Shown here: piece after piece, positions 1 through 64,000 of the stretch
How positions within the stretch are numbered: the first letter of the stretch is position 1
Layout: every line of letters begins with the position of its first letter
Assembly: GCA_964407105.1 (NCBI GenBank)
Contig: CAYOUG010000004.1
Coordinates: 6,936 to 70,935, forward strand
Origin: an uncultured Candidatus Saccharibacteria bacterium
GTDB taxonomy: Bacteria; Patescibacteriota; Minisyncoccia; Phycocordibacterales; CALRHW01
DNA length: 64,000 nucleotides
Direction of reading: 5' to 3'
The notes under the pieces: generated by a model
Told to the model about the DNA's origin: nothing
Databases searched by the model: none
The model's input: the letters and a program-made list of their open reading frames with translations, nothing else
Position numbers and translations under genes: made by a program

Positions 1-208
1 CAAACGCGAAAGTGAGCGAATGATACGTGATGAGGATTATTTTCATCGAGAACTTTATTGGGGTACTTTTTCACGCACCATAATGCTTCCTCAAGAGGTG
101 GAAATAGAAGAAGCAGAAGCTGTAGAAAAACATGGCCTACTTATTATCAAACTCCCGAAGTTAGATAAAACCAAGCAAACAAAACTTCGAGTAAAAAATA
201 ATAGCTAA
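1..208 (+). CDS. Small heat-shock protein (Hsp20/alpha-crystallin family), C-terminal part; the gene starts upstream of the window
   Basis: The frame is open from position 2 with no stop. The translated C-terminus ...YFHRELYWGTFSRTIMLPQEVEIEEAEAVEKHGLLIIKLPKLDK... matches the conserved Hsp20 C-terminal pattern (G.F.R...LP..V......A....GvL.i.lPK). Confidence 0.6.
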   Translation, partial: KRESERMIRDEDYFHRELYWGTFSRTIMLPQEVEIEEAEAVEKHGLLIIKLPKLDKTKQTKLRVKNNS

Positions 209-212
209 AACA

Positions 213-246
213 AAAAAACCGCATCATGTGATGCGGTTTTTTTCTG
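213..246 (+). terminator. Rho-independent terminator after the Hsp20 gene
   Basis: GC-rich inverted repeat ccgcat / atgcgg (219-236) followed by an 8-nt T-run (237-244), directly after the stop at 206-208. Confidence 0.6.
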
Positions 247-320
247 GTGCCGAGGGGCGGACTCGAACCGCCGACCCCATCCTCTTCAGGGACATGCTCT
301 ACCAACTGAGCTACCTCGGC
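245..320 (-). tRNA. tRNA-Phe (anticodon GAA) with encoded CCA
   Basis: The reverse complement reads GCCGAGGTAGCTCAGTTGGTAGAGCATGTCCCTGAAGAGGATGGGGTCGGCGGTTCGAGTCCGCCCCTCGGCACCA. It shows a 7-bp acceptor stem (GCCGAGG/CCTCGGC), D-arm GCTC/GAGC, anticodon loop CTGAAGA (U33, GAA, purine 37), T-arm GGCGG-TTCGAGT-CCGCC and a CCA end. Confidence 0.88.
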
Positions 321-374
321 ATATTGTTTTCAAACTAAACTATTCTTTCACAAACCGATGCATTCTGCCAAGAC

Positions 375-398
375 AGCTACCTCGGCATATTGTTTTCA
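375..398. repeat. 24-bp perfect direct repeat of the tRNA-Phe 5' end plus 12 nt of its upstream flank (copy of 309-332)
   Basis: agctacctcggcatattgttttca occurs at 309-332 (12 nt inside the tRNA 5' acceptor/D region and 12 nt upstream) and again at 375-398. Confidence 0.75.
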
Positions 399-422
399 CA
401 TTATTTTCAAACTTTTTTAAAC

Positions 423-695
423 CTATTTCGGCACAAATAAATTATTTATTTTAATCAAACCGCTATTCACCTTTCCTACACTTTCCTGAAAAGCACCATA
501 TGTAGACCAAAGCTGTTCTAGGTACGGCTGAATATAATAATACGCACCCACAGAAGCCCCAATAAGAATAATCCAATATATGATCCGCGCAACACGAGCC
601 CACCGCTCAATACTGAGCATCTTTCGAAGAATCTTATTGTTTTCTCTTGAAAGGGCAACAGACTCTTCTAGGAGCTGTTTTTCTTGCGGATTCAT
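423..695 (-). CDS. Hypothetical small membrane protein (90 aa)
   Basis: ORF between the two tRNAs with one strongly hydrophobic segment (IIYWIILIGASVGAYYYI). No recognisable family. Confidence 0.4.
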   Translation of the reverse strand: MNPQEKQLLEESVALSRENNKILRKMLSIERWARVARIIYWIILIGASVGAYYYIQPYLEQLWSTYGAFQESVGKVNSGLIKINNLFVPK

Positions 696-771
696 ATGAA
701 GGATTATAGCAGAAAAAGGTCAAAAGACAATAAATACAACGTTTTGTTAACGAAAATTTAGATCTTCAATG

Positions 772-843
772 TGCCACCGGCAGGAATTGAACCTGCAACT
801 ATCCCTTAGGACGGGACTGTTATATCCGTTTAACTACAGCGGC
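772..843 (-). tRNA. tRNA-Arg (anticodon CCT), no encoded CCA
   Basis: The reverse complement reads GCCGCTGTAGTTAAACGGATATAACAGTCCCGTCCTAAGGGATAGTTGCAGGTTCAATTCCTGCCGGTGGCA. It shows an acceptor stem GCCGCTG/CGGTGGC with two G-U pairs, D-stem GTTA/TAAC, anticodon stem GTCCC/GGGAT, loop GTCCTAA (U33, CCT, A37) and T-arm GCAGG-TTCAATT-CCTGC. Confidence 0.75.
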
Positions 844-888
844 AAAACCTTGGCATTATCACCACACCCCATATCCAAGGTTTTTTAT

Positions 889-1128
889 TTAAGCAGGAAG
901 GCCTAGAAGTTGTGCGAGAAGTGGCTTGTTGAAGCCTATCACAAGCTCATCATCAACACGAATGACTGGAACACCCATTTGACCCGTGAGATCAAGCATT
1001 TCTTCTCGCTTTTTTGTATCTTCAGCAACATTAAAATTTTCAAACGGCACATTATTTGCTTGAAAATATTCTTTTGCAAGATTGCAATAATGACACGTTG
1101 GAGTTGAATAAATAGATACTTTTTTCAT
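889..1128 (-). CDS. Glutaredoxin-like protein (NrdH/Grx family, CxxC redox protein)
   Basis: 79 aa with TPTCHYCNLAKEYF active-site motif and GVPVI...G motif typical of the glutaredoxin/NrdH thioredoxin fold. Confidence 0.8.
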   Translation of the reverse strand: MKKVSIYSTPTCHYCNLAKEYFQANNVPFENFNVAEDTKKREEMLDLTGQMGVPVIRVDDELVIGFNKPLLAQLLGLPA

Positions 1129-1221
1129 TAAATTGTGTTTATTATTCGTAAAGTAGGATAATTATACCAACAAAGACAAAAGTGGCAATTGTCGTGTAAT
1201 AAAAAAAATGTTTCTATTAAA

Positions 1222-1614
1222 TTATTCAAATACGGACAAGAAACCAGACCATACTTTTTTTAAAAAACTTTTTTCTTCAATCGGCGCTGGTGGTACTGCA
1301 GACTCGTGCTCTATCAAAAAAACGACTGTTTCCCCCTCTTTTGCAACACTAAATTTTTTCCGAATCTCTTCTTCTGTACCCTTTTCTGTTTTTAAGCGAT
1401 CAATATCTGATACAAGTGCTTTTTGTCGATTTTGTAAATCAACAAGTGTGGCGGAAACACGTTCGAAATCAGCCTGACCTTGTGCTTTGGTACGATACAT
1501 ACTCCACGTGGCGCGCCCCAAAATTATTATCATAAAAAACAATAGAACAACTGTTGTCTTTGAGTATATTATGTTGCGTATTTTACGTTTTTTTTGAAAA
1601 TCTCGCTCAAGCAT
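1222..1614 (-). CDS. FtsB/DivIC-like septum formation initiator (membrane anchor plus coiled coil)
   Basis: N-terminal single TM segment (VVLLFFMIIILG) followed by a heptad-like charged coiled coil (DLQNRQKALVSDIDRLKTEKGTEEEIRKK). Architecture typical of the FtsB/DivIC family. Confidence 0.5.
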   Translation of the reverse strand: MLERDFQKKRKIRNIIYSKTTVVLLFFMIIILGRATWSMYRTKAQGQADFERVSATLVDLQNRQKALVSDIDRLKTEKGTEEEIRKKFSVAKEGETVVFLIEHESAVPPAPIEEKSFLKKVWSGFLSVFE

Positions 1615-1785
1615 GATATGTATAGTATGATATCATTATAGCCATAAAACATATATGTTATTCCACAAAAAAAGCAAAAAAGTGATTGGTATAATTTGGA
1701 TGGTATTGTGCATACTCATCATTATTAGCATGATACTTCTCTACACGCCGTTTTGGAGATAAAAAGGTAAGTTTTGATAATTTGA

Positions 1786-1818
1786 ATAAAAAAAGCAAAA
1801 ATGGTATTTTTGCTTTTT
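1786..1818 (-). terminator. Putative intrinsic terminator of lepA
   Basis: AT-rich hairpin agcaaaaat/atttttgct (1794-1814) flanked by A/T runs, immediately downstream (minus strand) of the lepA stop at 1819. Confidence 0.4.
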
Positions 1819-3606
1819 TTATTCCGACTTCACCATTTTTAAAAACACATCATTTGGAATATTTACTGATCCTCGATCTTTCATTTTCTTCTTTCCTTTT
1901 TTCTGCTTTTCACGAAGTTTCATTTTTCGAGTAATATCACCTCCATACATATGCTGAGTCACGTCTTTTTTCATCGCCGAAAGAGTGCGTGAAGAAATAA
2001 TACGGCCAAGCGCTTTGCCTTGAATTTTTGTGGTAAACATTTGTCGAGGTAAAATATTGAAAAGTTTTTCTACCGCCTGTTCTGCTTCCTGCTCTACCGT
2101 GCGACGAGACGTAACACGCGCAAACGCGGGCACGGCTTCATCTGCCACAAGTATTTCTAGTTTTACAACGTCCGCCGGTCTCATTTCTTTTATCTCATAA
2201 GAAAGTGATGCAAAACCAGAAGAAATACTTTTTATTGTGTCAAAAAAATTCCGCATAAGCTCTCGAAGAGGCATCTCCATATGAATTTGCACACGATTGT
2301 CTCCAAAAGCGTGCGTATCACCCACCACAGCTTCATGTTCGTAAAGCATCTGCATAATTGCTCCGAGATAATCTGATGGGGTTATAATAACAACATTAAC
2401 CCATGGCTCAAGAATGCTTTCTACTAAATGTTCTTCTGGAAATTTTGCCGGTGAATAAATCATTTCTTTTTTTCCGTCTTTGTAAGTAACCTCATAAGTA
2501 ATACTTGGTGTTGTTATTACAAGTTCTAGATTAAATTCTCTACGTAAACGTTCTGAAATAATTTCAAGATGAAGCATTCCCAAAAAACCACAACGAAAAC
2601 CACGACCAAGTGTACCGGAAGATTCTTCTTCATATGTAAATGACGAATCAGAAAGACGGAGTTTGCCAAGAGCTTGTTTTAAAAGAATAAAATCATCTTG
2701 ACTCTCAGGATAAATAGATGACCATACCACTGGACGCGGACTCATATAACCCGAAAGTGCCGGCATTGTGTCGTTTTGTGAGGCAACCGTGTCTCCCACC
2801 GAAGCAATACCCGATTCTTTTATACCCGTGACGATGTATCCAATCTCACCAGCAGAAAGAGATTCTGTTGGCGTTTGTATTGGTGAAAATGTCCCGACCT
2901 CAAGCGCATTAAATGTTCCGCCCGCGATTTTAAATTGAAGTGGACTATTTTTCGCTACAGAACCATTCATAACACGCACATACACCACCACCCCTTTGTG
3001 ATTTGAATATTGGAAATCAAAAACAAGAGAACGAAACGCATTGGATTGTTCTGGAATTTGTGGTGGTGGTATTCGATGAATTACTTCTTGTAAAAGAGCG
3101 TCCACACCATCGCCCGTTTTTCCTGACACTTCAAGAATTTCTTCTGTGGAACAATCAAGTAATTTTGCAACCTCCTCTTTTACTTTTTCGGGTTGTGCTA
3201 GAGGAGAATCAATTTTTGTGATTACTGGAATAATTTTTAAATGTGATTCACGTGCCATACTAAGCGTGGTAAGTGTTTGTGCTTGCACACCCTGGGTGGC
3301 ATCTATGAGCAAAAGTGAACCCTCTACCGCTTTGAGCGCCCGTGATACTTCATATGAAAAATCAATATGTCCGGGAGTATCAATAAGATTTAAAATGTAT
3401 TCTTGTCCATTTAACGTATATTTCATACGTACTGGTTGCATTTTTATGGTAATGCCACGCTCTCGCTCAAGCTCCATAGAATCAAGCACCTGATTCATCA
3501 TTTTGCGCTTTTCTATGGTATGAGTAATTTCAAGCATACGATCAGCAAGTGTTGATTTCCCGTGATCTATATGAGCAATAATAGAAAAATTGCGAATGTG
3601 TTGCAT
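1819..3606 (-). CDS. lepA: Elongation factor 4 (LepA), translational GTPase
   Basis: 595 aa. N-terminal IRNFSIIAHIDHGKSTLADR (G1), DTPGHIDF (G3), and full LepA-specific C-terminal domain including the conserved Lys-rich tail. Confidence 0.95.
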   Translation of the reverse strand: MQHIRNFSIIAHIDHGKSTLADRMLEITHTIEKRKMMNQVLDSMELERERGITIKMQPVRMKYTLNGQEYILNLIDTPGHIDFSYEVSRALKAVEGSLLLIDATQGVQAQTLTTLSMARESHLKIIPVITKIDSPLAQPEKVKEEVAKLLDCSTEEILEVSGKTGDGVDALLQEVIHRIPPPQIPEQSNAFRSLVFDFQYSNHKGVVVYVRVMNGSVAKNSPLQFKIAGGTFNALEVGTFSPIQTPTESLSAGEIGYIVTGIKESGIASVGDTVASQNDTMPALSGYMSPRPVVWSSIYPESQDDFILLKQALGKLRLSDSSFTYEEESSGTLGRGFRCGFLGMLHLEIISERLRREFNLELVITTPSITYEVTYKDGKKEMIYSPAKFPEEHLVESILEPWVNVVIITPSDYLGAIMQMLYEHEAVVGDTHAFGDNRVQIHMEMPLRELMRNFFDTIKSISSGFASLSYEIKEMRPADVVKLEILVADEAVPAFARVTSRRTVEQEAEQAVEKLFNILPRQMFTTKIQGKALGRIISSRTLSAMKKDVTQHMYGGDITRKMKLREKQKKGKKKMKDRGSVNIPNDVFLKMVKSE

Positions 3607-3659
3607 TGCGTTATATTAACAGAAACTAGCCTTTTTTCCAGTTTAAAATATCTTAGAAA

Positions 3660-5339
3660 CTAACTCACCTCCGGATCAGGACCAATGACTTTCGCTTTCC
3701 AAAACTTTCGATGAAGAGCTTTCCACATTTCATCAACCTCTTTATTTTTAAGTAATTTGAGTAACACCACACCACAAAAAATTCCTATAATTCCAGAAAA
3801 AAGACCTTGAAGGAAAATACCAAGTAAAGTATTTATATTAAAAATGTCATCAAAAATATTTAGATATTTATACGCCACAAAGCCCATAATTATTGATGCG
3901 GAAAAACTTTGAAACGCAGTGCCAAGCACCGGCTCAGCAAAAGTTTTAAATTCCCTCTGAAACAAAAACCAATAAATAAGAAAACCAAACCATGAACCCA
4001 AAGAGTATGCCAACGGCAACACAAGTACAATACTTCCCGACAAATCTTCTACTTTAAAAAGTGATTCTATAAAAAACTGAAAAAATTGAATATTTTTAAA
4101 TAAATAAATTAAAAATGCACCACTTATAATCATACAAATCGCAGAAGCAAAATTGACCAACAAAGGAATGCGGGTGTTACCTTTTGAATAATAAGCACGC
4201 GCAAATAAAAGTATGAGAGATTGTGGAATAAGAGAAATGGTAAAAATAGCAAGACATGCGGCGGTGAGTTTTGTATCCGTCCAAGTAAATTGTCCTGACC
4301 CTAAAATTGTTCGAATTATTTGAGCGCGGAGTACGATAAAAAGTGCCATTATCGGCATTGATAAAAAAATCACATGACGAGTGCCAGCAATCATTTGTTC
4401 AATAAATTTTTCTTTTTGACCCGCAACAATGTGTCTGGTGAGAATTGGAAATGCGGCAAGTGAATAACTCACTCCAATAATACTAAGGGGTACAGACTGA
4501 AGATTGCTCGCAAAAGTAAAAACAGAAATCGAACCGGCAGTCATCATGCCCGCAAAAGCCACAAGAGCAAAACGCGCAAGCTCTGGTGCAGAAACACTAA
4601 ATGCACGCGGAATAGAGACGAGCATTACCCTCCACACCTCTTTAAAATGCACACTTAATGTAATGCGTGGCAAAAACCCCTGATTTATAACAAATGGAAT
4701 TTGAATAAGCACATGCAACACGGCACCAGCAATAACTCCCGCAATAAGCCCGCGCACACCATATATCGGCGACAAAAAAACAGCGCCGGCAATAATTCCT
4801 AAATTATAAAGTATTGGACTGAGCGCATAAACAAAAAAACGATTCGCCATTTGCGTAATACTTCCGAGAATACTTGAAATACCAAGCAAAACCGGTGAAA
4901 GTAAAAGGACTCGTGTTAACAAAATAATTTCTGAGGCATTTCCCGCCTCCACAAGATCGGGGAAAAATGACGACACAAGACTTGGCACAAAAAAGAATAC
5001 GACAACACAAACCAAAATAACGAGTCCACAAAAAACCGTAAATAATGAGTTTATAAACTTTCTTGCTTCCTCTTTGTTGTGTTCCGTTTTTTCAATCAAA
5101 AAAGGAATGAGTATCGACATGGAAACAAGTGACGCTACCGTCACAAAGATTAAATCTGGAATACGAAATGAGGCGTAGTAAATATCAAGCTGTTGACCAG
5201 CACCAAAATAATTAGCAAAAAGACGATCTCTCACAAGGGCAAGAAGCTGAGAAAGAATTGCAAAAAAACCAAGCAGATAAGCTGCCTCATGAAGACCTGA
5301 GATTTCTTTATTTAGAAACTGAATAATTTTACTAACCAT
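3660..5339 (-). CDS. murJ: Lipid II flippase MurJ (MviN family)
   Basis: 559 aa polytopic membrane protein. N-terminus LGFFAILSQLLALVRDRLFANYFGAGQQLDIYYASFRIPDLIF matches the MurJ signature (srvlGfvRd...FGag...DafyvAfkiPnl). Confidence 0.85.
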   Translation of the reverse strand: MVSKIIQFLNKEISGLHEAAYLLGFFAILSQLLALVRDRLFANYFGAGQQLDIYYASFRIPDLIFVTVASLVSMSILIPFLIEKTEHNKEEARKFINSLFTVFCGLVILVCVVVFFFVPSLVSSFFPDLVEAGNASEIILLTRVLLLSPVLLGISSILGSITQMANRFFVYALSPILYNLGIIAGAVFLSPIYGVRGLIAGVIAGAVLHVLIQIPFVINQGFLPRITLSVHFKEVWRVMLVSIPRAFSVSAPELARFALVAFAGMMTAGSISVFTFASNLQSVPLSIIGVSYSLAAFPILTRHIVAGQKEKFIEQMIAGTRHVIFLSMPIMALFIVLRAQIIRTILGSGQFTWTDTKLTAACLAIFTISLIPQSLILLFARAYYSKGNTRIPLLVNFASAICMIISGAFLIYLFKNIQFFQFFIESLFKVEDLSGSIVLVLPLAYSLGSWFGFLIYWFLFQREFKTFAEPVLGTAFQSFSASIIMGFVAYKYLNIFDDIFNINTLLGIFLQGLFSGIIGIFCGVVLLKLLKNKEVDEMWKALHRKFWKAKVIGPDPEVS

Positions 5340-5344
5340 ACAAA

Positions 5345-7777
5345 CTATTTTTTCTTTTCTTCAATCGGTAAATCAGCTCGTTTTTCTGGTTTATCGTCTA
5401 CAGGTGGTTCAGCGTTTACAAATGGCGCACGACCCGCATTTAAGTTTTCAAGAATAAGCATAACCTCTGGATTGCCTGGATTTAATGCTAAAATTTCTTC
5501 CATTTGCTTAACGGCGAGCTGTCGTTTGTTTATTTTTTCATAACTCAAACCAAGAAAATACTTTGCATTTGAATATTCTGGCAAAAGCGAAATTGCACGT
5601 TCAAAAGATTTCACTGCACCAACATAATCTTTGTAATTGTATTTGAGTAATCCTAGCTCAAAAAACACACCGACATCATTTGGAGAAATGACAGAAATGT
5701 TTTCAACAGAAGCAATCGCCGACTTTATATCTCCCTGACTCACTTCTATTTTAGATTTTAAGAAAATAGCTTCACTGTAATTTGATTTTTTAGATAACGC
5801 TTGAGCAATATATTCTTTTGCTTTTACAAAATCCTGTTTTGTTGCCTCAAGACGAGCCAAAATAAAGTAAATTTGTGGGTTTGCCGAACTTCTTTTTGAC
5901 GCCTCTTCATATGCATTTTTTGCGTTCTCATAAGCCTGATCCAAACCAAGGGGCATCACCGATTCATAAACCCTACCAAGTGCCACCCAATTTTCATAAT
6001 TTGTATTATTAAATTCAATTGCTTTTTGGGCGCTTACTATTGCATTTCCAAGTATTCTTTGAAATTCTTGCTGCACCGCTTCTGTTACTTCACCGGTAGT
6101 AACAGAAGAAACAATAACACCGAGACGATTGATTTGTAACGCGGAATACTCTCGATAAAACGCATCATTTGCACCATACGTAATGGCTTGTCCAATATTT
6201 TTTTCAGCAAAATCAAGATTACCTCCTGCACGCAAAGTGGATGCACCGCGTTCAAAAAAGTAAGCAGATACCATTTTTTGACTAAAACCATACAAAAACG
6301 CAAGACTCACTATACAGATCAATACAAAAGCAAGAACAAAAACGAAACTTGCCTTTGGGAAAGAGGCGAAAGCAAAAGTTTTAGATTTCAAAACCCCCTG
6401 CATGTGTGCGGTAGCAAAAAACAATCCTGTCATAAAAAACGTAAGCACAATAATTGCTGTGCTCGGAACATAAAATATACACATAATCCAGAAATAAAGG
6501 GAAACAAAAAACGATGTGGTTGAAGCATAACGCACAATACTTCTCTGTTCACGAGTAAAAAGTGATATAAAACCAACATAAACAAAAAGCGCCAAAAAGA
6601 CCAACCACGATAATATACCAAATATTCCTGTGGTCACTAAAAATGTAGGAACAAAACCAATGCCAGAAATAAAATCTAGGTTCCAAAACTGTGTTGTGTT
6701 TATGTCAATTGGTTTAAATTGTTGCCATGCTGTAGAAAAATTGTTTGGGCCTATTCCAAATGCTGGGTTTTCTTTTAGTACATTTTTGGAAATGTTAAAC
6801 GTCGCTGTCCATGATGGGCGCACCTGAATATTAGACGCGCCAAGCATTGAGGAAATTGAATTGCTAAACACACTACCTAAAGGCAATAAAAACATAATGG
6901 AAATAACAAGAACCACTAGTGATCGAATAGATACTTTTCTTGTATTATTTCTTCCTTTTGCAATATGAACAACCTCACCATTTGGACTCGTCTCAATTTT
7001 TTTCTCATAATTCGAAACGCCTTCAATTGAAAAGAAATAAACAAAAAACACCAGAGAAAGACACGCTAACACAATCCAAAGAAGTGAAAAATTGGTGATA
7101 ACCAAAAAACAAATTGCCAACACAAAAATCCCATACATAAACATCTTTAAAACTTTTGAAATCGGCAAAAGTTCTATGGTCATAAGTGAAATAATGAGTG
7201 TAGAACCATACAAAATAGCAAGATCATACCATCCACCCACAGGAGTAGCATCTTGAGTAGTAAACATTCCAAAAGAAAGAAAATTTGGACCAAAAAGAAA
7301 ACGAACGAGATGAAAAAGTGAAACTATTATCACAGAAAATAAAATTGCACCAAAAGCATAAACTAATCTTTTTTCAGATCTAAATAAAAGAGAAACTAAA
7401 AAAGTACAAATTGAAACAATAAACAAAAAACTAAATGTACCAACCTCAAAACCATATCCCATGAATGATCGCGCTGAAGAACTACTAAAAATAGAAGCGA
7501 TCAAAGCAATAAGGGGTATAGAAGCAAGCGCTATGTAAATATAGCTAGTTGGCAACTCAAACTGTCCCCTTTTTAATAAATAAACTATGTAGAGACAAAA
7601 AGAAATAATTACAGTAAAAAATACAAGTGCGACCTTACTAAATTGAAAAGTTATAAAAGCCGATGGAATAAAAAAGAATGAAACACAAGTAAGTAAAATA
7701 AATACGCCCAAAAGTGGTAGTTTTTCCAATGTAAATATCGCTCGAATACCTCTTTTATTAACAGTGTTTTCTTCCAT
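5345..7777 (-). CDS. Polytopic membrane protein with O-antigen-ligase/Wzy_C-like core fused to C-terminal TPR repeats
   Basis: 810 aa. About 12 TM helices with a large periplasmic loop in the Wzy_C position, then about 300 aa of TPR-like repeats (AYENAKNAYEEA..., YFLGLSYEKINKRQLAVKQMEEILALNP). Paralogous to 31645-33843. Confidence 0.6.
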   Translation of the reverse strand: MEENTVNKRGIRAIFTLEKLPLLGVFILLTCVSFFFIPSAFITFQFSKVALVFFTVIISFCLYIVYLLKRGQFELPTSYIYIALASIPLIALIASIFSSSSARSFMGYGFEVGTFSFLFIVSICTFLVSLLFRSEKRLVYAFGAILFSVIIVSLFHLVRFLFGPNFLSFGMFTTQDATPVGGWYDLAILYGSTLIISLMTIELLPISKVLKMFMYGIFVLAICFLVITNFSLLWIVLACLSLVFFVYFFSIEGVSNYEKKIETSPNGEVVHIAKGRNNTRKVSIRSLVVLVISIMFLLPLGSVFSNSISSMLGASNIQVRPSWTATFNISKNVLKENPAFGIGPNNFSTAWQQFKPIDINTTQFWNLDFISGIGFVPTFLVTTGIFGILSWLVFLALFVYVGFISLFTREQRSIVRYASTTSFFVSLYFWIMCIFYVPSTAIIVLTFFMTGLFFATAHMQGVLKSKTFAFASFPKASFVFVLAFVLICIVSLAFLYGFSQKMVSAYFFERGASTLRAGGNLDFAEKNIGQAITYGANDAFYREYSALQINRLGVIVSSVTTGEVTEAVQQEFQRILGNAIVSAQKAIEFNNTNYENWVALGRVYESVMPLGLDQAYENAKNAYEEASKRSSANPQIYFILARLEATKQDFVKAKEYIAQALSKKSNYSEAIFLKSKIEVSQGDIKSAIASVENISVISPNDVGVFFELGLLKYNYKDYVGAVKSFERAISLLPEYSNAKYFLGLSYEKINKRQLAVKQMEEILALNPGNPEVMLILENLNAGRAPFVNAEPPVDDKPEKRADLPIEEKKK

Positions 7778-7865
7778 GGTAAATGTTCGTTATTCTTTTA
7801 TTATTAATCGATAATACTTGCCATTATATAAGATTTTTTGACCCCACTCAACGAACAACTTTTAC

Positions 7866-7895
7866 ACACAAAAACCCGCTTTAGGCGGGTTTTTG
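7866..7895 (-). terminator. Bidirectional intrinsic terminator downstream of rnpB
   Basis: aaaacccgc-tttag-gcgggtttttg; GC stem flanked by A-run and T-run, directly 3' of the rnpB end. Confidence 0.6.
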
Positions 7896-7903
7896 TAATT
7901 TTT

Positions 7904-8248
7904 TTGTCTTGTGTCTATAAGCCGAATTCTGTATCTTTTCAGACGATGATTATTTATCTGTTCTGCTTGTTACCAAGCGAATCAAGCGGCACTCTCTGCT
8001 TTCGCAGAGCACGGCCTTGCATACACGTAAGGATTTAGCCGTTGCAATTTATGTGTTACCACACAAACTTATCCGATTACTCGGATACCGTATTCTTTCG
8101 AAATCCGGCGTCTCTGTTCGCACCTCGCAAGTTACCTTGGACGGGTGTTACCCGCTACGCTCTCCCGCGCGTCCGAAGGCGCGCGGGCTGTATGTTCGGA
8201 CTTTCCTCTATATGCTTTCGCATACAGCAATCATCCAACACAAGACCA
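7904..8248 (-). ncRNA. rnpB: RNase P RNA (bacterial type A)
   Basis: The minus-strand sequence contains the universally conserved P4 region GAGGAAAGTCCGAAC, followed by ...GCCCGCGCGCCTTCGGACGCGCGGGAG...GCGGGTAACACCCGT (cf. E. coli GGGUAACGCCUGGG). The 3' P4 strand ACAGAATTCGGCTTATAG matches E. coli ACAGAACCCGGCUUAUCG. A P1 helix pairs GTCTTGTGT (5' end) with ACACAAGAC (3' end). The region is a GC-rich island in AT-rich DNA. Confidence 0.87.
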
Positions 8249-8283
8249 CAATACTATATCACATTTTAAATTTTATTTCAACC

Positions 8284-11200
8284 TTAGATTTCTGGCTCAA
8301 CCGGAGAAGAATTTTCTGGGGCTGATTCACCCTCAGGTTGTACTTGATCAACAGAAGAAGAATCGTTTGGTGGATTTACATCAGCATCAGCACTAGCATC
8401 TCCAGAAATTTCATCTCCGCCAGTTTGGGCTTGTGTCTGTGGGGGTTGCACTTCGCTAGTAGGCACCTCAACATTATTATTTTGACCACACTCACCAGCG
8501 ACAGAAAGCATTTTTCCATTAGACATCTTCAAACAATAAGGTTCGCCTGTAACCTCATCATAAAGTGTAATTCCTGTTGGCTTTTCACTACTTCCCACTG
8601 TAAATGTTTCTACTATCACATTTTTAAATTGAGCAACATCTTGTGCAATATTTACACCAAAATTTTTCAAATAATTCATTATCGCAACAATCAAAGATTC
8701 TGAATTTACAATTCCAGTAGAGGTTGCAGAGCTTGTTGCGGTAGTAGATGCAACACCAAGCTGATTTTCCAAAGCGGTGACTCGCATTTCTAGATTATCA
8801 AACTTATGTTGAAGTGCTTTTACGCCACCAAGCGTAAACACCGCGAGCTTATATGCATCTATATCTTTACCACCAACAGAAAGAATTTCACTTGGTGCTT
8901 CATCAGCAACAATTCCAAGTCGAAGTGGCGCCGACTCATCTTCATTTTTGTATCGATAAGTTGAAATTGTTGTACCTTTTATTTTATCAAGATACGTATC
9001 TAGATCAGTCTCAGTAAGTGATGTCACTGAATCAAGTTTGTTGCGATCACCAAATACTGAAAATCCGTAGCCAGCAACATCACCTGACACCGTAAGCTTG
9101 AACGAAGGACTTGTAGTACCAATACCTACGTTACCAAACGTGTCTTGTACCAACATATTTCCATAGTAGTAGGTTGGCTCAACTTTCATCATCACTGTTT
9201 TTGTGTAAAGTTTTGAATTTTCATCATATGATTGAATAGCTCGACCAATTACAGGACCAGAGGCTGTTGCTTTCATGGCCACACCAGAAATAGATGAGGA
9301 AGTGAGATAATCTCCTGGTTTAATATCTCCATTTTCAAGAGAGATAAGTACTGGCACACGTCCGGACATTGCTACGTTCACAGTATGTTCATTTGTTTCT
9401 CCAAGATTTTGTACACTTGTCATACCCACCACACCAAAAACATTTGCGTCATAAATTTTATTACTCAAACGCACACGTGAGGTGTCTTTTTCGTGGAAAG
9501 CAACCACCGAGCCCTCAACAAATTGAGTTGGATCTCCCACTAAATATGGCGCGGTAATAGCAGCCGCAGAAACAGAATTATAATTTTTAATATCATCTTC
9601 ACTAAGTGACGCCACACCACCCACTTCTTCAGATTGAGCAATCATTGGTGTAGAAAGAGATCCTGGTGGATCATCCATCCAAAAACGAATAAGAGAAACA
9701 AGTAGACTTGGATTTGCGTTGGCTGTAACACTAGCACCAGCAAAATTTGCAACGAGTGTTATTGGCTGAAGTGTCGCCGAAGGAATGGTTGTATTGTGTA
9801 CCGCCACCACAGCACCATTTATCAAATATGTTGCTGAGGTAGTAGAAAGTTCAATACGCATTTTTAGAAAATTTGTGGTCGAAGTCGCTACGTTTGTATT
9901 AGTAAATGTTTCTCCACTTCTATTTTTAGTAACCATTATCCAATTTGGCCCAGAGGTTGCTGTAAAAAATGCGCCCTGTGTTGGTACGGTTCCTGTATCA
10001 GCACCAAAAGCGGCGTCTGTAAGACCTACAACATAAAGAGGTGTGGTAGTAGCTGTCGCAGTACGTGTAGCTTGTACCCATGCTTCAAATATTGGACTTG
10101 ATGTTGCAGAACTAGTAAAAACCGCTGTGCGAAGTGCGCTTCCGTCTCCAACGGTTGGATTTGTTGCGCCGGCTTGCAATTGAATAGCGGGAGGGTATGT
10201 GTTCCTTGTTAAAATCGCGGTGCCGTCTGTATCTAAGTCGAAAGCAAAATCTCCACAGGCACCAGCAGCATCAGAAGACCAAGCACCTCCTCCAGAACCA
10301 CCCACATCGCAAGAAAGATATCGCCACGTTGTATATACACGACCAGCTACAGTAAGCTGATCTCGAAGTCCACCAGCACCCCACGTGGTTGTTGTACCGA
10401 TAGCTACACGAGCATAATCTAGAAGACCTGTGGTTGTGGAAGTTACATAAAAGAGTGGTTGCTGTCCTCCGTTATTCCAATCACTTGTGGTCGCCACTAT
10501 AAAAGACGGGAGAATACTGTCCGTTCCACCACCCACCACAGAAAGTTTTGCATATGCTGATGTGGTGCCGATTCCAAAATTTCCAACAGAACTTAATGTT
10601 GCTTTTGTTGCATTATTTACTCTAAATCCCATCGATTTTCCTGATGGTGTATTAAATATTGTTCCTTCACCAGCATCCCACAAAAATGAATAACTATTCG
10701 TGTCTGGTGCAACCGTGTTTGCTCCAAACCATATTCCGGGATATGTGGTGTCTCCCACGATATTTCCCAACAAAACCCCCCTTCCAGCTCCAGCGTTAGA
10801 AAATCCAGCAACCAAATTACCAGCAACGTCTAATTTTTGTACTGGTGAGCTAGTACCAATTCCTACATTTCCAATATTATTTACCAAAAAATATGTTGAT
10901 GTGGCGTTTGAAACAGATGATGATGCGATTGCAAATAAAGGAATTTGAGATGAAGCGTTTACGCTTGTTATGGAAAGTTTTGCATATGGTGTAGTTGTAC
11001 CGATTCCAACAAGTCCAGTAGAAGTGATGCGCATACGTTCATTTGATGAAAGTGTGCCAGCTGTATGGAAAATAATATTTGCATTGCCTGTGGTAGACGC
11101 AGTACCAATGGCAAGATTGCTATCTGAACTATAAAGATAGGCATCATTTGCGCCGGTGATAGAAAACGCTGCTTGATTGTATGTAGAACTATTGATACCA

Positions 11201-14200
11201 AGATCTACATAATATTTTGTATCTGAACCCAAATCATTTGTTGCTATCCAGTCAGAAGAAGCTGCACTTCCTGAACTTGAATTTTGAATATTTGCTTGAA
11301 GATATCCATCTGTAGATGAGCCAATATTTAACATTGCGCCAGGAAACAATGATCCTGATCCGATAATTGTCTGTGAAAGATACGAAGTACTCGACGCATA
11401 TATTCCTGCCTTTGCCCACAGTGCTGTGGTGGTAGCTGAGGTATTTACTCCGTAGTTTGTAAGTGGTGTGAATGGGAAAGCACCTCCTGATGCAGTAATA
11501 GCTCCACAGGTTACTACCCCTGATGAATCGGTAGTAAGTGCACTTGATCCACTACAACCAGAGATACCTGAAATATTGAGTGCTGTGGTGGAAGCTGTGC
11601 CTGAGACGGTGATTGCGGTGGTTGAAGCGTATGGGAAGGTGGAGGCAGAGCTTGAGGTAGAGGTAATAGCACCACCAACAAAAAGAGTACTTGAGATGTA
11701 ACCCGCACCGTGTACTGAAAAAAGTTTCCCAGGTGTACTTGTAGCGACTCCCACATTTCCAAAAGCCGAAACACTATTATGACCAAGAACTACATTTCCA
11801 TTAGCGTTTCCTTGACCCGCATAAATAAAGACACTACCACCAGAAGCCTGAGCTTCTGTATCACTACCAGCCCCAATAAACACATCTCCTCCTTGAGTAG
11901 TTACAGTGTCCGCACCCAAAATAGAAAGTCGCCCACCTCCAGCAGTATCAAAACCGATTGTTCTGTTTGTGGCGGCCGATGTAAAATACAAATCACCATT
12001 TACTTCAAGTCTTGCGTTTGGACTCAATGTACCAACCCCAATAAATCCACTTGAATTCCATATTCCAGAACCTGGGAAGTAGGCTGTACCAGAAACAGAA
12101 AGTGCGGTAGTGGTTGCATTTGTTGTGGTTGAGTTATCAAAGATTGCGTTTGCAAAATATGAGGTTGATGATGCAAATATCCCAGACTGTGCCCACAGTG
12201 CTGTGGTGGTAGCTGAGGTATTTACTCCGTAGTTTGTAAGTGGTGTGAATGGGAAAGCTCCTCCTCCACCCACAATAGCTCCACAGGCTACTACTCCTGA
12301 TGCGTTGGTAGTAAGTGCGTTTGATCCACTACAACCCGAGATACCTGAAATATTGAGTGCTGTGGTAGAAGCTGTACCTGTGACAGTGATTGCGGTAGTT
12401 GAAGCGTATGGGAAGGTGGAGGCAGAGCTTGAAGTAGAGGTGATGGTGCCGCCGACAAAGAGAGTACTTGAGATGTAACCCGCGCCCTGAACAGCAAATT
12501 TTGTGCTTGGGGTTGCAGTAGCCACTCCAACATTTCCAAAAATATCAACGATAAATTGTGTCGAGGTTGCAATACCTGTTGAAGAAGAGGCTACTACAAA
12601 TTGTGGTATGAGACTGTTGTGAGAACTAACGGAAAGTTTTGCCCATGGAGTACTTGTACCAACACCAACTCTTCCTCCAGTATCAGCAATAATTACATTT
12701 CCATCGTAAGCAGGAACCCCTCCACTTGAAGCACCACCACGTATGTATATGTTCCCGCCACTTGTTGATCCGCCCACATCTTCATTTCCAGCAGCACCCG
12801 CCGCCAACAAAAGATGACTTCCTGCAACATCAGATGCACTTTGTCCAATAAATATTCTTCTTGTAGCAATTGAAGCTATACCTGGAAAAGAGATATCGCC
12901 AGCAACCAAAAGCTGAGGTAAACCGCTTGGATTTAGATCAGAATTTGATGTAGTAAATCTTTGGTAAGAACCAATTTGTACATACTGATTGTATACAGCG
13001 AGAACATCTCTATCTGATGATGTTGCTACAGTGAGTAGTTTCAAGCCGGGTTCATTATTTCCAAATCCAGTTATTGTTGAACCTACGATAGCAAGTTTCG
13101 CCTTTGCCGAGGTGGTACCTATATAAAGACCTGTTGCAAATGTACTTGTGGCAGAAAAATTCGCAGCCACAAATTGTGAAGTACTCGACGCAAATATTCC
13201 AGACTGTGCCCACAGTGCTGTGGTGGTAGCTGAGGTATTTACTCCGTAGTTTGTAAGTGGTGTGAATGGGAAAGCTCCTCCTCCACCCACAATAGCTCCA
13301 CAGGCTACTACTCCTGATGCGTTGGTAGTAAGTGCACTTGATCCACTACATCCTGAGATACCTGAAATATTGAGTGCAGTGGTGGAAGCTGTGCCTGAGA
13401 CGGTGATTGCTGTGGTTGAAGCGTATGGAAATACTGAAGCTGTTGATGTAGTAGCGGTGAAGTATGCGGATACGGTCTCTCCCACCACAGAAAGTTTTGC
13501 GTATGGTGAGGTGGTGCCGACTCCGACATTGCCGCCATTCAAAACTATTTTTCCATTAGCACCAGCAGAAGCGTTTGCGCCAGATGTGCCCGCAGTAATA
13601 TAAACACTACCTCCCGCACCACCAGTATCTGGACCGCCACTACCAGCTCCGCCATTACCTGCAGTAAGAGTTAAATCTCCACCAACACCCGCTGGACCAC
13701 CTGATCCACCAGCACCACCAGTACCTGTGGTTATGGTTATAGCACCACCCGCTCCACCAGCACCACCTGCTCCAGTTCCAGTTCCACCAGTTCCAGCAAA
13801 AAGAAGCATTTTGCCACCGACACCAGCCGTTGCTCCAGATCCACCCGTTCCACCAAGAACTGAAAACACTGTTGATGCACTAATACCAGAAGATTGATCG
13901 TTTCCTTTTACTGAAAACTTAGCAAATGGCGAACTTGTTCCCACTCCTACATTTCCAATAACATCAACAATAAAATCTGTTGTTGTTGCAAATACACCAG
14001 CAGTAGAAGAAGCAATTACAAATTGTGGTTGTGTTCCTCCGTTTGAACTAACAGAAAGTTTTGCCCATGGAGTAGTTGATGATACACCGATATTTCCAGT
14101 AGAGGTTACTCTTAAATATTCATTGCCTCCAGTAGAAAATCCAACAACATCAGCACTAGGAGAAAATACTCCAGTATTAGTATCACCACTAAATGAAAGA

Positions 14201-15777
14201 CCTGGGGTAGCGGCATTACCAGCACCAGCAATACCTAGAGTTTGAGTAGTATTAATTCTAGCTGTACCAGCAATCCAAAATTGTGTTGAAGCATTAACTA
14301 CACCGTCAGCTCGCCAATAATCGTTGGTGTTATTAAACATGAAATAATCTGTCGCTCCAGAAATTGCAGACGCCGCAAGATTTATACCATATACCGCCGC
14401 AGCACCAAGATTTGAAATATTAAGTCCTGCAAGACCAAGTCCTCCTCCGTCTATAGTAAGTCGTGAACTAGAACCGCTTGAAGCTCCGGGTGTTGATGTA
14501 CCAATACCAATAGATCCATTAAACGAAGATGTCGCGGTAGATGTACCGACAAAAGTTTCTCCTACCACCTGTCCCGCCACAGAAAGTTTTGCATAAGGTG
14601 AGGTGGTGCCGATTCCCACACTTCCAGTAGATGTCCATATTCCAGAACCTGGGAAATAAGCAGTACCAGAAACAGAAAGTGCGGTAGTGGTTGCATTTGT
14701 TGTGGTTGAGTTATCAAAGATTGCGTTTGCAAAATATGAGGTTGATGATGCAAATATCCCAGACTGTGCCCACAGTGCTGTGGTGGTAGCTGAGGTATTT
14801 ACTCCGTAGTTTGTAAGTGGTGTGAATGGGAAAGCTCCTCCTCCACCCACAATAGCTCCACAGGCTACTACTCCTGATGCGTTGGTAGTAAGTGCGTTTG
14901 ATCCACTACAACCCGAGATACCTGAAATATTGAGTGCTGTGGTAGAAGCTGTACCTGTGACAGTGATTGCGGTAGTTGAAGCGTATGGGAAGGTGGAGGC
15001 AGTAGATGTGGTAGCGGTGAAGTATGCGGATACTGTTTGACCAACAACAGAAAGTTTTGCATAAGGTGAGGTGGTGCCGATTCCTACATTTCCTCCACTT
15101 TTTAATGTAAGTACCGATGCAGAACTTGGACCAATAAAGTTTGCAATGTCACCCGCTCCGTTTTGTGTAATCGTCAAAAATGTTGATGCAGTATTTGTAG
15201 CGTTTGTTGCATCAGCGCGCAAAAATTGCTCGCTTGAAAGACCATCTAAGGTATCTGCAACAAACGCTGCCGGCACAGCACCAAGTTTTTTTCGAGGTGT
15301 CATTTCCCCATCCCAAACCGCACCACCACCAGATCCTCCCACCTCAACCCCGAGGTAAAGCGTTTGATTGAAATCTACACTCGTCAGCGGTGTAGAGCTT
15401 CCAAGCATAACACTGAAAAGACCGTTGGTAAGGGTGATACGATCACCTGCCGCAGTACTCCTGTCTTCATCCCAAATACTCGCTCCACCTGTTGCAACAG
15501 TGTAGAGCTTAAATCTCATGTGATACGTGCCATCAGCGACAGCAACATTGCTTGAATTAGTAAGCTTTCCCTGATAATTAATTTCTTTATTAAATGCAGC
15601 GTTTGCACTTTTTGTTTGGCCTAGAAACAAAAGTTGCGGCGATAAAAGAGATACGAGTACAACAAACACAACAGCTGTTGTATATACGCGTAGAAAACGA
15701 CGTGTGCATGCAAAAGCCGTCGTGCGCATTGTGACCGCATTTCTTATATCTATGATGTTTTTAATAAGCGTACGCAT
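8284..15777 (-). CDS. Giant secreted fibre/adhesin-like protein (2497 aa). Repetitive Gly/Thr/Ser-rich tail-fibre-like beta-helical repeats, Gly-rich block, C-terminal Peptidase_S74 intramolecular chaperone domain plus acidic C-terminal extension
   Basis: N-terminal signal/TM (VVFVVLVSLLSPQLLFLGQ). At least 10 copies of G(I/V)GT(T/S)SP(Y/W/F)AKLSV(V/S)G-type repeats. Four copies of a roughly 130-aa module (SAYFTATTSTAS...CSGS...ACGAIVGGGGAFPFTPLTNYGVNTSATTTALWAQSGIFASSTS). Near the C-terminus ...FGDRNKLDSVTSLTETDLDTYLDKIKGTTISTYRYKNEDESAPLRLGIVADEAPSEIL...YKLAVFTLGGVKALQHKFDNLEMRVTALENQL matches the endosialidase-chaperone (S74) domain consensus (SDRRLKenI...l..v.Y.yk......r.GfIAqEv..v.Pe.v........y.l...i.A.kel....eeLe). 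Confidence 0.85.
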   Translation of the reverse strand: MRTLIKNIIDIRNAVTMRTTAFACTRRFLRVYTTAVVFVVLVSLLSPQLLFLGQTKSANAAFNKEINYQGKLTNSSNVAVADGTYHMRFKLYTVATGGASIWDEDRSTAAGDRITLTNGLFSVMLGSSTPLTSVDFNQTLYLGVEVGGSGGGAVWDGEMTPRKKLGAVPAAFVADTLDGLSSEQFLRADATNATNTASTFLTITQNGAGDIANFIGPSSASVLTLKSGGNVGIGTTSPYAKLSVVGQTVSAYFTATTSTASTFPYASTTAITVTGTASTTALNISGISGCSGSNALTTNASGVVACGAIVGGGGAFPFTPLTNYGVNTSATTTALWAQSGIFASSTSYFANAIFDNSTTTNATTTALSVSGTAYFPGSGIWTSTGSVGIGTTSPYAKLSVAGQVVGETFVGTSTATSSFNGSIGIGTSTPGASSGSSSRLTIDGGGLGLAGLNISNLGAAAVYGINLAASAISGATDYFMFNNTNDYWRADGVVNASTQFWIAGTARINTTQTLGIAGAGNAATPGLSFSGDTNTGVFSPSADVVGFSTGGNEYLRVTSTGNIGVSSTTPWAKLSVSSNGGTQPQFVIASSTAGVFATTTDFIVDVIGNVGVGTSSPFAKFSVKGNDQSSGISASTVFSVLGGTGGSGATAGVGGKMLLFAGTGGTGTGAGGAGGAGGAITITTGTGGAGGSGGPAGVGGDLTLTAGNGGAGSGGPDTGGAGGSVYITAGTSGANASAGANGKIVLNGGNVGVGTTSPYAKLSVVGETVSAYFTATTSTASVFPYASTTAITVSGTASTTALNISGISGCSGSSALTTNASGVVACGAIVGGGGAFPFTPLTNYGVNTSATTTALWAQSGIFASSTSQFVAANFSATSTFATGLYIGTTSAKAKLAIVGSTITGFGNNEPGLKLLTVATSSDRDVLAVYNQYVQIGSYQRFTTSNSDLNPSGLPQLLVAGDISFPGIASIATRRIFIGQSASDVAGSHLLLAAGAAGNEDVGGSTSGGNIYIRGGASSGGVPAYDGNVIIADTGGRVGVGTSTPWAKLSVSSHNSLIPQFVVASSSTGIATSTQFIVDIFGNVGVATATPSTKFAVQGAGYISSTLFVGGTITSTSSSASTFPYASTTAITVTGTASTTALNISGISGCSGSNALTTNASGVVACGAIVGGGGAFPFTPLTNYGVNTSATTTALWAQSGIFASSTSYFANAIFDNSTTTNATTTALSVSGTAYFPGSGIWNSSGFIGVGTLSPNARLEVNGDLYFTSAATNRTIGFDTAGGGRLSILGADTVTTQGGDVFIGAGSDTEAQASGGSVFIYAGQGNANGNVVLGHNSVSAFGNVGVATSTPGKLFSVHGAGYISSTLFVGGAITSTSSSASTFPYASTTAITVSGTASTTALNISGISGCSGSSALTTDSSGVVTCGAITASGGAFPFTPLTNYGVNTSATTTALWAKAGIYASSTSYLSQTIIGSGSLFPGAMLNIGSSTDGYLQANIQNSSSGSAASSDWIATNDLGSDTKYYVDLGINSSTYNQAAFSITGANDAYLYSSDSNLAIGTASTTGNANIIFHTAGTLSSNERMRITSTGLVGIGTTTPYAKLSITSVNASSQIPLFAIASSSVSNATSTYFLVNNIGNVGIGTSSPVQKLDVAGNLVAGFSNAGAGRGVLLGNIVGDTTYPGIWFGANTVAPDTNSYSFLWDAGEGTIFNTPSGKSMGFRVNNATKATLSSVGNFGIGTTSAYAKLSVVGGGTDSILPSFIVATTSDWNNGGQQPLFYVTSTTTGLLDYARVAIGTTTTWGAGGLRDQLTVAGRVYTTWRYLSCDVGGSGGGAWSSDAAGACGDFAFDLDTDGTAILTRNTYPPAIQLQAGATNPTVGDGSALRTAVFTSSATSSPIFEAWVQATRTATATTTPLYVVGLTDAAFGADTGTVPTQGAFFTATSGPNWIMVTKNRSGETFTNTNVATSTTNFLKMRIELSTTSATYLINGAVVAVHNTTIPSATLQPITLVANFAGASVTANANPSLLVSLIRFWMDDPPGSLSTPMIAQSEEVGGVASLSEDDIKNYNSVSAAAITAPYLVGDPTQFVEGSVVAFHEKDTSRVRLSNKIYDANVFGVVGMTSVQNLGETNEHTVNVAMSGRVPVLISLENGDIKPGDYLTSSSISGVAMKATASGPVIGRAIQSYDENSKLYTKTVMMKVEPTYYYGNMLVQDTFGNVGIGTTSPSFKLTVSGDVAGYGFSVFGDRNKLDSVTSLTETDLDTYLDKIKGTTISTYRYKNEDESAPLRLGIVADEAPSEILSVGGKDIDAYKLAVFTLGGVKALQHKFDNLEMRVTALENQLGVASTTATSSATSTGIVNSESLIVAIMNYLKNFGVNIAQDVAQFKNVIVETFTVGSSEKPTGITLYDEVTGEPYCLKMSNGKMLSVAGECGQNNNVEVPTSEVQPPQTQAQTGGDEISGDASADADVNPPNDSSSVDQVQPEGESAPENSSPVEPEI
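11377..11706. repeat. Intragenic DNA repeat copy 1 (most divergent) inside the giant fibre gene
   Basis: Shares tgcccacagtgctgtggtggtagctgaggtatttactccgtagtttgtaagtggtgtgaatgggaaagc... through ...gagtacttgagatgtaacccgc with the copy at 12058-12486. The antisense ORF 11468-11701 translates nearly identically to the ORFs at 12245, 13262 and 14822. Confidence 0.75.
12058..12486. repeat. Intragenic DNA repeat copy 2 (about 430 bp), near-identical to copy 4
   Basis: 12058-12426 is essentially identical to 14635-15003 (about 369 bp), and then continues like copy 1. Confidence 0.8.
13166..13436. repeat. Intragenic DNA repeat copy 3
   Basis: agactgtgcccacagtgctgtggtggtagctgaggtatttactccgtagtttgtaagtggtgtgaatgggaaagctcctcctccacccacaatagctccacaggctactactcctgatgcgttggtagtaagtgc... 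is shared with copies 2 and 4. Confidence 0.8.
14635..15003. repeat. Intragenic DNA repeat copy 4, near-identical to copy 2
   Basis: See copy 2. The identity runs from ccatattccagaacctggg... through ...gcgtatgggaaggtggaggcag. Confidence 0.8.
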
Positions 15778-15780
15778 TAA

Positions 15781-17349
15781 TTATTTTTTGAGAAGCGCTC
15801 GGACAAATTTATATCCGAGAAAAAGCAACACAAAGATAAGTATTAGAACAAGAAGAACAGGAATATTTTCTGAAACAAGAACAAACAAACCGTGAAGTGA
15901 TAAATCTGTATTTGATGCAACATTTGGCATCAAAGACACGATCACACCTGCAAGTTTTTTTAATCCTTGATTTTTGTAATCAAGAATCGTTACACCAAAC
16001 TCAAACTTTCCTGAACGACCAAGCGGTGCAATGAGTGCCTCATAAGCTGTTTTCTCTTTATTTACTCGAAGCAAAAACGAAAATGTTTTAGAGTGATCTT
16101 CTGGGTCTCGCATTGTTACCGTAATCGTCTTTAGAATTTCTGGAACTTTTTTGTAATCAAGAGAAATTGTAAGTTCTCGATCTCCTTCTATTTCAACTGA
16201 GTGAGAAGTAACAGAAAGTTTTTTACCATTTTGAAAGAAATCTAAATCAAGCACCGTGAGTCCCGCAATCATTGGATGAACTTTTGATTGAGGTAACTCT
16301 TGTATTTCTCCAAAAAGATCTTCTGAATCATGTGGCTCGCCTATTTTATAGAGTCGGCCTTTTGTAACCGCTCCAGATGAATAGTTACCAAACTCATCGC
16401 GAGCAAAAACTGTGTAGTAATAAACTTTTCCATACTCCACATCTGTGTCTACTAGAAATTCAGCATTTCCTTCATAAACCACTTTTCCATCAAACAAATC
16501 TTTTGGATAAAATTTGTCAGATCGCACTACACGTACAGATTCAAAATCCACAAGAGGATTTTTCCAAGAGAGTGTGATTTTTTTATCATCACCCACCGCT
16601 TTTAAATTTGTAACGTTACTCGGCGGATTTGTATCAGGTAATGATGTAGTTACAAATTGTTGATTGTCTATCACAAGTTTTCGTCCATATGCATCAATAA
16701 GCTCGATTCTGAAATAATATGTCGTACCCGGTGTAAGACTTTCTATACTAATAGAGTGATTTGTGAGAAAGAGCTGTTCGGCAAGAGTACCGATCTCATA
16801 ATCTGGAGTTTCTCCCCACGACACAATCGCTTGTGTGTAGATGTTTGTCTCAAAATTTATGACAGAACTTGTAACGTCTGGTTGCACCGACATGCCAAGC
16901 AATTTAAGCAACAAAGTTCCCGATATGTTTCCATCACTGGTTGTTGGTGGTGGAACTGAGGCTTCAAGTGTTGTCGCAGTAGCGGTTGCTGATGTTGGTG
17001 AATAGTTGAACGATGAATCAAATGCGGTCACTGTATAGTCGTATGTTGTTTCCGGAGAAAGACCAGTATTTGAATATGTCGTTGCGGTAGATGTTGCAAT
17101 AAACACTAGATCACGAAAGACTTGATATCCTGCAACACCATAATTATCTGTTGATGCAGTCCATGAAAGATTTATCTGCGAACTCGATACTGCAGTAGCT
17201 GTAAGATTTGTGGGAGTAGATGGGGCGACACCGTCAACGACCGTTATTGATTGCTCTACTTGAAACGTATCTTCTGCCGCTTGTATAGATAGCACCGCAC
17301 CACAAAGTGTGACGGTGAAAACCATAAAAATGTATAGAAGTTTTTTCAT
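15781..17349 (-). CDS. Cell-surface protein with fibronectin type III domains, N-terminal signal peptide and C-terminal TM anchor
   Basis: 522 aa. Signal peptide (MKKLLYIFMVFTVTLCGAVLSIQA). FN3 hallmark motifs (NLTATAVSSSQINLSWTASTDNYGVAGYQVFRD; KKITLSWKNPLVDFESVRVVRSDKFYP...YYYTVFARDEFGN). C-terminal hydrophobic anchor IPVLLVLILIFVLLFLGYKFVRALLKK. The stop lies 3 nt from the giant gene start. Confidence 0.7.
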   Translation of the reverse strand: MKKLLYIFMVFTVTLCGAVLSIQAAEDTFQVEQSITVVDGVAPSTPTNLTATAVSSSQINLSWTASTDNYGVAGYQVFRDLVFIATSTATTYSNTGLSPETTYDYTVTAFDSSFNYSPTSATATATTLEASVPPPTTSDGNISGTLLLKLLGMSVQPDVTSSVINFETNIYTQAIVSWGETPDYEIGTLAEQLFLTNHSISIESLTPGTTYYFRIELIDAYGRKLVIDNQQFVTTSLPDTNPPSNVTNLKAVGDDKKITLSWKNPLVDFESVRVVRSDKFYPKDLFDGKVVYEGNAEFLVDTDVEYGKVYYYTVFARDEFGNYSSGAVTKGRLYKIGEPHDSEDLFGEIQELPQSKVHPMIAGLTVLDLDFFQNGKKLSVTSHSVEIEGDRELTISLDYKKVPEILKTITVTMRDPEDHSKTFSFLLRVNKEKTAYEALIAPLGRSGKFEFGVTILDYKNQGLKKLAGVIVSLMPNVASNTDLSLHGLFVLVSENIPVLLVLILIFVLLFLGYKFVRALLKK

Positions 17350-17355
17350 TACGTT

Positions 17356-18120
17356 TTAAAGGGGTAGTGCAGTAACTGTTGTTGTGGCTAGATATACTCC
17401 TTCTGGTTGAAGATGTGCAGTGCCAGATTGAGCACGAAATTTTAGTGTTGTAGCGGTACCTGATGGATGATTTGGAGAAGTACTTCTACTTATTACTTCA
17501 TTCGCAGTTGAGAGATTGTACCAACACGCATCTGCTGTATCGGTTGTGTCAACATTGCATGTGTTAGATCCATTGTCTTTAAACTTTTGAACAATGTGTG
17601 AACCTTCAGGTGTAAAAGCAAATTCTGATGCAGAAGCAGCGATTGAAAAGGTGAAATCTGGATTTGCACCAGCTGGTGTATAATCCGCAAAACTATTTGC
17701 ACCACTCACAAGCGCTGGTGAAGAACTTGCTTTGATACTAAGTTCATAACCAGAAGGACTGTCGGTAATAACCGTCACAACCGCGGATCCATTTGAAGTA
17801 CCGCCGGTCACACCACCAATATTTGGACTCATAACCACATCAGAAACAGAAGTAATTGCGATATACACTTCTTGCATCTGTTGATACCCTGCTTTTATTT
17901 TGTAGAGTGTGCCTGAAGATTCGCCAGTAGCTACTTCTCCAGCAGTACTTTCTTGCGTATAACTTGTAGAAGTAGAAAGTCCTCCTCCAAAATTAACGCT
18001 GTCGCTTTGAATTTTGTATAACGTACCGGTCATTTGAGCAAAAGAAACATTGCCAAATGTTGATACCACATACAAAGAAACTGAAACAAATAAAGCTGTA
18101 TACAGATAAGCCTTAAACAT
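17356..18120 (-). CDS. Secreted Ser/Thr-rich protein, paralog A of 19104-19808
   Basis: 254 aa with signal peptide. Shares with 19104-19808 the motifs VTGGTS.G, GY...IKASSSPA, KFKDNGSNTCN, two conserved Cys (..NTCN... ..CW..LST) and a T/A-rich C-terminus (TATATLTAVT / ATTTVTALPL). Confidence 0.55.
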   Translation of the reverse strand: MFKAYLYTALFVSVSLYVVSTFGNVSFAQMTGTLYKIQSDSVNFGGGLSTSTSYTQESTAGEVATGESSGTLYKIKAGYQQMQEVYIAITSVSDVVMSPNIGGVTGGTSNGSAVVTVITDSPSGYELSIKASSSPALVSGANSFADYTPAGANPDFTFSIAASASEFAFTPEGSHIVQKFKDNGSNTCNVDTTDTADACWYNLSTANEVISRSTSPNHPSGTATTLKFRAQSGTAHLQPEGVYLATTTVTALPL

Positions 18121-18122
18121 GA

Positions 18123-19094
18123 TTATGATTTCTTTCGAATTTCAAACCGAGTAACAATAAATCGAATTACAAAGAGCAAGATTATAATGATCACACACGC
18201 AAGAACGAGAAGTTTTATTGGAATTACCCAAAAAGTAAATTCCATTGTGTCTACAATGTTGTCATAACCCCTATTTATAGAAGCTACGGCCGTGTATTTT
18301 CCGAGAAGAAAACCACTATTCCATTGCACCTCTCGAAGTCTCAGCGAGTCAGGCATCGCAAACCAAGGAGCCACTTCTACATTTCCAATTTCCTTTCCAA
18401 GAATATTTTTTATACTGATTTCTCCATAAGGATTTTCGTGCACACTTCCTTTGTTTTCATAAAGAAGTTCAAACTGCACTGGACCAGCACCATAAATTTT
18501 CTTTGTATTTTTTGTTTGGAATTGTGTAAGTTTTCCTTCTTGTTTTACCTCACCCGGTACTCGAATAAAAAACAATGTTCCTATGCGAGTAACTATTGCA
18601 CTTGATGGACCTTTGGCGCCCGTTGGTTTTGAAGCGGTACTTACAAGAACACTTCCATACAAACCACCCGGCTGTGCATCTGCTGGAACAAACACAGTCA
18701 CAGGAATAATTGCTCTCTGTGCGTGCATGAGTTCAAAACTTTTTTCTGGAAAAGAAATATAATCTTTTAGAGAATATGGACCGTGATCTTCACCAAGAAG
18801 AACAACTGTATCTGAGGTATTTTTAGAACCACTAAAATCTTCGGTATCAAGATAAAAGATACGAGTATCTCCCATTCTGTTACTTACTGAAATATTTACT
18901 GTTTTACTTTCTCCGGGTTTTATTTCAAGTTCCTGTTTTCCAGGACCAACCACGAAGTCACTTCGCACAATATCGTCAGGAAGCGCTTCTATCGTGTAAG
19001 AAAAAACTTTAGAAAAAGGAAAAAGAGACACTAAACAAAAAAACATAATGACACCAACCTTCCAGGATATGTAATTTTTTTCTGTAGACGTCAT
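18123..19094 (-). CDS. Surface protein with N-terminal signal peptide, beta-rich ectodomain and C-terminal TM anchor
   Basis: 323 aa. Hydrophobic N-terminal segment, ectodomain beginning YTIEALPDDIVRSDFVVGPGKQELEIKPGESKTVNISVSN, C-terminal TM LLVLACVIIIILLFVIRFIV followed by basic residues. Flanked by the two paralogous secreted proteins. Confidence 0.5.
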   Translation of the reverse strand: MTSTEKNYISWKVGVIMFFCLVSLFPFSKVFSYTIEALPDDIVRSDFVVGPGKQELEIKPGESKTVNISVSNRMGDTRIFYLDTEDFSGSKNTSDTVVLLGEDHGPYSLKDYISFPEKSFELMHAQRAIIPVTVFVPADAQPGGLYGSVLVSTASKPTGAKGPSSAIVTRIGTLFFIRVPGEVKQEGKLTQFQTKNTKKIYGAGPVQFELLYENKGSVHENPYGEISIKNILGKEIGNVEVAPWFAMPDSLRLREVQWNSGFLLGKYTAVASINRGYDNIVDTMEFTFWVIPIKLLVLACVIIIILLFVIRFIVTRFEIRKKS

Positions 19095-19103
19095 ACGGTT
19101 AAT

Positions 19104-19808
19104 TTAGTTTGTAACTGCTGTGAGGGTGGCTGTAGCTGTGTATGTGTCTTGAGCAAGACCTGAATTTGAACCAACAGAAACTCTAAAATAAACACTTGAT
19201 GTCGAACCAGATGCTGTTGTTTCGCTAGAAGATACTATGGTTGATGTTGCCGAAGTAGAAAGACCCATCCAACATGATCCAGATCCACCAGTATCGGCCG
19301 ATCCCGTATTGCATGTATTTGAACCATTATCTTTAAACTTTGTTGCAAGTTCTGCTGTAGTACTTGCAGAAACACTAAAACCAAATTTATGTGTACCCGC
19401 ACCCGCTGCTGAATAAGCATAATCAGGAACACCAGTAACCGCAGGAGAATAATCTGATATTGATCCACCTTGAGAATCTGCTTGCATTGCGGGCGAACTA
19501 CTTGCTTTTATTGTCATGGTATAACCAGCAGCATTGTTGGTTGTAACAATTGCTGTTGTTGTACCGTATGACGTACCTCCAGTAACACCGGCAATAGAAC
19601 CGTTCATTGTGACGTTGTTTGCTCCGGTTAAGAAAGCAATTTCTGAGGTGATTGATTGAGTAACTGTAAATTGATCTTCAACCGCTCGACTTAGTGTGGG
19701 TTCAATAACCACAAAAGCCAACGCAAGTGTAAGAGTCAAAAAGAAACTCGCTGCAATCGCCTGTCTTACATTTATTTTTTTAATCATAATTTTTAATTTA
19801 ACTTTCAA
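19104..19808 (-). CDS. Secreted Ser/Thr-rich protein, paralog B of 17356-18120
   Basis: 234 aa. Signal peptide (start possibly at an internal Met, MIKKINV...). Homology to 17356-18120 through the IKASSSPA / KFKDNGSNTCN / CW.GLST motifs. Confidence 0.55.
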   Translation of the reverse strand: MKVKLKIMIKKINVRQAIAASFFLTLTLALAFVVIEPTLSRAVEDQFTVTQSITSEIAFLTGANNVTMNGSIAGVTGGTSYGTTTAIVTTNNAAGYTMTIKASSSPAMQADSQGGSISDYSPAVTGVPDYAYSAAGAGTHKFGFSVSASTTAELATKFKDNGSNTCNTGSADTGGSGSCWMGLSTSATSTIVSSSETTASGSTSSVYFRVSVGSNSGLAQDTYTATATLTAVTN

Positions 19809-19836
19809 ACTTTAATAATATTTCGACCTTTACAGA

Positions 19837-19889
19837 CTTACGTCTGTTCTCGAGGCTCGCTTACTACAAGCGCCGAGAACAGACGTAAG
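19837..19889. other. GC-rich perfect 16-bp inverted repeat (stem-loop) between two minus-strand genes
   Basis: cttacgtctgttctcg (19837-19852) and cgagaacagacgtaag (19874-19889) around a 21-nt loop. Followed on the plus strand by tatttatttttt. Unusually GC-rich for this window. Confidence 0.5.
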
Positions 19890-19899
19890 TATTTATTTT

Positions 19900-20799
19900 T
19901 TAATCATCAACCGGTACAAGAACATATAAATATTCTTGATCATTTGTATTTTTAAATATTGGTTTTATCACACCAGAAGAACCTGTTTCGTCTGGTACGA
20001 CCTGTGTTTGATCAGAAAATGAATTCTTAATTCTCTGTTTTACTTTTTCATTTTTAAATTCATCTCCTGTACCTGGCACCACAATCATTCCCGTCTTTGA
20101 ATCTTGCGATACAGAATTTCGATGGTTTATATCATCACGCACAACCACTGTTTTATTTATATTCATACGCAACAAAGATGAAATAAATCTGTATGAATTT
20201 AAAGCGATTGAATCAAATTTGTTACGCAACGAATGCGTAAGATCACGAACACTAATCTGGATATTATTTACATTTGAAACACTTGCGGAATCTCGCACAA
20301 GTGCAAGTGTTTTAGATGTTTTAGAAACAAAAGAAGTTATAAATATTTTTTCTGAAGAAATAAAATGTTCTGAAACAACAGCAATATTTGTTTGATATTG
20401 TTTGTTGTTTGAACCATAAGCAAAAAAAGCTATTGCAGAAATTACAATAAACAAAAGGGCATAAAACATTCCTGAATGTGAAAGAAAAGAAAATACTTCA
20501 GAGGGAGCAAATTCTTTTTTGTTCGTTTTTAGGTTTTCTGACGCTTTAAAAACCGAAGCATTTTGTGACACAACACTGACTGGAGGAAATACGATTGTTC
20601 CACGAATTTTTTCAGATGCATCTTTTTGGTGTTCGATGATCGAATCTTCGCTCACAAACCAACCCCTTCCCACCTGTCGGCACTCAAGTTTGCCAGATCG
20701 ACAAAGTTGACCGATATAATCCGAATTATAGCCAGATATTTCTGAACCTCGTTTTGCCGAGATATATTTTTTTCCGTTGAAATAGAGCTCGCTATTCAT
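19900..20799 (-). CDS. Membrane-anchored protein with N-terminal excisionase/MerR-like HTH, single TM and extracytoplasmic C-terminal domain
   Basis: 299 aa. The N-terminal about 60 aa (KKYISAKRGSEISGYNSDYIGQLCRSGKLECRQVGRGWFVSEDSI) has the HTH_17/Xis-MerR pattern (helix...G.L...R.G...W.v.e..i). TM segment MFYALLFIVISAIAFFAYG. Ser/Asn-rich C-terminal domain. Confidence 0.45.
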   Translation of the reverse strand: MNSELYFNGKKYISAKRGSEISGYNSDYIGQLCRSGKLECRQVGRGWFVSEDSIIEHQKDASEKIRGTIVFPPVSVVSQNASVFKASENLKTNKKEFAPSEVFSFLSHSGMFYALLFIVISAIAFFAYGSNNKQYQTNIAVVSEHFISSEKIFITSFVSKTSKTLALVRDSASVSNVNNIQISVRDLTHSLRNKFDSIALNSYRFISSLLRMNINKTVVVRDDINHRNSVSQDSKTGMIVVPGTGDEFKNEKVKQRIKNSFSDQTQVVPDETGSSGVIKPIFKNTNDQEYLYVLVPVDD

Positions 20800-21133
20800 T
20801 GGTAATATTATAGCTTTTTGAGTCGCATAAAAGAACGATTTTTTTGTGGATAACTAAGGTTTTTTTAAGATTATTTTTTTATTCAAAAAAGATCAAAAAT
20901 ATTTATAAAAATATGTAGATATAACAACAAATGATCTATTTTTTATTACCAAAAAATTCTATAAACAAAATTTGGTTGGTAAATAAACAAAAAAATTACG
21001 TTAGAATAAATTAATACAAAAAAAGTCACTTTATAAAAATATAAGTTATCAACATATACAAACCTTGATAAATAGAAGTAATAAACTTATAATTATTACT
21101 AATGTTTATAAAGGTTTAGTAATGTTATGCACA

Positions 21134-21376
21134 ATGAATAATTCATTCTTAACAATCAAACAAGTATCTAAAATTCTAGGTGTAACACCACTTACACTTA
21201 GAAATTGGGACAACTCTGGTAAGTTTGAAGCTACCCGACACCCCATAAATAACTACAGAGTATACAAGCGTGAAGACGTGGAAGCATTCATTCATAAAAT
21301 GGGCACAAAAAACTCCACAACACGACAAAAGAGAAATCAAGTTAAAAAGCTCAATATACTGCATTTGGATGATTAA
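21134..21376 (+). CDS. Small standalone excisionase/MerR-family HTH DNA-binding protein (about 80 aa)
   Basis: LTIKQVSKILGVTPLTLRNWDNSGKFEATRHPINNYRVYKREDVEAFI is a textbook HTH_17 (excisionase/MerR-type) domain. The tabulated ORF starts at 21065 but MNNSFLTIKQ at 21134 (or MLCTM at 21122) is the more plausible start. Basic C-terminal tail. Confidence 0.6.
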   Translation: MNNSFLTIKQVSKILGVTPLTLRNWDNSGKFEATRHPINNYRVYKREDVEAFIHKMGTKNSTTRQKRNQVKKLNILHLDD

Positions 21377-21420
21377 AAATTTATAACTATTTGTAATCTG
21401 AAGAAACAAAATTAACCATT

Positions 21421-21455
21421 AAAAAATCACTTCAGAAAACGAAGTGATTTTTTAA
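21421..21455. terminator. Bidirectional intrinsic terminator between the HTH gene and gatB
   Basis: aaaaaatcacttc-agaaaac-gaagtgatttttt; 12-bp stem flanked by A-run and T-run. Serves the + strand HTH gene and the minus strand gatB (stop at 21474). Confidence 0.65.
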
Positions 21456-21473
21456 TGGTTAATTAATTTATTT

Positions 21474-22916
21474 TTATTTAAGTAAAGACACAAGAACTTC
21501 TTTTAACACTGATGGATTCGCTGAACCCTTTGTTGCTTTCATTCCCTGCCCCACCAAAAATTGCAACGCAGTTTCTTTTCCTTTTTTATAATCAGCGACA
21601 ACGTTTGGATTATCAATAATAATTTTTTCAATAATAATTTTTAATTCTTCCGTGTTACTTTGTTGTAATAAATTTCTAGACGAAGCAATCTCTTCCGGTT
21701 TACCCCCCTCCTCAAACATAATCTTCAAAATATCTTTTGCTCCACGAGATGAGATTTTTTGATCATTTACCATACTCATAAGGAGTGAAAAATTTTCTGG
21801 GCTTATGGTCGGCACAACACCAAACACATCTTCTATATTGGTGTTGGTTGATTTTATTAAACCAAGAAAATCTGAGGAAATATAATTTGAAGTAAGTTTT
21901 ATAAGTTTTATATCACCAACAAAAAAACGGATCACATCTTCAAAATATTTACTAATCAATGGTGTGCTCACATATACAAACGCGTCTTCCCTCTTCATAC
22001 CATACTCACTTATGTATCTCTCCCGCTTCTTCCACGGAAGCTCTGGCATATCACTCATCAACTCATCATAAGAAAATTCTTTTATTTTCGAGATATATAA
22101 TTTAGGAAGATCTGGATCTGGAAAATATCTATAGTCGTGAGATTCTTCTTTTAGACGCTGTGAGAAAGTTATTTCCTTTTTTTCGTCCCATCCGCGTGTT
22201 TCTTGCACAACCTTCTCTCCCGCTTCTAGTAATTCTATGTGTCGTTTCATTTCAAACGCAATAGCTTTTTCAACCGCCCTAAAAGAATTTAGATTTTTCA
22301 CTTCTACCTTGGTGCCCATTTTCCCACTTACTTTTGATACAGAAATATTTGCTTCTACACGCATTTCTCCTTTTTCCATATTTGCTTCTCCAGCACCAAG
22401 ATACTGAAGTAAGAGCTGTAGCTCACGTGCAAAATTTGAAGCATCTTCAGCACTGTGTATCACAGGTTCTGTTACAAGCTCCATAAGTGGCACACCAGCA
22501 CGATTAAAATCAACGAGACTATAATCCCCCACATTGTGAGATGATTTAGCTGTATCTTCTTCTAAATGTATTCGAGTTAAAGCTATTCCTGACACCGATC
22601 CTCCTTCTACAAGTGGATGTTTGTATTGACTAATCTGATAACCTTTTGGAATATCTGGATAAAAATAGTTTTTGCGATCAAACTCAGTAAAGTCTGCTAT
22701 CTTGCCTCCAACAGCAAGACCCATACGAAGAACATGTCGGACCGCCTCTTTGTTTATAACAGGTAGTGTACCGGGGTGTCCCATACATACTGGACATACA
22801 TTTACATTAGGACGTTTTTCTTCTGGATCATTTTTTGAATTACAAAACATCTTACTCTTTGTGTTGAGTTCGGCATGAATTTCAAGACCTACAGTGAGTT
22901 TGTATTCCGATTCCAT
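21474..22916 (-). CDS. gatB: Asp-tRNA(Asn)/Glu-tRNA(Gln) amidotransferase subunit B
   Basis: 480 aa. N-terminus KLTVGLEIHAELNTKSKMFC...CPVCMGHPGTLPVINKEAV and the C-terminal GatB/YqeY domain are diagnostic for GatB. Confidence 0.92.
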   Translation of the reverse strand: MESEYKLTVGLEIHAELNTKSKMFCNSKNDPEEKRPNVNVCPVCMGHPGTLPVINKEAVRHVLRMGLAVGGKIADFTEFDRKNYFYPDIPKGYQISQYKHPLVEGGSVSGIALTRIHLEEDTAKSSHNVGDYSLVDFNRAGVPLMELVTEPVIHSAEDASNFARELQLLLQYLGAGEANMEKGEMRVEANISVSKVSGKMGTKVEVKNLNSFRAVEKAIAFEMKRHIELLEAGEKVVQETRGWDEKKEITFSQRLKEESHDYRYFPDPDLPKLYISKIKEFSYDELMSDMPELPWKKRERYISEYGMKREDAFVYVSTPLISKYFEDVIRFFVGDIKLIKLTSNYISSDFLGLIKSTNTNIEDVFGVVPTISPENFSLLMSMVNDQKISSRGAKDILKIMFEEGGKPEEIASSRNLLQQSNTEELKIIIEKIIIDNPNVVADYKKGKETALQFLVGQGMKATKGSANPSVLKEVLVSLLK

Positions 22917-22944
22917 AAAGAGATTATTAGTACTTGTTATAGTA

Positions 22945-23913
22945 TCATTTTGAAAGCACTTGTGTCAGTGAGTCTACAAGGTTTTTGATAGATACATCAT
23001 CAATTGTGGAAACCGTCAAAATATCTGGATTACATTTTAAAAGAGCTTTCTTTTTTTTCAAAACTTGATCTGGAGTAGATGTGTCTGTTTTAGTCAAAAG
23101 AATTAATTCTTTTTTCGCCACAAGCTCAGCGCTATAATCACCGAGTTCTTTTCGAATGGTTTTGTAAGCCCCAACAACATCTTCATTTTCTACTGAAATA
23201 CAATGTAAAAGTATTCGAGTACGTTTTATGTGACGCAAAAATTTATGTCCAAGACCGCGACCTTCTGATGCGCCCTCTATAAGTCCTGGGATATCTGCAA
23301 TTATAAATCCATACATGTCACCGAGATTTGGTTCGAGTGTAGTAAAAGCATAACTACCCACCGCTGCTTTTGCATTTGTAAGAGCGTTAAGTAAACTAGA
23401 TTTTCCTGCATTTGGAAGTCCAACAAGACCGAGATCAGCCACAAGCTCAAGTTCAATATAAAAATCTGCTTGCTCACCTTCTTTACCAGTAGTAGATTCA
23501 CGTGGTCGTACATTTGTAGACGCCTTAAAATGTTCATTACCCAAACCACCTCGTCCACCCTGAAGTATTAAAATTTTTTCTCCATCGTGTAATAAATTAA
23601 ATTTTTTGCCGGTAGAAAGATTTGTGAGTACGCTACCAATAGGAAGATCCATGATTAAATCTTCACCGTTTTTTCCATGCATACTATTTTTCATACCCGG
23701 ACCACCATTTTCTGCAAGAATCTCTTTTATGTGTTTATATTTTCTAAACAACGCAAGATCACGTACTGCGTGCACATACACGCTACCACCGCCACCACCA
23801 TTACCTCCAGCGGGGCCACCTTTGTCTTTACCTTTTTCTTGAAGCCAGCGTACAACACCGCTTCCACCATCACCAGCTTTTATATGAAGTTGTATTTCGT
23901 CAATGAATGCCAT
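22945..23913 (-). CDS. obg: GTPase Obg/CgtA
   Basis: 322 aa. MAFIDEIQLHIKAGDGGSGVVRWLQEKGKDKGGPAGGNGGGGGSVYV (Gly-rich Obg fold), then G-domain motifs GLVGLPNAGKSSLL and DIPGLIEGA. Short form lacking a TGS/C-terminal extension. Confidence 0.92.
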   Translation of the reverse strand: MAFIDEIQLHIKAGDGGSGVVRWLQEKGKDKGGPAGGNGGGGGSVYVHAVRDLALFRKYKHIKEILAENGGPGMKNSMHGKNGEDLIMDLPIGSVLTNLSTGKKFNLLHDGEKILILQGGRGGLGNEHFKASTNVRPRESTTGKEGEQADFYIELELVADLGLVGLPNAGKSSLLNALTNAKAAVGSYAFTTLEPNLGDMYGFIIADIPGLIEGASEGRGLGHKFLRHIKRTRILLHCISVENEDVVGAYKTIRKELGDYSAELVAKKELILLTKTDTSTPDQVLKKKKALLKCNPDILTVSTIDDVSIKNLVDSLTQVLSK

Positions 23914-23940
23914 TACAGCCTTGATACTATATTATTTTAG

Positions 23941-24834
23941 CTAGTTTTCAAGGGCGAGATGTGCAAGAGCAAGTGCTCCCTCTTTAGAACGTGCAGCAGA
24001 AGTAAAACGTTTATTATGACAAAAAACCGCATCTGAAACCCCTGTAACCATTTGCAACTCAGCGTCTTTTTTTCCAGCCCACGCTTCAGGTAAATCTTTC
24101 CGACTTTTATACGAAAATCGATCTTGCTGAATCGTTTTAAGTCTCCACATATCTTTGGCACTATTTGGATACACCACAAAAAGTGGTTCTGAATATTTTA
24201 AAACAACGTTGTACCAATTATAATCATTATCAAGGATTATTAATCTTTTATCTTCAGCTAATTCATAAGCTTCTTGTACATATTTTTCACCCTCTTTCAC
24301 ATCACGTATTACAGCAATTTCTCTCAACAAAAGAGTTTGAGCAAAAGCAACCATCTGCATAAATGATTGATCGGCTGCCGCATCGTCTTCTTTCCATGTT
24401 GGATTAAAAGAACTTATAAAATTTTGAACAAGATATGGAAAAACATTATCTATACGGGGAGTATAAGTATCAACCCCATTATCACTAGCATCAAGTGGTG
24501 AAATAATTTTTTCATCTATATGCAATGCCACTTCTTCACTACCCGCAATTTGTTTTCCATACGCTTTCCAAACAAGACCACACGATGCATAAGGTACTCC
24601 GTTTTCTCTAATCCCCGCTCCCCCTATCTGATGATGATCAAATCTTTTTAATGTCTCATCGTACATTCCCCCAACATCTACCACATAATCACCAGTCTGT
24701 ATAACAGATTCATCACGTGTACGGATGATATTACTCTTCACACCTTTTCCGAGCATAAGTAAAAGTATGGCCACGGCAAAAACTTCATCTGTATGAAAAT
24801 CTGCATTGTGCGTAATAATATTTACAACTTTCAT
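23941..24834 (-). CDS. MYG1/UPF0160 family metal-dependent hydrolase
   Basis: 297 aa. N-terminal ITHNADFHTDEVFAVAILLLM and DHHQ motif are characteristic of the MYG1 (UPF0160) family. Confidence 0.75.
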   Translation of the reverse strand: MKVVNIITHNADFHTDEVFAVAILLLMLGKGVKSNIIRTRDESVIQTGDYVVDVGGMYDETLKRFDHHQIGGAGIRENGVPYASCGLVWKAYGKQIAGSEEVALHIDEKIISPLDASDNGVDTYTPRIDNVFPYLVQNFISSFNPTWKEDDAAADQSFMQMVAFAQTLLLREIAVIRDVKEGEKYVQEAYELAEDKRLIILDNDYNWYNVVLKYSEPLFVVYPNSAKDMWRLKTIQQDRFSYKSRKDLPEAWAGKKDAELQMVTGVSDAVFCHNKRFTSAARSKEGALALAHLALEN

Positions 24835-24844
24835 TTTTATATTT

Positions 24845-25894
24845 TTATTGAACTGGTTTTATTATCACTGGATAAATATCGAGTAAAGCAAAAAGTAAAC
24901 TAAGCGCGACTGGACCAGCAACAAAACCAACTGGACCAAAAAGTGCGATACCACCAAGTACTGACAAAAGAATAATAAATGGATGAATTTTTACTCCACG
25001 TTCTATAAGAATCGGTCCTAGAAAATTATCTATTAGACCCACAGCACAGACACCCCAAATCAGAAGACCCACAACGCCAAACATATCATTTTTAAAAAAC
25101 AAAAAAGCAATTGCTGGAATAAACACCAAACTCGTACCTATTGATGGTATCAAAGAAGATACGGCAGCAAATGAAGCCCAAATAATCGGATTTGGAACAT
25201 CAAACAAATAAAAACCTACACCCGTTAAAATACCCTGAATAATTGATATCGCGAGCTGTCCCCGAATCACAGAATTTACCGCAAGTTTTATTTTACTAAT
25301 TATTTTTCCATCATACACATCAAATAATGGACTTAACGCTACAAGAGACGCAAGAAAACGTTTTCCGTCTCGAAAAAAATAAAATAAAGCAAGTATCATT
25401 AAGAAAAAACCAATGAGACCACGCAGTACACTTGAAAAAAATATTGCCAAATGGTTTGAAAGCCAACCAAGAAACTTTCCAGCATATTGATTTAAATTAA
25501 CATGATCCCTTAAATCAAAAGATAGTTTTGGGAAAAAACCATGAATAAAATCATCAGTTGTTTGTATTCCTCTGTTTGCTATTTCTATTAAACTACTGTT
25601 TCCAGATGATATTTTTATATATACATCACTTGATTCTTGAAATAAAAGTAAGCCAAAAATTACAAGAGGAGTAAATATAAAAATAAGAACCATAAACACC
25701 GAAAATAAAGCCGAAAGTGTGGTCCTTCCACTAAAAAACTTTAAAATACTTTTATGTAGTGGCTCAAAAATTATCGCAAAAATACCGGCCAAAAAAATGA
25801 TACTGAAATATGGTAAAAATATAAAAAAGTTGAGCGCGAGTGCGCCAGCAATAAAAGTAATAAAAAAGGTAAGTTGTATTTTGTGTATATTCAT
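24845..25894 (-). CDS. AI-2E family transporter (UPF0118/PerM-like) membrane protein
   Basis: 349 aa with about 8 TM helices. C-terminal LIWGVCAVGLIDNFLGPILIERGVKIHPFIILLSVLGGIALFGPVGFVAGPVALSL matches the AI-2E family signature. Confidence 0.7.
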   Translation of the reverse strand: MNIHKIQLTFFITFIAGALALNFFIFLPYFSIIFLAGIFAIIFEPLHKSILKFFSGRTTLSALFSVFMVLIFIFTPLVIFGLLLFQESSDVYIKISSGNSSLIEIANRGIQTTDDFIHGFFPKLSFDLRDHVNLNQYAGKFLGWLSNHLAIFFSSVLRGLIGFFLMILALFYFFRDGKRFLASLVALSPLFDVYDGKIISKIKLAVNSVIRGQLAISIIQGILTGVGFYLFDVPNPIIWASFAAVSSLIPSIGTSLVFIPAIAFLFFKNDMFGVVGLLIWGVCAVGLIDNFLGPILIERGVKIHPFIILLSVLGGIALFGPVGFVAGPVALSLLFALLDIYPVIIKPVQ

Positions 25895-25900
25895 ATTTTT

Positions 25901-26440
25901 TTAAACAATACTAGAAAGACGATATGTTTTTCGTGCCGCCAAACACACTGCTACAATACACGCAAAAAGTGTTAAAGACATCATTGGAATAGTAATGTAA
26001 CCGAATTCAAGCACAAATATTTTTGAACATGCTCCACCAAATGAGGTGCATGGAGTAAAAGAATGCCCACCAAGCTGTGTAAAAGAATGATAAAGTGCGA
26101 CAGCTCCACCAAAAAGCGACAAAATATAAATATAAGGCAAAATATGTCTTTCTCTACGCCACAAAGCAAGACCCAACAAAGCTACCTGTGGATACAAAAA
26201 CAATCTTTGAACCCAACACAAAACACAAGGCTCAAAACCAATCGCTTCTGAATACACCAAACTTCCCACCAAGCCAGCTAAAGATAAAAAAAATGCAACA
26301 CTAATAGCTCTTTCCCCCACCCATCTCACGATCCTGTCATTTAGTGTCGCACGAACGGAAAGAGCAACGACAAACAAAACGAGTAGTATCTGTAAAAAAA
26401 GTGTGGACCAAACAAAAACTGAAGTTATTAATTCTGACAT
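25901..26440 (-). CDS. Disulfide bond formation protein B (DsbB/BdbC family)
   Basis: 179 aa, 4 TM. First-loop motif EPCVLCWVQRLFLYPQ matches BdbC (PCxLCWYQRIxMYP), with a second Cys pair in the distal loop (PCTSFGGAC). Confidence 0.78.
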   Translation of the reverse strand: MSELITSVFVWSTLFLQILLVLFVVALSVRATLNDRIVRWVGERAISVAFFLSLAGLVGSLVYSEAIGFEPCVLCWVQRLFLYPQVALLGLALWRRERHILPYIYILSLFGGAVALYHSFTQLGGHSFTPCTSFGGACSKIFVLEFGYITIPMMSLTLFACIVAVCLAARKTYRLSSIV

Positions 26441-26452
26441 TTTTATAATAAA

Positions 26453-26848
26453 TTATTTTGGTAACTCACATTGAGTGATGCTCGACAATTCTGCAAGTGG
26501 CAATACACCCTCTTTTCTTGTACCGTCAGAAAATTCCCACGTTGGATATGTTTTTATGTTTTTATCCTTGCATACTTGTAATTGAGATTGACCATCTGGT
26601 GTAGAACATTCTGTGTAAGGAAGCGTTGACTGTGATTTACCAAACAAAGCTTTTTGCTCCCTACAATGTGGACACCAAAACGCACCGTAAAACACTGTCC
26701 CTTTATCCTTTAAACACTGAGCAAATTGATCAAATTCCCCTGATTTTCCTGGGGTTTTTATCAAAAAAATTGAAAAGCCTATAAGCAATAACACCACCAA
26801 AATCGTGATAATTGTTCCCTTATGTTTCATATGCGCCCAGTATATCAC
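26453..26848 (-). CDS. Membrane-anchored thioredoxin-fold thiol-disulfide oxidoreductase (DsbA/BdbA-like partner)
   Basis: 131 aa. N-terminal TM anchor then FYGAFWCPHCREQK (CxxC thioredoxin active site). Gene overlaps the DedA gene end and lies adjacent to the DsbB homolog. Confidence 0.72.
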   Translation of the reverse strand: MIYWAHMKHKGTIITILVVLLLIGFSIFLIKTPGKSGEFDQFAQCLKDKGTVFYGAFWCPHCREQKALFGKSQSTLPYTECSTPDGQSQLQVCKDKNIKTYPTWEFSDGTRKEGVLPLAELSSITQCELPK

Positions 26849-27483
26849 ATCGTTTTTCTTTTGTAGATTTTATATCCAATAAAAAATAAGACACAAATTA
26901 CAATGATTATAAAAATATCTTTCTCAATAGACGCAATGGTTTTAGCATATGTATAATAAAAAGCACCGACCTGCCAACCCACAAGCGCTAAAATAATAGC
27001 TCTAACAAAAGTACCGAGTATCGTAAATAAAATATATTTTTTCAAACCAAAACGAACAATTCCATACCAAGCAGAAATGGCAACGCTCGGAATTATTGGT
27101 ATAGCACGTAATGAAAAAAGTGCTAATTCATCTACTTTTCTTGTATCAAACTTTTTTTGAAGTTTTTCAATATCTGCCCAAGACAATCCCATCCATTTAC
27201 CCCATTTTTCTAACGCTGGTTTACCAAAATAATAAGCTATACCGTAAATAAATAAAGAACCGACTGTGATACCTATAGAAGCTGGTAATGCCACCACAAA
27301 AAAAAGTTTTAAAATAAGAGCAAGAGAAAAAGATCCTTTTAAAAATAAAAATCCGGAAAGTGTAATAACAAGGGCCGAAGGAATGGGAGCAATGACCTCT
27401 TCAATAACAGAAGCAAAAAAAACACCCCAACCACCAAGTGGTAAAAGCACATGCTCTATAAAATTAATTGCCAGATCAATCAT
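26845..27483 (-). CDS. DedA/VTT-domain family membrane protein
   Basis: 212 aa. EEVIAPIPSALVITLSGFLF matches the DedA motif (E..i.PiPg..ll...G). Confidence 0.7.
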   Translation of the reverse strand: MIDLAINFIEHVLLPLGGWGVFFASVIEEVIAPIPSALVITLSGFLFLKGSFSLALILKLFFVVALPASIGITVGSLFIYGIAYYFGKPALEKWGKWMGLSWADIEKLQKKFDTRKVDELALFSLRAIPIIPSVAISAWYGIVRFGLKKYILFTILGTFVRAIILALVGWQVGAFYYTYAKTIASIEKDIFIIIVICVLFFIGYKIYKRKTM

Positions 27484-27503
27484 AGATAAATAAGATCATA
27501 AGT

Positions 27504-30035
27504 TTAGTGATTTATCATTTTTTGCTTGTGTTCTTCTGTGTTTAAAAGACCACACTGTTTATATTTTTTTCCACTACCACAAGGACACTGGTCATTACGC
27601 CCAATTTTTTCTCCATTTTTATTTCTCAAAGAAATACTCGCTTCAGATTTAACGCGACTATCACCATCACCCCCACCAATAACCAAAGCTTGATCGTGTA
27701 TTTCTTTTAAATTTTCTGGTTCATTAAAATACATCTCAATGGCAATATTTGGCAAGATTTTTATAATCTCCTGTTCTATCGACATTTCCATATCTTTAAA
27801 AAGTCGAAGTCCTTCTTTTTTGTATTCTACCAATGGATCGCGTTGACCATAAGCACGCAAATTAACACTTGAACGCATATAATCCATAATTTCCAAATGA
27901 TCAATCCAAAACATATCTATTGTTTGAAGTACAACACGACGCACTACGTTTGCAAACGCATCATCGCTAAGATGTTTTGATTTTTCAATAAATAAATCCT
28001 TTTGTTTTTCATCATCAATATTTTCAGTGAGATCTTGAATATATTTTACAAGCTCATCTTTTGTACTAAAAAGCATATCTCGACGACGTTTGTAAACAAT
28101 TTTTCTCTGATGATTTAAAACGTCATCAAATTCAAGCACGTGTTTGCGTGCATCAAAATTAAAACCTTCTATTTTTGTTTGAGCTGATTCAAGTGAACGA
28201 GTAATGAGACTGTTTTGTATTGGTTCATCTTCTGGAATTCCAAAACGTCCCATCAATTTTTTTATTGTATCAGACGCAAAAATACGCATAAGTGAATCCT
28301 CAAGTGAAACAAAAAATTGTGTTTCTCCGGGATCACCCTGACGACCAGATCGCCCTCGAAGCTGATTGTCTATACGTCTAGCATCATGACGCTCGGTACC
28401 AAGAACAAAAAGACCGCCAAGTTTTTTTATCTCTTCAGACTCCTCTACTGTCGCTGGATTACCACCAAGCTTAATGTCCACTCCTCTGCCCGCCATGTTT
28501 GTAGCAATAGTTACCGCATTCTTTTTTCCAGCCTGTGAAATAATTTCTCCCTCCTTTTCGTGGTTTTTCGCATTAAGAAGCTGGTGAATAATTCCTTCCT
28601 GCGACAAATATTTTGAGAGAAGCTCGTTTTTATCAATAGATGCAGTACCTATAAGCACGGGGCGACCATTAGCATTAAGCTCTTTTACTTTTCTGGCCAC
28701 CGCCTTAAACTTTCCTTGTTCTGTTTGAAAAATAAAATCACCTCTATCTGTTCTTTGTGATGGTTTGTGTGTTGGCACAGCAATGGTCTGCAAACCATAA
28801 ACTTTATAAAACTCTTCGGCGGACGTCATAGCAGTACCGGTCATACCAGCAAGTTTTGTGTAAAGACGAAAATAATTTTGAAATGTTATAGACGCAAAAG
28901 TACGAGATTCTTTTTGAATACTTACACCCTCTTTTGCTTCTATGGCTTGATGTAAACCCTCAGACCATCGTCGTCCGGGCTGAAGTCGACCGGTAAATTC
29001 ATCGACGATCACCACCTCTCCGTCGCGTACCACATATTCTGTATCACGTACAAAAAGTGCTTTCGCACGCACGGCCGTTTCAAGATGGTGTACATATTTA
29101 ATACCTCGTTCTGTATAAATATTTTCAACTCCAAGAAGTTTTTCAGCAAAAGTAATACCTTCATCTGTAAGAGAAATGGCTCGCATTTTTTCATCCACAG
29201 TAAAATGAATATCTTTTTGCATTTTTTCTGCAATCCCAGAAAAAACAGTATATAAATTTTCAGAATTAGTTGTGGGTGAAGAAATAATAAGTGGAGTACG
29301 CGCTTCATCAATCAAAATTGAGTCAACTTCGTCGACTATTGCAAAGTTGTGCCCACGTTGTCGCAATTTTGCTGAATCATATTCAATATTGTCACGCAAA
29401 TAATCAAAACCAAATTCATTATTGGTACCATAAGTAATATCAGCTAAGTAAGCTTCTTTACGAGTTACTGGACGTAAAAATTCATATACAACCTTAAAAG
29501 AACCTTTCTCGTCACGCTCGGCATCAAGTTCTTTATGTGATGCATCATACAAAAAAGAACTTTCGTGATTGATAACACCCACGGTCAAACCAAGAAGTGA
29601 ATATATTTGTCCCATCCACGCGGCATCACGCCTTGAAAGATAATCATTAACCGTCACCACGTGCACACCCTTACTAGTAAGTGCATTCAAATATGTTGGA
29701 AGTGTTGCTACAAGTGTTTTTCCTTCACCTGTACGCATTTCTGTGCAACTACCACGATGAAGCATAATGCCTCCTATCATCTGAACGTCAAAATGGCGCT
29801 GGTTTAACGTTCTTTTTGCTGATTCACGCACCACAGCAAAAGCTTCTGGGAGAATATCTTCAAGTGTCTCTCCCTTTTCTAAACGTGCCTTAAATTCATC
29901 TGTTTTTGCTTTTAGTTGGTCGTTTGAAAGAGATAAGATACTGGCTTCAAAATCGTTAATTTGCGCCACTAAAGGAACGATTTTTTTAATCGCTTTGTCA
30001 TTTTGAGAGCCAAAAATTGTATCAACTAAAAACAT
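27504..30035 (-). CDS. secA: Preprotein translocase ATPase SecA
   Basis: 843 aa. DEAD-motor motifs (MRTGEGKTLVATLPTYLNAL; IVDEVDSILIDEARTPLIIS), preprotein cross-linking domain, helical scaffold and C-terminal zinc finger CPCGSGKKYKQCG. Confidence 0.96.
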   Translation of the reverse strand: MFLVDTIFGSQNDKAIKKIVPLVAQINDFEASILSLSNDQLKAKTDEFKARLEKGETLEDILPEAFAVVRESAKRTLNQRHFDVQMIGGIMLHRGSCTEMRTGEGKTLVATLPTYLNALTSKGVHVVTVNDYLSRRDAAWMGQIYSLLGLTVGVINHESSFLYDASHKELDAERDEKGSFKVVYEFLRPVTRKEAYLADITYGTNNEFGFDYLRDNIEYDSAKLRQRGHNFAIVDEVDSILIDEARTPLIISSPTTNSENLYTVFSGIAEKMQKDIHFTVDEKMRAISLTDEGITFAEKLLGVENIYTERGIKYVHHLETAVRAKALFVRDTEYVVRDGEVVIVDEFTGRLQPGRRWSEGLHQAIEAKEGVSIQKESRTFASITFQNYFRLYTKLAGMTGTAMTSAEEFYKVYGLQTIAVPTHKPSQRTDRGDFIFQTEQGKFKAVARKVKELNANGRPVLIGTASIDKNELLSKYLSQEGIIHQLLNAKNHEKEGEIISQAGKKNAVTIATNMAGRGVDIKLGGNPATVEESEEIKKLGGLFVLGTERHDARRIDNQLRGRSGRQGDPGETQFFVSLEDSLMRIFASDTIKKLMGRFGIPEDEPIQNSLITRSLESAQTKIEGFNFDARKHVLEFDDVLNHQRKIVYKRRRDMLFSTKDELVKYIQDLTENIDDEKQKDLFIEKSKHLSDDAFANVVRRVVLQTIDMFWIDHLEIMDYMRSSVNLRAYGQRDPLVEYKKEGLRLFKDMEMSIEQEIIKILPNIAIEMYFNEPENLKEIHDQALVIGGGDGDSRVKSEASISLRNKNGEKIGRNDQCPCGSGKKYKQCGLLNTEEHKQKMINH

Positions 30036-30059
30036 ATCTGTGGGCGTATTCTAACACAA

Positions 30060-30097
30060 AAAAACAATCTCCCAAAATGGAGAGATTGTTTTTTATA
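30060..30097 (-). terminator. Intrinsic terminator (bidirectional hairpin) upstream of secA, after a small ORF
   Basis: aaaaacaatctccc-aaaatg-ggagagattgtttttt hairpin flanked by runs, immediately after the stop (30101) of the small basic ORF on the minus strand. Confidence 0.6.
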
Positions 30098-30100
30098 TTA

Positions 30101-30190
30101 CTATCGTCGGCGAGAAGCTTTTCGTTTTGTTGTCTTCTTCGCTTTTTTTGTAGTTCGTTTCTTAGTAGATTTTCGTTTTTTTGCAGCCAT
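30101..30190 (-). CDS. Tiny Lys/Arg-rich ORF (29 aa, MAAKKRKSTKKRTTKKAKKTTKRKASRRR)
   Basis: ATG at 30190 (minus), stop at 30101-30103, immediately followed by a terminator hairpin. 22 of 29 residues are K/R. Not in the supplied ORF track (below the size cutoff). Confidence 0.3.
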   Translation of the reverse strand: MAAKKRKSTKKRTTKKAKKTTKRKASRRR

Positions 30191-30352
30191 AGTATTTTTT
30201 TAATTTTTAAAGTGACTTTGTACAACGACCTTTCTCTTACTGACAAAGATTACATATTCATTATCATACAAATATTTTTCAAACACAATAATTTTTTACA
30301 CACATGTGTGGATAACAAATTATTTTATTTTTTTATTAATAAAAAAATAAAA

Positions 30353-31384
30353 TTAAAAACCAAGCATTACAACTTCAGTCTCAAGATTAATGTGTGTATT
30401 TTTTTTCACACAAGCGCGCATTGATTCAGCGAGTTCTAAAATTTCCTGTGCTGTTCCATTACTAAAATTTATTAATACAAGGGGTTGGTGTTCATAAACA
30501 CCCACATTACCCGCACGATATCCTTTATATTTACATACATAATCAAGAATCCATGCAGCAGGAATTTTTTTCTTTCCATCTTGAGTATCAAAAGAAGGCA
30601 TCGTGGGAAACATACCTTTCAACATGTCATGATGATCTGTAGAAATAATTGGATTTTTAAAAAATGAACCAGCTGTACCAAATATCGAAAGATCTGGAAG
30701 TTTTGATTTACGTATAGCAAGCACAGCTTCACGTACTTCTTTGGTTGATGGATTTAATTTGTTATTTTGTGCAAAAAAATCTTTTAAATCTTTATAAGAA
30801 ATATCAGATACACCACCTAAAGAAAGAATGAAAGCGACACGTGTAATAATATATTTTTTTCCTTCATTTTGTTTAAAAATACTGTCTCTATATCCAAATT
30901 TACAATCTTGCGCTTGAAAAATTTTAAAAATCATTGATTCTGTGTCAAAAACCTCAACCCAAGAAAACATATCTTTTATTTCTTTTCCATAAGCGCCAAT
31001 ATTTTGCACAGGCGAAGCTCCCACTGTGCCAGGAATACCAGATAAATTTTCAAAACCAAATAAACCACGTTCAACACTAAGCGCTACCACATCATCCCAA
31101 CGCTCACCAGCACCCACAACAACCTCCACACACCCACCAGAAATAGTGTTCCATTCTACTCCCCTAATTTCCATTTTAAACACAGCCCCAGCAAAACCAT
31201 CGTCTGAAACAAGAATATTTGATCCTTCTCCAAGTACAAACCAAGGAAGTTTTTTTTCACAAACAAAAGTAACGGCTTCAGTAAGTTGGTCTTTAGATTG
31301 AATTGGAATAAAATACTGAGCCTTACCACCAATACGAAATGTAGTATAAAAAGAAAGAGGAACCTGTAACTGCAACGACTTCAT
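30353..31384 (-). CDS. murB: UDP-N-acetylenolpyruvoylglucosamine reductase MurB
   Basis: 343 aa. FAD-binding N-terminal motifs FRIGGKAQYF and LGEGSNILVSDDGFAGAVFKM, and the MurB C-terminal domain. Confidence 0.9.
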   Translation of the reverse strand: MKSLQLQVPLSFYTTFRIGGKAQYFIPIQSKDQLTEAVTFVCEKKLPWFVLGEGSNILVSDDGFAGAVFKMEIRGVEWNTISGGCVEVVVGAGERWDDVVALSVERGLFGFENLSGIPGTVGASPVQNIGAYGKEIKDMFSWVEVFDTESMIFKIFQAQDCKFGYRDSIFKQNEGKKYIITRVAFILSLGGVSDISYKDLKDFFAQNNKLNPSTKEVREAVLAIRKSKLPDLSIFGTAGSFFKNPIISTDHHDMLKGMFPTMPSFDTQDGKKKIPAAWILDYVCKYKGYRAGNVGVYEHQPLVLINFSNGTAQEILELAESMRACVKKNTHINLETEVVMLGF

Positions 31385-31399
31385 ATAGAATCGTATTAC

Positions 31400-31620
31400 A
31401 TCAAATCACGGCCGGCGGTGCAAACTCCAAAACAAATGTCTATGTGAGCGCAATCGCCGGCCACGGCTTGATACAATACGTTCTATTATTATATTGCCAG
31501 ATCAACATAAACGCAAAACCCCACACGAGGTGGGGGCTTACGTAGACATTTGTTTGTTTTGGCGCAAGCACATGCTCACGCTCACAAACACAACATTATC
31601 AGTTATTGCAACAAAAGTCA
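31400..31620 (-). other. GC-rich structured leader/intergenic element upstream of murB (candidate cis-regulatory RNA or small ncRNA)
   Basis: Local GC spike in AT-rich DNA. Nested inverted repeats: ggccggcg/cgccggcc (31409-31456), cccaca-cgag-gtggg (31527-31542), caaatgtcta(31427-31436)/tagacatttg(31548-31557), gtgagcg(31439-31445)/cgctcac(31580-31592). The swapped arm order suggests mutually exclusive helices. Confidence 0.3.
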
Positions 31621-31644
31621 AATAAACGCTGTGTATTGTTTTTG

Positions 31645-33843
31645 CTATGGATTTCTGCCAGCTTTTATTTCTTTGATGTAAAACTCTCCCTGCTCTTTAA
31701 ATTTTACTGGATCAAGAGCAATAAAATCTTCCAAAGTTTTTATCGCTAAGTCGCGCTGTCCCGCCTCAATGTATCCCGCCGCAAGTGACAATCTATACTG
31801 CGGATTAACCGGATTAATTTCAACACGCTTCTTAAGCATTCCGATCATTGTGTCAAATTGTTTTGTTTGTAAAAACAACATAATAGCCTGATCGTTGAAA
31901 ATTAAGGTGTTTGGATCAATGGTAGCAAATAGTTCTTTAGTAAGTGGTATATTGCCATTTTCAAACGCAGACAACGTATACAACAAACGAACCTGTACAA
32001 ATGTTGGATCTAAATCAAACGCTTCTTTCAAAATAGCGAAAGCTTCAGGAAACTTTTTTTGAATTCTGTATACTTCCGCAATTTCAATCAAAATCGATTG
32101 TTTTTTAGGGCTTAGTTTGTTTGCCTCTTTCAAATACTTAAGTGCGTCATCAAACGCACCATAACGTGATAAAAGAGAACCTAGGAAAAGAGCGTAGCGT
32201 GCATCTGGCTCTGGATTTTCATCAATCTGTTTTTTCATTTCCATACTTGCAGCCTCAAACGCTTTCATACGAATATCTTGTGGAACATCTGGTAAATTTA
32301 TACGTTGTGAAAGAAGTACGAGTTGTTCTCGAGCTTCCGCTTTTCCAAATGTGTTATAACCAATAGATCTTTTAAGTGATTCTACATTTTTAAGATAATC
32401 CTTACTACCGTTTGCCTCTGCAGCAAGACCGTCAAGAATTGCCATGTTTGCCTTCATTGGTTTAACGTTTACAAAATACAAAGTACAAAGAGTCGCTAAA
32501 CTCACAAACACAATGATGCTTTGAAAAACTACGGGCGCAACAAGTGGTTTTTGAGATATTAGAGTAGGAGCATCTGACGGTGTTCGTATAGCATAAACAT
32601 ATGCTACAAGTATCATAAAAAGAATATAACTTGTGAGATTATCGAACACAAAAAGATTTTGGAAAAAATAAGCAGAAATTAAACCAGTAAGAAGAGCTTT
32701 GTCTGTAACAGAAAACAATCCTCCACGACCACGCCAAATGTAATAAAGTAATGCGATAAAAATAGAGAGATAAGAAATAAGTCCCAATAATCCTCCAGCA
32801 ATAAGCCAATCTAGTATTACGTTGTGTGTGCGATCAAACCATTGTTCTTGACCCCACATAAGCGGATCATAATTTTTATTAAAAACATAATTAAAATTTT
32901 CCTGACCCCAACCAAGTATTGGTCTTTCTTTAAAACCCTTAATAGCCATTGGCCATATGTAATAACGTCCCTGACTTTTCAAGAAATTTTCAGACAAAGA
33001 AATTTGGGCAAAACGAAGCATGGTTGGACTTTTTTGTACAAAAGCAGTGTCTTTTATAAGAAAAAACGTAAAAATAACCACAACAATCAAACCAATACCA
33101 CCAAATGCAATTTTTCTAAAAACTTTTCTCTCTCGTTCAAAGATGGCTACAAGTATGGTAGCGATACAAAGACCACCAATAAGTCCAAGGAGCGCACCTC
33201 TTGTTTGTGTAAAATACAATAAATAAAGCTGAAGTGCGATACTTAGTCCATAAAGTATTCTTTCGTAAATTTTTCCTGAACGTGCAAGTAAAAACAGTGC
33301 AATAAATATGTGTATCATCAAATAAGCAGCAAAATATGTAGCATTACCAAGTGTTGCATCCAAACGATCAATGCTTTGATGAACCGCTGTTTTACCAAAT
33401 ATTTGTGGTAGACCATAAAACAAACACAAAATAGTATTTGCACCCAAAGCAATATTAAAAAAATAATGCCATAGTTTTTCTGTAGAAATTATCGTTCCGA
33501 GCATCAAGAAATATACGTATAGATGAAGTAGTGTTACCAAACCTTCCATGCGTTCATAGTTACTCCAAAAACTTCTATAAAAATTAACACCGAAAAAATC
33601 TGCGATTGCAATAACTACAACAAAAATACCAAAACTATAAAGTAACCATGATTTCTTGGGTCGATAAGAAACATCTATGAGTGCAAGCAGAATCCACAAA
33701 GCAAAAGCTAGCTCAATAATAATTTTAAAGACAAAACCTTTGGCAGTTATAAATGGAAAGAAAAACTGATTTAGTACTATAAACGGCACAAACAGTGTTG
33801 CACACAAACCGCACAAGATACTGATTTTAAGAACTTTGGTCAT
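31645..33843 (-). CDS. Polytopic membrane protein with O-antigen-ligase/Wzy_C-like core fused to C-terminal TPR repeats (paralog of 5345-7777)
   Basis: 732 aa. About 12 TM helices, then about 270 aa of TPR-like repeats (AEVYRIQKKFPEAFAILKEAFDLDP; AAGYIEAGQRDLAIKTLEDFIALDP). Same architecture as 5345-7777. Confidence 0.6.
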   Translation of the reverse strand: MTKVLKISILCGLCATLFVPFIVLNQFFFPFITAKGFVFKIIIELAFALWILLALIDVSYRPKKSWLLYSFGIFVVVIAIADFFGVNFYRSFWSNYERMEGLVTLLHLYVYFLMLGTIISTEKLWHYFFNIALGANTILCLFYGLPQIFGKTAVHQSIDRLDATLGNATYFAAYLMIHIFIALFLLARSGKIYERILYGLSIALQLYLLYFTQTRGALLGLIGGLCIATILVAIFERERKVFRKIAFGGIGLIVVVIFTFFLIKDTAFVQKSPTMLRFAQISLSENFLKSQGRYYIWPMAIKGFKERPILGWGQENFNYVFNKNYDPLMWGQEQWFDRTHNVILDWLIAGGLLGLISYLSIFIALLYYIWRGRGGLFSVTDKALLTGLISAYFFQNLFVFDNLTSYILFMILVAYVYAIRTPSDAPTLISQKPLVAPVVFQSIIVFVSLATLCTLYFVNVKPMKANMAILDGLAAEANGSKDYLKNVESLKRSIGYNTFGKAEAREQLVLLSQRINLPDVPQDIRMKAFEAASMEMKKQIDENPEPDARYALFLGSLLSRYGAFDDALKYLKEANKLSPKKQSILIEIAEVYRIQKKFPEAFAILKEAFDLDPTFVQVRLLYTLSAFENGNIPLTKELFATIDPNTLIFNDQAIMLFLQTKQFDTMIGMLKKRVEINPVNPQYRLSLAAGYIEAGQRDLAIKTLEDFIALDPVKFKEQGEFYIKEIKAGRNP

Positions 33844-33919
33844 ATTCTGAATTTTAGTTTGTTAATAATGACAAATTAATGACTAAATAACTATAACCCA
33901 CAATCAACCTAATGGAAAA

Positions 33920-35815
33920 TCACAGGGATTGTATTTTTGTGACCAATGAATCACAGTCAAAACCGTAGTACGCGAGTGTTTCGTGGTTTAAACCACAAAC
34001 AGGTACCTCTGTTAAACCAAAAGAAATTACTGTTGGAAAATCTTTCTTTTGCGCACACTTAGCAGAAAAAACGTTGCCCTGACCAAATAAAACATAATGA
34101 TTATCAAATGTGACAATTTTTTTATATTTTGCAAGATTTTTTTCAAACCAATTATCATTTAATTTATTGAGCCAAGGAAAATTAAACACAGCAACAGAAA
34201 CGCCTTTTTGTTCAAGTTTTGTAGCAGCTTTGTATATTTCTGAAAGCATAATTGGCCCATAGGAAATAATCGCAAGATCTTTTCCCTCTTTTAAACAAGT
34301 TCCCTCTCCCTCTTCAAATCGAGCTTCTGGTGGTAACCTAAAGGGTATATCGTATGGTATAGAAACCAATCTTATATAAGTACTATTTTTATTTTTTTCA
34401 ACTGCCCAACGTATAGCTTTTCTGGTTTCTTCTTCATTACAAGGCTCAATTAAAGTAAGTTTGGGAATTGAACCGAGACATGAAATATCTCGGACAGATT
34501 GGTGAGAATGCCCTGGACCAGAAGGCAACATTCCAGCCAAAGAACCCACATAAATGATTTTTGTCTGTTCTGTAGCGTTGTTATAAATTTGTTCATTTGG
34601 ACGAGTAGAAAGAAAACAAGCAAACGAGTGAACCACCGGAAGCATATTTTTTATTGCAAATCCACCAGCTTGAGATACCATGTCTTGCTCGGCAATACCA
34701 CACTCTACAAATCTTTCAGGAAATTTATTTTTAAATGGAATAAGTCCGGTATCAAGCACAAGATCAGCATCTAAAGCAACAATATCTTTTCTTTCTTCAG
34801 CTATTTTCAAAAGTTCATCACCGTATGCAGAAACTAATTTTTCTGGATTTGATGCAGTTATTTTTACAGGTCGTTCTACTTCTTCTATTACAAGAGTCGG
34901 TAATGAGTAATCTAAAAAATATTTTTGTATTCTTTGAATAATTTCTTCAATTCCTTTTTTGTACAATTCCACACTTGGTGCACCACTATGAAATTTGTAA
35001 TATCCGTCATCAGACATAAGTTCCATAAAAGAAACACCCGCTCCTTTCTTTGTATCAGCAATAATAATCTGTGGGCGGTCTTTTATTGTTTTTGAATAAG
35101 CAATACTGTCTCTTATAGATTCAAAAGAATGTCCATCACATTTAGATACAGCCCAACCAAATGATGCAAATTTCTTTTCAAGATCACCCAGATCACTTAC
35201 TGATTCTACATAAGTGTCTGATTGAATTTTGTTATGATCAACAATAACAGTTATTTCAAAAAGTTTTTCGTTTGCCGCTTGCTGAAGAGATTCCCAAATC
35301 TGACCCTCCTGAAGTTCTCCATCACCAGTCAAAACAAAAAACCTGCCTTCTTTACCATTTAAACGATTTGCCTTCAACATCCCCTTTGCTTTTGAAATAC
35401 CCATTCCTAGTGGTCCGGTATTTGTAATTAAAAATGGAATTGTAATGTCTGGGTGGCCTGGTAAACCACCAAGTCGTCTTAATTGTTTTAAATATGTACT
35501 ATCAAGTTTTCCTAGACCAATCAATAAAGAATACAAACCCGGAACATCATGTCCTTTTGAAGAAAAATATGTATCAGAATTGTTTTCCTTTCCGTTTGGA
35601 TTATTTAATTCTTCTGTCCAAAGCCAAGTAATAATATCCATTGCGCTAAAACTTGATCCAATATGACCAGATCCAGCGTACATGATCATGGAAAGGGTGT
35701 TGAATCTAAAAATATCAGATAAGATACTTGCTCTTTTTATTGGATCAGACACACCAGCAATCACTTTCTGAGTTTCTGATGGCGGAATAAAACAAATATT
35801 TTTTTCTAAATTCAT
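33920..35815 (-). CDS. Transketolase-family thiamine-diphosphate-dependent enzyme (full-length, N-terminal TPP domain plus Pyr domain plus C-terminal domain)
   Basis: 631 aa. MYAGSGHIGSSFSAMDI (cf. transketolase GSGHpG...s..di), GDGELQEGQIWE (TPP-binding GDG...EG motif), central Pyr domain (FIECGIAEQDMVSQAGGFA). Confidence 0.7.
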   Translation of the reverse strand: MNLEKNICFIPPSETQKVIAGVSDPIKRASILSDIFRFNTLSMIMYAGSGHIGSSFSAMDIITWLWTEELNNPNGKENNSDTYFSSKGHDVPGLYSLLIGLGKLDSTYLKQLRRLGGLPGHPDITIPFLITNTGPLGMGISKAKGMLKANRLNGKEGRFFVLTGDGELQEGQIWESLQQAANEKLFEITVIVDHNKIQSDTYVESVSDLGDLEKKFASFGWAVSKCDGHSFESIRDSIAYSKTIKDRPQIIIADTKKGAGVSFMELMSDDGYYKFHSGAPSVELYKKGIEEIIQRIQKYFLDYSLPTLVIEEVERPVKITASNPEKLVSAYGDELLKIAEERKDIVALDADLVLDTGLIPFKNKFPERFVECGIAEQDMVSQAGGFAIKNMLPVVHSFACFLSTRPNEQIYNNATEQTKIIYVGSLAGMLPSGPGHSHQSVRDISCLGSIPKLTLIEPCNEEETRKAIRWAVEKNKNSTYIRLVSIPYDIPFRLPPEARFEEGEGTCLKEGKDLAIISYGPIMLSEIYKAATKLEQKGVSVAVFNFPWLNKLNDNWFEKNLAKYKKIVTFDNHYVLFGQGNVFSAKCAQKKDFPTVISFGLTEVPVCGLNHETLAYYGFDCDSLVTKIQSL

Positions 35816-35826
35816 ATGTTTATTTT

Positions 35827-37479
35827 TTATTTATCAAAATTACCACCAGATTGAAATCTTTTAAATGCAACGGTTGTGTCTCCGGCATTTGTCACCCTTG
35901 CTTTATCATGAAAATCAACATAAACCTGTTTTATATATGTTACTTCATCGATACTACCAGCTTCACGACCAAAACCAGAATCTTTTATACCACCAAAAGG
36001 TTTTCCTTCTTCTGCTCCGGTGGTTCCACGTCCAATATAAAACACACCAGTTTTTACACGTTCCATACATCGCATTGCAAGAGGAATATTATGCGTGAGA
36101 ATTGCATTACTCAAACCGTAACGAGATTTATGTACCATATCAAGAGCATTCATTAATGCCTTCTCATTTGTTTCACCATCAAATGACATCACTGAAATAA
36201 TAGGACCAAACACCTCATCAGACATGGTCGGACTATTAAATTTTGTCTCAGTAAGAATGGTTGGGGTACAATAATTACCATTTTTATTTTCTATTTTACC
36301 GCCACACAAAATTTTAGCGCCGGTTTTTACACTTTTATCTATTGCAGATTTTATATTTTTTAAAGAAGATTTATTTATGACCGGACCCATATCGGTTTTT
36401 TCTTCTGATGGATCTCCTACTGTATATTTTTGAGACTGATCCACCAATCGAGAAATAAAATTTTTATATATATTTTTGTGAACAAAAATAGCACGGAGAG
36501 CAACACATCTCTGTCCAGAATCACCAAATCCAGCAATTATTGATTCAGATACTGCTCTTTCGATATCAAAATCATCCATTAAAATAATTGATGCGTGTCC
36601 ACCAAGTTCAAGACTAACCGGTTTTATGCGGGCACCAGCTTTTTGTGCTATTAATGCTCCTGTAGCTCTAGACCCTGTAAACAAAATTTTGTCATAATCC
36701 CCCTTCTCAACAAGTATATTTCCAACGGTAGCACCGATACCGTGCACAACCTGAATAATATTTATAACTTCTTTTGCATGACCACCCAACACTTCTTCTA
36801 GAACTTTATGAAATAAGAAACAGAAAAAAGAAAGTGCAAGGGGTGTTTGTTCAGAATCCTTCAAAATAATTGCATTGCCACCAGCAAGCGCTGCAAACAT
36901 TTTGCGTGCTGGTAAAACCAAACTAGAATTCCATGGTGTTATTCCCAATATCACACCATAAGGTTCACGCGTTGAAATAGAACTCTTGTCTTTCATTTGA
37001 GAGCGAGAAAAAGAACCTTGTATACGAGAAATTTCTCCATGAAAATGCCACAAACTATTTAACATTCCTTGCACTTCTGCATCAGCAAATTTCCAAAGTC
37101 TACCACCCTCCTCCACTTGAATTTTTACAAAAGTGCCCCGATGTTCTTCAACAAGTTGAGCTGTTTTTTGAAAAATTTTTTCTTTTTCTTTTTGACTAAC
37201 CTGAAAATGCCAATATTCCTGAGCCTTACGTGCATCTTCACATAAAATTTTTATCTGTCTTTCTGAAAGATCTTTAATAAAATATATAGATTTTTGGTTT
37301 GCTGGATTGATTATTTCAAATTCACTAGCGCCACCACCGTTTTGCCAAGACCCAGCAAAAAAACTTTGAACATATTTTTTGTTATTTTCTTTTTTAATTG
37401 AAAAAATCTTCTTTTCTGCTTCTTTAATAAGTGTCATAAAATTCATATTACCACGCAGTCCAACCGCCATCGACAACAA
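35827..37479 (-). CDS. Aldehyde dehydrogenase family protein
   Basis: 550 aa. SLELGGHASIILMDDFD (ELGG(K/N)) and GQRCVA (catalytic Cys) motifs. The real start may be an internal Met, since the 5' end overlaps the SDR gene by 32 nt. Confidence 0.8.
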   Translation of the reverse strand: MLSMAVGLRGNMNFMTLIKEAEKKIFSIKKENNKKYVQSFFAGSWQNGGGASEFEIINPANQKSIYFIKDLSERQIKILCEDARKAQEYWHFQVSQKEKEKIFQKTAQLVEEHRGTFVKIQVEEGGRLWKFADAEVQGMLNSLWHFHGEISRIQGSFSRSQMKDKSSISTREPYGVILGITPWNSSLVLPARKMFAALAGGNAIILKDSEQTPLALSFFCFLFHKVLEEVLGGHAKEVINIIQVVHGIGATVGNILVEKGDYDKILFTGSRATGALIAQKAGARIKPVSLELGGHASIILMDDFDIERAVSESIIAGFGDSGQRCVALRAIFVHKNIYKNFISRLVDQSQKYTVGDPSEEKTDMGPVINKSSLKNIKSAIDKSVKTGAKILCGGKIENKNGNYCTPTILTETKFNSPTMSDEVFGPIISVMSFDGETNEKALMNALDMVHKSRYGLSNAILTHNIPLAMRCMERVKTGVFYIGRGTTGAEEGKPFGGIKDSGFGREAGSIDEVTYIKQVYVDFHDKARVTNAGDTTVAFKRFQSGGNFDK

Positions 37480-38254
37480 TATTAGAACCCGTCATATATG
37501 ATGATGCGTCAGAAACAAGAAAAAGTAATGCACCGTTAAACTCATTTCTTTTTGCCATTCTACCCATTGGCACAAGTGAATTATAATTTTTCAAAAACTC
37601 TTCATCTTGATTATTGAATACTCCACCTGGAGTAAGTGTATTAACACGAACATTTTTTTTTGCCCAATAGGTTGCAAGATATCTAGTTAAATTCAAAACG
37701 CCTGATTTAGAAACACTGTACGCTACCGGTTTCACAAAAGGTACCGCTGTTTTTGCTTTTCGATATTCATAAATAGATTGATTTGGCGAAACCAATCCAT
37801 AAGTCGAGCAAATATTTACAATACTTCCACCACCTTTTTCTGACATTTTTCCACCTATAACCTGACAACATAAAAAAGTTCCTGTTAGCGTTACATTCAT
37901 AACAGTATTCCAGGTTTTAATAGAATAATTTTCAAAAGATTGATTTTCTTTTGGATTTGCACCGGGAGGAGAATCTACTGCGGCATTATTTACAAGAATG
38001 TTAGGTGTACCCCAATTAATTTCAATTTCTTTTAGAGCTTTTTCTATTTGTTTTTTATTAGTAATATCTAGTGTAAACAATTTTATTGGATATTTTTTTG
38101 AAAGTTTTTTCAATTCTTCATTTAAGATTTTTGTAACATCAAAAATAGCAACTTTTGTTCCAGACAACACCAGAGTTTTTACATACTCAGTGCCAAGCTG
38201 GCCATTTCCACCAGTTACCACGGCGATCTTTCCTTTTATATTAAATTCTTCCAT
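37448..38254 (-). CDS. Short-chain dehydrogenase/reductase (SDR) family oxidoreductase
   Basis: 268 aa. KIAVVTGGNGQLGTEYVKTL (TGxxxGxG Rossmann motif), NNAAV, and S...Y..AK catalytic motif (YSVSKSG). Confidence 0.85.
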   Translation of the reverse strand: MEEFNIKGKIAVVTGGNGQLGTEYVKTLVLSGTKVAIFDVTKILNEELKKLSKKYPIKLFTLDITNKKQIEKALKEIEINWGTPNILVNNAAVDSPPGANPKENQSFENYSIKTWNTVMNVTLTGTFLCCQVIGGKMSEKGGGSIVNICSTYGLVSPNQSIYEYRKAKTAVPFVKPVAYSVSKSGVLNLTRYLATYWAKKNVRVNTLTPGGVFNNQDEEFLKNYNSLVPMGRMAKRNEFNGALLFLVSDASSYMTGSNIVVDGGWTAW

Positions 38255-38277
38255 TTTTAATTAATTTTTAATAAAAA

Positions 38278-39426
38278 TTAAATCGAAATATGTTCTTTTG
38301 TAATAACAGAATCTTCTGAAATATCTACTTTTGCTTTTTTCCCAACAATTAAAGACAGTTGGTATGGTTTAAGGCCGTGACCAGGACTTTTAAATACAAT
38401 CATGTTTGCGGTAATTTTTGTTCCGGCAACAATATGATGTTTTGCCACAAGACTTTTGCTATGTTTTTCGCGTGCTGGCTTTTCTTCTTCAAGAATTTCT
38501 TTTATATGAACATGACCAATAGCTTTTTCAATACGTCGGGTGTGTTCTATCATTGTCTTAAATTCTTCAACATCCAAACTTACTGTAGCATGATCTGGTC
38601 CAGGAAGAGTTTTATCTATAGTAATATGACGTTCAATACATCTTGCTCCAAGTGTAGCTGCTGCAACAGAAGGCTCAAAACCTTTTTCGTGACCAGAATA
38701 TCCAACGGGTAATGGTGCATATCGCTCCGCTAGCATCTGCATAGTGGACAAACTAATCTTGTCGTCTGGAGTTGGATATATAGACACACAGTGAAGAATA
38801 GAAAGTTTGTTTGTATATTTTAAAACCGTCGCAATAGCATTATCAAGTTCCTCTAGAGTTGCCATGCCAGTAGAAAGAATTATTGGTTTCTCTTTTTTTG
38901 CAACATACTCAATAAGTGGAATGTTTGTAACATCAAAGGATGCAATCTTATAAACATCAACGCCAACTTTATCAAGAAAATCTGCACTTTTTTTATCAAA
39001 AGGTGTTGCAAAAAAAGTTATCTTTTCTTTTTCTGCAACTTTTTTTAAATTTACAAAATCATCAAAACTAAGCTCGAGGTGTTGGCGATATTCTCCGTAT
39101 GTTTTACCCAGCTCCAAATCTTTCACTTGTGGCTTGTTTCTAAGTTCTTTTGCAAAAACCTCTTCAATGTGTCGCTTTTGAAATTTAACGGCATTTGCAC
39201 CAATACGAGCAGATTCTTCAATAAGTTTTTTGGCGAGAAAAAAATCTCCATTATGGTTGTTGCCTATTTCTGCAATAAAATATGTGGGGCAATTCTCTCC
39301 AATATATGTTGACTTTATTTTTATTCTATTCGGCAATGCTTCTATATATTTTATGAGATTAGAGAACGCGGTGCTGAATATGTTGGTCATAAAATGCTGA
39401 GAATTATTGAAATAATAAACAGCCAC
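38278..39426 (-). CDS. NeuB-family nonulosonic acid (sialic-acid-like) synthase with C-terminal SAF domain
   Basis: 382 aa. YFIAEIGNNHNGDFFLAKKLIEESARIGANAVKFQKR matches the NeuB/PseI/LegI signature (IAEiG.NHnGd...A..mi..A...GadavKfQ). C-terminal SAF/antifreeze-like domain present. Confidence 0.85.
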   Translation of the reverse strand: MAVYYFNNSQHFMTNIFSTAFSNLIKYIEALPNRIKIKSTYIGENCPTYFIAEIGNNHNGDFFLAKKLIEESARIGANAVKFQKRHIEEVFAKELRNKPQVKDLELGKTYGEYRQHLELSFDDFVNLKKVAEKEKITFFATPFDKKSADFLDKVGVDVYKIASFDVTNIPLIEYVAKKEKPIILSTGMATLEELDNAIATVLKYTNKLSILHCVSIYPTPDDKISLSTMQMLAERYAPLPVGYSGHEKGFEPSVAAATLGARCIERHITIDKTLPGPDHATVSLDVEEFKTMIEHTRRIEKAIGHVHIKEILEEEKPAREKHSKSLVAKHHIVAGTKITANMIVFKSPGHGLKPYQLSLIVGKKAKVDISEDSVITKEHISI

Positions 39427-39465
39427 AGTATATGCAAAAACGACTTTTTACGCAACACAAAACGA

Positions 39466-40242
39466 TTAAGGCAAATGCTTGGTTGCTTCCACGTTTACAC
39501 CGGTTGCAAGCCACCAAAAAGATGTGGTTATAAGCCATTCAAATGTTTTAGATAGAAAAACTGAAACATAAGGAAACCAACCATCAAAAGGTCTCGGTAG
39601 TAAACGAATATTATATGCAACAATACGAACATTGATAAAACCGTTTTTCTCTAAAAGTTTTTTATATCTACTTGGTATATATTCTCTATGAAAAATATTT
39701 TTTGTTTTCTTTCCATTCAACAAACGCACAAATTTTGCTATTGGGGTAAGTACGTGACGATCCCACAAACGCACCGGACTAAATCTATTTGGTAAAGAAA
39801 CAATGAGTTTACCACCATTTTTTAAAACTCGAGACATTTCACGAATAGCAATTTCATCATCATCAACATATTCAACAAGTCCCATAGCAACCACAACATC
39901 AAAAGATTCATTTTCACTTGCAATATGTTCTACTGTACCTACCTGAAAATGTACCCACGGTAATTCTTCTGTTCTTTTTTTTGCCTCTTCTATCATTGCC
40001 AAAGAAATGTCTATTCCAACATATTTCCAACCCAAATCGGTTATTTCTTTTGTCATCACTGCTGGACCACAACCAATATCAAGCACAGCACCATTGCCAC
40101 CTCCAAGAGATTTTAAAAGTTGCTCCTTACGAATACGAAATGAATAACCCTCTGGGGTTTCTTTTTTGTAATGTTCAGCATATTCGAAAGGATTCTTGCT
40201 AAAATATTCTGTTACGGTTGATTGGTTTTTAGATATATTCAT
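39466..40242 (-). CDS. Class I SAM-dependent methyltransferase
   Basis: 258 aa. GAVLDIGCGPAVMTKEITDLGWKYVGIDIS (motif I) and VLKNGGKLIVSLP (motif post-II/III). Confidence 0.8.
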   Translation of the reverse strand: MNISKNQSTVTEYFSKNPFEYAEHYKKETPEGYSFRIRKEQLLKSLGGGNGAVLDIGCGPAVMTKEITDLGWKYVGIDISLAMIEEAKKRTEELPWVHFQVGTVEHIASENESFDVVVAMGLVEYVDDDEIAIREMSRVLKNGGKLIVSLPNRFSPVRLWDRHVLTPIAKFVRLLNGKKTKNIFHREYIPSRYKKLLEKNGFINVRIVAYNIRLLPRPFDGWFPYVSVFLSKTFEWLITTSFWWLATGVNVEATKHLP

Positions 40243-41276
40243 ATAAAGTGTTCAAACATTGATTTTATACTAGGAACCACATTTGAAACAAGGGCTACAA
40301 AACGAGCATGACCATATTTTGTGTAATCAAGACTTATTCTGGGTAATGCATATTTTAAAGAATTAGAAGATACTCGACCAGAAAGAGTCGCCCAAACAAG
40401 GGGTATTTTTTGTTCATTAAATACCCGAACCGTGTCTTCATTCCAATCGTCTTCTTGTCCATTTGGATGAGCAAAGTGAACACACTGTCCTATTTGGTTT
40501 TTTATAACAGAAAAACTATTAGAAATTTCTTGTGTTTGTTCAAAATAAGACTGTTGAGAAAGTATTGGATGTGTCACGGTGTGGGCGCCAATGGTTACGT
40601 TATGGTTTTGCATTTCTTTCATATCATCCCAAGTAAGTGGAGAAAAGTCGGTATTTTGTGACGATTCAAAATCTAATAATATTTTTGTCTGCAAAAACAA
40701 AGTAGAAAGTATCTCTTCGCGTATAGATACAGAATATTTTTTTAAGCGTTGACGAATATCGTTGTCAGCAACTTTTTTTTCTTCAATAGAATGAAGGGGG
40801 TAAATTATTTTTTGTTTAGGAAAAACAACAGTAATAGATGGTTTTGTGGTTTTACTTATCATATACTCAAGTCTATCTGGCCACAAAAAAGATTTTTTAT
40901 CAACAAAATCTGTTGTCACAAAGATTGTCGCTGGCACATCATATTTCTTTAAAACAGGAAAAGCTGTTGTGTAATTATTTTTATAACCATCATCAAAAGT
41001 AATGGCACAAATGTTTTTTTTAGTGTAATCATTTTCCTGCACCATTTTTTCAACCACAGACAAAGGAACAATTTCAAAATGTTTTTTAAGCCACTTTATT
41101 TCCCGCTCAAATTCTGAGACAAAAACATGTTTACCACGATAATTTAAAATACCATCTTGAATATCTTTATTGGTGACGCCGTGATATAAAACAACAAGAG
41201 GTTTGTATCTAAAAAACCAACACCCAAGTCGTGCAATTAATGATATTGCAAAAAAATTCATCAAAATACGTTTCAT
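40239..41276 (-). CDS. Polysaccharide deacetylase (NodB-homology, CE4) family protein
   Basis: 345 aa. ICAITFDDGYKNNYTTAFPVLKKYDVPATIFVTTDFV (TFDDG motif 1) and HTVTHPIL (His motif). Confidence 0.8.
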   Translation of the reverse strand: MKRILMNFFAISLIARLGCWFFRYKPLVVLYHGVTNKDIQDGILNYRGKHVFVSEFEREIKWLKKHFEIVPLSVVEKMVQENDYTKKNICAITFDDGYKNNYTTAFPVLKKYDVPATIFVTTDFVDKKSFLWPDRLEYMISKTTKPSITVVFPKQKIIYPLHSIEEKKVADNDIRQRLKKYSVSIREEILSTLFLQTKILLDFESSQNTDFSPLTWDDMKEMQNHNVTIGAHTVTHPILSQQSYFEQTQEISNSFSVIKNQIGQCVHFAHPNGQEDDWNEDTVRVFNEQKIPLVWATLSGRVSSNSLKYALPRISLDYTKYGHARFVALVSNVVPSIKSMFEHFI

Positions 41277-41288
41277 GTTTTAATACAA

Positions 41289-42143
41289 TTATTTTACTCT
41301 TTCAAAAACACAATTAAATAAAGTTGTGCTTTTTCCTTTTCCAAGCGGGTGTTTATCAACCAAAACAAAACCTGCTTCTAACATTATTTTTTGAATAATA
41401 TCGCTGTGTGCCTTTTGTGTTGTATCAATTTCAACAATGACCGAACGAAGTTGTGGCTTTTTAAGTGTATTACGAGCGCCTTCAAGTACCCCCAATTCCA
41501 CACCATCAACATCAATCTTTATTAAATTTGGTATTGGAATATTAAAAGTATTTATAAAATTATCCAAACTATAAGCTAATACTGGCTGAATATTTGTGTT
41601 TGAAATATCAAAATGATCAAAAAGCATGTGTTGTGCAGAACCAGCACCCATATCTGAATAATTAAATCCAGATATTTGTGTAACACCTGACAGTGCCACA
41701 CATAGGGGCACAATTTTTTGAGATAAATTATTGAGAATAATATTTTGACTTAATGAAACAAAAGTAAAAAAATTAGGCTCAAATGCGTAAACAATGCACT
41801 GTGTGTCTGCTTTGGCACTAGCAATAAAAGAATAAGCTCCAATATTTGCACCGATATCATAAAAAACATCTCCGGATTTTAAGTTTTCTTCAATCCACTG
41901 AACAGTTTTTGGTTCTTTTGTGCACGGTGTTAATCTGGCAATTTCTGTAAAAGAATTCAAAACAATCGGAATTTCTTTTTTAGAATAATCAAGAACACCT
42001 TTTGTTCCACCATATTCTTTTTTTGCAATTCTGATGACATCAAAAACACCGACACGCCCAACATCACGAAAACTATATGTTTTTATGTATCTAAAAGTGT
42101 TCCATAAAAAACTAGGAATAATGTGTTTAAAAAAAATTTTCAT
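41289..42143 (-). CDS. FkbM-family methyltransferase
   Basis: 284 aa. DIGANIGAYSFIASA...VYAFEPNFFTFVSL matches the FkbM domain (DiGAN.G.y......VyAFEP). Confidence 0.7.
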   Translation of the reverse strand: MKIFFKHIIPSFLWNTFRYIKTYSFRDVGRVGVFDVIRIAKKEYGGTKGVLDYSKKEIPIVLNSFTEIARLTPCTKEPKTVQWIEENLKSGDVFYDIGANIGAYSFIASAKADTQCIVYAFEPNFFTFVSLSQNIILNNLSQKIVPLCVALSGVTQISGFNYSDMGAGSAQHMLFDHFDISNTNIQPVLAYSLDNFINTFNIPIPNLIKIDVDGVELGVLEGARNTLKKPQLRSVIVEIDTTQKAHSDIIQKIMLEAGFVLVDKHPLGKGKSTTLFNCVFERVK

Positions 42144-42145
42144 AA

Positions 42146-42880
42146 TTATTTTGCACCCTCATTTCTTTTGTTAATCAAAATTTCTGCAAGCAAAAAATCT
42201 TCTAATGAGTCAATGTCTATAGACTCATTTTTTGGAACAATATGATATAAAACACGCTTCCCCGCCATTTCTTTTTTTTCTATAAGAGTGTTCCAACGAA
42301 GTGCTATTACATCTACGTGCTGATAGGCCTCAGGAAAAGATTGTCTTGGCATATTGTGCGCATCTTTCAAACCAGTAAATTTTTCTGATAAAAATGGAAC
42401 GATTGTATTATTTTCAATTTTCCACAATTTATAGGGGTGTTTTGAAGCTTTTATGATTGTTCTAGAAGAATCAGCACTTTCATCATTCATTAATAGTTCA
42501 ACACATGCGTCTATGTGTTCTGTTGTGCATAGTGGTGATGTGGGAGGCAAACGAAGTATGATATCTGCTTTAAAATTTTCATTTTCTTTCATCCGCATTG
42601 CGGCATGAAAAAGAAAATCAAAATCTGGAACAGAATCAAGAGCAAGCTCTGGTGGTCGAATAAAAGGTGCTTCTGCTCCATACTGTTTAGCAATATTTGC
42701 ATACTCTTCAGAATCAGTAGAAACAATAAGTTTATTAATATATTTAGATTTTAGACCAGCTTCAATAATCCAAGCCATGAGTGGTTTACCAGCAAAAAGT
42801 TTTATATTTTTATTCGGAATACCTTTTGAGCCAGATCTCGCTCCAACAACACCAAGTACATTATATTTCTTATTAGCCAT
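42146..42880 (-). CDS. Acylneuraminate cytidylyltransferase family (CMP-nonulosonic acid synthetase, NeuA/PseF/LegF-like)
   Basis: 244 aa. VLGVVGARSGSKGIPNKNIKLFAGKPLMAWIIEAGLKS matches the CTP_transf_3 N-terminal signature (iiPAR.gSkgipnKnl..l.gkPli.wti). Confidence 0.85.
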   Translation of the reverse strand: MANKKYNVLGVVGARSGSKGIPNKNIKLFAGKPLMAWIIEAGLKSKYINKLIVSTDSEEYANIAKQYGAEAPFIRPPELALDSVPDFDFLFHAAMRMKENENFKADIILRLPPTSPLCTTEHIDACVELLMNDESADSSRTIIKASKHPYKLWKIENNTIVPFLSEKFTGLKDAHNMPRQSFPEAYQHVDVIALRWNTLIEKKEMAGKRVLYHIVPKNESIDIDSLEDFLLAEILINKRNEGAK

Positions 42881-42889
42881 AAATTATTT

Positions 42890-44275
42890 CTAATCTTTAA
42901 GTGCGGACATCACAGCCAACGCAACGCGTTGTGCAGATTTTCCATCAAGTTTATATAGAAGTTTTTGTTGAAGCTCTTTTCGACCCAAAGTATCTTGAGA
43001 AGAATTTTTCAAATACAAATTAATATAAGAAACGAGTTCTTCTGGACTTTTTGCAATACGCACGCCTCCAGTTTTTATCACATTTGTATAATGATCTCTA
43101 TCATAATTTCTAATCATTGATCTCCAATAATCAAGTTTTTGAAAACCATCAAATCCCACCAAAACCACAGGCTTATCTAGTGCCGCAGCATCAAGGGTCA
43201 TTGTTGACTCTGTGTTTACGGTCACATCGCTATGTTTTATTGAATTTGCAAGATGAATAAGATCTTTATTTGTAAATGTCCACTGAAGAGCAACAGATGC
43301 AGAGGTGTCAATTGATCTCTCAGTATTAACACCGAAATATTTACCCGGACGATCCATAATAAAATGGTTCAGATTTTTTAAACCCTCACCCGTTGCTGGA
43401 TATTTGGGATGAAAACGCGCAAGCACCTGAACGGGTTCGTCAAATTTTCCTTGCTCAATAGCATTATTAAGACCAATCATCACCTCATGAGTATAAGGAT
43501 TTTTCCAATCACCCGGCACAGCAAATAAAATCAATTTTTTATTTATATCTGCACCAATTTCTTTGAAAAATTCTTCTCTAGAAACATAAATAGATTGATC
43601 TATATAAGCATCAAATTGGGGAAAGCCACAAATTATTATTTTGTTTGCATTATAATCTCCTATATCTATAGCCTCTTCTTTGTTGTATTCATTAAAAACA
43701 ATAAGTTTGTCGGCTTTTACTCGAGTAAAAGCTTTTGTTGTAAGCACATCCCAACTTTTTACAGTAGTGATAGTTTTTACACCGTGTTTTTTTGCGTATC
43801 GTACAAGTCTAAAATCTTCCGCTGAAAACATACTTGGCGAAAACAGTACGTCTGGATTATATTTTTTAAAAATATCGCCAGCATAATTGTCTGGTAAAAA
43901 ATAGTATGTTGCACGTATAAACTCACGCCACATACGAAATTTTCCCAAAAAACCACAAATTCGCTCTATTGCATAACGAATTTTCTTTTTATGCACCAAA
44001 TACATATCATGTCGACGTAAAAACACAGAGTATGTTGGAATGCTATTCCATCCCAAATGATGGAATATGCGCTCAGCTTTTGTAAGTGCGTATGGCAACA
44101 ACTCTATATAGACATTTTTATCTCCAAAATTTTCCTTATAATATTCAATTCTATCTTTTGAGCGCACGAGTAAAACAAGGGTGTGACCAGCATTTTTTAA
44201 TATAGGAAAAACGTTAGTGCGTAAAATATTTTTTTCCGTATCGCCATCGTAAAGAGATATGAAAATTGTGCTCAT
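42890..44275 (-). CDS. Hypothetical protein, possibly a GT-B-like (TagF/capsule-type) transferase
   Basis: 461 aa, soluble. Weak resemblance of the C-terminal half (ILFAVPGDW...; SDVTVNTESTMTLDAAALDKPVVLV) to glycerophosphotransferase/capsule-biosynthesis GT-B enzymes. Assignment is tentative. Confidence 0.35.
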   Translation of the reverse strand: MSTIFISLYDGDTEKNILRTNVFPILKNAGHTLVLLVRSKDRIEYYKENFGDKNVYIELLPYALTKAERIFHHLGWNSIPTYSVFLRRHDMYLVHKKKIRYAIERICGFLGKFRMWREFIRATYYFLPDNYAGDIFKKYNPDVLFSPSMFSAEDFRLVRYAKKHGVKTITTVKSWDVLTTKAFTRVKADKLIVFNEYNKEEAIDIGDYNANKIIICGFPQFDAYIDQSIYVSREEFFKEIGADINKKLILFAVPGDWKNPYTHEVMIGLNNAIEQGKFDEPVQVLARFHPKYPATGEGLKNLNHFIMDRPGKYFGVNTERSIDTSASVALQWTFTNKDLIHLANSIKHSDVTVNTESTMTLDAAALDKPVVLVGFDGFQKLDYWRSMIRNYDRDHYTNVIKTGGVRIAKSPEELVSYINLYLKNSSQDTLGRKELQQKLLYKLDGKSAQRVALAVMSALKD

Positions 44276-44315
44276 AATCGTTGTAGAAACATTAAACTAG
44301 TATATTATACATAGT

Positions 44316-45740
44316 GTGATTTCAGAAACAAATGCGTGGCTACGACGACATAAAATAGGTGTTGCTATCTTTTTTTTCGCACTGGCCATACGTCTATTTT
44401 TCATTTTATCAGCACCGCCAGAAAAAATTACTACTTTTGCTTTGGGTGCAGATGGTTCAGACTACGCAAACGAAGCTCTAAATATCGTAAATGGACACGG
44501 TTTTAGTAGAAATATTCAGACTCCGTTTTTGCCAGACATGATCCGTACACCCATTTACCCCCTCGTTCTGGCCTTAGTTTATGTGTTATTTAATAGTTTT
44601 TATCCAATACTTTTTTTACAAGCATTATTATCTTCGTGTATTCCGCTTATAGGAATGTCACTTATGAGACTTTTTAGTGATAAAAAAAGTAGTGTACTTG
44701 TGGCTGGTTTAGCTCTTGCAATAGAACCCCACATGGTTTTTTACACGATATTTTTTACATCAGAAACAATATTTGTTCCTTTGTTTTGTATTTTTATTTA
44801 TACGTTTGTTAAATGGATGATAAATCAAAAAATCTCTTATCTAGCTATCGCAAGTATAACGCTTGGCGTCGCAACCCTCACTCGTCCAATTTCTATACTT
44901 ATACCAATACTTTGTATTGGATGTGCTCTCATTTTGTATCAAACACACAAAAACAAAAATATCCTTGTTCACATTGGTATATTTATTTTAATATTTATTG
45001 CCACACTTTCTCCATGGATGATACGAAACAAAATCCAATTTAATACTTTTTCAATTTCAACGGTTGGTTGGTTTAATGTTTATACTCGTTTTACTACAGA
45101 CATAATGGCTACCCACAATAAAACAGATTTTTACACCTCATATCAACGCAATTTAGATATTCTATCCATAAAAGGATACGTAAAACATCCCCCACCCGTA
45201 AGTGAGCTAGAAATACAAAAAGCAGAATTTATGCCGATTTTGAAAAAAGAATCTATTGAAATTATTCAAAGATATCCAAAAGATTTTTTAATTGTATCTA
45301 CCCTTGCTGCACTTTCTGTTTTAACTCAAGACAACACCCTAAACATTCTTGAAACAAATTGGGAAATAAAAAGCAAACGACCCTCACTCTCACCAACACT
45401 TTATTTTGCGCAAAATGGTTTTAAAAAAACATTTTCCTATCTATTACCTTACATACATGGGACATATATAATTCCTTATATAGGAAGAGCCTTGTGGACA
45501 CTCGTATTTATAATGACTATTTACGGATTTTTTGTAATACAACAACATAATAAAGAAAAAAAAATACTCGCAACGTTCTTGTGTTCGATCATTATATACT
45601 TTATTATTTTTACTATTAACGCCAGCCCGCAAATAGATGGTCGTTATAGAACACAGTTTTTTATTTGTGAGCTTGTACTATGTTTGGTGGCTTTTGAACA
45701 TTTAATACAATATACAAAAAAACAAAAGAAAATTTCATGA
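44316..45740 (+). CDS. GT-C superfamily membrane glycosyltransferase (PMT_2/ArnT-like, GT39/GT83-type), paralog of 49336-50745
   Basis: 474 aa, about 11 TM. N-terminal region ...GADGSDYANEALNIVNGHGFS...TPFLPDMIRTPIYPLVLALVY is typical of dolichyl/undecaprenyl-phosphate-sugar dependent GT-C enzymes. Shares the F(L/I)PD..(R/N)TP.YP..LA motif with 49336-50745. Confidence 0.6.
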   Translation: MISETNAWLRRHKIGVAIFFFALAIRLFFILSAPPEKITTFALGADGSDYANEALNIVNGHGFSRNIQTPFLPDMIRTPIYPLVLALVYVLFNSFYPILFLQALLSSCIPLIGMSLMRLFSDKKSSVLVAGLALAIEPHMVFYTIFFTSETIFVPLFCIFIYTFVKWMINQKISYLAIASITLGVATLTRPISILIPILCIGCALILYQTHKNKNILVHIGIFILIFIATLSPWMIRNKIQFNTFSISTVGWFNVYTRFTTDIMATHNKTDFYTSYQRNLDILSIKGYVKHPPPVSELEIQKAEFMPILKKESIEIIQRYPKDFLIVSTLAALSVLTQDNTLNILETNWEIKSKRPSLSPTLYFAQNGFKKTFSYLLPYIHGTYIIPYIGRALWTLVFIMTIYGFFVIQQHNKEKKILATFLCSIIIYFIIFTINASPQIDGRYRTQFFICELVLCLVAFEHLIQYTKKQKKIS

Positions 45741-46444
45741 GTTATCGTACTATTATCGTCATACCGACATACAACGAAAGAGAAAATATTGCTGTTCTGA
45801 TACCGCAAATTTTTGAATATTTACCGAATACAAGAATTTTTGTTGTAGACGATAATTCACCAGACAACACTGCAGAAATGGTATTTTCATTACAAAAACA
45901 ATATCCACTTGTTTCACTCACAAGTCGATCTGAAAAAAATGGCCTTGGTTCAGCATATATTCATTCGTTTAATTTACTTAAAAAGGAAACTGATATTGAC
46001 TGGGTTATTACAATGGATGCCGACGGCTCACATCATCCAAAATATATCGCTGATTTTATTAAAAAATTTGATGAGGCAGATTTGGTTATTGGTTCGAGAT
46101 ATACAAAAGGTGGGGGCATTAAAGATTGGGAGTGGCATAGATATTTACTTAGTTTTTTTGGTAATTTATACGTCAGAACTCTACTAAGATTACCCATTAA
46201 AGATATTACTGCTGGTTATAATTGTTATAAAAAATCAACCCTTGATGAACTAAATTTTGATTTAATCAGAGCAAATGGTTATGCCTTTCAAATCGATATG
46301 AAAACGCATTATTCAAAACAGGGTAAAAATATAGTAGAGGTACCAATTATTTTTACAGGAAGAGTTGGTGGAGAAAGTAAAATTAGTGGTTCTATTATTT
46401 TAGAGGGTCTAAAATACCCCTTTCGATGGTTATGGAAAAAATAA
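45737..46444 (+). CDS. GT2 polyprenyl-phosphate sugar synthase (Dpm1/GtrB-like)
   Basis: 235 aa. IIVIPTYNERENIAVLIPQIF...RIFVVDDNSPDNT...DADGSHHP matches dolichol-phosphate mannose synthase-type GT2. Start overlaps the upstream GT-C gene by 4 nt. Confidence 0.85.
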   Translation: MSYRTIIVIPTYNERENIAVLIPQIFEYLPNTRIFVVDDNSPDNTAEMVFSLQKQYPLVSLTSRSEKNGLGSAYIHSFNLLKKETDIDWVITMDADGSHHPKYIADFIKKFDEADLVIGSRYTKGGGIKDWEWHRYLLSFFGNLYVRTLLRLPIKDITAGYNCYKKSTLDELNFDLIRANGYAFQIDMKTHYSKQGKNIVEVPIIFTGRVGGESKISGSIILEGLKYPFRWLWKK

Positions 46445-47319
46445 TATGCCCTGTTTGTAAAAATGAATCTACGTCACATTTGTTTCAAAAAAATAAATTT
46501 TATGTAAATGTGTGCTCTAAATGTACGTTGGTATTTATTTCAAACCCACCCGCTGACACCGGTATAATTTACGACCAAAGCTATTTTTGGGGCGGATCTA
46601 AAAACGGCGGTTATGTAAACTACGAAGAAGAAAAACAAGCGATGCGTTCGGTTTTTGAAGACTATCTTACACGTATTAATAAATATACCGAGACTGGAAA
46701 CATGCTTGATGTTGGTGCGGCTACAGGCTTTTTTTTACGAGTTGCTAGAGATCGGGGGTGGAATGTTGCTGGTGTAGAAATATCACCACAAGCCTCTGCA
46801 GAAGCGCAAAACAAAGGAATAAAAATGCATACCGGTAGTCTTGAAACTTCTACTTTTCCAAATAGCTATTTTGATTGTATTACAATGTTTGATCTCATAG
46901 AACATGTTACAAACCCTCACGCGGTAATTAAAAAAACTAGTGAAATATTAAAAACAAACGGTTTACTTGTAATTAATACACCAAACATAGGAAGTTTATA
47001 TGCACGCGTACTTGGTAAACAGTGGCATTTGTTATGTCCACCAGAACACTTGATTTTATTTAATAAAAAAAGTATTGAAACACTCCTCACAACATACGGC
47101 TTTAAAATACTTTGGTTTGGTAATATCGGAAAAACATTTACCATTCAATATATTATTCATCAAGCAATTCACTGGATTCCAGCTTTAAAATACTTATTTA
47201 AATTAATACCTTTAGAAAAAACTTTTCTAGGAAAAATTTCTATTCCACTTAATCTTCATGATAATATGTTTTTGATCGCTCAAAAACAAACACTTCCACA
47301 CACGCAAGACGTTCTATAA
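46426..47319 (+). CDS. Class I SAM-dependent methyltransferase with N-terminal Cys4 zinc ribbon
   Basis: 297 aa. CPVCKNES...CSKCTLVF zinc ribbon, LDVGAATGFFLRVARDRGWNVAGVEISPQA (motif I), LKTNGLLVINTPN. Confidence 0.75.
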   Translation: MVMEKIICPVCKNESTSHLFQKNKFYVNVCSKCTLVFISNPPADTGIIYDQSYFWGGSKNGGYVNYEEEKQAMRSVFEDYLTRINKYTETGNMLDVGAATGFFLRVARDRGWNVAGVEISPQASAEAQNKGIKMHTGSLETSTFPNSYFDCITMFDLIEHVTNPHAVIKKTSEILKTNGLLVINTPNIGSLYARVLGKQWHLLCPPEHLILFNKKSIETLLTTYGFKILWFGNIGKTFTIQYIIHQAIHWIPALKYLFKLIPLEKTFLGKISIPLNLHDNMFLIAQKQTLPHTQDVL

Positions 47320-47950
47320 AAGGTATTTTACCAACGACATCATTTATAAAAAATGACACAAGTGGGATATATTTTGGGAAAAGTAATCTCCATTCTCGAC
47401 CAACAAGCTGAAGTCTCTGCTTTTTTGCAATATTAATCAAACTACCGGCCGATATTCTATAATGTGGACCCTCAGGCATTTTCATGTGCAATTTTTCAGC
47501 AACCATTAAAATACCCTCCCACAAAGGATTCGCCATCGAAATAACCACAATACCATTTTCATTCACCGATCGATATAAGCCGGCAAGAATTTTTTCTGGA
47601 TATTGTACGTGTTCTATAACATCAAAAAAAATAACCACATCAAACTGACCAACGTTTATATCAGCTATATCTCCCTTTATAAAATCAATATTTGGTTCAG
47701 TGTGTCTTTTTTTAGCAATTTCTATCATTTCACCAGAAATATCTACCCCCAGACGCTTGGGTACATTTAACGCCTTAAGAATGGTACCCGTACCACAACC
47801 AGCATCAAGTACACTTTTAGCACTCACCGTATAACTACGAGCTATATCTTGAAGATTTTTATAATAAAACCAATTTTTAGATTTCCAATAATCGTAATTT
47901 TTTGCAACCTCATCAAAATGTTCTTCTACTCTTCTTTGTTCCATAAACAT
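47249..47950 (-). CDS. Class I SAM-dependent methyltransferase (Methyltransf_11/UbiE-like)
   Basis: 233 aa. VLDAGCGTGTILKALNVPKRLGVDISGEMIEIAKKR, DVVIFFDVIEHVQYP. The 3' end overlaps the convergent gene 46426-47319 by 71 nt. Confidence 0.8.
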   Translation of the reverse strand: MFMEQRRVEEHFDEVAKNYDYWKSKNWFYYKNLQDIARSYTVSAKSVLDAGCGTGTILKALNVPKRLGVDISGEMIEIAKKRHTEPNIDFIKGDIADINVGQFDVVIFFDVIEHVQYPEKILAGLYRSVNENGIVVISMANPLWEGILMVAEKLHMKMPEGPHYRISAGSLINIAKKQRLQLVGREWRLLFPKYIPLVSFFINDVVGKIPFIERLACVEVFVFERSKTYYHED

Positions 47951-47952
47951 TT

Positions 47953-49308
47953 TTATTGAATAAATTTTATTTTTTTAGCAGCAAAAACACACATCTGTAA
48001 CAACAACCATCCGTGACGAAAACGTTGAATTTGAGTTGTACCATAAACCCTGTCTTTATATCTAATTGGCAAATCAACAATTTTTAAATTAAGTTTTGAC
48101 GCACCAAACAACAAATCAAAATCACCAAACGGATCGAAGTCGCCAAAATATTTTCTACCTTCTTTTACGTGTTCATAATTTTTACGCGTCAAAACTTTTG
48201 TACCACAAAGCGTATCTTTTATTTTTTGAGACAATAACCAAGAAAACATGCTAGCAAAAAATTTGTTACCCAGAATGTTTAAAAAACGCATAGCTTGCGC
48301 CTCCATTTCATATACAAGACGTGAACCGTTTACAAAATCAGCACGACCAGACACAATTGTATTGTAAAATTTTGGCAATTCTTCTGGAGGTACGGTCATA
48401 TCAGCATCCAAAATCATCAGTATGTCCATTGTAGCCATAGAAAAGCCCTTTCGAACCGCATCCCCCTTTCCCTTTCCTTCTTGTTGAGCAAATAATATTT
48501 TATGAGTTGAGGCGTGCAATTTTGCTACCCTCTGTATTTCTTCCCACGTTCCATCAGATGAATGTCCTTCTATAAAAATGAGTTCTGTTGCTACACCCAT
48601 GTTTGGTGTGCGTTTTACAATTGATTCAATATTTCCCTTCTCATTACGAGCAGGAACGATAACAGAAACACCCAGTTCTTTTCTTTCAGCTTTTGGTATT
48701 TGTCGTGCAACAATATATTGTGTTATACAAAAAAGAGAAAAAAATGGTAGTTGAGAAACATAACGATTAAGAAAATTTGAAATAAGTGGAATATAAATAG
48801 GACAAATCATTCTTTTGCCTTTTTTTACCACCTCCAAATCAGCAAGATACAACAAATTTTCAACATCACTCACTGAAAGCCAATTTTGCACCTGTTGTAT
48901 TTCTTTTAAACCAATTTTTTCTGCCAAAGAAAAAATTGGTTGCCAAAGATGGTTGTGAAATGTAATAACCAAACGACTCTCTTTATGCATCATTTGATGC
49001 ATATTTTTAAAAGATGTTTCTATATCATGAAGTGTGTTTATTACATCAACACACAAAACATAATCAAACAGATCTTTTAACGACGTCTTTTCTATATTAT
49101 CTTTAAAAAATTTTATTGACGGATAAGATTTCTTTGCTTTTGCAACAAAAGAGGCGTTTGAATCAATACCAACCTTATTTTGGGTTTGAAGTGTATATAA
49201 TAAATCACCGCTACCACACCCAACATCAAGCACAGATGCATGTGTTGGAACCAAAAATGATAAGAGTTTTATTTTATCAGTATGATAATAGTGGTGTAAT
49301 TTGAGCAT
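47953..49308 (-). CDS. Bifunctional fusion: N-terminal SAM methyltransferase plus C-terminal GT2 glycosyltransferase
   Basis: 451 aa. VLDVGCGSGDLLYTL (methyltransferase motif I) in the N-terminal 200 aa. VSVIVPARNEKGNIESIV...ILDADMTVPPEELPKF (GT2 DxD region) in the C-terminal half. Confidence 0.75.
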   Translation of the reverse strand: MLKLHHYYHTDKIKLLSFLVPTHASVLDVGCGSGDLLYTLQTQNKVGIDSNASFVAKAKKSYPSIKFFKDNIEKTSLKDLFDYVLCVDVINTLHDIETSFKNMHQMMHKESRLVITFHNHLWQPIFSLAEKIGLKEIQQVQNWLSVSDVENLLYLADLEVVKKGKRMICPIYIPLISNFLNRYVSQLPFFSLFCITQYIVARQIPKAERKELGVSVIVPARNEKGNIESIVKRTPNMGVATELIFIEGHSSDGTWEEIQRVAKLHASTHKILFAQQEGKGKGDAVRKGFSMATMDILMILDADMTVPPEELPKFYNTIVSGRADFVNGSRLVYEMEAQAMRFLNILGNKFFASMFSWLLSQKIKDTLCGTKVLTRKNYEHVKEGRKYFGDFDPFGDFDLLFGASKLNLKIVDLPIRYKDRVYGTTQIQRFRHGWLLLQMCVFAAKKIKFIQ

Positions 49309-49335
49309 TGTAATTTATTAATAAATGCTCAATTA

Positions 49336-50745
49336 CTATACACGATTTTCTCTTACCAACAAAGAACGAATAAATTTAAACGATTTTTTATCATACAAAG
49401 CAAACAGTGTATAAATAGCCATAGGAAAAAGAAATAGAGTAATTGGTACTCTATAGCGAGCCTGCGCCACCGGACCAGTAATTAATCCGAAATATAGTAT
49501 TGATAAAATAGAAAACGTAAAAACCAAAAAAAGTAAACGCGAATCACGTTTATACCAAACAAAAAAAGGAGCGAAAATGGCACACAAATTAACAATAATC
49601 CAAAATAAAAATCCAAACAAAAACAACAAACCATTTAGTGGATCTGAATATAAATATTTTATTACACCAGAAACATCACCCCGAAATAAAAGCAAACTAA
49701 TATTTGGTAATGGTTTTGTAGAAATTCGCAATTCTCTCAAAAGCAAACGATATCCATCAGAAAAGAAAAGTGTTGCAAAAGAAACCGCGTGCATTTTTGC
49801 ATATAAAATCGGATCTTTTCCTATTATCTCAAATGTTTTTTGGGTAAGATATTTACCATAAAAAACATTTTTCAAATCATCTTTTTGTTGTACTTCAGGA
49901 TTATCTTTTTTGGCCTGATCTATAAGCATTCTCTCAGCCTCGCTTGCAAGTATACCTTTTTTGTAAACCAGAAACTGCCCGGCATCATAAAAATATAATG
50001 TGTACGCACCCTTAGTGGTAAGACTAAAACTATTAAAATGAATATAATTTCTAAAAGACCAACCACCCACCACAGAATACAGAGCCAAAAAACAAACAAG
50101 TGTGTACACAAAAAAATTCTTTTTTTGTTTTATCCAGAAATAAACACCATATGTAATGAAAAAGAGTGGTAAAAAGTAAAGTGTAACTGGTCGTATGATT
50201 GTTGCAATACTTAGTAAAAATCCAGCAAATAAAACATATCTTAAATTAAAAACAAAAAAAGAACGAACGAAAAAATATAATCCAGAAATAAAAAAAACAA
50301 GAAACATTGCCTCCGAAAGAACTGTATTTGATGTATAAACATTCCATGGTTCAACAGCAAACAAAATTGTAGAAACAAAAGAAACACGTTCAGAAAATAA
50401 ATAACTAAGGGTGCGATAAAATAAAACTGTAACAAAAGAAAGTAATACAATCTGTATTAAAATTGATAAAAATGCAGTATTAAACGGTATAGCGGTAATA
50501 GCAAGATAAAATGGATAACCCGGAGTGTTTAGGGCGTCTGGAATAAAAGGTGCTTCTGTTGCATCAGAAAAAATTTGTTCATGAACAATATTTCCAGCCA
50601 AACGCATATATCCCCAAGAATCATCTGTAGAGAAAAAACCATGCGTACCAAACATCATGTATATGGGAATAAAAAGTAGAATTTTAACCACCAACGCAAT
50701 AGTAAAAATTCTTTTTTCAACCTTGCTTAACGACACAAATTTCAT
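49336..50745 (-). CDS. GT-C superfamily membrane glycosyltransferase (PMT_2/ArnT-like), paralog of 44316-45740
   Basis: 469 aa, about 11 TM. ...STDDSWGYMRLAGNIVHEQIFSDATEAPFIPDALNTPGYPFYLAITAIP mirrors the N-terminal loop of 44316-45740. Confidence 0.6.
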   Translation of the reverse strand: MKFVSLSKVEKRIFTIALVVKILLFIPIYMMFGTHGFFSTDDSWGYMRLAGNIVHEQIFSDATEAPFIPDALNTPGYPFYLAITAIPFNTAFLSILIQIVLLSFVTVLFYRTLSYLFSERVSFVSTILFAVEPWNVYTSNTVLSEAMFLVFFISGLYFFVRSFFVFNLRYVLFAGFLLSIATIIRPVTLYFLPLFFITYGVYFWIKQKKNFFVYTLVCFLALYSVVGGWSFRNYIHFNSFSLTTKGAYTLYFYDAGQFLVYKKGILASEAERMLIDQAKKDNPEVQQKDDLKNVFYGKYLTQKTFEIIGKDPILYAKMHAVSFATLFFSDGYRLLLRELRISTKPLPNISLLLFRGDVSGVIKYLYSDPLNGLLFLFGFLFWIIVNLCAIFAPFFVWYKRDSRLLFLVFTFSILSILYFGLITGPVAQARYRVPITLFLFPMAIYTLFALYDKKSFKFIRSLLVRENRV

Positions 50746-52094
50746 GTTTGTTTTTTAAAATATTTTATTACAGAACCGACAATAAGCTCATCGTTTTCAT
50801 CATACGAAACAAGATCGCGTGCCTTAATATGAAATTCTGGTAGTCGATTTTTAATCACACGATACCTTTCAAACACAAAAATAACTGGATTTAAAACATA
50901 TTCGATAGCAATACCAAAAACACCAAAAAATGATATTCCCAACGGCAAAAGCACAACTACAGAAATAAATTTAAGAATGTTGGAAAAAAACAAATTTTTC
51001 TGAGCTTTGAGAGCGTAAAAGATTGGAGTAAAAACACTTGCTATGCTAAGCGGTATTAACGCCGGAAGTAAAGCACGGAAAAGTGGTACGGCTTCTTCAT
51101 ACTTTGGAAACAAGAAAATAATAAGTTGTGGCAATATCGCATAAGACAGTGCCAAAACAATTAGAGAATTTATAATTTGGTATTTTAAAGTTTTTTCAAT
51201 CAAAGTATAAAACTTATCTCGATATGAAATATATTGTGGAATAATTGGTGTGATAATTGACGTTAGTGGAAACAGTGAAAGTGTGTGAGAAAATAAACCG
51301 GAAGCAAGAGCAAAAAGTGCAACCGTCTCTGTACCGAGAAACATTTTTATGATAAATACTCTAGCGTTTTGAGTAAGTGTACCAAGATATGTTGAGAAAA
51401 TCCCCCATTTTCCATGATGTTTTAAAAGATGCCAACATGATGTATAAGAATTTGTTGGTGCATAAGAAAACAATCTATAAACACCCAGAAAAACAGGCAA
51501 CATAATCGTTAGTGCAATAAATTGAGACAATACTGCGGAAAGAGCAACACCATGCATTCTAAAATCAAAAATATAAAGAAATAAAATTATACAAAAGAGA
51601 CGACTGGCTTCTTCGGTAATTGTATAAAGTGCTTGAGAAGAAAACTTAAAATACACAGCATATATTGTCATCATACTTGATCTAATTGGTGATGTTAGAA
51701 AAATGAAAGACATTATTTTAAATAAAATACTTATGTGTGTATTGTAATAATACGCCAACAAATTTGAACCAAAAAAAACACACAAAAAAGCGCAAAAACC
51801 CAAAATAACCTGAAGTGAAAAAAATTGTTTAAAAATAACATGCACCTGTTCTATATTTCCCTCGCCTCTTTTAACCCCCATATCTGCAACGACCGTATTT
51901 CCAAAACCCGGTAATAAAAAAATATTAAACAAGGCTACGCCTGTAAGTGTAAGTTCCACAACGCCATATTCATAAAGTGTAAGTTTGTGAAGTACTAAAA
52001 AAACACTACATAAACCTATAATTTTTAATACAAAAACACTTGAGATCGACCACACTGCACCATTTCTCACTGTGTGTACAAAAGTTTTAGACAT
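50742..52094 (-). CDS. Wzx-like oligosaccharide flippase (polysaccharide biosynthesis protein, MOP superfamily)
   Basis: 450 aa, 12-14 TM. N-terminus TVRNGAVWSISSVFVLKIIGLCSVFLVLHKLTLYEYGVVELTLTGVALFNIF is typical of Wzx/PST-family flippases. Confidence 0.72.
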   Translation of the reverse strand: MSKTFVHTVRNGAVWSISSVFVLKIIGLCSVFLVLHKLTLYEYGVVELTLTGVALFNIFLLPGFGNTVVADMGVKRGEGNIEQVHVIFKQFFSLQVILGFCAFLCVFFGSNLLAYYYNTHISILFKIMSFIFLTSPIRSSMMTIYAVYFKFSSQALYTITEEASRLFCIILFLYIFDFRMHGVALSAVLSQFIALTIMLPVFLGVYRLFSYAPTNSYTSCWHLLKHHGKWGIFSTYLGTLTQNARVFIIKMFLGTETVALFALASGLFSHTLSLFPLTSIITPIIPQYISYRDKFYTLIEKTLKYQIINSLIVLALSYAILPQLIIFLFPKYEEAVPLFRALLPALIPLSIASVFTPIFYALKAQKNLFFSNILKFISVVVLLPLGISFFGVFGIAIEYVLNPVIFVFERYRVIKNRLPEFHIKARDLVSYDENDELIVGSVIKYFKKQT

Positions 52095-53268
52095 TGTTGT
52101 TTTCTAAATTAGAAAAAATTCTTTGTGCACGCCTACTCCACGTATACATTTTAACGCGCTCAAATGCATTATAAGCTCTTTTTTCTGCTTCCTCAGTATT
52201 CTCAATAGCTTGCACAATAGTACCAGCAAGTGCTTGTGGGTTATCGGCAGTGCATAAAAAAGCACTAGTATCATCTATAATTTCAACAATTGAAGGAATA
52301 CGTGAAGCAATAATTGGACGGTTGCTGGCCATATATTCAAATAATTTCATCGGAGAAGTATAGAATGCAGAAATATTTTCTTTTGCGGTATTTGGTAACA
52401 CCACAGCATCTGCCGCTTTTTGCCAAATGGGTATTTCTGTATATGGTTTATGCCCAGCCATAAAAATATTAGAAATATGTCCATATTTATTAGTAAAAAC
52501 AAAAATATCTGATTCGGTTCCTCCCACAAAAACAACAAGGAAATTTGGTGACAATAATGCTGATGCTTGAGCGAGAACATCTACACCTTTCCACCCATAA
52601 AGATGTCCAGTATAAACTATTATTTTTTTATCCAAAGGTAAATGAAGCTTTTTTCTTGCCTCGTCTTTTGAAATATCAATATCAAAAGTCTTCAATTCAA
52701 CCGCATTTGGTTCATAAAAGGCTTTTTTCATATCATTACCCATCAATTCTTTTAAACGCTGTAATTTCCATTTATTATGGACAAGAATTGATCGAACTCG
52801 TGAAAATAACCATTTATGAAAATAAAGTGAACGTTCTGGAAAATCATGCATTTCATAACAAGTACGAGAAAATAAAAAAGAAGTAAAAAAAAGTGGAACA
52901 CTTTCGTTTGAATAGAAAATATCGTTACGTTTTCCAACAACACATAAATACCAAAAACAACTAAAAGCAAATGACACGAAACTCATTCTAAATGCAATTT
53001 TTTTAAAAAAGGTGTAAGAAAAAAGATCTACAACCGGTAAATAGACGAGTTTAAAATTTTTATCCACACCATAATATTTAAACGGATCTTCGTTTATTCG
53101 ACCCCTTCTATTTGGAACCACGAGCGTTACATTCTTGCCGTATTTAGCAAAAGATTCAGCACTTTTTGCTGCAAAAATGGCCGCCGCTTTTTCACTGGGA
53201 AATCGGCCATGAAATATTATAAATACGCTATCGGTAGTAGTCATACTATTCGGTACGAATACGAGCAT
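52087..53268 (-). CDS. GT4 family glycosyltransferase
   Basis: 393 aa. IVYTGHLYGWKGVDVLAQA...SPMKLFEYMASNRPIIAS matches the Glycos_transf_1 E..g...lEAma.G.PvIas signature. Confidence 0.75.
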   Translation of the reverse strand: MLVFVPNSMTTTDSVFIIFHGRFPSEKAAAIFAAKSAESFAKYGKNVTLVVPNRRGRINEDPFKYYGVDKNFKLVYLPVVDLFSYTFFKKIAFRMSFVSFAFSCFWYLCVVGKRNDIFYSNESVPLFFTSFLFSRTCYEMHDFPERSLYFHKWLFSRVRSILVHNKWKLQRLKELMGNDMKKAFYEPNAVELKTFDIDISKDEARKKLHLPLDKKIIVYTGHLYGWKGVDVLAQASALLSPNFLVVFVGGTESDIFVFTNKYGHISNIFMAGHKPYTEIPIWQKAADAVVLPNTAKENISAFYTSPMKLFEYMASNRPIIASRIPSIVEIIDDTSAFLCTADNPQALAGTIVQAIENTEEAEKRAYNAFERVKMYTWSRRAQRIFSNLENNNV

Positions 53269-53307
53269 TATCTCATAAAAATGATAAAAATCCTAACAGA
53301 AAATTTC

Positions 53308-53745
53308 TTATAAAATTGTTTCCGACACCGTTTTAAATATAAAAAATTTGTAAATAAAAAAACTTACTATCGCCAAAACACCACTAATCAAAATCTGTGA
53401 CAACATATAGTGTAAATAAAAATGATCTACGAGAATATAAAGAGCGATTGTATTAATAACAAGGTTTACGAGACCCAAACAAAAATGGAGAATCATTTGA
53501 ATATGAATATTGTGTCTTGACATATCACGAAACGTCCAAAATTTTTGAAGAACAAAACTAGCAAAAAAAGCGACCATATACGCAATAATGGCTGAAAAAA
53601 TATACCAAACATAAATATACTCAACCAAAATATGAAGAAGAAGTAAATCTAAAAAAGCAGCAGTTCCACCCGACACTAAAAAACGAAATACTTTTTTATA
53701 CTTATCACTATGATTGTCTAAATGTCGGTTGATAAAATTAATCAT
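53308..53745 (-). CDS. GtrA-family membrane protein
   Basis: 145 aa, 4 TM. FRFLVSGGTAAFLDLLLLHILVEYI...AYMVAFFASFVLQKFWTFRD matches the GtrA signature. Confidence 0.8.
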   Translation of the reverse strand: MINFINRHLDNHSDKYKKVFRFLVSGGTAAFLDLLLLHILVEYIYVWYIFSAIIAYMVAFFASFVLQKFWTFRDMSRHNIHIQMILHFCLGLVNLVINTIALYILVDHFYLHYMLSQILISGVLAIVSFFIYKFFIFKTVSETIL

Positions 53746-53748
53746 ATT

Positions 53749-54786
53749 TTAAGATTGTGGCTTGTATCTAGATAAGGTTTCATTATTAAATACTTCTTTA
53801 ATAAAAGCTGGCATGAATAAATATTTTTCAAATATAATTCTAGCTTTTTTTTGTCGATCTTCATATTCATTAGATGACCAATTTTTATATAGGTTAACAA
53901 TAGTATCTGTTATCGATCGGATATTTTTATAATCAATGCGAATTATAATATCATCATAAGGAATTTTATCTTCAAGCGGCAATACCATATCAGTATCAAC
54001 AAGGATCGGTATTCTGCTCATAGAAAGAGTTTCATAAAATCTAAGTGAGTAGTTGCCATCCCCTTTTGGCGCAAGAGTAAAATCATTTTCTTGCATATTG
54101 TGTATATATTCTTTACGAGCCAAAACCGGATCAAGAGTAATGCTTTTTTTGTTGCCAGAGTACGACGACCGAGTAATAAAATTAGATTTTATTCTATGAT
54201 CACCAGACAAAATCCTCATAGCTTCCCTACGAAAATACAAACCATCTTTCAAAGGACCTCGTTTTAATATTGTGTTTTTATATAAAAAACGTAAGTGATG
54301 CTGAAAATTTTCAAAATCAGCCTTACCCACAAAACCCACAGAAGGCGTAGCGGTTTTTTCTTTTAATGATATTCCGTACAACACACCAAGATCTTCCACA
54401 AAGGCCGGCATAATAATTTCGTTTAAAGCTAAGGTTTTTTTGTATTGAGAGGGTCTAAAAATGATTGTGTTTGGAATATCTATTTTTTCTGCACCATCTT
54501 GATAAGCGAAAAGTAAAAGAGTTTTCGAGTATTTTTTTGATAGATCAACACACCTCTCTAAATACGATGGCTCTCTTTTAAGTCGTGCGTACATATGAGG
54601 AATTAAAAAATAATCTGCATCTGTGGGGTTATCTACGATAGTAAAAATATCTTTATAAGAAGTGGGGTCAATATTCTGAAAAAGATTGTTGGTAACACGT
54701 TCACCAAAAACAAAATCCAAAATAGGAATCCACGAAACATTTGGTAACAATGGGGTGCAGTAAACCTTAAGAATGTTTTTTTGCAT
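53749..54786 (-). CDS. Exostosin-like (GT47-type) putative glycosyltransferase
   Basis: 345 aa. FTLAPKGDGNYSLRFYETLSMSRIPILVDTDMVLP resembles the exostosin C-terminal motif (f.l.prG.g..s.Rl.Eal..GcIPVi). Tentative. Confidence 0.45.
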   Translation of the reverse strand: MQKNILKVYCTPLLPNVSWIPILDFVFGERVTNNLFQNIDPTSYKDIFTIVDNPTDADYFLIPHMYARLKREPSYLERCVDLSKKYSKTLLLFAYQDGAEKIDIPNTIIFRPSQYKKTLALNEIIMPAFVEDLGVLYGISLKEKTATPSVGFVGKADFENFQHHLRFLYKNTILKRGPLKDGLYFRREAMRILSGDHRIKSNFITRSSYSGNKKSITLDPVLARKEYIHNMQENDFTLAPKGDGNYSLRFYETLSMSRIPILVDTDMVLPLEDKIPYDDIIIRIDYKNIRSITDTIVNLYKNWSSNEYEDRQKKARIIFEKYLFMPAFIKEVFNNETLSRYKPQS

Positions 54787-55405
54787 AAAAAGTATATCCT
54801 AGTGGGTAGCGATCGATTATCTTCGGCCTTAATTTCAAAAATAATTTGTTCAGAAAAAAATAAGGAATAAACAATATTGGTCTAAAAAAGTTTGGAACAG
54901 AAAGCATGAGATTGTTGTAATTTACATAAAAAGCACTGCTACCCACTGTTTGTATTTTTATATTATCAAAACCGGCCTCAGAAAAAATCTTATAAAGAGT
55001 TTCACTAGTATATCTAAAGTAGTCATGTGGATCTGGATGATAATTTATCATGAATGGCACGAAGCCAATTAGCACACCAGATGGTTTTAATATTCTATTT
55101 ATTTCTCCCAATAAAAATCGATAGTTAAAAATATGCTCGAGAACGTTACATAAAACAACCGTGTCTATTGAATTATCAAAAAATGGCAGTGGATCTTTCT
55201 CAAAATCTATAGGCATAATAGATCCATCTACCGGAGTTATAAGAGAAACTTTCTTAGTATCAAAATATGAAAAATAATCCGGTTTACGACCCCCACCAAC
55301 ATCTACAACGTGTCCAAAAAGTTCAAATTTTTTAAAAGAAAAATTCATTAAAACACGCGCCAAACTTTGTCCCAATATTATTTTTTTAATAATTTCTAAA
55401 AACAT
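54767..55405 (-). CDS. Class I SAM-dependent methyltransferase
   Basis: 212 aa. GHVVDVGGGRKPDYF...VVLCNVLEHIFNYRFLLGEINRILKPSGVLI. Confidence 0.7.
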   Translation of the reverse strand: MFLEIIKKIILGQSLARVLMNFSFKKFELFGHVVDVGGGRKPDYFSYFDTKKVSLITPVDGSIMPIDFEKDPLPFFDNSIDTVVLCNVLEHIFNYRFLLGEINRILKPSGVLIGFVPFMINYHPDPHDYFRYTSETLYKIFSEAGFDNIKIQTVGSSAFYVNYNNLMLSVPNFFRPILFIPYFFLNKLFLKLRPKIIDRYPLGYTFYAKKHS

Positions 55406-56016
55406 TTTTTTTCAAGCACAAAAAAATGATGATACTGATTTTCAAAAGGAATAAAATGCTTTTTAACTAACATTTGTTTTGATAATTTTTCTAAAATTAA
55501 TGATAATTTATAACCACTCTTACCAACTTCCCAATAATGCTGACCGTTAAAAATATGTTTTTTATAAAATGGTATTTTAAATGCAAAACGTATTTCTGAT
55601 AAAAAAGGAATTTTGATACTAAACTTTATTGGTGGACCGAAATGTGGAATACTAATAATTACATGTTTTTTTGATACTCTTTTCATTTCTTCAATACATT
55701 TTTCAAGTTTTTCAAAAGGAAGATGTTCAAGTACTTCAAATGCACACACCACATCGAAGGAATTTTCCGGAACAGGAATAGATTCAACCGAACCAAGTAT
55801 GTCTGGGTGTAAATCATCAGCAATATCAATATTTTTATAATCTATAGAGGTATTGTTTTGTATATATTGTTTTATTACCCCATCCCCAACACCAACCTCA
55901 AGAATAGAGGATGGGCTACACTCTGTGAGGGTGTGAAGTTGATAATAATAACTAGCCCAGCGATCTGGGTAACAGTATTTTTCAAATTTATAATGTTCTT
56001 TATCTACTTGTTTCAT
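55396..56016 (-). CDS. Class I SAM-dependent methyltransferase
   Basis: 206 aa. ILEVGVGDGVIKQYI...DVVCAFEVLEHLPFEKLEKCIEEMKRVSKKHVIISIP. Confidence 0.7.
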   Translation of the reverse strand: MKQVDKEHYKFEKYCYPDRWASYYYQLHTLTECSPSSILEVGVGDGVIKQYIQNNTSIDYKNIDIADDLHPDILGSVESIPVPENSFDVVCAFEVLEHLPFEKLEKCIEEMKRVSKKHVIISIPHFGPPIKFSIKIPFLSEIRFAFKIPFYKKHIFNGQHYWEVGKSGYKLSLILEKLSKQMLVKKHFIPFENQYHHFFVLEKKCF

Positions 56017-57053
56017 ATCAGATTTATAATATTTTCAACAAGATTAGAGAGTGAATGATTTTGTACAACAATATTTCTTAATTTTAATGATATTTGTTGC
56101 ATATTATTTTGATTCTCAAACAGGTTTTTTATAATTTCTGAAATTTTTACTAAATCTATCCCATCAACAAATAAACCAAACGGTAAAAGCATATTTTTAA
56201 AAGCTTCATTTGATGTAACTACAACATTACCACAAGCCATAGCCTCAAGAACAGCTTTATCTAAACTTCCAGTATTACTCATGTTTATAAAAATATCCTG
56301 TTGAGAAATATACTCTGGGATATCGTCGTGTTTAATTTCTCCCACAAATACCACTTCGTTATTTAAATAATGCTCAGAAACAATCTCTTTCAACGTATTT
56401 AAATAATCACTGTCTTTTTCTGTTACTGGTCCACCCACAATTTTTAAAAAAACCAACATTCCAGATTTCTTCAAAAGATCAACCACTTCAATAATGCGGT
56501 GATGATTTTTAATTTTTGCTATACGTCCCACAGTTACAAGTCTTAATGTATCGGAAATATTTTTTGTGTGTGGAATAAAAACATCAGTATCAATACCATG
56601 ACCCATAACGTGTAACTTTTTACTTTTGAGTCTAAAGCTTTCTTTTGAAGCACTAAAAATTACGTTAGAAATTTTCTCAGCAATTCTAAGTTTTATATCT
56701 ACATGTTTATGTGTGTACCATAAAGATATTTTTTTACACCAAATTTTCCAAAAAAATCCACCCAATATTACATAAACAGGATTCATGTGTACAAAAACAC
56801 AATCATATTCTTTTCTTAATTTAAAAATATACAAATAAAACCTAAAAATATAGGTAAACCGCGAGACACCAAACTCTTTACCGAGAGAGAAAACTCGCAC
56901 ATTTTCAGGCAAATTATAATCCCCTTTTTCTAAACAAATAACAGTTACCTTGTCACACTTTCGAGCAAACTCTTCTATCCATCTATGAAAAAACCCCAAG
57001 ATGCTATCTTGGCGATTTACTTTTTGTGTAATTATTAGAATATTTTTTTTCAT
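56013..57053 (-). CDS. GT4 family glycosyltransferase
   Basis: 346 aa. LRLVTVGRIAKIKNHHRII...LEAMACGNVVVTSNEA. Confidence 0.8.
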   Translation of the reverse strand: MKKNILIITQKVNRQDSILGFFHRWIEEFARKCDKVTVICLEKGDYNLPENVRVFSLGKEFGVSRFTYIFRFYLYIFKLRKEYDCVFVHMNPVYVILGGFFWKIWCKKISLWYTHKHVDIKLRIAEKISNVIFSASKESFRLKSKKLHVMGHGIDTDVFIPHTKNISDTLRLVTVGRIAKIKNHHRIIEVVDLLKKSGMLVFLKIVGGPVTEKDSDYLNTLKEIVSEHYLNNEVVFVGEIKHDDIPEYISQQDIFINMSNTGSLDKAVLEAMACGNVVVTSNEAFKNMLLPFGLFVDGIDLVKISEIIKNLFENQNNMQQISLKLRNIVVQNHSLSNLVENIINLI

Positions 57054-57063
57054 AAATATTCGC

Positions 57064-58311
57064 CTATTTCTTTACCAAAAAATCATTTGCTGAATTTATT
57101 GAGGTTTTATATTCTTCAAGATAAACTGATTTTGATTGAAATGTTACTTTAGCCAAACGCAACATCGCTTCTTCAGCAAAAGTTTCTCGAAGCGCATTAT
57201 TTTCAATACAAAGTTTTATTTTTTCATATAAACAATAGTCATCTCCCACCGGACAAACAAACACGTCACCATCTGACAGAACATCACGAGCAATACCTAC
57301 GTCGGTAGCAATCGTTGGACAATGAGAAGCGAGCGCTTCAACGATAGTCATTCCATATCCCTCGTAGTTTGAGGTAACCAAAAAAAGATGTGCTGTTTTG
57401 TAGTAAGAAATAAGATCTTGTTGCCACGACTCAAACATAACATTTTTAGAAAGTCCTAAATTTTTCACTTCTTTTTTTAGTGAAAATTCTTCTCTACCGC
57501 TTCCCGCAATCACTAAACCCACACCGGGATATTGGGTGATGATACGACCGAGAGCCTTTAGTGCCAATGAAATATTTTTTTCTTTTGTAAGACGAGAAGC
57601 CACAAGCACAATAAATTTAAATTGTGGATATTTTTTCTTAAGATCAAAAGTAATTGGTGTTTGCTTTATTTTTTCAATATCAACAAAAATTGGTAAAACT
57701 TTTGGATCAACATGGATCAAATTTGTTTTTAAAAGACTTGTTTTTATTCTTTCTGAAACAACACGTACTGCATCTGCAAAAGGAAGTACTTTTTTAGCAA
57801 TACGAACACGAAACATATTAAAAAAACTTTCTTTTTTAAAAAATGGACTCAAAAAATCTGTGTGAATTTGAATGTGAAGAGCAATGTTCGTTTTTTTCTT
57901 AAGTCGCATACCAACGAGACCGCAACCAAAAGGATCCTCACAGGTCACAATAATATTATTGAGATTTTGATTTATTTTCTTATAAATATCGAAAGCTGTC
58001 TTTGTTGCATCTCTAACATACAAAAAACGTGAAAATGAATTTGTTGGATAAATCCACATATTTGGTGAAATTTTTTCTGGTTTGTATTTAGAAGATAGTT
58101 TTGTAAAAACAACAATATGCATTTCTTCAAAAAGCGCACCGTATTCCAAAATACGCGCCCGCACTACGCTTTCTTTATCAAATAAATTTCTATCTGTTCC
58201 AATACTTATGATTTTCATATGCTTATTGTATACGAGAATAGAGTGCAAGAAATTCACGAGCAATGTCTTCTGTGGTATGAACAAAAGAAAATGTTTGCGC
58301 GCGATCTGCAT
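57064..58311 (-). CDS. GT4 family glycosyltransferase (likely true start at the internal MKIISIG near 58218)
   Basis: FIVLVASRLTKEKNISLALKAL...GLVIAGSGREE...TSNYEGYGMTIVEALASHCPTIATDVGIARDVL. The tabulated 5' extension overlaps the upstream gene by 89 nt and is probably not translated. Confidence 0.8.
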   Translation of the reverse strand: MQIARKHFLLFIPQKTLLVNFLHSILVYNKHMKIISIGTDRNLFDKESVVRARILEYGALFEEMHIVVFTKLSSKYKPEKISPNMWIYPTNSFSRFLYVRDATKTAFDIYKKINQNLNNIIVTCEDPFGCGLVGMRLKKKTNIALHIQIHTDFLSPFFKKESFFNMFRVRIAKKVLPFADAVRVVSERIKTSLLKTNLIHVDPKVLPIFVDIEKIKQTPITFDLKKKYPQFKFIVLVASRLTKEKNISLALKALGRIITQYPGVGLVIAGSGREEFSLKKEVKNLGLSKNVMFESWQQDLISYYKTAHLFLVTSNYEGYGMTIVEALASHCPTIATDVGIARDVLSDGDVFVCPVGDDYCLYEKIKLCIENNALRETFAEEAMLRLAKVTFQSKSVYLEEYKTSINSANDFLVKK

Positions 58312-59257
58312 AAATTTTATAAATTTCTGGCTCGGCCATATTAAGTATTTTTTGTTCTATATCTTTTTGATCAAGCGGATCAATATAAAGTACCGTATCA
58401 TTTAAACGATCTTTGATACCGTTCTCTTTTGTCACGATACACGGTTTGCCAAAACCAATAGCTTCAAGTACAACGTTTGGACTCACATCAGAAAGCGATG
58501 GCAAAATAAAAGCATAACACTGGGCAATACGCGAATAAAGCTCTTCTTTTGAAACACCCGAAACAAGAGAAAGCTCAAGTGACGAATCTTTCTTTTGTGC
58601 CTCAGTAAACGCTTTTTTAAGACGTACTATATTTTTCAGCGTAATATCTCGCCCAGCCCAAAGATAAATCTTCTTTAGATTTTGTTCATTTTTAAAATTA
58701 CTATCAAGTGTTTTTTCATTTGATATTTTGTATTCATTTTCAATCACCACATTTTTTTCTGGATTAAGTCCATACGCTTTTGTCCAAATATCTTTTTGCC
58801 ATGATGTACTAAAAACACACACAGAAGAATTTTCAAGTGTAAAACGTGTGATAAGAAAAATTAATTTTTCTTTTAAATTAAGTTTTTTATAAAATGTTTT
58901 GTAAAAATCAGAAAGCGTCACATCTTCATGTGTACGCTCTACATATGATTCCCACAAAAAATCTCCGCCGATACGCAAAATATTTTTTTTACCAAATAGA
59001 CGCGAAGCCATCATCGATGGCCAACCCACAGAAAAAGTATCAAGTGCAATCACAAAATCAACACCAAAAAGACTAAAACACGTTCTAAGAAAAAAATAAA
59101 TATGACGAACAATCGGTGGTAATTTGCGTTCAAAACCATAAGTAAGGACCCTTACCGTATGTCCCTGTCTCCTAAACTCATTTTCAAGCCCCAGAGCATA
59201 GTAGGCCGGACCACCTATAGCTGGAGGATAAATGCCTGTACATATGAGTATCTTCAT
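58223..59257 (-). CDS. GT4-like glycosyltransferase
   Basis: 344 aa. MKILICTGIYPPAIGGPAYYALGL (GT4 N-terminal domain), ...FILPSLSDVSPNVVLEAIGFGKPCIVTKENG (C-terminal motif). Confidence 0.7.
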   Translation of the reverse strand: MKILICTGIYPPAIGGPAYYALGLENEFRRQGHTVRVLTYGFERKLPPIVRHIYFFLRTCFSLFGVDFVIALDTFSVGWPSMMASRLFGKKNILRIGGDFLWESYVERTHEDVTLSDFYKTFYKKLNLKEKLIFLITRFTLENSSVCVFSTSWQKDIWTKAYGLNPEKNVVIENEYKISNEKTLDSNFKNEQNLKKIYLWAGRDITLKNIVRLKKAFTEAQKKDSSLELSLVSGVSKEELYSRIAQCYAFILPSLSDVSPNVVLEAIGFGKPCIVTKENGIKDRLNDTVLYIDPLDQKDIEQKILNMAEPEIYKIYADRAQTFSFVHTTEDIAREFLALYSRIQ

Positions 59258-59330
59258 ACCCCTTACCCTAGCAAATTTTGGCTTTATTTTAAAGGAAAAA
59301 AGAAATAAAAAAAATACGACTTCTTTTATA

Positions 59331-60533
59331 CTAAAAAGTCTTAAAGATCTGAGAATTCATAGCAGAGGCAATATCTTTCCAATCATAACGCAAAACCACC
59401 ATTTTTAATGCATTTTTTATAATATTATTTCTCAATAATTCATCATCAATGAGTTTGTTTACACACATTGCGATACTTTCAGAATCATTCACTTTACAAA
59501 ATAGACCCGTCTCTTTATCAACAAGAAAATCTGGTATTCCACCCACAGGCGTAGCAATCACAGGAATACTAGAAGCCATTGCTTCAATAAAAGAATTACC
59601 CATACCTTCAGAAAGTGATGGTCGAATAAAAATATCAGAAATTTTTAGGTATCGAGGAATATCTTTATAATCCACAAAGCCTTGAAATATCACTCTTTTT
59701 TCTACACCAAGTTCGTGTGCGAGTTTTTTAAGTTCCGACTCAAGCTCACCCACACCAAGAATTAAAAATTTTACGCGATCAGAAAGAAGTGGTAATGATT
59801 TTATTACATCAGCCAAGCCGTTTTTTATCACAAGGCGTGACGTGGTCACCAAAAATATATCATTTGTTTCCTTATGAAGATTCCAACGCAACACACCGAG
59901 TTCTTGTTCACCATAACTACGTGTGAAAAGAGATATATCAACACCGTTTGGTATCACAAAAATATCTTTTTTGTGACCCATACTTTTACCAAAATCTGCT
60001 AGGTATGAAGATATTGCTTGCACCACATCAGCTTTTTTAAAAATTTGCTTAAAAATTGGATAAAAAATACCAACCCTTCTACGAATATGACTTATTGGAT
60101 CACCTTCTTGAAGAGTGAGTATAAAAGGCACATCTGGTTTTCGCCATTTAAAAAACAAAGCAGCAAAACCAGCATACGCTGCCATAATAGACCACGTAGC
60201 ATCAAAACGATATTTTTTATGTAAACGTAGTGCCTTAAAAAAACCAAAAAAAGGAAAAAGTGTTTTATTTATTTGGTGAAGTGTTGAGGAAAAATTTGAT
60301 ACAGTTTTTTTTCTATTCCATAAACCAATCCTATGTACATGCACATTACCCACCTTTTCATATTTAAGTAAATCTTTATGTGCACGCAAAGTAACCATAT
60401 GAAATTCAATATCAGACGGACTGATACGATCGGTGATTTCTTTCACAGCTACCTCTGCGCCCCCTATGTATCGAGGATAATATACAGTTGAAAATATAAG
60501 GATTTTTTTCATGTATACGCGTATTATGCACAC
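59331..60533 (-). CDS. GT4 family glycosyltransferase (likely start at MKKILIF near 60512)
   Basis: FLILGVGELESELKKLAHELGVEKRVIFQGFVDYKDIPRYLKISDIFIRPSLSEGMGNSFIEAMASSIPVIATPVGGIPDFL. Confidence 0.8.
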   Translation of the reverse strand: MCIIRVYMKKILIFSTVYYPRYIGGAEVAVKEITDRISPSDIEFHMVTLRAHKDLLKYEKVGNVHVHRIGLWNRKKTVSNFSSTLHQINKTLFPFFGFFKALRLHKKYRFDATWSIMAAYAGFAALFFKWRKPDVPFILTLQEGDPISHIRRRVGIFYPIFKQIFKKADVVQAISSYLADFGKSMGHKKDIFVIPNGVDISLFTRSYGEQELGVLRWNLHKETNDIFLVTTSRLVIKNGLADVIKSLPLLSDRVKFLILGVGELESELKKLAHELGVEKRVIFQGFVDYKDIPRYLKISDIFIRPSLSEGMGNSFIEAMASSIPVIATPVGGIPDFLVDKETGLFCKVNDSESIAMCVNKLIDDELLRNNIIKNALKMVVLRYDWKDIASAMNSQIFKTF

Positions 60534-60575
60534 ATCTGTACACTATCGCAACAAAACACAAACGATCAAAAATGT

Positions 60576-62459
60576 TTATTTAGAAACGTCAAGAATTTTA
60601 CGCAAAACATCCTCAGGAACTTCTTTTGGATCTTGTGGTGTGTTTTTGTGTGTAAAATTTTGTTGCGCAGGATTGTTTGGTTTTTCAGAAATAGGGTTTG
60701 TCTTTTGAGTAACAGCTGCGAGTGCTTCTTTTAAACTAGCCACATTTTCTTTTGTGGGCGCTTTTGGATCTGGTGCATCTTTTGATGTTTTTTGTCGAAG
60801 TGTTTGAAGTGATACCGTTTCTGGTGGCTTTTCTTCTTTTACGTGCAATTTTCCGTCAGAACCAACCGCAATTTCTTCAAATGGATTTTTTTGTGACACA
60901 TTAAATTCTGGCACATTAACATCTGGCGATTTTTCTCTAGAAAAAATAGCGGATGGGTGTTCGTGGGATTTTTCTGATGGTGATTTTCCAAAATGTGGGT
61001 GTTTTTCTTGAGGTGTTTGAGGTGTGTGTGGAGCTTGTGATGTTTGTGGCGCAGAAAATTGCTTATCGTGTCTTTGTCCACCATCGTTTTGCGGTCTTTC
61101 ATTTTGTGGCCTTTTCTGCCCACCATGACCACCTCCGCTATTTCCAGAACCAGGAGTCACAACAGGCTTATGCCACTCAACAATATCGTGCTCCACATCC
61201 TGTCTTGGACGAGCAAACATCTTCCTTGAATTTTCAATTATTTCGTCTCTATACATCACCTCAGGTTTTTTTATAGGCGGAAGAGTTGTCGCAGAAAAGG
61301 GTGGTGAGGTTACACCGTCAATCATGAGCTTTAAATAAATCTGCACAAAACCAAGATTTACCAAGTCTTCTGCGGTAAATGTAGGCATGAATTCTTTTTC
61401 AAGAACCTCAGCATCATACGCACCAACACGAAAAGCGACCATTGTTCCAACGTTACCAAAAACAGCAGCACGCACCTCCTCGGACATTTGTTCTATATAT
61501 TGATGCGCAACAGTAAGATTAAGTTTGTATTTTCGCGCCTCAGAAAGAATGTCAGCAAAAGATTCATTGGCAAAATTTTGAAACTCATCAACAAAAAGAT
61601 AAAATTGTGGCAATCCGTTTAATACTGTTTCATTTACGTCAGCGCGAGACATTGCACCAAGATAAATTTTGGTAATAAGCATACTTCCAAGAAGATTGGC
61701 GTTTGCCTCGCCCACTCTACCTTTTGAAAGATTGATAATCATAATCTTTCGCTCATCCATTAATTTACGAATATCAAAGGTAGATTTTGGCTGACCAATA
61801 ATATTACGTACAAGAGGATTGGCTACAAACTGACCAATTTTATTTTGAATAGCTGCACCCGCCTCCTGCATATATCTCTCACCATATTTTTCAAATTCAT
61901 CTACCCAAAAAGATTTTACAGAAGGATCAGAAATATTTGCTACCACTTTTTTGCGATAATCTTTGTCTGCAAGCATTCTGTTGACACCTATGAGTGTGGA
62001 GTCTGGATATTCCAAAAGAGCCAGAAGAATATTATTTAAAATATATTCCATACGAGCAGACCACGCGTCTACCCAAATCTTTTTAAACGCACTCATGAGA
62101 CCGTTGGCAACCAAATGTCTTTTGTCCACCCCCACGTCTTCCATCACATTAAATGAAATTGGATAATCTGTATCAAAAGGAGCAAAATAAACAATATCTT
62201 TTATTCTTTCTTTTGGAACATATTCTAGAAGAAGATCAGCCGTTTTTCCGTGTGGATCGATAAAAGCCATACCTTCACCATTTTGAATATCCTGCACAGC
62301 AAGATTTTCAAGCAGGGTTGATTTTCCCATGCCTGTTTTTCCGATGATATAAACATGACGAGAGCGATCTTTAGATTTTATGCCAAACGGCACCCGCTGA
62401 TTGCGCGCGTCAGTCTGAGCAAAATATGAAACAGTATTAGGATTCATATAGTGTTTCAA
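60576..62459 (-). CDS. Soluble VirD4/TraG/TraD-like (type IV coupling protein family, AAA-like/DUF87) P-loop NTPase with about 200-aa disordered Pro/Gln/Lys-rich C-terminal tail
   Basis: 627 aa. Walker A IIGKTGMGKSTLLENL followed by FIDPHG. Walker B-like LFVDEFQNF. LNLTVAHQYIEQMSEEVRAAVFGNVGTMVAFRVGAYDAEVL resembles the TraG-D_C region (Q.isQL...yG......il.n..t.i.lr..D.eta). No TM helices. The C-terminal 200 aa are low-complexity (GGGHGGQKRPQNERPQNDGGQ...). Confidence 0.6.
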   Translation of the reverse strand: MKHYMNPNTVSYFAQTDARNQRVPFGIKSKDRSRHVYIIGKTGMGKSTLLENLAVQDIQNGEGMAFIDPHGKTADLLLEYVPKERIKDIVYFAPFDTDYPISFNVMEDVGVDKRHLVANGLMSAFKKIWVDAWSARMEYILNNILLALLEYPDSTLIGVNRMLADKDYRKKVVANISDPSVKSFWVDEFEKYGERYMQEAGAAIQNKIGQFVANPLVRNIIGQPKSTFDIRKLMDERKIMIINLSKGRVGEANANLLGSMLITKIYLGAMSRADVNETVLNGLPQFYLFVDEFQNFANESFADILSEARKYKLNLTVAHQYIEQMSEEVRAAVFGNVGTMVAFRVGAYDAEVLEKEFMPTFTAEDLVNLGFVQIYLKLMIDGVTSPPFSATTLPPIKKPEVMYRDEIIENSRKMFARPRQDVEHDIVEWHKPVVTPGSGNSGGGHGGQKRPQNERPQNDGGQRHDKQFSAPQTSQAPHTPQTPQEKHPHFGKSPSEKSHEHPSAIFSREKSPDVNVPEFNVSQKNPFEEIAVGSDGKLHVKEEKPPETVSLQTLRQKTSKDAPDPKAPTKENVASLKEALAAVTQKTNPISEKPNNPAQQNFTHKNTPQDPKEVPEDVLRKILDVSK

Positions 62460-62480
62460 TCATTATACCACACGAATTAT

Positions 62481-63692
62481 TTATTCCTTAAGCAATGCTC
62501 CAGTTGTGTATTTATTACTTGGACTCCAAATCATCCAAGACATAACGCCCGCATCATAACTCGCTTTTATTTCCGCTTTTATTTCTGGAACATCATAATT
62601 TCCACCGTAATCAAAATCTTGTATCCAAGTGCGAAGTTTTTTTGCAGAATCATCTTTATACCATTCTGGTGCGAGACGCGGTGTGGTGGTAGAAATAGGA
62701 TTATCAAATTCTTGCGCTTTTTTTACAGCACTCAACATAGACATATATACCACCTCATAGACATGATCATTTGGATTACTCCAACCGTTGAAATTTTTAG
62801 GATAATGGGAAGGATAAACCATGGGGGCAACATAATCAAAATATGGAAATGTGTTTTCTATAACCTGACCAATATTAAGATCATCTTTATTGGTTGTGGT
62901 CATACCAAAAAGATCAACGGAGGTTTTCATACCTGTATCTTTTAATGCATTGTGTAAATATACAAAAAATTCCTTTAGGGCATCGGCTTTATTTTTTCCT
63001 GAAGAGTGTGTATATAAAGTATCGTCCATTTTTCCATCTGACGGAAAACGAATGTAATCAAAATTTATTTCATCAAAACCAATAGCGTAAGATTCTTTTG
63101 CTAATTCAATAATATAATCCCAATGTTCTTTGGCACCAACATCAATAAAACTTAAACCTTTAAAATCTTTCCAAACACCACCCGACTTGCTTTGCACCGC
63201 AAGATCTGGACGACGAGCCACCATGTGTGGATCCTGAAATACCGTAATCCGAGCGATAATATAAATTCCTTTTTCATGAAGTATCTCCAAAAAACCCTTC
63301 ATGTCTGATGCTCCGCATTTATTTGAAATCGCATGTGAAAGTTTTGGATTATCAGTATCAAAAGAAATCATACCGGTATAATCTTTTACATCAATCACGA
63401 TAGAATTGATTTCTGTCTCTTCAGCAATTTTTACAAGACTGTCTCGAAAAGATGGGGTTCCCACAACACATTGTGTCATATATATTGACTTTACTTGATT
63501 GGGTGTAGGTATATGCACCACAGCTTTTTGAGAAATTTGATTGATATTTGTGTCAGATTTAATTGAAACATTATCATTTGCCACAATATAATCAGAAGGG
63601 AAAAATTGTGGCGCAATATACATACCAAAAAGCAATCCTGTCGCCAAGATTGCTACGATTGCAAATTTTTTAGTCTTCGAAAATGCGACCAT
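62481..63692 (-). CDS. Secreted/anchored putative glycoside hydrolase (GHL/DUF4015-like TIM-barrel)
   Basis: 403 aa. N-terminal signal anchor (FAIVAILATGLLFGMYIA), FDEINFDYIRFP and Asp/Glu-rich barrel motifs resembling the YngK/DUF4015 putative glycosyl hydrolase family. Tentative. Confidence 0.45.
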   Translation of the reverse strand: MVAFSKTKKFAIVAILATGLLFGMYIAPQFFPSDYIVANDNVSIKSDTNINQISQKAVVHIPTPNQVKSIYMTQCVVGTPSFRDSLVKIAEETEINSIVIDVKDYTGMISFDTDNPKLSHAISNKCGASDMKGFLEILHEKGIYIIARITVFQDPHMVARRPDLAVQSKSGGVWKDFKGLSFIDVGAKEHWDYIIELAKESYAIGFDEINFDYIRFPSDGKMDDTLYTHSSGKNKADALKEFFVYLHNALKDTGMKTSVDLFGMTTTNKDDLNIGQVIENTFPYFDYVAPMVYPSHYPKNFNGWSNPNDHVYEVVYMSMLSAVKKAQEFDNPISTTTPRLAPEWYKDDSAKKLRTWIQDFDYGGNYDVPEIKAEIKASYDAGVMSWMIWSPSNKYTTGALLKE

Positions 63693-63695
63693 GCA

Positions 63696-63929
63696 TTATG
63701 TGTTATTAGATTTATCATCTAAAACGACTTCGTCTACTTTATCTGCAACACCATCTATATCAGAAACAGAAGGAACACCAAATAAATCTTCTCGACTTAT
63801 TTCTTCTTGCGTTTCTGGTATTAATGTTTCTTCTTCTGAAAAAGGCACGGATTCAACAATTTCCTTTTTTAAAATTTTGGGCGACATCAGTATTTCTTCT
63901 TCTTTTGTTTTTATTTTTTTAGAAGACAT
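63696..63929 (-). CDS. Small acidic hypothetical protein (77 aa)
   Basis: ORF directly upstream (3-nt gap) of the putative hydrolase. Glu/Asp-rich, no recognisable domain. Confidence 0.3.
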   Translation of the reverse strand: MSSKKIKTKEEEILMSPKILKKEIVESVPFSEEETLIPETQEEISREDLFGVPSVSDIDGVADKVDEVVLDDKSNNT

Positions 63930-64000
63930 TTTTCTATTGATACGTTTGTGTCGAGCAAGTAAAAAAGAAAATGTTGCGATAGCAAGACCAGAGACAACAT

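Follow-up and report, generated by a model that had tools for sequence, protein, structure and literature searches.

The minus strand of the window, the whole 64-kb stretch of DNA that was analyzed, carries a single match to the bacterial RNase P class A family (RF00010, RNaseP_bact_a) downstream of a giant open reading frame (ORF). Three Rfam matches reached the gathering threshold in a cmscan search of the entire window: two tRNAs and the RF00010 match, which extends from 7902 to 8246 (-) with a score of 108.5 bits (E 3e-32), only 8.5 bits higher than the RF00010 gathering score of 100 bits. The match spans model positions 1–367 of 367 and is therefore full length. RF00010 is also the best-scoring clan member after clan competition, which keeps the top match alone, and no second RNase P match is present within the 64 kb of genome searched. 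With G8246 as its first base and P1 closing at 7906, the RNase P RNA gene (rnpB) has a length of ~341 nt. An earlier note on this DNA had recognized rnpB on the minus strand and had suggested a search with RF00010; the significant, full-length match above the gathering score agrees with that assignment, and the P4 strands, P8 loop, P1 helix and downstream terminator that it quoted were all located in the sequence. The features of the locus are listed in Table 1.

Table 1. Features of the rnpB locus, in window coordinates.
Feature	Position	Strand	Basis
RNase P RNA (rnpB), P1 5' strand to P1 3' strand	7906-8246	-	RF00010 match (to 7902); covariation in 10 homologs
Candidate -35 hexamer TTGAAA, starting 3 nt past the giant ORF stop	8276-8281	-	promoter scan
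Candidate extended -10 box TGaTATAGT	8253-8261	-	promoter scan; equivalent box in relatives
P1, perfect 9-bp helix	GUCUUGUGU 8246-8238 with ACACAAGAC 7914-7906	-	fold
P4 5' strand, catalytic core, GAGGAAAGTCCG = GAGGAAAGUCCG	8208-8197	-	RF00010 alignment; invariant in 10 homologs
P4 3' strand, ACAGAATTCGGCTTAT = ACAGAAUUCGGCUUAU	7932-7917	-	RF00010 alignment
Lineage-specific hairpin CCCGCGCGcCUUCGGaCGCGCGGG, stacked on P5, at the type B P5.1 position	8164-8187	-	insertion relative to RF00010; covariation
P8 hairpin, CGGGTAACACCCG = CGGGUAACACCCG	8142-8154	-	RF00010 alignment and fold
P13 hairpin, type A specificity-domain element	8071-8086	-	RF00010 alignment and fold
P14 hairpin, GGUAA loop, type A specificity-domain element	8048-8067	-	8/8 pairs covary (helix 12)
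P15 and single short P16-like hairpin with GAAA loop	7988-8016	-	alignment, fold, covariation (helices 13, 14)
P18 hairpin, GGUAAC loop	7961-7981	-	alignment, fold, covariation (helix 15)
Predicted intrinsic terminator, hairpin AAAAACCCGC-CUAAA-GCGGGUUUUU then GUGUGU	7864-7894	-	fold, -18 kcal/mol
Giant ORF, 2497 aa, secreted, G/T/S/A-rich, repeat-containing, fibre-like; upstream neighbour of rnpB, not part of it	8284-15777	-	ORF, composition, repeats
Four overlapping ORFs, 66-102 aa, judged spurious	7838-8396	+	mechanical ORFs; Pfam-negative; not called on identical contig
ORF, 66 aa	7838-8038	+	mechanical ORF
ORF, 102 aa	8017-8325	+	mechanical ORF
ORF, 75 aa	8042-8269	+	mechanical ORF
ORF, 83 aa	8145-8396	+	mechanical ORF

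Genomic context and the giant gene

The same-strand neighbours of rnpB encode LepA, MurJ, a TPR membrane protein, DivIC/FtsB and glutaredoxin, and further genes encode GatB, Obg, SecA, MurB, transketolase and a surface-glycan/nonulosonic-acid cluster. LepA is 85–87% identical to its counterparts in metagenome-assembled genomes (MAGs) labelled Parcubacteria/Patescibacteria, and 60–76% identical to those of Zambryskibacteria, Taylorbacteria, Nomurabacteria and 'Paceibacteria' MAGs. Judged from this gene content, the DNA belongs to the chromosome of a bacterium from the Parcubacteria/Paceibacteria group. A phage origin, as implied by the term 'fibre gene', was rejected because the neighbours are cellular housekeeping genes and the LepA relatives are all from CPR MAGs. 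The surface-glycan/nonulosonic-acid synthesis genes (37448–47319) comprise NeuB, a cytidylyltransferase, methyltransferases, a polysaccharide deacetylase, glycosyl- and glycerophosphotransferases and a PMT_2 protein, and two large Wzy_C/TPR or TPR membrane proteins are encoded at 31645–33843 and 5345–7777.

The giant gene has a G+C content of 41–46%, against about 33–35% in its surroundings. At the N-terminus, its product carries a hydrophobic segment that ends in ANA; G/T/S/A make up 50% of the residues, and a GNVGIGTTSPYAKLSV motif is repeated. Four module copies of at least 300–400 nt with 84–95% identity are found within the gene (11252–11665, 12029–12442, 13046–13459 and 14606–15019). No match was obtained at default thresholds in Pfam, NCBIfam or a PDB sequence search. 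The protein matches three PHROG 'tail fiber protein' families (E 7e-11 to 6e-13), and its C-terminus gives a sub-threshold match to Peptidase_S74 (endosialidase chaperone; 20.6 bits versus 22). Homologs of this C-terminal region are encoded near rnpB in five relatives (L004, L007, L009, L012 and L022). The designation 'fibre gene' used in the earlier note is thus apt for the phage-tail-fibre-like segments, but the gene is a cellular one, encoding a predicted signal peptide and residing in a bacterial chromosome; its product is most aptly viewed as a putative giant fibre-like protein, secreted and located at the bacterial surface. Five ORFs upstream of the giant gene and on the same strand (15781–20799, -) encode a 522-aa fn3 protein, a protein with a weak WxL-interacting-protein-like match and three proteins without a family; together with the giant gene as the last member, they may constitute a surface-structure operon.

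Secondary structure and conservation of the RNA

In the window RNA, helices P1–P5, P7–P9, a short P12, P13, P14, P15, P18 and a 4-bp P19 are formed. P13 and P14 both fold as hairpins and P10.1 is missing, the arrangement of the type A specificity domain. Neither P10.1 nor P15.1 was found in the window fold or in the homolog alignment, and with P13 and P14 present the RNA does not display the type B combination of P5.1, P10.1 and P15.1 without P13/P14.

Homologs of rnpB were identified in about 32 of 81 LepA loci with nhmmer, using the window RNA as query, and are usually located 4–5 kb upstream of lepA. The RF00010 gathering score is passed by six of the seven relatives scanned, with 105–131 bits. 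The closest relative with a complete rnpB (L004, 3794–4171) scores below it owing to insertions that extend P3, P13 and P14, a direct illustration of how a CPR rnpB can escape standard annotation. In about a quarter of the relatives (L022, L009, L052, L026, L012, L045, L037 and L039), rnpB lies in the same neighbourhood on the opposite strand.

From a plain MAFFT alignment of ten homologs, supplied with no prior structure, RNAalifold recovered P1, P2, P3, P5, P8, P9, P10/11, P14, P15, P16, P18 and P19. The consensus fold contains 86 predicted pairs, of which 58 show compensatory change. The paired cells amount to 94.8%, compared with 38–46% when the partners are slid by 1–3 columns, and the 58 pairs changing on both sides compare with 20–25 in the slid controls; none of 500 column shuffles reached the observed pairing values. 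Seven of the eight P2 pairs are formed, and helices 1 and 2 covary across the ten homologs. Both conserved P4 strands (GAGGAAAGUCCG and ACAGAAnnCGGCUUA), expected of a type A RNA, were found and are invariant in the same set. Such heavy compensatory covariation across relatives, together with invariant P4 strands, points to selection on the RNA structure, and by this comparative evidence the gene encodes a functional RNA and is no decayed copy.

The presence of plus-strand ORFs of 66–102 aa across the region, and an Rfam score near the threshold, might be taken to mean that at least one of these ORFs is protein-coding or that the RNase P match stems from a degenerate pseudogene. The four ORFs, however, have no Pfam family match, overlap each other in different frames and do not appear among the genes predicted independently on the identical Logan contig (L001), where the rnpB stretch is left empty; a pseudogene is hard to reconcile with the covariation among relatives and the invariant P4 strands. 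We therefore regard protein-coding or pseudogene status as extremely improbable, and the earlier judgement that the four overlapping antisense ORFs are spurious stands.

The hairpin between P5 and P7 occupies J5/7, which is single-stranded in type A where P6 forms. It is aligned by Rfam as an insertion relative to RF00010, and the RNA departs in this respect from type A, in which P5.1 is absent. When the sequences were folded individually, the P5–P7 segment formed a hairpin of unrelated sequence in all 20 homologs tested (segments of 17–78 nt with flanks trimmed), with shuffle z-scores mostly from -2 to -10. All five basal pairs of this hairpin (helix 6 in the ten-sequence alignment), which is stacked on P5, change on both sides. 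Between the window RNA and L004, seven pairs of the P5.1 stem seem to change on both sides, but these were discounted, since a shift of the register by 1 nt within an alternating run of CG suffices to explain them; the covariation for the P5.1-position helix is therefore drawn from the broader homolog set. A MAFFT alignment restricted to the P4-to-P8 segment left the insert unalignable, as the sequences are too different, and the per-sequence folds and the full-length alignment were used. Homologs of the hairpin with variable length and covarying sequence occur in L004, L049, L081, L057, L005, L009 and others.

The P15–P17 arm has a constant form in the homologs, GCAAGGC-CGUR-(one short tetraloop hairpin)-RAG-UGCCGCU. 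Each of the 16 homologs examined has only one short hairpin after P15, in place of the P16, P17 and P6 expected of type A. With no P17 loop and the J5/7 strand replaced by a hairpin, the P6 pseudoknot, which is formed by J5/7–L17 pairing, is absent. The 3' side of the P15/16 internal loop reads GAGU in the window RNA and RAG-U in most homologs, compared to GGU in type A. The canonical GGU of RNase P RNA pairs with the tRNA 3'-CCA. The two tRNAs of the window differ in this element: tRNA-Phe(GAA) (245–320, -) has an encoded 3' CCA, and tRNA-Arg(CCU) (771–843, -) does not (the next bases are CAT). This difference is relevant to the altered CCA-binding loop, which has AGU for GGU.

Transcription of rnpB and its relation to the giant gene

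The giant ORF ends with TAA at 8286–8284, and the gap to G8246 (8247–8283) is 37 nt. The earlier note, in which the 5' end of the RNA was put at about 8248, 35 nt past the stop of the fibre gene, was correct as to the close spacing, but not as to the RNA start or the length of the gap, which would be promoter rather than RNA. The candidate sigma-70 promoter in this gap combines the -35 hexamer with a 17-nt spacer, TATAGT (8258–8253) and TG at 8261–8260, giving 10 of 12 consensus matches plus the extended -10. The -10 box ends 7 nt upstream of G8246, the first P1 base. By itself, the promoter scan lacks significance (3 sites versus 2.9 expected in 1.1 kb), and the case for an rnpB promoter is therefore based on position and conservation.

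An equivalent extended -10 box was found upstream of rnpB in 17 of 26 homologs, compared to 1.35% of random positions (at least 5/6 matches plus TG were demanded within a 26-nt upstream window, and the background was 9600 random positions in the same loci). In the 70-nt upstream regions of homologs, a TGTGGTATAAT-type box lies a few nucleotides before the RNA. The box is present whether a ribonucleotide reductase (RNR), small ORFs, a giant ORF or no same-strand gene lies upstream of rnpB, and also where rnpB is inverted relative to lepA (L022, L009, L039, L026 and L012). The upstream gene is a class II RNR in seven loci (L081, L016, L054, L038, L065, L057 and L043), a giant ORF in the window and L004 only, and a small ORF in other homologs. 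Four of these RNR genes (B12-type, ATP-cone) have their stop codon 17–25 nt before rnpB (L081, 5376–5392; L016, L054 and L038), such that the -35 region overlaps the last RNR codons there; a tblastn search detected no class II RNR gene in the 64-kb window. Overall, the spacing between the upstream ORF and rnpB is 17–50 nt in this lineage. By this comparison tight packing is the norm, with the 37-nt gap of the window a roomier case, and the earlier description of the arrangement as unusual did not hold up. With the extended -10 still adjoining it wherever the upstream sequence is readable, rnpB appears to behave as an invertible autonomous cassette.

A predicted terminator, consisting of a hairpin and a T-run, follows rnpB in all 23 homologs listed, inverted ones included, 10–25 nt past P1. 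In the window, a promoter-like site of the next gene is located at 7851–7823. The hexamers, spacing and terminator of an autonomous sigma-70 unit are thus all recognizable in the DNA. Transcription would start at or within about 2 nt of G8246, from a promoter filling the 37-nt gap, in which case no 5' processing would be needed, as for E. coli rnpB; it would end at the hairpin and T-run (7894–7864), leaving a ~40-nt 3' tail for trimming. E. coli rnpB is transcribed from its own sigma-70 promoter, begins directly at the mature 5' end and carries its terminator in a 3' tail that is trimmed. This gene organization is matched by the window rnpB, with its own putative promoter, a predicted start at the mature 5' end and a terminator.

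The earlier note had offered two options: either the rnpB promoter had to be embedded in the final codons of the giant gene, or rnpB was released by processing of the giant-gene transcript. On the minus strand, no terminator-like site was found in the interval from the giant ORF to rnpB (8284 to 8246), so polymerase arriving from the giant gene would enter rnpB and read-through transcripts are probable. It is nevertheless unlikely that rnpB lacks a functional promoter of its own and depends for its maturation on endonucleolytic cleavage of a roughly 7.9-kb giant-gene transcript, as a near-consensus extended -10 promoter lies at exactly the right distance, and its -10 box is kept in relatives whatever the upstream gene and even with rnpB inverted. 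Additionally, coupling an abundant, stable housekeeping RNA to a giant surface-gene transcript would presumably make its regulation difficult. A promoter located within the last codons of the giant gene is less likely still: the four RNR loci offer a precedent for a -35 region overlapping coding sequence, but in the window both hexamers and the spacer (8281–8253) lie downstream of the stop codon, and at most an UP-element would overlap the ORF. A complete predicted sigma-70 promoter between the stop codon and the start of the RNA, with a -10 box that is conserved in relatives, argues instead for independent expression of rnpB. Some co-transcription with the giant gene is likely, but would not be required. 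We infer the start site, the 3' end and the read-through alike from the features described above. Altogether, the segment 7906–8246 (-) very probably encodes the housekeeping RNase P RNA of a CPR bacterium (Parcubacteria/Paceibacteria) and is organized as a self-contained transcription unit with its own promoter and terminator.

Relation to known RNase P RNAs

The window RNA shares P1–P5, P7–P12, P13/P14, P15, P18 and both P4 strands with type A (RF00010; E. coli M1 RNA/rnpB). It would fold, by virtue of its family membership, as a type A-derived ribozyme that together with RnpA removes 5' leaders from pre-tRNAs. Compared with type A, it has the extra P5–P7 hairpin, P16/P17 cut to one short hairpin, no P6, a short P12 and AGU for GGU; the P5.1-position hairpin, the loss of P17 and P6, the short P12 and the changed CCA-binding loop would be features of the lineage. 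The missing P6, P16 and P17 do not exclude membership of type A, because such losses are documented within it (PMC8172020, PMC12974513).

With type B (Bacillus; P5.1, P10.1 and P15.1), the RNA has in common a helix at the P5.1 position and the absence of P6 and P17 (PMC12974513, PMC2858038). It differs from type B in that P10.1 and P15.1 are lacking, P13 and P14 are retained and the best clan score is that of type A. P5.1 is listed for type B only in published tables (PMC2858038). In the Bacilli–Mollicutes, P5.1 and P15.1 were gained as P6 was lost, and P6 is described as having been lost independently on multiple occasions elsewhere (PMC12974513). The L5.1–L15.1 contact of type B has no obvious counterpart here, since the hairpin loops of the homologs are variable tetraloops. 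Classified from its sequence, the window RNA is type A by score and specificity domain, and its catalytic domain shows a type B-like change.

RNase P RNAs of CPR bacteria are described in the RNase P section of Lui et al. (2021, PLoS Comput Biol, PMC8172020) as diverged and often below Rfam thresholds, often lacking P13, P14, P16 and P17, and with the UGG (GGU) motif lost in 23 of 35 CPR genomes. The window RNA shares with the RNAs described there the near-threshold RF00010 score, the reduction of P16/P17 and the altered GGU. In contrast to many of the examples in that section, it keeps P12, P13, P14 and P18. A P5.1-position helix is not mentioned in the text of the section, figures aside. The lineage-wide P5.1-position helix coupled to the loss of P6 is a mildly new element, and the only one.

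We infer that the P5.1-position helix braces the core in place of P6; docking of the P16 hairpin that is left, whose loop is mostly GNRA, onto this helix is a speculative possibility. It is tentatively proposed, with the balance of probability tilting slightly against it, that Paceibacteria/Parcubacteria RNase P RNAs represent a distinct structural subtype, having a type A specificity domain and an independent, Bacillus-like exchange of P6/P17 for P5.1 with no P15.1. In that case, bracing of the core by the P5.1-position helix would differ from that in type B.

For annotation, the locus should be labelled rnpB and the four ORFs dropped, as an instance of a CPR rnpB that lies near the Rfam threshold and is buried under spurious ORFs; near-threshold scores and diverged structure cause such genes to go unannotated. 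For compact genomes, a 37-nt gap that would hold a whole promoter means that co-transcription need not follow from close spacing downstream of a large gene. The P5.1-position helix leaves the understanding of RNase P unchanged and, together with the loss of P6, makes a small addition to the structural variation known for RNase P and to the convergent solutions by which its core may be braced.

Follow-up and report, generated by a model that had tools for sequence, protein, structure and literature searches.

The fibre gene and the upstream gene cluster

The window (the whole stretch of DNA analysed, 64,000 nt) carries a giant gene (8284..15777) that starts with an ATG and reads, as already proposed from the sequence alone, in an unbroken frame through 2,497 aa and a stop codon. 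This gene, its parts and the cluster genes described below lie on the minus strand. The gene is taken as real because the copies of its internal modules are 5-16% different in DNA, nothing breaks its frame in 7.5 kb and its orthologues have lengths of 2,002-2,558 aa, all of which speak against a repeat-driven assembly artefact; the exact number of modules in this MAG is not guaranteed.

Five genes are located immediately upstream, separated by gaps of 3-10 nt, with a wider one of 91 nt behind the first gene of the series. This first gene (19900..20799) encodes a 299-aa product with a HTH_17/MerR-like N-terminus and a membrane segment, and is conserved in two related loci (L001 and L007). It is followed by a 234-aa gene (19104..19808) whose product is a paralogue (34% identity in the alignment) of the 254-aa pilin-like protein encoded further downstream (17356..18120), without the N-terminal hairpin segment of the latter; these two small paralogues are the only pilin-like genes of the cluster. 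Between them lies a 323-aa gene (18123..19094) for an Ig-domain protein that resembles WxLIP and carries a membrane helix at its C-terminus. This product, a candidate chaperone or anchor, matches PF06030 with an E-value of 6.7e-4 (20.1 bits for a cut-off of 27.3), and its profile matches the first Ig domain of EfmWxLIP1 (9I25/9I1Y, E 1e-4). Finally, the gene next to the fibre (15781..17349) encodes a 522-aa protein whose architecture resembles that of PamR: a signal peptide comes first, Fn3-type domains follow and a membrane anchor forms the C-terminus; an orthologue with 51% identity occurs in L001.

Leader and N-terminal domain of the fibre

The first 60 aa (15598..15777) read as a Sec-type leader, with a hydrophobic core ending at SANA|AFN, a putative signal peptidase I site after aa 60. 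Four orthologues retain an AxA|A(F/T) junction immediately in front of the conserved 'INYQGKLT'; together with the hydrophobic leader, this junction lends weight to the N-terminal signal/TM segment that had been noticed earlier. Met17 is a possible alternative start. The predicted mature protein would begin with the strand AFNKEINYQGKL.

The leader is followed by a conserved domain of ca. 140 aa (aa 61-200, 'AFNKEINYQGKLT...'; 15178..15597), the best-conserved part of the fibre family, with 76% identity to L002 and 55-61% to L004 and L005. A search with this domain gave 196 matches, all named ones being from Patescibacteria, while a Pfam scan of the domain gave no match. For the whole fibre, homologues with names all belong to the Patescibacteria/Parcubacteria group, to which the source bacterium is also assigned, the best match being from Zambryskiibacteriota, and a NCBIfam scan found nothing. 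The N-terminal domain is proposed to be the docking domain.

Shaft and distal tip

The shaft (aa 201-1800; 10378..15177) contains 11 of 12 capping-loop motifs (GxVGIGTxxPxAKLxV), while the last capping loop (aa 2215-2232; 9082..9135) lies directly before the S74-type domain. A strict regular expression, G[IV]G[TS]xxPxxKLxV, finds 12 copies, to which one variant at about aa 1343 can be added; the 12-13 motifs exceed the "at least 10" counted by the sequence-only reading. The shaft matches the PHROG tail-fibre families 9942 (E 5.5e-17) and 18345 (E 6e-12), and the family profile matches in PDB the structures of Bdellovibrio MAT fibres (8OND, E 1e-8; 8OJN, 8OML, 8OL4 and 8ON4), these matches falling exactly on the capping-loop motif.

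Two other features interrupt the shaft. A Gly-rich block (aa 642-749; 13531..13854) was identified in the sequence; previously described as a pure Gly-rich block, it is not pure Gly. Window-wise BLAST of the fibre against itself further detected four Cys modules: module 1 (aa 245-385; 14623..15045) with the pair C290-x15-C306, and modules 2 (aa 765-882; 13132..13485), 3 (aa 1108-1244; 12046..12456) and 4 (aa 1367-1476; 11350..11679) with 89%, 93% and 75% identity to module 1, respectively. The four copies had been recognized before, but with a C-x13-C spacing that has to be corrected to C-x15-C. They are 75-93% identical in protein and 84-95% in DNA, and were probably duplicated recently.

Beyond the shaft, two domains are modelled by AF2 with a pLDDT >90. 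The first (aa 1819-2037; 9667..10323) is predicted to adopt a concanavalin-A-like jelly-roll with Foldseek matches to the lectin-like subdomain of botulinum toxin Hc (E 2e-7), the phi24B esterase (6YP6), GH16 glucanases and the ERGIC-53 lectin; in addition, one homologue matches Laminin_G_3 in this region. This domain is a candidate glycan- or receptor-binding tip, although the lectin-like fold is generic and would point to no particular ligand. The second (aa 2069-2209; 9151..9573) is a predicted beta-barrel carrying the signature 'GRVPVxVSxENGxIxxGDYLTSSSxxGVAMKA' and is the most widespread segment among the matches. Six homologous segments of this domain reach a match to PF11962 (Peptidase_G2; best E 4e-6), which the copy of the window does not.

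Comparison of syntenic genomes indicates that the middle of the fibre is replaced from one to the other, with lengths of 1,226, 2,003 and 2,497 aa, while both ends are conserved, with up to 76% identity for the N-terminal domain and 40-57% for the C-terminal cassette. Conserved ends and a replaced middle form the pattern expected if one end docks to conserved partners and the tip co-evolves with a host.

An S74-type domain that has lost its cleavage dyad

Residues 2239-2344 (8746..9063) correspond to an S74-type intramolecular-chaperone domain that is predicted to be non-catalytic and whose location agrees with the region of ca. 8740-9075 first assigned to it. In the Pfam check suggested with that assignment, PF13884 remains, on the fibre alone, below its gathering score of 22 (16.8 bits and E 0.0086 with the whole protein, 18.7 bits with the C-terminal part, the match spanning profile positions 13-49 of 58), but eight homologous segments do match (best E 5.6e-19). 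Likewise, the C-terminal 438 aa taken alone retrieved nothing from PDB by sequence, and only the family profile yielded matches, to the MYRF ICA (7DC3, E 1e-7, over the whole domain) and to phage T5 pb1 (8HQZ, E 2e-5). By tblastn, the S74 ends of the tail fibres of Bacillus phages Stahl, Staley and Slash were matched with E-values of 1e-7 to 1e-8. Homology to S74 is supported by the homologues, the family profile and the Bacillus phages. The S74 family adopts an interdigitated trimeric helical fold; the AF2 monomer model has a pLDDT <50 across this region.

The canonical cleavage motif, S-[DT]-x-x-x-K, is degenerate in the fibre, where it reads G2243-D-R-N-K-L2248 (9034..9051). In alignments that are gapless over the site and anchored on both sides, Gly2243 occupies the column of the catalytic Ser, as had been anticipated, and Leu2248 that of the Lys (+5), Lys2247 being one position out of register. 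The same two columns contain A/L in L002 and A/I in L001, both syntenic orthologues, while the motif of phage Stahl is SLRELK. Among 74 S74 domains of related proteins, 55 keep the S...K pair and 19 belong to a non-canonical subclass, [AGT]xR[NSD]x[LM]. MrfA/endoNF cannot be cleaved without both Ser and Lys (PMC3828593), and the S782A change stops cleavage of the MAT fibre Bd3182 (PMC10769870). Self-cleavage of the fibre has therefore very probably been lost, since Gly replaces the catalytic Ser and Leu occupies the Lys position; that the Lys of the dyad is also missing from its place strengthens this prediction.

Cleavage could still occur by a shifted mechanism, for instance one combining Lys2247 with another hydroxyl such as that of Ser2240, in which case the C-terminal 250 aa would be removed, as happens with ordinary tail fibres. 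This is suggested by the Lys being retained only one residue off its canonical position and by Ser2240 being three residues upstream of Gly2243. The nearest orthologues, however, have no Lys near the site (AADRNLL and KADQDDI), which indicates that this residue is not conserved; the alignment has no gaps and is anchored on both sides; and in each of three systems tested, a single Ser or Lys substitution abolished cleavage (PMC3828593, PMC10769870). Such a mechanism is thus regarded as very unlikely.

A widespread C-terminal module

The S74-type domain is followed by 153 residues comprising a module of ca. 75 aa (aa 2360-2434; 8476..8700; AF2 pLDDT 70-88), predicted as a helix and then 'GITLYDEVTGEPYC-x14-C' with the Cys pair 2415/2430, and an acidic P/S/E/Q-rich tail (aa 2435-2497; 8287..8475) with a net charge of -14. 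This extension, its Cys pair and its acidic tail had been seen from the sequence alone but were held to be unusual, which they are not: the module occurs in 2,281 protein clusters at E<=1e-3. It is found with and without S74, ca. 90-170 aa from the C-terminus of proteins of 100-6,621 aa that are otherwise very different. The view that S74 usually forms the extreme C-terminus fails in this phylum, for among the 145 best-scoring representatives examined, 71 have the module directly after S74, most of these S74 keeping Ser...Lys; in the 145 relatives the tail beyond the module has a median of 117 aa. The module has no significant match in Pfam or PDB and, as judged by its sequence, is an uncharacterised domain family. 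In relatives with an intact S74, it would be cut off along with the chaperone. A resemblance of the hairpin 'PYC..NG....' to the T4 fibritin foldon was considered but is not supported, hhalign giving a probability of 0.8% with the same residues aligned.

In an alternative, reversed arrangement, the C-terminal module and acidic tail would hold the fibre in the envelope of the producer, much like the membrane-held C-terminal part of MYRF, with the dead dyad as a permanent C-terminal tether and the intact dyad of relatives releasing the fibre. The fixed place of the module near the C-terminus across so many clusters resembles that of sorting or anchoring domains, and its presence with or without S74, and behind both intact and dead S74, would fit such a switch. 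Against it, neither a membrane helix nor LPXTG or another known signal for anchoring is present at the C-terminus, and the module matches no known wall-binding or sorting domain in Pfam or PDB. Furthermore, the S74 end is distal and discarded in every characterised S74 fibre (PMC10769870, PMC3828593), a receptor-type lectin domain adjoins it here, and the part showing least co-variation with the conserved partners of the operon is the N-terminal domain, not the C-terminus. A reversed polarity is therefore considered quite unlikely.

Genomic setting and conservation of the cluster

The neighbours of the fibre are housekeeping genes (GatB, Obg, SecA, MurJ, LepA and the RNase P RNA) in conserved synteny, and three genomes share its placement between GatB and RNase P/MurJ/LepA. 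This setting bears on whether the gene is a remnant of a prophage or tailocin, a tail fibre of phage origin residing in the chromosome, as the PHROG matches, the S74 domain and weak tblastn matches to cyanophage and Bacillus phage fibres might suggest. The phage matches are short (30-45% identity), the fibre has a Sec leader, and a Pfam scan of the 35 kb around it (1819-35815) detected no phage genes. A prophage remnant is thus rejected from the gene context and given next to no credence, and the housekeeping synteny bears out the earlier proposal of a fibre that belongs to a cell and not to a phage.

The cluster and the fibre are linked in six of eight loci. The order pilin-like, WxLIP-like, pilin-like, Fn3-anchor and giant fibre is found in L001, L002, L004, L005 and L007. 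Loci found via the Fn3-anchor protein span Zambryskii-, Falkow- and other lineages, and in all four distinct ones (including the syntenic L001/L003 locus) the giant fibre lies directly downstream. Conversely, L007 was found via the N-terminal domain and has the full operon upstream of its fibre. In L008 (Vogelbacteria), a related fibre occurs away from any such operon. This last case would be accounted for if the fibre were an independent surface or matrix protein (a coat, a biofilm fibril or a generic adhesin) that docks on nothing, the gene order reflecting co-regulation or shared export only; its Gly/Thr/Ser/Ala-rich composition is also typical of coat proteins. The linkage seen from both the Fn3-anchor and the N-domain side argues against this explanation, as does conservation of the N-terminal domain far above that of the rest of the fibre, and it is regarded as unlikely. 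Shared operon position, nonetheless, is not proof of physical docking.

Comparison with known systems

The closest known system is the MAT (mosaic adhesive trimeric) fibre family of Bdellovibrio (Bd3182, Bd2133; PMC10769870). As in the fibre of the window, these are cell-encoded proteins in which a signal peptide leads straight into a conserved domain, and share a long beta-helical shaft, the capping-loop motif VGIGTxxPxxKL and mosaic tips; most members have a terminal S74, and their user is a bacterium living on other bacteria. The MAT-type motif V-G-(I)-G/N-x-x-x-P-x-x-x-L is present in the fibre in 12-13 copies, and the fibre has a leader and an N-terminal domain of ca. 140 aa that is conserved in its own family. 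For Bdellovibrio, an S74 fibre of phage-like type serving a bacterium that lives on bacteria is already established, and the chimeric trimeric fibre on a cell, put forward in the sequence-only reading as a plausible host-attachment organelle, has a precedent whose repeat motif it shares. The two systems differ in phylum and envelope, a diderm predator versus a monoderm CPR bacterium, and the fibre is ca. 2.5 times longer; by rough scaling from Bd3182, it might measure around 0.1 µm. MATs end in either a catalytic S74 (SDxxxK) or an adhesive tip domain other than S74, while the fibre displays a third state, an S74-type domain that lacks the dyad, comes after lectin-like and beta-barrel domains and is followed by the Cys-pair module and acidic tail. 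Its gene also shares an operon with genes of the pilin-like, WxLIP-like and Fn3 types.

Phage fibres and spikes (K1F endosialidase, T5 pb1 8HQZ, Stahl) likewise have an S74-type domain after a receptor-binding region, with direct sequence similarity of the S74 core in the case of T5 pb1 and Stahl, but they have no Sec leader, end with S74, keep Ser-x4-Lys and discard the domain after folding. In the MYRF/MrfA ICA (7DC3; PMC3828593), which is the best whole-domain PDB match, the domain is internal as in the fibre; MYRF, however, is eukaryotic, involves no fibre, and has an intact Ser-Lys by which it self-cleaves to release a transcription factor.

Two systems resemble the upstream cluster. A tail-fibre-like protein has been reported to occur consistently beside pam pilus operons in CPR genomes (2026 preprint, 10.64898/2026.03.03.709456). 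Pam is CPR-specific, and the cluster has in common with it pilin-like subunits with an Ig fold of the chaperone-usher type, together with two proteins held in the membrane by their C-termini, one chaperone-like with a membrane helix and the other an Fn3 anchor. The match to PamT (NF058579) covers the N-terminal half only (26.6 bits, E 3.4e-6, for a cut-off of 240 bits), and NCBIfam at E<=10 gave no other match with the five cluster genes and no PamA/PamB major pilins, so that the case for membership in Pam is weak. The preprint deals mainly with Saccharimonadia and Microgenomatia, as opposed to the Parcubacteria group here, and did not analyse the fibre. In the WxL clusters of Firmicutes (WxLIP = DUF916-DUF3324-TM; PMC10599100; 9I25), a membrane-anchored protein with two Ig domains, which the 323-aa product resembles, has as encoded partners small secreted beta-sandwich proteins and one large protein that binds the host, an arrangement similar to that of the fibre cluster; here, unlike in WxL clusters, the large partner is of the trimeric-fibre type. 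The WxL family itself had no match at Pfam E<=10 in the small proteins or in fibre aa 45-420 and 1800-2445, and none by PDB sequence search; PF13884 was the sole Pfam match of the whole fibre at E<=1.

Proposed function of the fibre

Overall, it is considered rather probable that the giant gene encodes a Sec-exported surface fibre adhesin of a bacterium of the Parcubacteria group (Patescibacteria), probably trimeric, built on the plan of phage tail fibres and of the MAT prey-recognition fibres of Bdellovibrio; a role as a host-attachment device is plausible. The leader would be removed at SANA|AF, after which the N-terminal domain would fix the fibre to the cell, its most likely seat being a complex of four upstream operon products, namely the two pilin-like Ig subunits plus the WxLIP-like protein and an Fn3 stalk, both anchored in the membrane. 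From there, the long beta-helical shaft, with its capping loops and Cys modules, would project the variable distal tip, whose ConA-like lectin and beta-barrel domains may bind a ligand on the surface of the host cell. The S74-type domain would only serve in trimerisation and registration and, since the nucleophilic Ser is replaced by Gly and the general-base Lys by Leu, would stay attached together with the Cys-pair module and the acidic tail.

A bolder proposal, for which the odds are low, is that of a hybrid organelle of a monoderm ultra-small bacterium. In this organelle, a phage-type trimeric fibre would act as distal adhesin, mounted by its N-terminal domain on a short donor-strand-type base made of archaic chaperone-usher-like subunits, a membrane-anchored chaperone of the WxLIP/Pam type and an Fn3 anchor, and the dead S74 and Cys-pair module would form a permanent C-terminal trimer clamp. 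If true, this would represent an unrecognised use of an intramolecular chaperone and provide a first function for a family of more than 2,000 clusters.

Little is known of how Patescibacteria outside Saccharibacteria recognize their hosts and keep hold of them, and the majority of such lineages are uncultured. The locus offers a concrete host-attachment candidate, with a hypervariable fibre, a lectin-type tip and a syntenic position, tied to a conserved five-gene surface-assembly cluster in several lineages of the Parcubacteria group. It also defines a natural S74 subclass without the Ser-Lys dyad, representing about a quarter of the S74 domains examined, and an uncharacterised C-terminal module which, like the dead S74, is testable in E. 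coli without culture of the organism. The value of these data lies in extension and mechanistic detail and not in a new principle. Finally, such proteins of Patescibacteria are labelled 'tail fiber domain-containing protein' at NCBI.

A giant fibre gene among cellular genes

The fibre gene occupies positions 8284-15777 on the minus strand (7,494 nt, 2,497 aa), as the sequence-only reading had reported. Gly, Thr, Ser and Ala make up 50% of its residues, which accounts for its GC content being raised (41-46%, versus ca. 34% for the window). A hydrophobic N-terminal segment ends in SANA↓AFN after residue 60, a junction that would be compatible with signal peptidase I cleavage, and an AxA↓A junction right before a conserved "INYQGKLT" also occurs in four orthologous fibres. 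The repeat G[IV]G[TS]xxPxxKLxV is present in 12 copies by strict pattern plus one variant, in line with the at least 10 repeats first counted. A Gly-rich block is found at aa 642-749, and four modules (aa 245-385, 765-882, 1108-1244 and 1367-1476) share pairwise identities of 75-93% in protein and 84-95% in DNA. Their Cys spacing, first given as C-x13-C, has to be amended to C-x15-C.

On one side the neighbours are the RNase P RNA, a TPR membrane protein, MurJ and LepA, and on the other GatB, Obg, DsbB, thioredoxin, SecA and MurB. No phage genes were seen among them, in agreement with the earlier view of a fibre carried by a cell and not by a phage.

An S74-type domain without the catalytic dyad

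When the fibre alone was compared with the Pfam profile of the S74 intramolecular chaperone (PF13884), it reached 16.8-18.7 bits, below the gathering score of 22 and over profile positions 13-49 only, so that the "clear match" first announced was sound as homology and overstated as a Pfam result. PF13884 was matched by eight aligned homologous segments (best E 5.6e-19), and an 8-sequence profile of the region retrieved the MYRF ICA domain (7DC3) over the whole length (E 1e-7), as well as phage T5 pb1 (E 2e-5) and other fibre chaperones. By tblastn, the S74 ends of the tail fibres of Bacillus phages Stahl, Staley and Slash were also found (E 1e-7 to 1e-8, 32-45% identity). Sequence comparison thus gives a sound case for homology to known S74 chaperones.

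Gapless alignments anchored on both sides place Gly2243 in the nucleophile column, bearing out the Ser-to-Gly substitution proposed earlier, and Leu2248 in the general-base column five residues on, Lys2247 being shifted by one position; the corresponding stretch in phage Stahl is SLRELK. Cleavage of MrfA needs both dyad residues, as in endoNF (S911/K916) (PMC3828593), and that of the Bdellovibrio fibre Bd3182 is blocked by S782A (PMC10769870). Since both dyad columns are substituted and both residues are required elsewhere, self-cleavage is predicted with good reason to be lost, a main rival reading being residual cleavage by a shifted mechanism. Dyad loss is no accident of one gene, because syntenic orthologues read AADRNLL (L002) and KADQDDI (L001, the contig of database hit P0011) and because, among 145 related proteins, S...K is kept in 55 of 74 full S74 domains and absent from 19, many of which fit [AGT]-x-R-[NSD]-x-[LM].

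Many related fibres carry two tandem S74-type domains (L001:10001-13681, which is P0011, and hits P0016, P0017, P0475, P0435, P0477, P0398, P0420, P0423, P0429 and P0424). Of the two in the L001 orthologue, the first has a canonical site (SSTRTVK) and the dyad is missing from the second (KADQDDI); cleavage at the first would free a C-terminal piece with a dead S74 domain and a Cys-pair module.

Putative tip domains and a common C-terminal cassette

Modelled by AlphaFold2 with the help of 38 homologous segments, aa 1800-2445 contain two globular domains predicted with confidence. The first is a jelly-roll (aa 1819-2037) for which Foldseek returned concanavalin-A-like lectin/glucanase folds, including the lectin-like subdomain of botulinum toxin Hc (E 2e-7), the phage phi24B esterase, GH16 glucanases and ERGIC-53. 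The second is a beta-barrel (aa 2069-2209; GRVPVKVSxENGxIxxGDYLTSSSxPGVAMKA), the most widely shared piece of the fibre among database matches; six homologous copies reached Peptidase_G2 in Pfam (PF11962, best E 4e-6) and the fibre's own copy gave no match to it. There follow the last capping loop (aa 2215-2232), the S74-type domain (aa 2239-2344), a module of ca. 75 aa with an invariant Cys pair (aa 2360-2434) and an acidic tail formed by the C-terminal 63 aa (net charge -14).

The stretch behind the S74-type domain had been taken for an extra extension that is normally absent, a view that is not upheld. A profile of the Cys-pair module detected 2,281 clusters at E<=1e-3 and 998 at E<=1e-10 among 1.84 billion representatives, in proteins of 100 to 6,621 aa. 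Named carriers belong to Patescibacteria or Parcubacteria, one being a 3,878-aa "tail fiber domain-containing protein". Across 145 representatives examined, the median distance from the module to the C-terminus is 117 aa, and in 71 of them an S74 domain ends 9-28 aa before the module, other domains preceding it in the rest. No sequence match was found in Pfam or PDB, and a suspected likeness to the T4 foldon hairpin was without statistical support on comparison. The extension is thus a common, uncharacterised C-terminal cassette of Patescibacteria.

Several Patescibacteria proteins (P0037, P0043, P0052, P0065, P0087, P0088, P0092 and P0104) fuse a MerR/HTH_17 DNA-binding N-terminus to the beta-barrel. 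Identity to the fibre is 50-68% across some 50-75 aa, and one of the proteins carries the annotation "MerR family regulator [Ca. Daviesbacteria]". Regulators and fibre tips here have a domain in common.

The upstream cluster and its conservation

Immediately upstream of the fibre, five genes share its strand, spaced by 3-10 nt except for 91 nt after the first. They encode a 299-aa protein whose N-terminus is HTH_17/MerR-like and which has a membrane segment (19900-20799, minus strand), a 234-aa pilin-like protein, a 323-aa protein that matches WxLIP_PGBD weakly and has a membrane helix at its C-terminus, a paralogous 254-aa pilin-like protein (17356-18120, minus strand) with a weak CPR_pilus_PamT match and 1,662 detectable homologues, and, adjoining the fibre, a 522-aa protein with Fn3 domains and a C-terminal anchor. 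A 2026 preprint on Pam, a pilus operon of CPR bacteria, mentions a "tail fibre-like protein" constantly beside pam operons and leaves it unanalysed (10.64898/2026.03.03.709456). The window cluster has an architecture in common with Pam but falls far below the PamT equivalog threshold and contains no PamA/B-type pilins; it is at best a distant relative.

The L001 contig shares synteny with the window over the stretch between GatB and LepA, with identities of 50-69% for housekeeping proteins, 39% for the TPR membrane protein and 51-59% for cluster proteins. Its fibre, of only 1,226 aa, is alignable at both ends only (36-40%). A scan with the Fn3-anchor protein, one genome per species, gave four loci (L003 being the same contig as L001), in lineages that include Zambryskiibacteriota and Falkowbacteria. 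In all four a giant ORF (1,226, 2,003, 2,002 and 2,558 aa) comes immediately after the Fn3-anchor gene in the same gene order. Among loci reached through the N-domain (aa 61-200 of the fibre), L007 (Taylorbacteria) has the whole cluster upstream of the fibre, L008 (Vogelbacteria) has no cluster beside the fibre, and L009 is rearranged. A fibre functionally independent of the neighbouring genes is a main rival to be set beside this gene order.

At L008:6001-11903 the related fibre is split in three overlapping ORFs (frameshifts or sequencing errors), and at L009:6001-8266 a 288-aa gene with the N-domain only adjoins the Fn3-anchor gene. The two may represent the locus in a decayed or rearranged form.

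The N-domain is the best-conserved part of the fibre (76% to L002; 45-85% among the 120 matches listed), and the middle is replaced between close relatives. Nearly all of these 120 matches (P0121-P0240) are short "partial" products of genes cut off at a contig end. Metagenome assemblies routinely break at these giant repetitive fibre genes, which are therefore under-counted and mis-sized in MAGs.

A variant of the MAT kind

Mosaic adhesive trimeric fibres (MATs) are secreted by the bacterial predator Bdellovibrio; they have a conserved domain right after the leader, capping loops with the same motif as the repeats found here, and end in either a catalytic S74 domain (SDxxxK) or a non-S74 adhesive tip (PMC10769870). 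The fibre repeat motif aligned with solved MAT tips, best with 8OND (Bd2133, E 1e-8), then 8OJN, 8OML, 8OL4 and 8ON4. The fibre agrees with MATs on every point tested, but its C-terminus represents a third state, S74 without the dyad. It is therefore filed, on sequence, as a variant of the MAT kind and not as an established member of the family.

Both the N-end and the C-terminal folding cassette are conserved, and the receptor-type region immediately ahead of that cassette varies, a pattern also seen in phage receptor-binding fibres and MATs, from which a surface fibre is proposed. It would dock by its N-domain, most likely to products of the upstream cluster, and present its lectin-type tip to the host cell, while the S74-type domain would be kept for trimerisation without cleaving itself. 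Trimer formation, display at the surface, docking and binding to a host are steps inferred from this anatomy. A main rival to this arrangement is the reversed polarity, in which the conserved C-terminal cassette would be the anchor. The observation of the sequence-only reading thus stands with small corrections and its interpretation in part. Already known are cell-borne S74 fibres as a concept, the naming of such proteins as "tail fiber domain-containing" and fibre-pilus co-localisation; what appears new is that dyad-less S74 domains form a coherent subclass, how large and widespread the Cys-pair module family is, and a tight five-gene cluster with a hypervariable fibre in Parcubacteria-group genomes.

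Further features of the locus

The 299-aa protein, which may be a membrane-tethered regulator of the cluster, is kept at L001:4913-5893, L007:1122-2009 and L009:4073-5954, with two copies in L009; between its gene and GatB, the opposite strand carries a small MerR-like ORF (about 21150-21400). The 254-aa pilin-like protein has at aa 30-82 three hairpin-like repeats S-x-x-Y-x-(I/L/E) (YKIQSDS...SYTQEST...LYKIKAGYQQ), absent from the 234-aa paralogue and modelled at low confidence (pLDDT 45-56), which could be a donor-strand or linker element. DsbB (25901-26440), a thioredoxin-fold protein (26453-26848) and SecA (27504-30035), all on the minus strand, are encoded about 10 kb upstream of the cluster; the presence of extracytoplasmic disulfide machinery fits the conserved Cys pairs found in the fibre and its C-terminal module as well as in the pilin-like proteins.

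The RNase P RNA (7902-8246, minus strand; bacterial class A, 108.5 bits, gathering score 100) lies 37 nt past the fibre stop. It is preceded, at the very end of the fibre gene, by a promoter-like TTGAAA-17-TATAGT with an extended TG (8281-8253) and is closed by a symmetric GC hairpin (7868-7896) that has runs of A and T on its flanks. Finally, the window encodes two large, polytopic membrane proteins (5345-7777 and 31645-33843, both minus strand) that carry TPR repeats at the C-terminus and may act on surface glycans close to the fibre locus. One has a match to Wzy_C (O-antigen ligase-like); the other, whose gene comes right after that of the RNase P RNA, shows synteny in both L001 and L002.

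Follow-up and report, generated by a model that had tools for sequence, protein, structure and literature searches.

A giant fibre gene of a Patescibacteria genome carries four dispersed repeats probably homogenised by gene conversion

The Giant Fibre Gene and Its Product

The DNA analysed here, a 64-kb stretch referred to below as the window, contains on its minus strand (8284-15777) a giant gene whose reading frame is unbroken across 7.5 kb and which encodes a protein of 2497 amino acids rich in glycine, threonine, serine and alanine (13, 13, 12 and 11%, respectively). Its flanking genes encode LepA, MurJ, GatB and SecA, a neighbourhood of housekeeping and envelope functions, and synteny is found with another Paceibacterota chromosome. 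The GC3 of the gene (0.248) equals that of its neighbours (0.22-0.29), and its raised GC content resides entirely at second codon positions; because of this shared GC3, the gene is native, a chromosomal gene of a Patescibacteria/Paceibacteria genome. Horizontal transfer, or residence within a phage island, is ruled out by the neighbour-like GC3, by the absence of phage genes nearby and by the absence of viral matches, with no hits in IMG/VR or among GenBank phages. The term fibre gene, used in the initial annotation, thus fits the protein, but not in the sense of a phage tail fibre, an identity rejected given the housekeeping context on a bacterial chromosome and the absence of phage genes nearby and of viral or phage relatives; the strand of the gene had also to be corrected to minus.

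The N-terminus (15598-15777, minus strand) resembles a signal peptide or anchor, predicted from a reading of the sequence only, in which a basic n-region is followed by the hydrophobic stretch TTAVVFVVLVSLLSPQLLF and then by SANA↓A, and the same layout is found in the ortholog P0004. Adjoining it is a conserved N-terminal domain (15178-15597, minus strand; amino acids ~61-200) that is 73-84% identical to that of P0004, is the part of the protein conserved most widely among relatives, and matches no Pfam family. Further along, a shaft segment (10813-11337, minus strand) is homologous to solved beta-helix structures of Bdellovibrio mosaic adhesive trimer (MAT) fibres (PDB 8ond, E 1.7e-8; 8oml, 6.6e-8; 8ol4, 5.8e-3). 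The capping-loop motif (E)RMRIT..G.VGIGT..P...L.V, present in this segment, occurs in 13 copies along the protein, and shaft segments also yield PHROG tail-fibre matches.

Towards the C-terminus lies a conserved block (9133-10500, minus strand; amino acids 1760-2215) common to at least 26 related giant proteins, for which an AF2 model (pLDDT 69.6 overall, 76-93 in the domain) predicts with confidence an all-beta jelly-roll at amino acids ~1819-2035 whose best fold matches are the receptor-binding domains of clostridial neurotoxins. It is followed by a region resembling the S74 intramolecular chaperone (8743-9135, minus strand; amino acids 2215-2345), which scores 16.8-19.1 bits against Peptidase_S74 (PF13884), below the Pfam cut-off of 22 that defines membership, and which carries GDRNKL in place of the catalytic SDxxxK of the Ser-Lys dyad. 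The nearest S74 subfamily likewise has no SDxxxK, while other homologs have STRDAK. Read from these features, the product is a giant, putatively secreted fibre with a MAT-homologous shaft and what appears to be a degenerate S74-like C-terminus. The fibre is probably trimeric, and homology to the adhesive MAT fibres, together with the lectin-like C-terminal jelly-roll, makes attachment to host cells its likely function. Giant surface proteins of this kind offer a rare clue to the manner in which ultrasmall Patescibacteria attach to their hosts.

Four Dispersed Repeats within a Single Gene

Repeat finding, an in-register identity scan and self-BLAST each reveal four direct repeats, all in frame and all within the giant gene, so that the nucleotide-level repeats initially reported at this locus, and their coordinates, are borne out. 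Start-to-start distances are 777, 1017 and 1560 nt, each divisible by 3 and in agreement with the 0.8-1.6 kb spacing previously given. The copies are dispersed and not tandem, a second correction to the earlier reading, as Tandem Repeats Finder (TRF) detects only a trivial 27-nt array; with TRF negative and the copies lying 777-1560 nt apart, tandem slippage or a tandem-repeat contingency locus was rejected. Self-BLAST finds no further long repeats, either within the gene or elsewhere in the window, and the spacers between modules (777-2577 nt) have no nucleotide similarity to each other. Because no other long repeats are present, the spacers were not duplicated together with the modules.

Each repeat encodes a module of ~90 amino acids with the pattern FPYAS...C-x16-C...FPFTP...ASSTS, to which two copies add a further 34 amino acids. 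Numbered from the N-terminus of the protein, and all on the minus strand, M1 (14635-15003) comprises a core at amino acids 259-347 with a C-terminal extension to 381; M2 (13177-13443), with its core at 779-867, is a mosaic; M3 (12058-12426) comprises a core at 1118-1206 with an extension to 1240; and M4 (11383-11649), with its core at 1377-1465, is the most diverged copy (87-89% nucleotide identity to the others), its specific substitutions being located in and beyond the Cys-Cys loop. M1 and M3 had been called essentially identical over 369 bp, which holds for 366 of the 369 nucleotides (99.2%); the three mismatches are confined to one end, within 29 nt, where the identity scan shows a gradual decay, and the longest exact run is 340 nt (12086-12425 in M3 and 14663-15002 in M1, as read on the plus strand). 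The remaining module pairs are 86-95% identical across 242-373 nt, and a 69-nt segment is common to all four copies without mismatch.

The sequences preceding the modules are of two types. The N-flank of M1 (15004-15105, minus strand; amino acids 225-258, GNVGIGTTSPYAKLSVVGQTVSAYFTATTSTAS) is homologous to that of M2 (13444-13545), from which it differs at synonymous sites with a pS of 0.47, a value that serves as the baseline for divergence without homogenisation. The N-flank of M3 (12427-12528, minus strand; amino acids 1084-1117) is homologous to that of M4 (11650-11751; pS 0.56), and this second type is unrelated to the first. On the opposite strand, each of the four copies contains an antisense open reading frame with a GTG start (at 11468, 12245, 13262 and 14822; 72-113 amino acids), the longest at 13262-13603 on the plus strand and the other three of 72-77 amino acids. 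The original description of these frames as a by-product of the repeats proved sound: they are mirror images of repeated coding sequence on the non-coding strand, they vary in length, and their ends coincide with the repeat ends.

The Module in Related Loci

The repeat family to which the module belongs is uncurated and has members in 914 representative proteins. No Pfam family matches it, a profile search of PDB sequences with the module yields nothing significant, and an AF2 monomer model is poor (pLDDT 61.6, pTM 0.26). A narrow HMM based solely on the four copies of the window did not detect the modules of related loci, which were found with a broader profile (A1). The giant protein itself has 908 homologs, of which those with a named source are giant proteins from Patescibacteria, and its syntenic ortholog shares with it just the first ~420 amino acids and scattered modules. 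The analysis rests on one assembled sequence: an identical protein (P0001) is present in an NCBI MAG contig, the 90% protein cluster has a single member, and the genome, metagenome and protein collections searched hold only distant relatives, with no near-identical contigs or proteins that would represent strain variants.

At the nucleotide level, identity among the four modules of the window is 87-100%; against modules from the syntenic ortholog (L021) it falls to 69-74%, and against those from a further locus (L022) to 59-63%. All four are nearer to one ortholog module, L021_b (81-86% amino acid identity), than to the other (71-73%). The two L021 modules have themselves diverged to 73% nucleotide identity, and this divergence indicates that the locus does not always undergo homogenisation; the ortholog strains P0004 and P0260 are 98.7% identical in amino acid sequence and of equal length. 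Elsewhere among relatives, one locus (L013) contains a module pair at 95% nucleotide identity, other dispersed repeats of 200-300 nt with 90-97% identity are found in L003, L005 and L013, and an internal pair with at least 90% amino acid identity is present in 13 of 120 multi-module representative proteins. As judged from these comparisons, similar homogenised pairs occur in relatives and appear to have arisen independently.

Evidence for Gene Conversion

The most direct evidence on the origin of the similarity comes from synonymous sites. Between the cores of M1 and M3, pS is 0.000 over 76.7 synonymous sites, and 0 over 113 codons between the modules, against 0.47 and 0.56 in the adjoining flanks, the proteins of which are 79-85% identical; this difference excludes chance identity. 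Where the copies differ, the third position of a codon is usually the one affected, and there is no bias in the bases involved.

The copies are, moreover, related differently along their length. Flank sites group M1 with M2 and M3 with M4, while the core groups M1 with M3 and M2 with M4, and then M1, M2 and M3 to the exclusion of M4, such that site patterns follow the order aabb, abab, aaab, abab. Ten aabb sites lie at codons 250-259 and 14 abab sites at codons 268-346, with an aaab block between them at 299-339. These incompatible partitions are spatially clustered (permutation p <= 1e-4), and the longest run of M1-M3 concordance covers 43 of the 60 polymorphic sites (p <= 1e-4). M2 is M4-like at codons 268-294 and 340-346 and is identical to M1 and M3 at codons 295-339, within a 137-nt exact run. 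Synonymous identity, mosaic breakpoints, uncopied spacers and within-genome clustering, the marks of intragenic gene conversion and concerted evolution, are therefore all found at this locus.

Taken together, the discordance between flank and core grouping, the unrepeated DNA between modules, and the fact that the modules resemble one another more closely than they resemble the ortholog modules indicate that the copies were probably homogenised by gene conversion and not by fresh duplication. The initial annotation had named recent intragenic duplication or gene conversion as the source of the repeats, a proposal that these same observations uphold and narrow to the latter. Under such a model, non-reciprocal homologous recombination within the gene would have kept the copies alike: the identity between M1 and M3 would stem from the latest tract, of at least 340 nt, and that of the middle of M2 with both from an older one of ~137 nt, and M4 would be the copy that has escaped homogenisation longest. 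The enzymology would presumably be that of RecA-type recombination; recA was not found in the 64-kb window, to which this result is confined.

Alternative Explanations

Near-identical, in-frame copies are also the expected trace of a fresh duplication, and the fact that all four modules are closest to L021_b would also fit the expansion of one ancestral module. A recent segmental duplication, by unequal crossing-over or replication slippage and with no conversion between pre-existing copies, nevertheless appears improbable: unequal crossover would have copied the spacers, which share no nucleotide similarity, M2 is itself a mosaic, and M1 and M3 are found in different and old flank contexts. 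Since the flanks of M1 and M3 pair with those of M2 and M4, respectively, the copies predate the tract over which M1 and M3 are identical. Slightly less probable again is an artefact of assembly or polishing, in which module reads were collapsed, cross-recruited or mis-joined, creating false identity or hiding further copies. The source is a metagenome-assembled contig, and the 340-nt exact repeat, being longer than typical short reads, makes short-read assembly of the giant fibre gene unreliable. Against this stand the intact frame over 7.5 kb, the match of both junctions of each copy to the native types seen in M2, M4 and the ortholog, the gradual decay of identity at one end (3 mismatches in 29 nt), the graded and partly shared divergence of M2 and M4, and the presence of dispersed high-identity repeats in the independent assemblies of relatives.

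Least probable by some distance is that the similarity reflects either selection on the nucleic acid, whether as an RNA or DNA element or as genuine antisense genes, or a dedicated diversification system such as a diversity-generating retroelement (DGR) or antigenic variation from silent cassettes. The presence of antisense GTG frames in all four copies would agree with the former, yet these frames differ in length and stop wherever the repeat stops, and at only 73% nucleotide identity the ortholog modules give no evidence of nucleotide-level constraint. As for the latter, DGRs are reportedly common in Patescibacteria, but the mismatches, mostly at third codon positions, show no adenine bias in any template/variable pairing, and no reverse transcriptase, integrase or transposase is present among the 56 open reading frames scanned in the 64-kb window. 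Silent cassettes were likewise rejected for the window, where BLASTN and a six-frame HMM search find zero module copies outside the gene.

Potential for Variation and Relationship to Known Systems

With gene conversion as the favoured account of their history, the modules may also bear on future variation. A crossover between any two copies is in frame, and reciprocal crossovers would delete or duplicate 259-1118 amino acids, altering both the length and the module content of the fibre; module gain or loss mediated by RecA is thus plausible. A comparable case is the Helicobacter pylori cagY gene, in which many direct repeats within a large surface-protein gene recombine in frame to yield variant proteins, and whose rearrangements have been seen experimentally, with functional and immune consequences (PMC2194252). 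The present gene resembles cagY in having direct repeats inside one large surface gene, all pairwise crossovers of which are in frame. It differs in that the evidence is a historical footprint of conversion tracts alone, in that its four copies are dispersed at 0.8-1.6 kb, and in that it belongs to an environmental bacterium of the episymbiont type, which faces no adaptive immune system. That the homogenised modules constitute a built-in recombination device, a cagY-like 'rheostat' yielding fibre-length subpopulations, is a speculative and rather unlikely proposition. Were it true, in-frame M1-M4 crossovers would give fibres of 1379 to 3615 amino acids with varied module content, by which an episymbiotic Patescibacterium could tune its reach or host range.

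A structural counterpart is provided by the MAT fibres of Bdellovibrio bacteriovorus, such as Bd2133 and Bd3182, proteins of ~1000 amino acids (PMC10769870; PDB 8ond, 8oml, 8ol4). In predicted layout the giant protein appears to share with them a signal peptide, a conserved N-terminal domain, a long capping-loop shaft and a C-terminal tip of S74 or other type, and the shaft is directly homologous in sequence to the three solved structures. Where MAT fibres begin with a signal peptide and a beta-rich domain of ~130 amino acids, the present protein has a signal-like N-terminus and a domain conserved among Patescibacteria relatives. It is, in contrast, 2.5 times longer and from a different phylum, its FPYAS/FPFTP module found no match in any solved structure, and its S74 region has no SDxxxK. 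The locus both defines the ~90-amino-acid repeat family and links Patescibacteria giant proteins to structurally characterised Bdellovibrio fibres.

Giant surface proteins of Patescibacteria evolve fast, and full-length homologs are usually missing. For those of Patescibacterium danicum, the authors speculated on domain reshuffling by homologous recombination (PMC11809585), and such reshuffling has until now been a matter of speculation in the literature. Like the danicum proteins, the present protein belongs to the same phylum, is giant and evidently secreted, has no full-length homologs, and has domains whose positions shift between relatives; the danicum proteins carry FhaB/DUF2341 domains and have neither the module nor the S74 end described here. 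Whereas recombination is only suggested in that case, conversion tracts are visible in the sequence in this one, and the locus provides a clean and quantifiable recombination footprint, in which the tracts are dated, the breakpoints are located and a syntenic ortholog allows comparison. It adds one more case to a well-known process, gene conversion being an ordinary route of surface-protein gene evolution, and because the process is textbook the surprise is limited.

Among Gram-positive bacteria, the alpha C/Rib and M proteins contain tandem surface repeats under concerted evolution. The same form of evolution is known from the repeats of spider silk genes (PMC3933166). As in those systems, the copies within the gene resemble one another more closely than they do orthologous repeats, synonymous sites included. 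The silk and Gram-positive arrays, however, are head-to-tail and homogenised mainly by unequal crossover, while the copies described here are separated by unrelated sequence and their homogenisation is restricted to the module.

Dispersed Repeats Within a Single Giant Gene

The presence of four direct repeats was confirmed by a repeat search, an in-register identity profile and self-BLAST, and all four are enclosed by a single open reading frame (8284-15777, minus strand) encoding a protein of 2497 aa. In plus-strand coordinates the copies occupy 11383-11649 (M4), 12058-12426 (M3), 13177-13443 (M2) and 14635-15003 (M1), each coded on the minus strand and numbered in protein order, with start-to-start spacings of 777, 1017 and 1560 nt. 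These analyses place the copies within a base or two of the positions reported in the initial annotation, and self-BLAST bears out its claim of nucleotide-level similarity at spacings of 0.8-1.6 kb. The pair that it described as identical over about 369 bp (12058-12426 and 14635-15003) is 99.2% identical across 369 nt and includes an exact run of 340 nt (12086-12425 = 14663-15002); one continuous stretch of 69 nt shows no difference across all four copies. Antisense ORFs, previously regarded as a by-product, are indeed present (GTG starts, 72-113 aa) and correspond to the coding sequence of the repeats read from the opposite strand. Self-BLAST detected no other long repeats within the 64-kb window, and TRF found no tandem array in the giant gene.

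At the protein level the modules correspond to aa 259-347 (M1, extending to 381), 779-867 (M2), 1118-1206 (M3, extending to 1240) and 1377-1465 (M4), with the consensus FPYASTT..TVSGTASTT..ISG..C-x16-C..G(G)AFPFTP.TN.G.NTSAT.TALWAQ.G..ASSTS. The module has no Pfam family, and sequence comparison links it to no solved structure. A module profile identifies 914 representative proteins at E <= 1e-3, a number that falls to 356 at E <= 1e-10. Almost all are multi-copy, the maximum being 24 matched stretches, reached in a 6938-aa protein. The AF2 model of the monomer is poor (pLDDT 61.6), with moderate confidence at the Cys-Cys hairpin only, a result that would fit an intertwined shaft element and proves nothing.

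Probable Gene Conversion Among the Modules

As determined by codon alignment and Nei-Gojobori counts, the N-terminal flanks of M1 and M2 share 85% aa identity with a synonymous divergence (pS) of 0.47, those of M3 and M4 share 79% with a pS of 0.56, and the M1/M2 flank type is unrelated to the M3/M4 type. From codon 259 on, M1 equals M3 at all synonymous sites across 113 codons, giving a core pS of 0.000 over 76.7 sites; were divergence flank-like, zero differences between M1 and M3 would arise with a chance of about 0.53^77, or <1e-20 (arithmetic from the pS values). Site patterns across M1, M2, M3 and M4 shift along the alignment: codons 250-259 unite M1 with M2 and M3 with M4 (aabb), codons 268-294 unite M1 with M3 and M2 with M4 (abab), codons 299-339 group M1, M2 and M3 apart from M4 (aaab), and codons 340-346 return to the (M1,M3)(M2,M4) pattern (abab). 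The incompatible 2:2 partitions are clustered (p <= 1e-4), and in every module pair the longest run of concordant sites reaches significance. Modules of the window are 87-100% identical in nucleotide sequence among themselves, versus 69-74% against those of the syntenic ortholog locus L021 and 59-63% against those of a further related locus, L022, a within-genome likeness that reads as the classic signature of concerted evolution.

Recent intragenic duplication or gene conversion had been proposed from the outset, and the pS values, mosaic blocks and unrepeated spacers both support this proposal and narrow it to conversion. Recent duplication by unequal crossover would have copied the inter-module spacers too and is excluded because these share no nucleotide similarity by self-BLAST. 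Assembly might itself have generated the repeat identity, but such an artefact is unlikely given that the reading frame is intact, native-type junctions lie at both sides of every copy, the divergence of M2 and M4 is graded and partly shared, and comparable repeats occur in independent assemblies of relatives. A DGR was rejected, as mismatches show no preference for adenines and lie mainly at the third position of codons, and no reverse transcriptase lies in the window; silent cassettes were rejected in the absence of module copies elsewhere within the 64 kb, as was phage origin, relatives being absent from IMG/VR and GenBank phages.

Taken together, the alignments support gene conversion over duplication for the four copies. 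At least two putative conversion tracts are visible, with donor and recipient indistinguishable: one of at least 340 nt would join M1 and M3, and an older tract, about 137 nt long, would have placed M1/M3 sequence in the middle of M2.

Recurrence and Potential Consequences

Module homogenisation is recurrent among relatives, not universal. Two module copies in locus L013 are 95% identical in nucleotide sequence, as compared to 84% within L022 and 73% within L021, and among 120 multi-module representative proteins an internal pair reaches at least 95% aa identity in 7 and at least 90% in 13. Different dispersed repeats of 200-300 nt (90-97% identity) occur in other relatives, and two strains of the ortholog lineage, at 98.7% aa identity, are of equal length. 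On another related Patescibacteria contig (L006), a 423-nt unit recurs about 12 times, at 61-82% identity, in a region (2400-9700) that precedes the matched gene, a tandem-type arrangement unlike the dispersed repeats of the giant gene.

RecA-dependent recombination generally needs a few tens of bases, a length that the 340-nt exact tract far exceeds. All four copies share one reading frame, and any reciprocal crossover within a pair of copies would, without shifting the frame, delete or duplicate 259, 339, 520, 598, 859 or 1118 aa. The closest mechanistic analog is cagY of H. pylori (PMC2194252), and it has been suggested, as a speculation, that homologous recombination reshuffles giant Patescibacteria proteins (PMC11809585). 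Within a protein family about which little is known, the giant gene represents a new and well-documented case, of modest interest, of an evolutionary process that is itself familiar.

Architecture of the Fibre Protein

The protein begins with a signal-like segment, followed by a domain strongly conserved among relatives and a long shaft in which the motif G-N-V-G-I-G-T-T-S-P-x-x-K-L-x-V occurs 13 times. Shaft residues ~1481-1655 are homologous to three solved Bdellovibrio "mosaic adhesive trimer" (MAT) fibre structures (8ond, E 1.7e-8; 8oml, 6.6e-8; 8ol4, 5.8e-3), and the alignment coincides with the motif described in MAT fibres as a beta-helix capping loop (PMC10769870). Matches to two PHROG tail-fibre families likewise fall on segments of the shaft. 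Between M1 and M2 lies a glycine-rich stretch (13540-13860, aa ~640-745; GGTGGSGATAGVGG...GGAGGAGGAITITTGTGGAGG...).

Toward the C-terminus, a block of ~450 aa (9133-10500, aa 1760-2215), common to at least 26 related giants, models confidently as an all-beta jelly-roll (AF2) and is a candidate for the tip that binds the host; in fold it comes closest to the receptor-binding domains of clostridial neurotoxins (E about 1e-7), with a low global TM since two domains are involved. The S74-like region that follows (8743-9135, aa 2215-2345) falls under the Pfam threshold and carries GDRNKL in place of the catalytic SDxxxK motif, which the nearest S74-like subfamily likewise lacks; other homologs keep STRDAK, and self-cleavage may have been lost in this branch. 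Given the shaft homology, jelly-roll block and altered S74-like end, the description that suits the protein best is a cell-surface fibre of the MAT-like type, in which one domain probably serves for binding and the chaperone end has degenerated; from this we infer a role in host attachment. The earlier designation "fibre gene" holds for the protein type, by MAT homology, and fails in the sense of a phage fibre, given the chromosomal context and lack of viral relatives. Past the S74-like region, the extreme C-terminus (8284-8460, aa ~2440-2497) is an acidic, Pro/Ser/Glu-rich low-complexity tail.

Chromosomal Setting

The window is bacterial chromosome, phage being excluded: it encodes tRNA-Phe, tRNA-Arg, LepA, MurJ, a TPR protein, GatB, Obg, DsbB with thioredoxin, SecA and MurB, and no reverse transcriptase, integrase, transposase or phage structural gene was found within it. 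Giant-gene GC is 0.44 versus about 0.35, an excess wholly at the second codon position (Gly/Thr/Ser/Ala-rich composition), and the gene is native because its GC3 (0.248) equals that of its neighbours. All 908 homologs are giant proteins, and every source-named one is from Patescibacteria (Paceibacterota, Parcubacteria). An identical protein is recorded at NCBI, on a 79.5-kb metagenome-assembled contig; the collections searched yielded no contig or protein that was near-identical. At L021, in another Candidatus Paceibacterota genome (GCA_046350795.1), neighbour order is conserved and neighbour proteins are 46-70% identical; the giant proteins are alignable only over the first ~420 aa and scattered modules. 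A separate Gly_rich_2 gene immediately follows the L021 giant gene.

Upstream of the giant gene, five minus-strand genes (15781-20799) encode proteins of 299, 234, 323, 254 and 522 aa, their order being kept beside the L021 ortholog at 46-65% aa identity. Weak matches link the 254-aa protein, a paralog of the 234-aa protein, to the NCBIfam family "CPR-type pilus protein PamT" (E 3.4e-6, 26.6 bits vs a cut-off of 240) and the 323-aa protein to WxLIP_PGBD, and fn3 domains are present in the 522-aa protein; the cluster may represent a Pam-like donor-strand pilus or anchoring system coupled to the fibre. DsbB-like and thioredoxin-like genes lie side by side at 25901-26848 and could supply disulfide formation for the module Cys pairs, a disulfide in the module being compatible with this pair.

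A VirD4/TraG-like type IV secretion coupling protein is encoded at 60576-62459; Patescibacteria type IV systems are reportedly the topic of PMC12102498. The long glycan-biosynthesis cluster (31645-60533, ~29 kb) encodes a Wzy_C O-antigen-ligase-like/TPR protein, two PMT_2 glycosyltransferases and, for the nonulosonic acid pathway, NeuB and a cytidylyltransferase; it also contains many GT1/GT2 and methyltransferase genes. The cluster could glycosylate the Ser/Thr-rich fibre.
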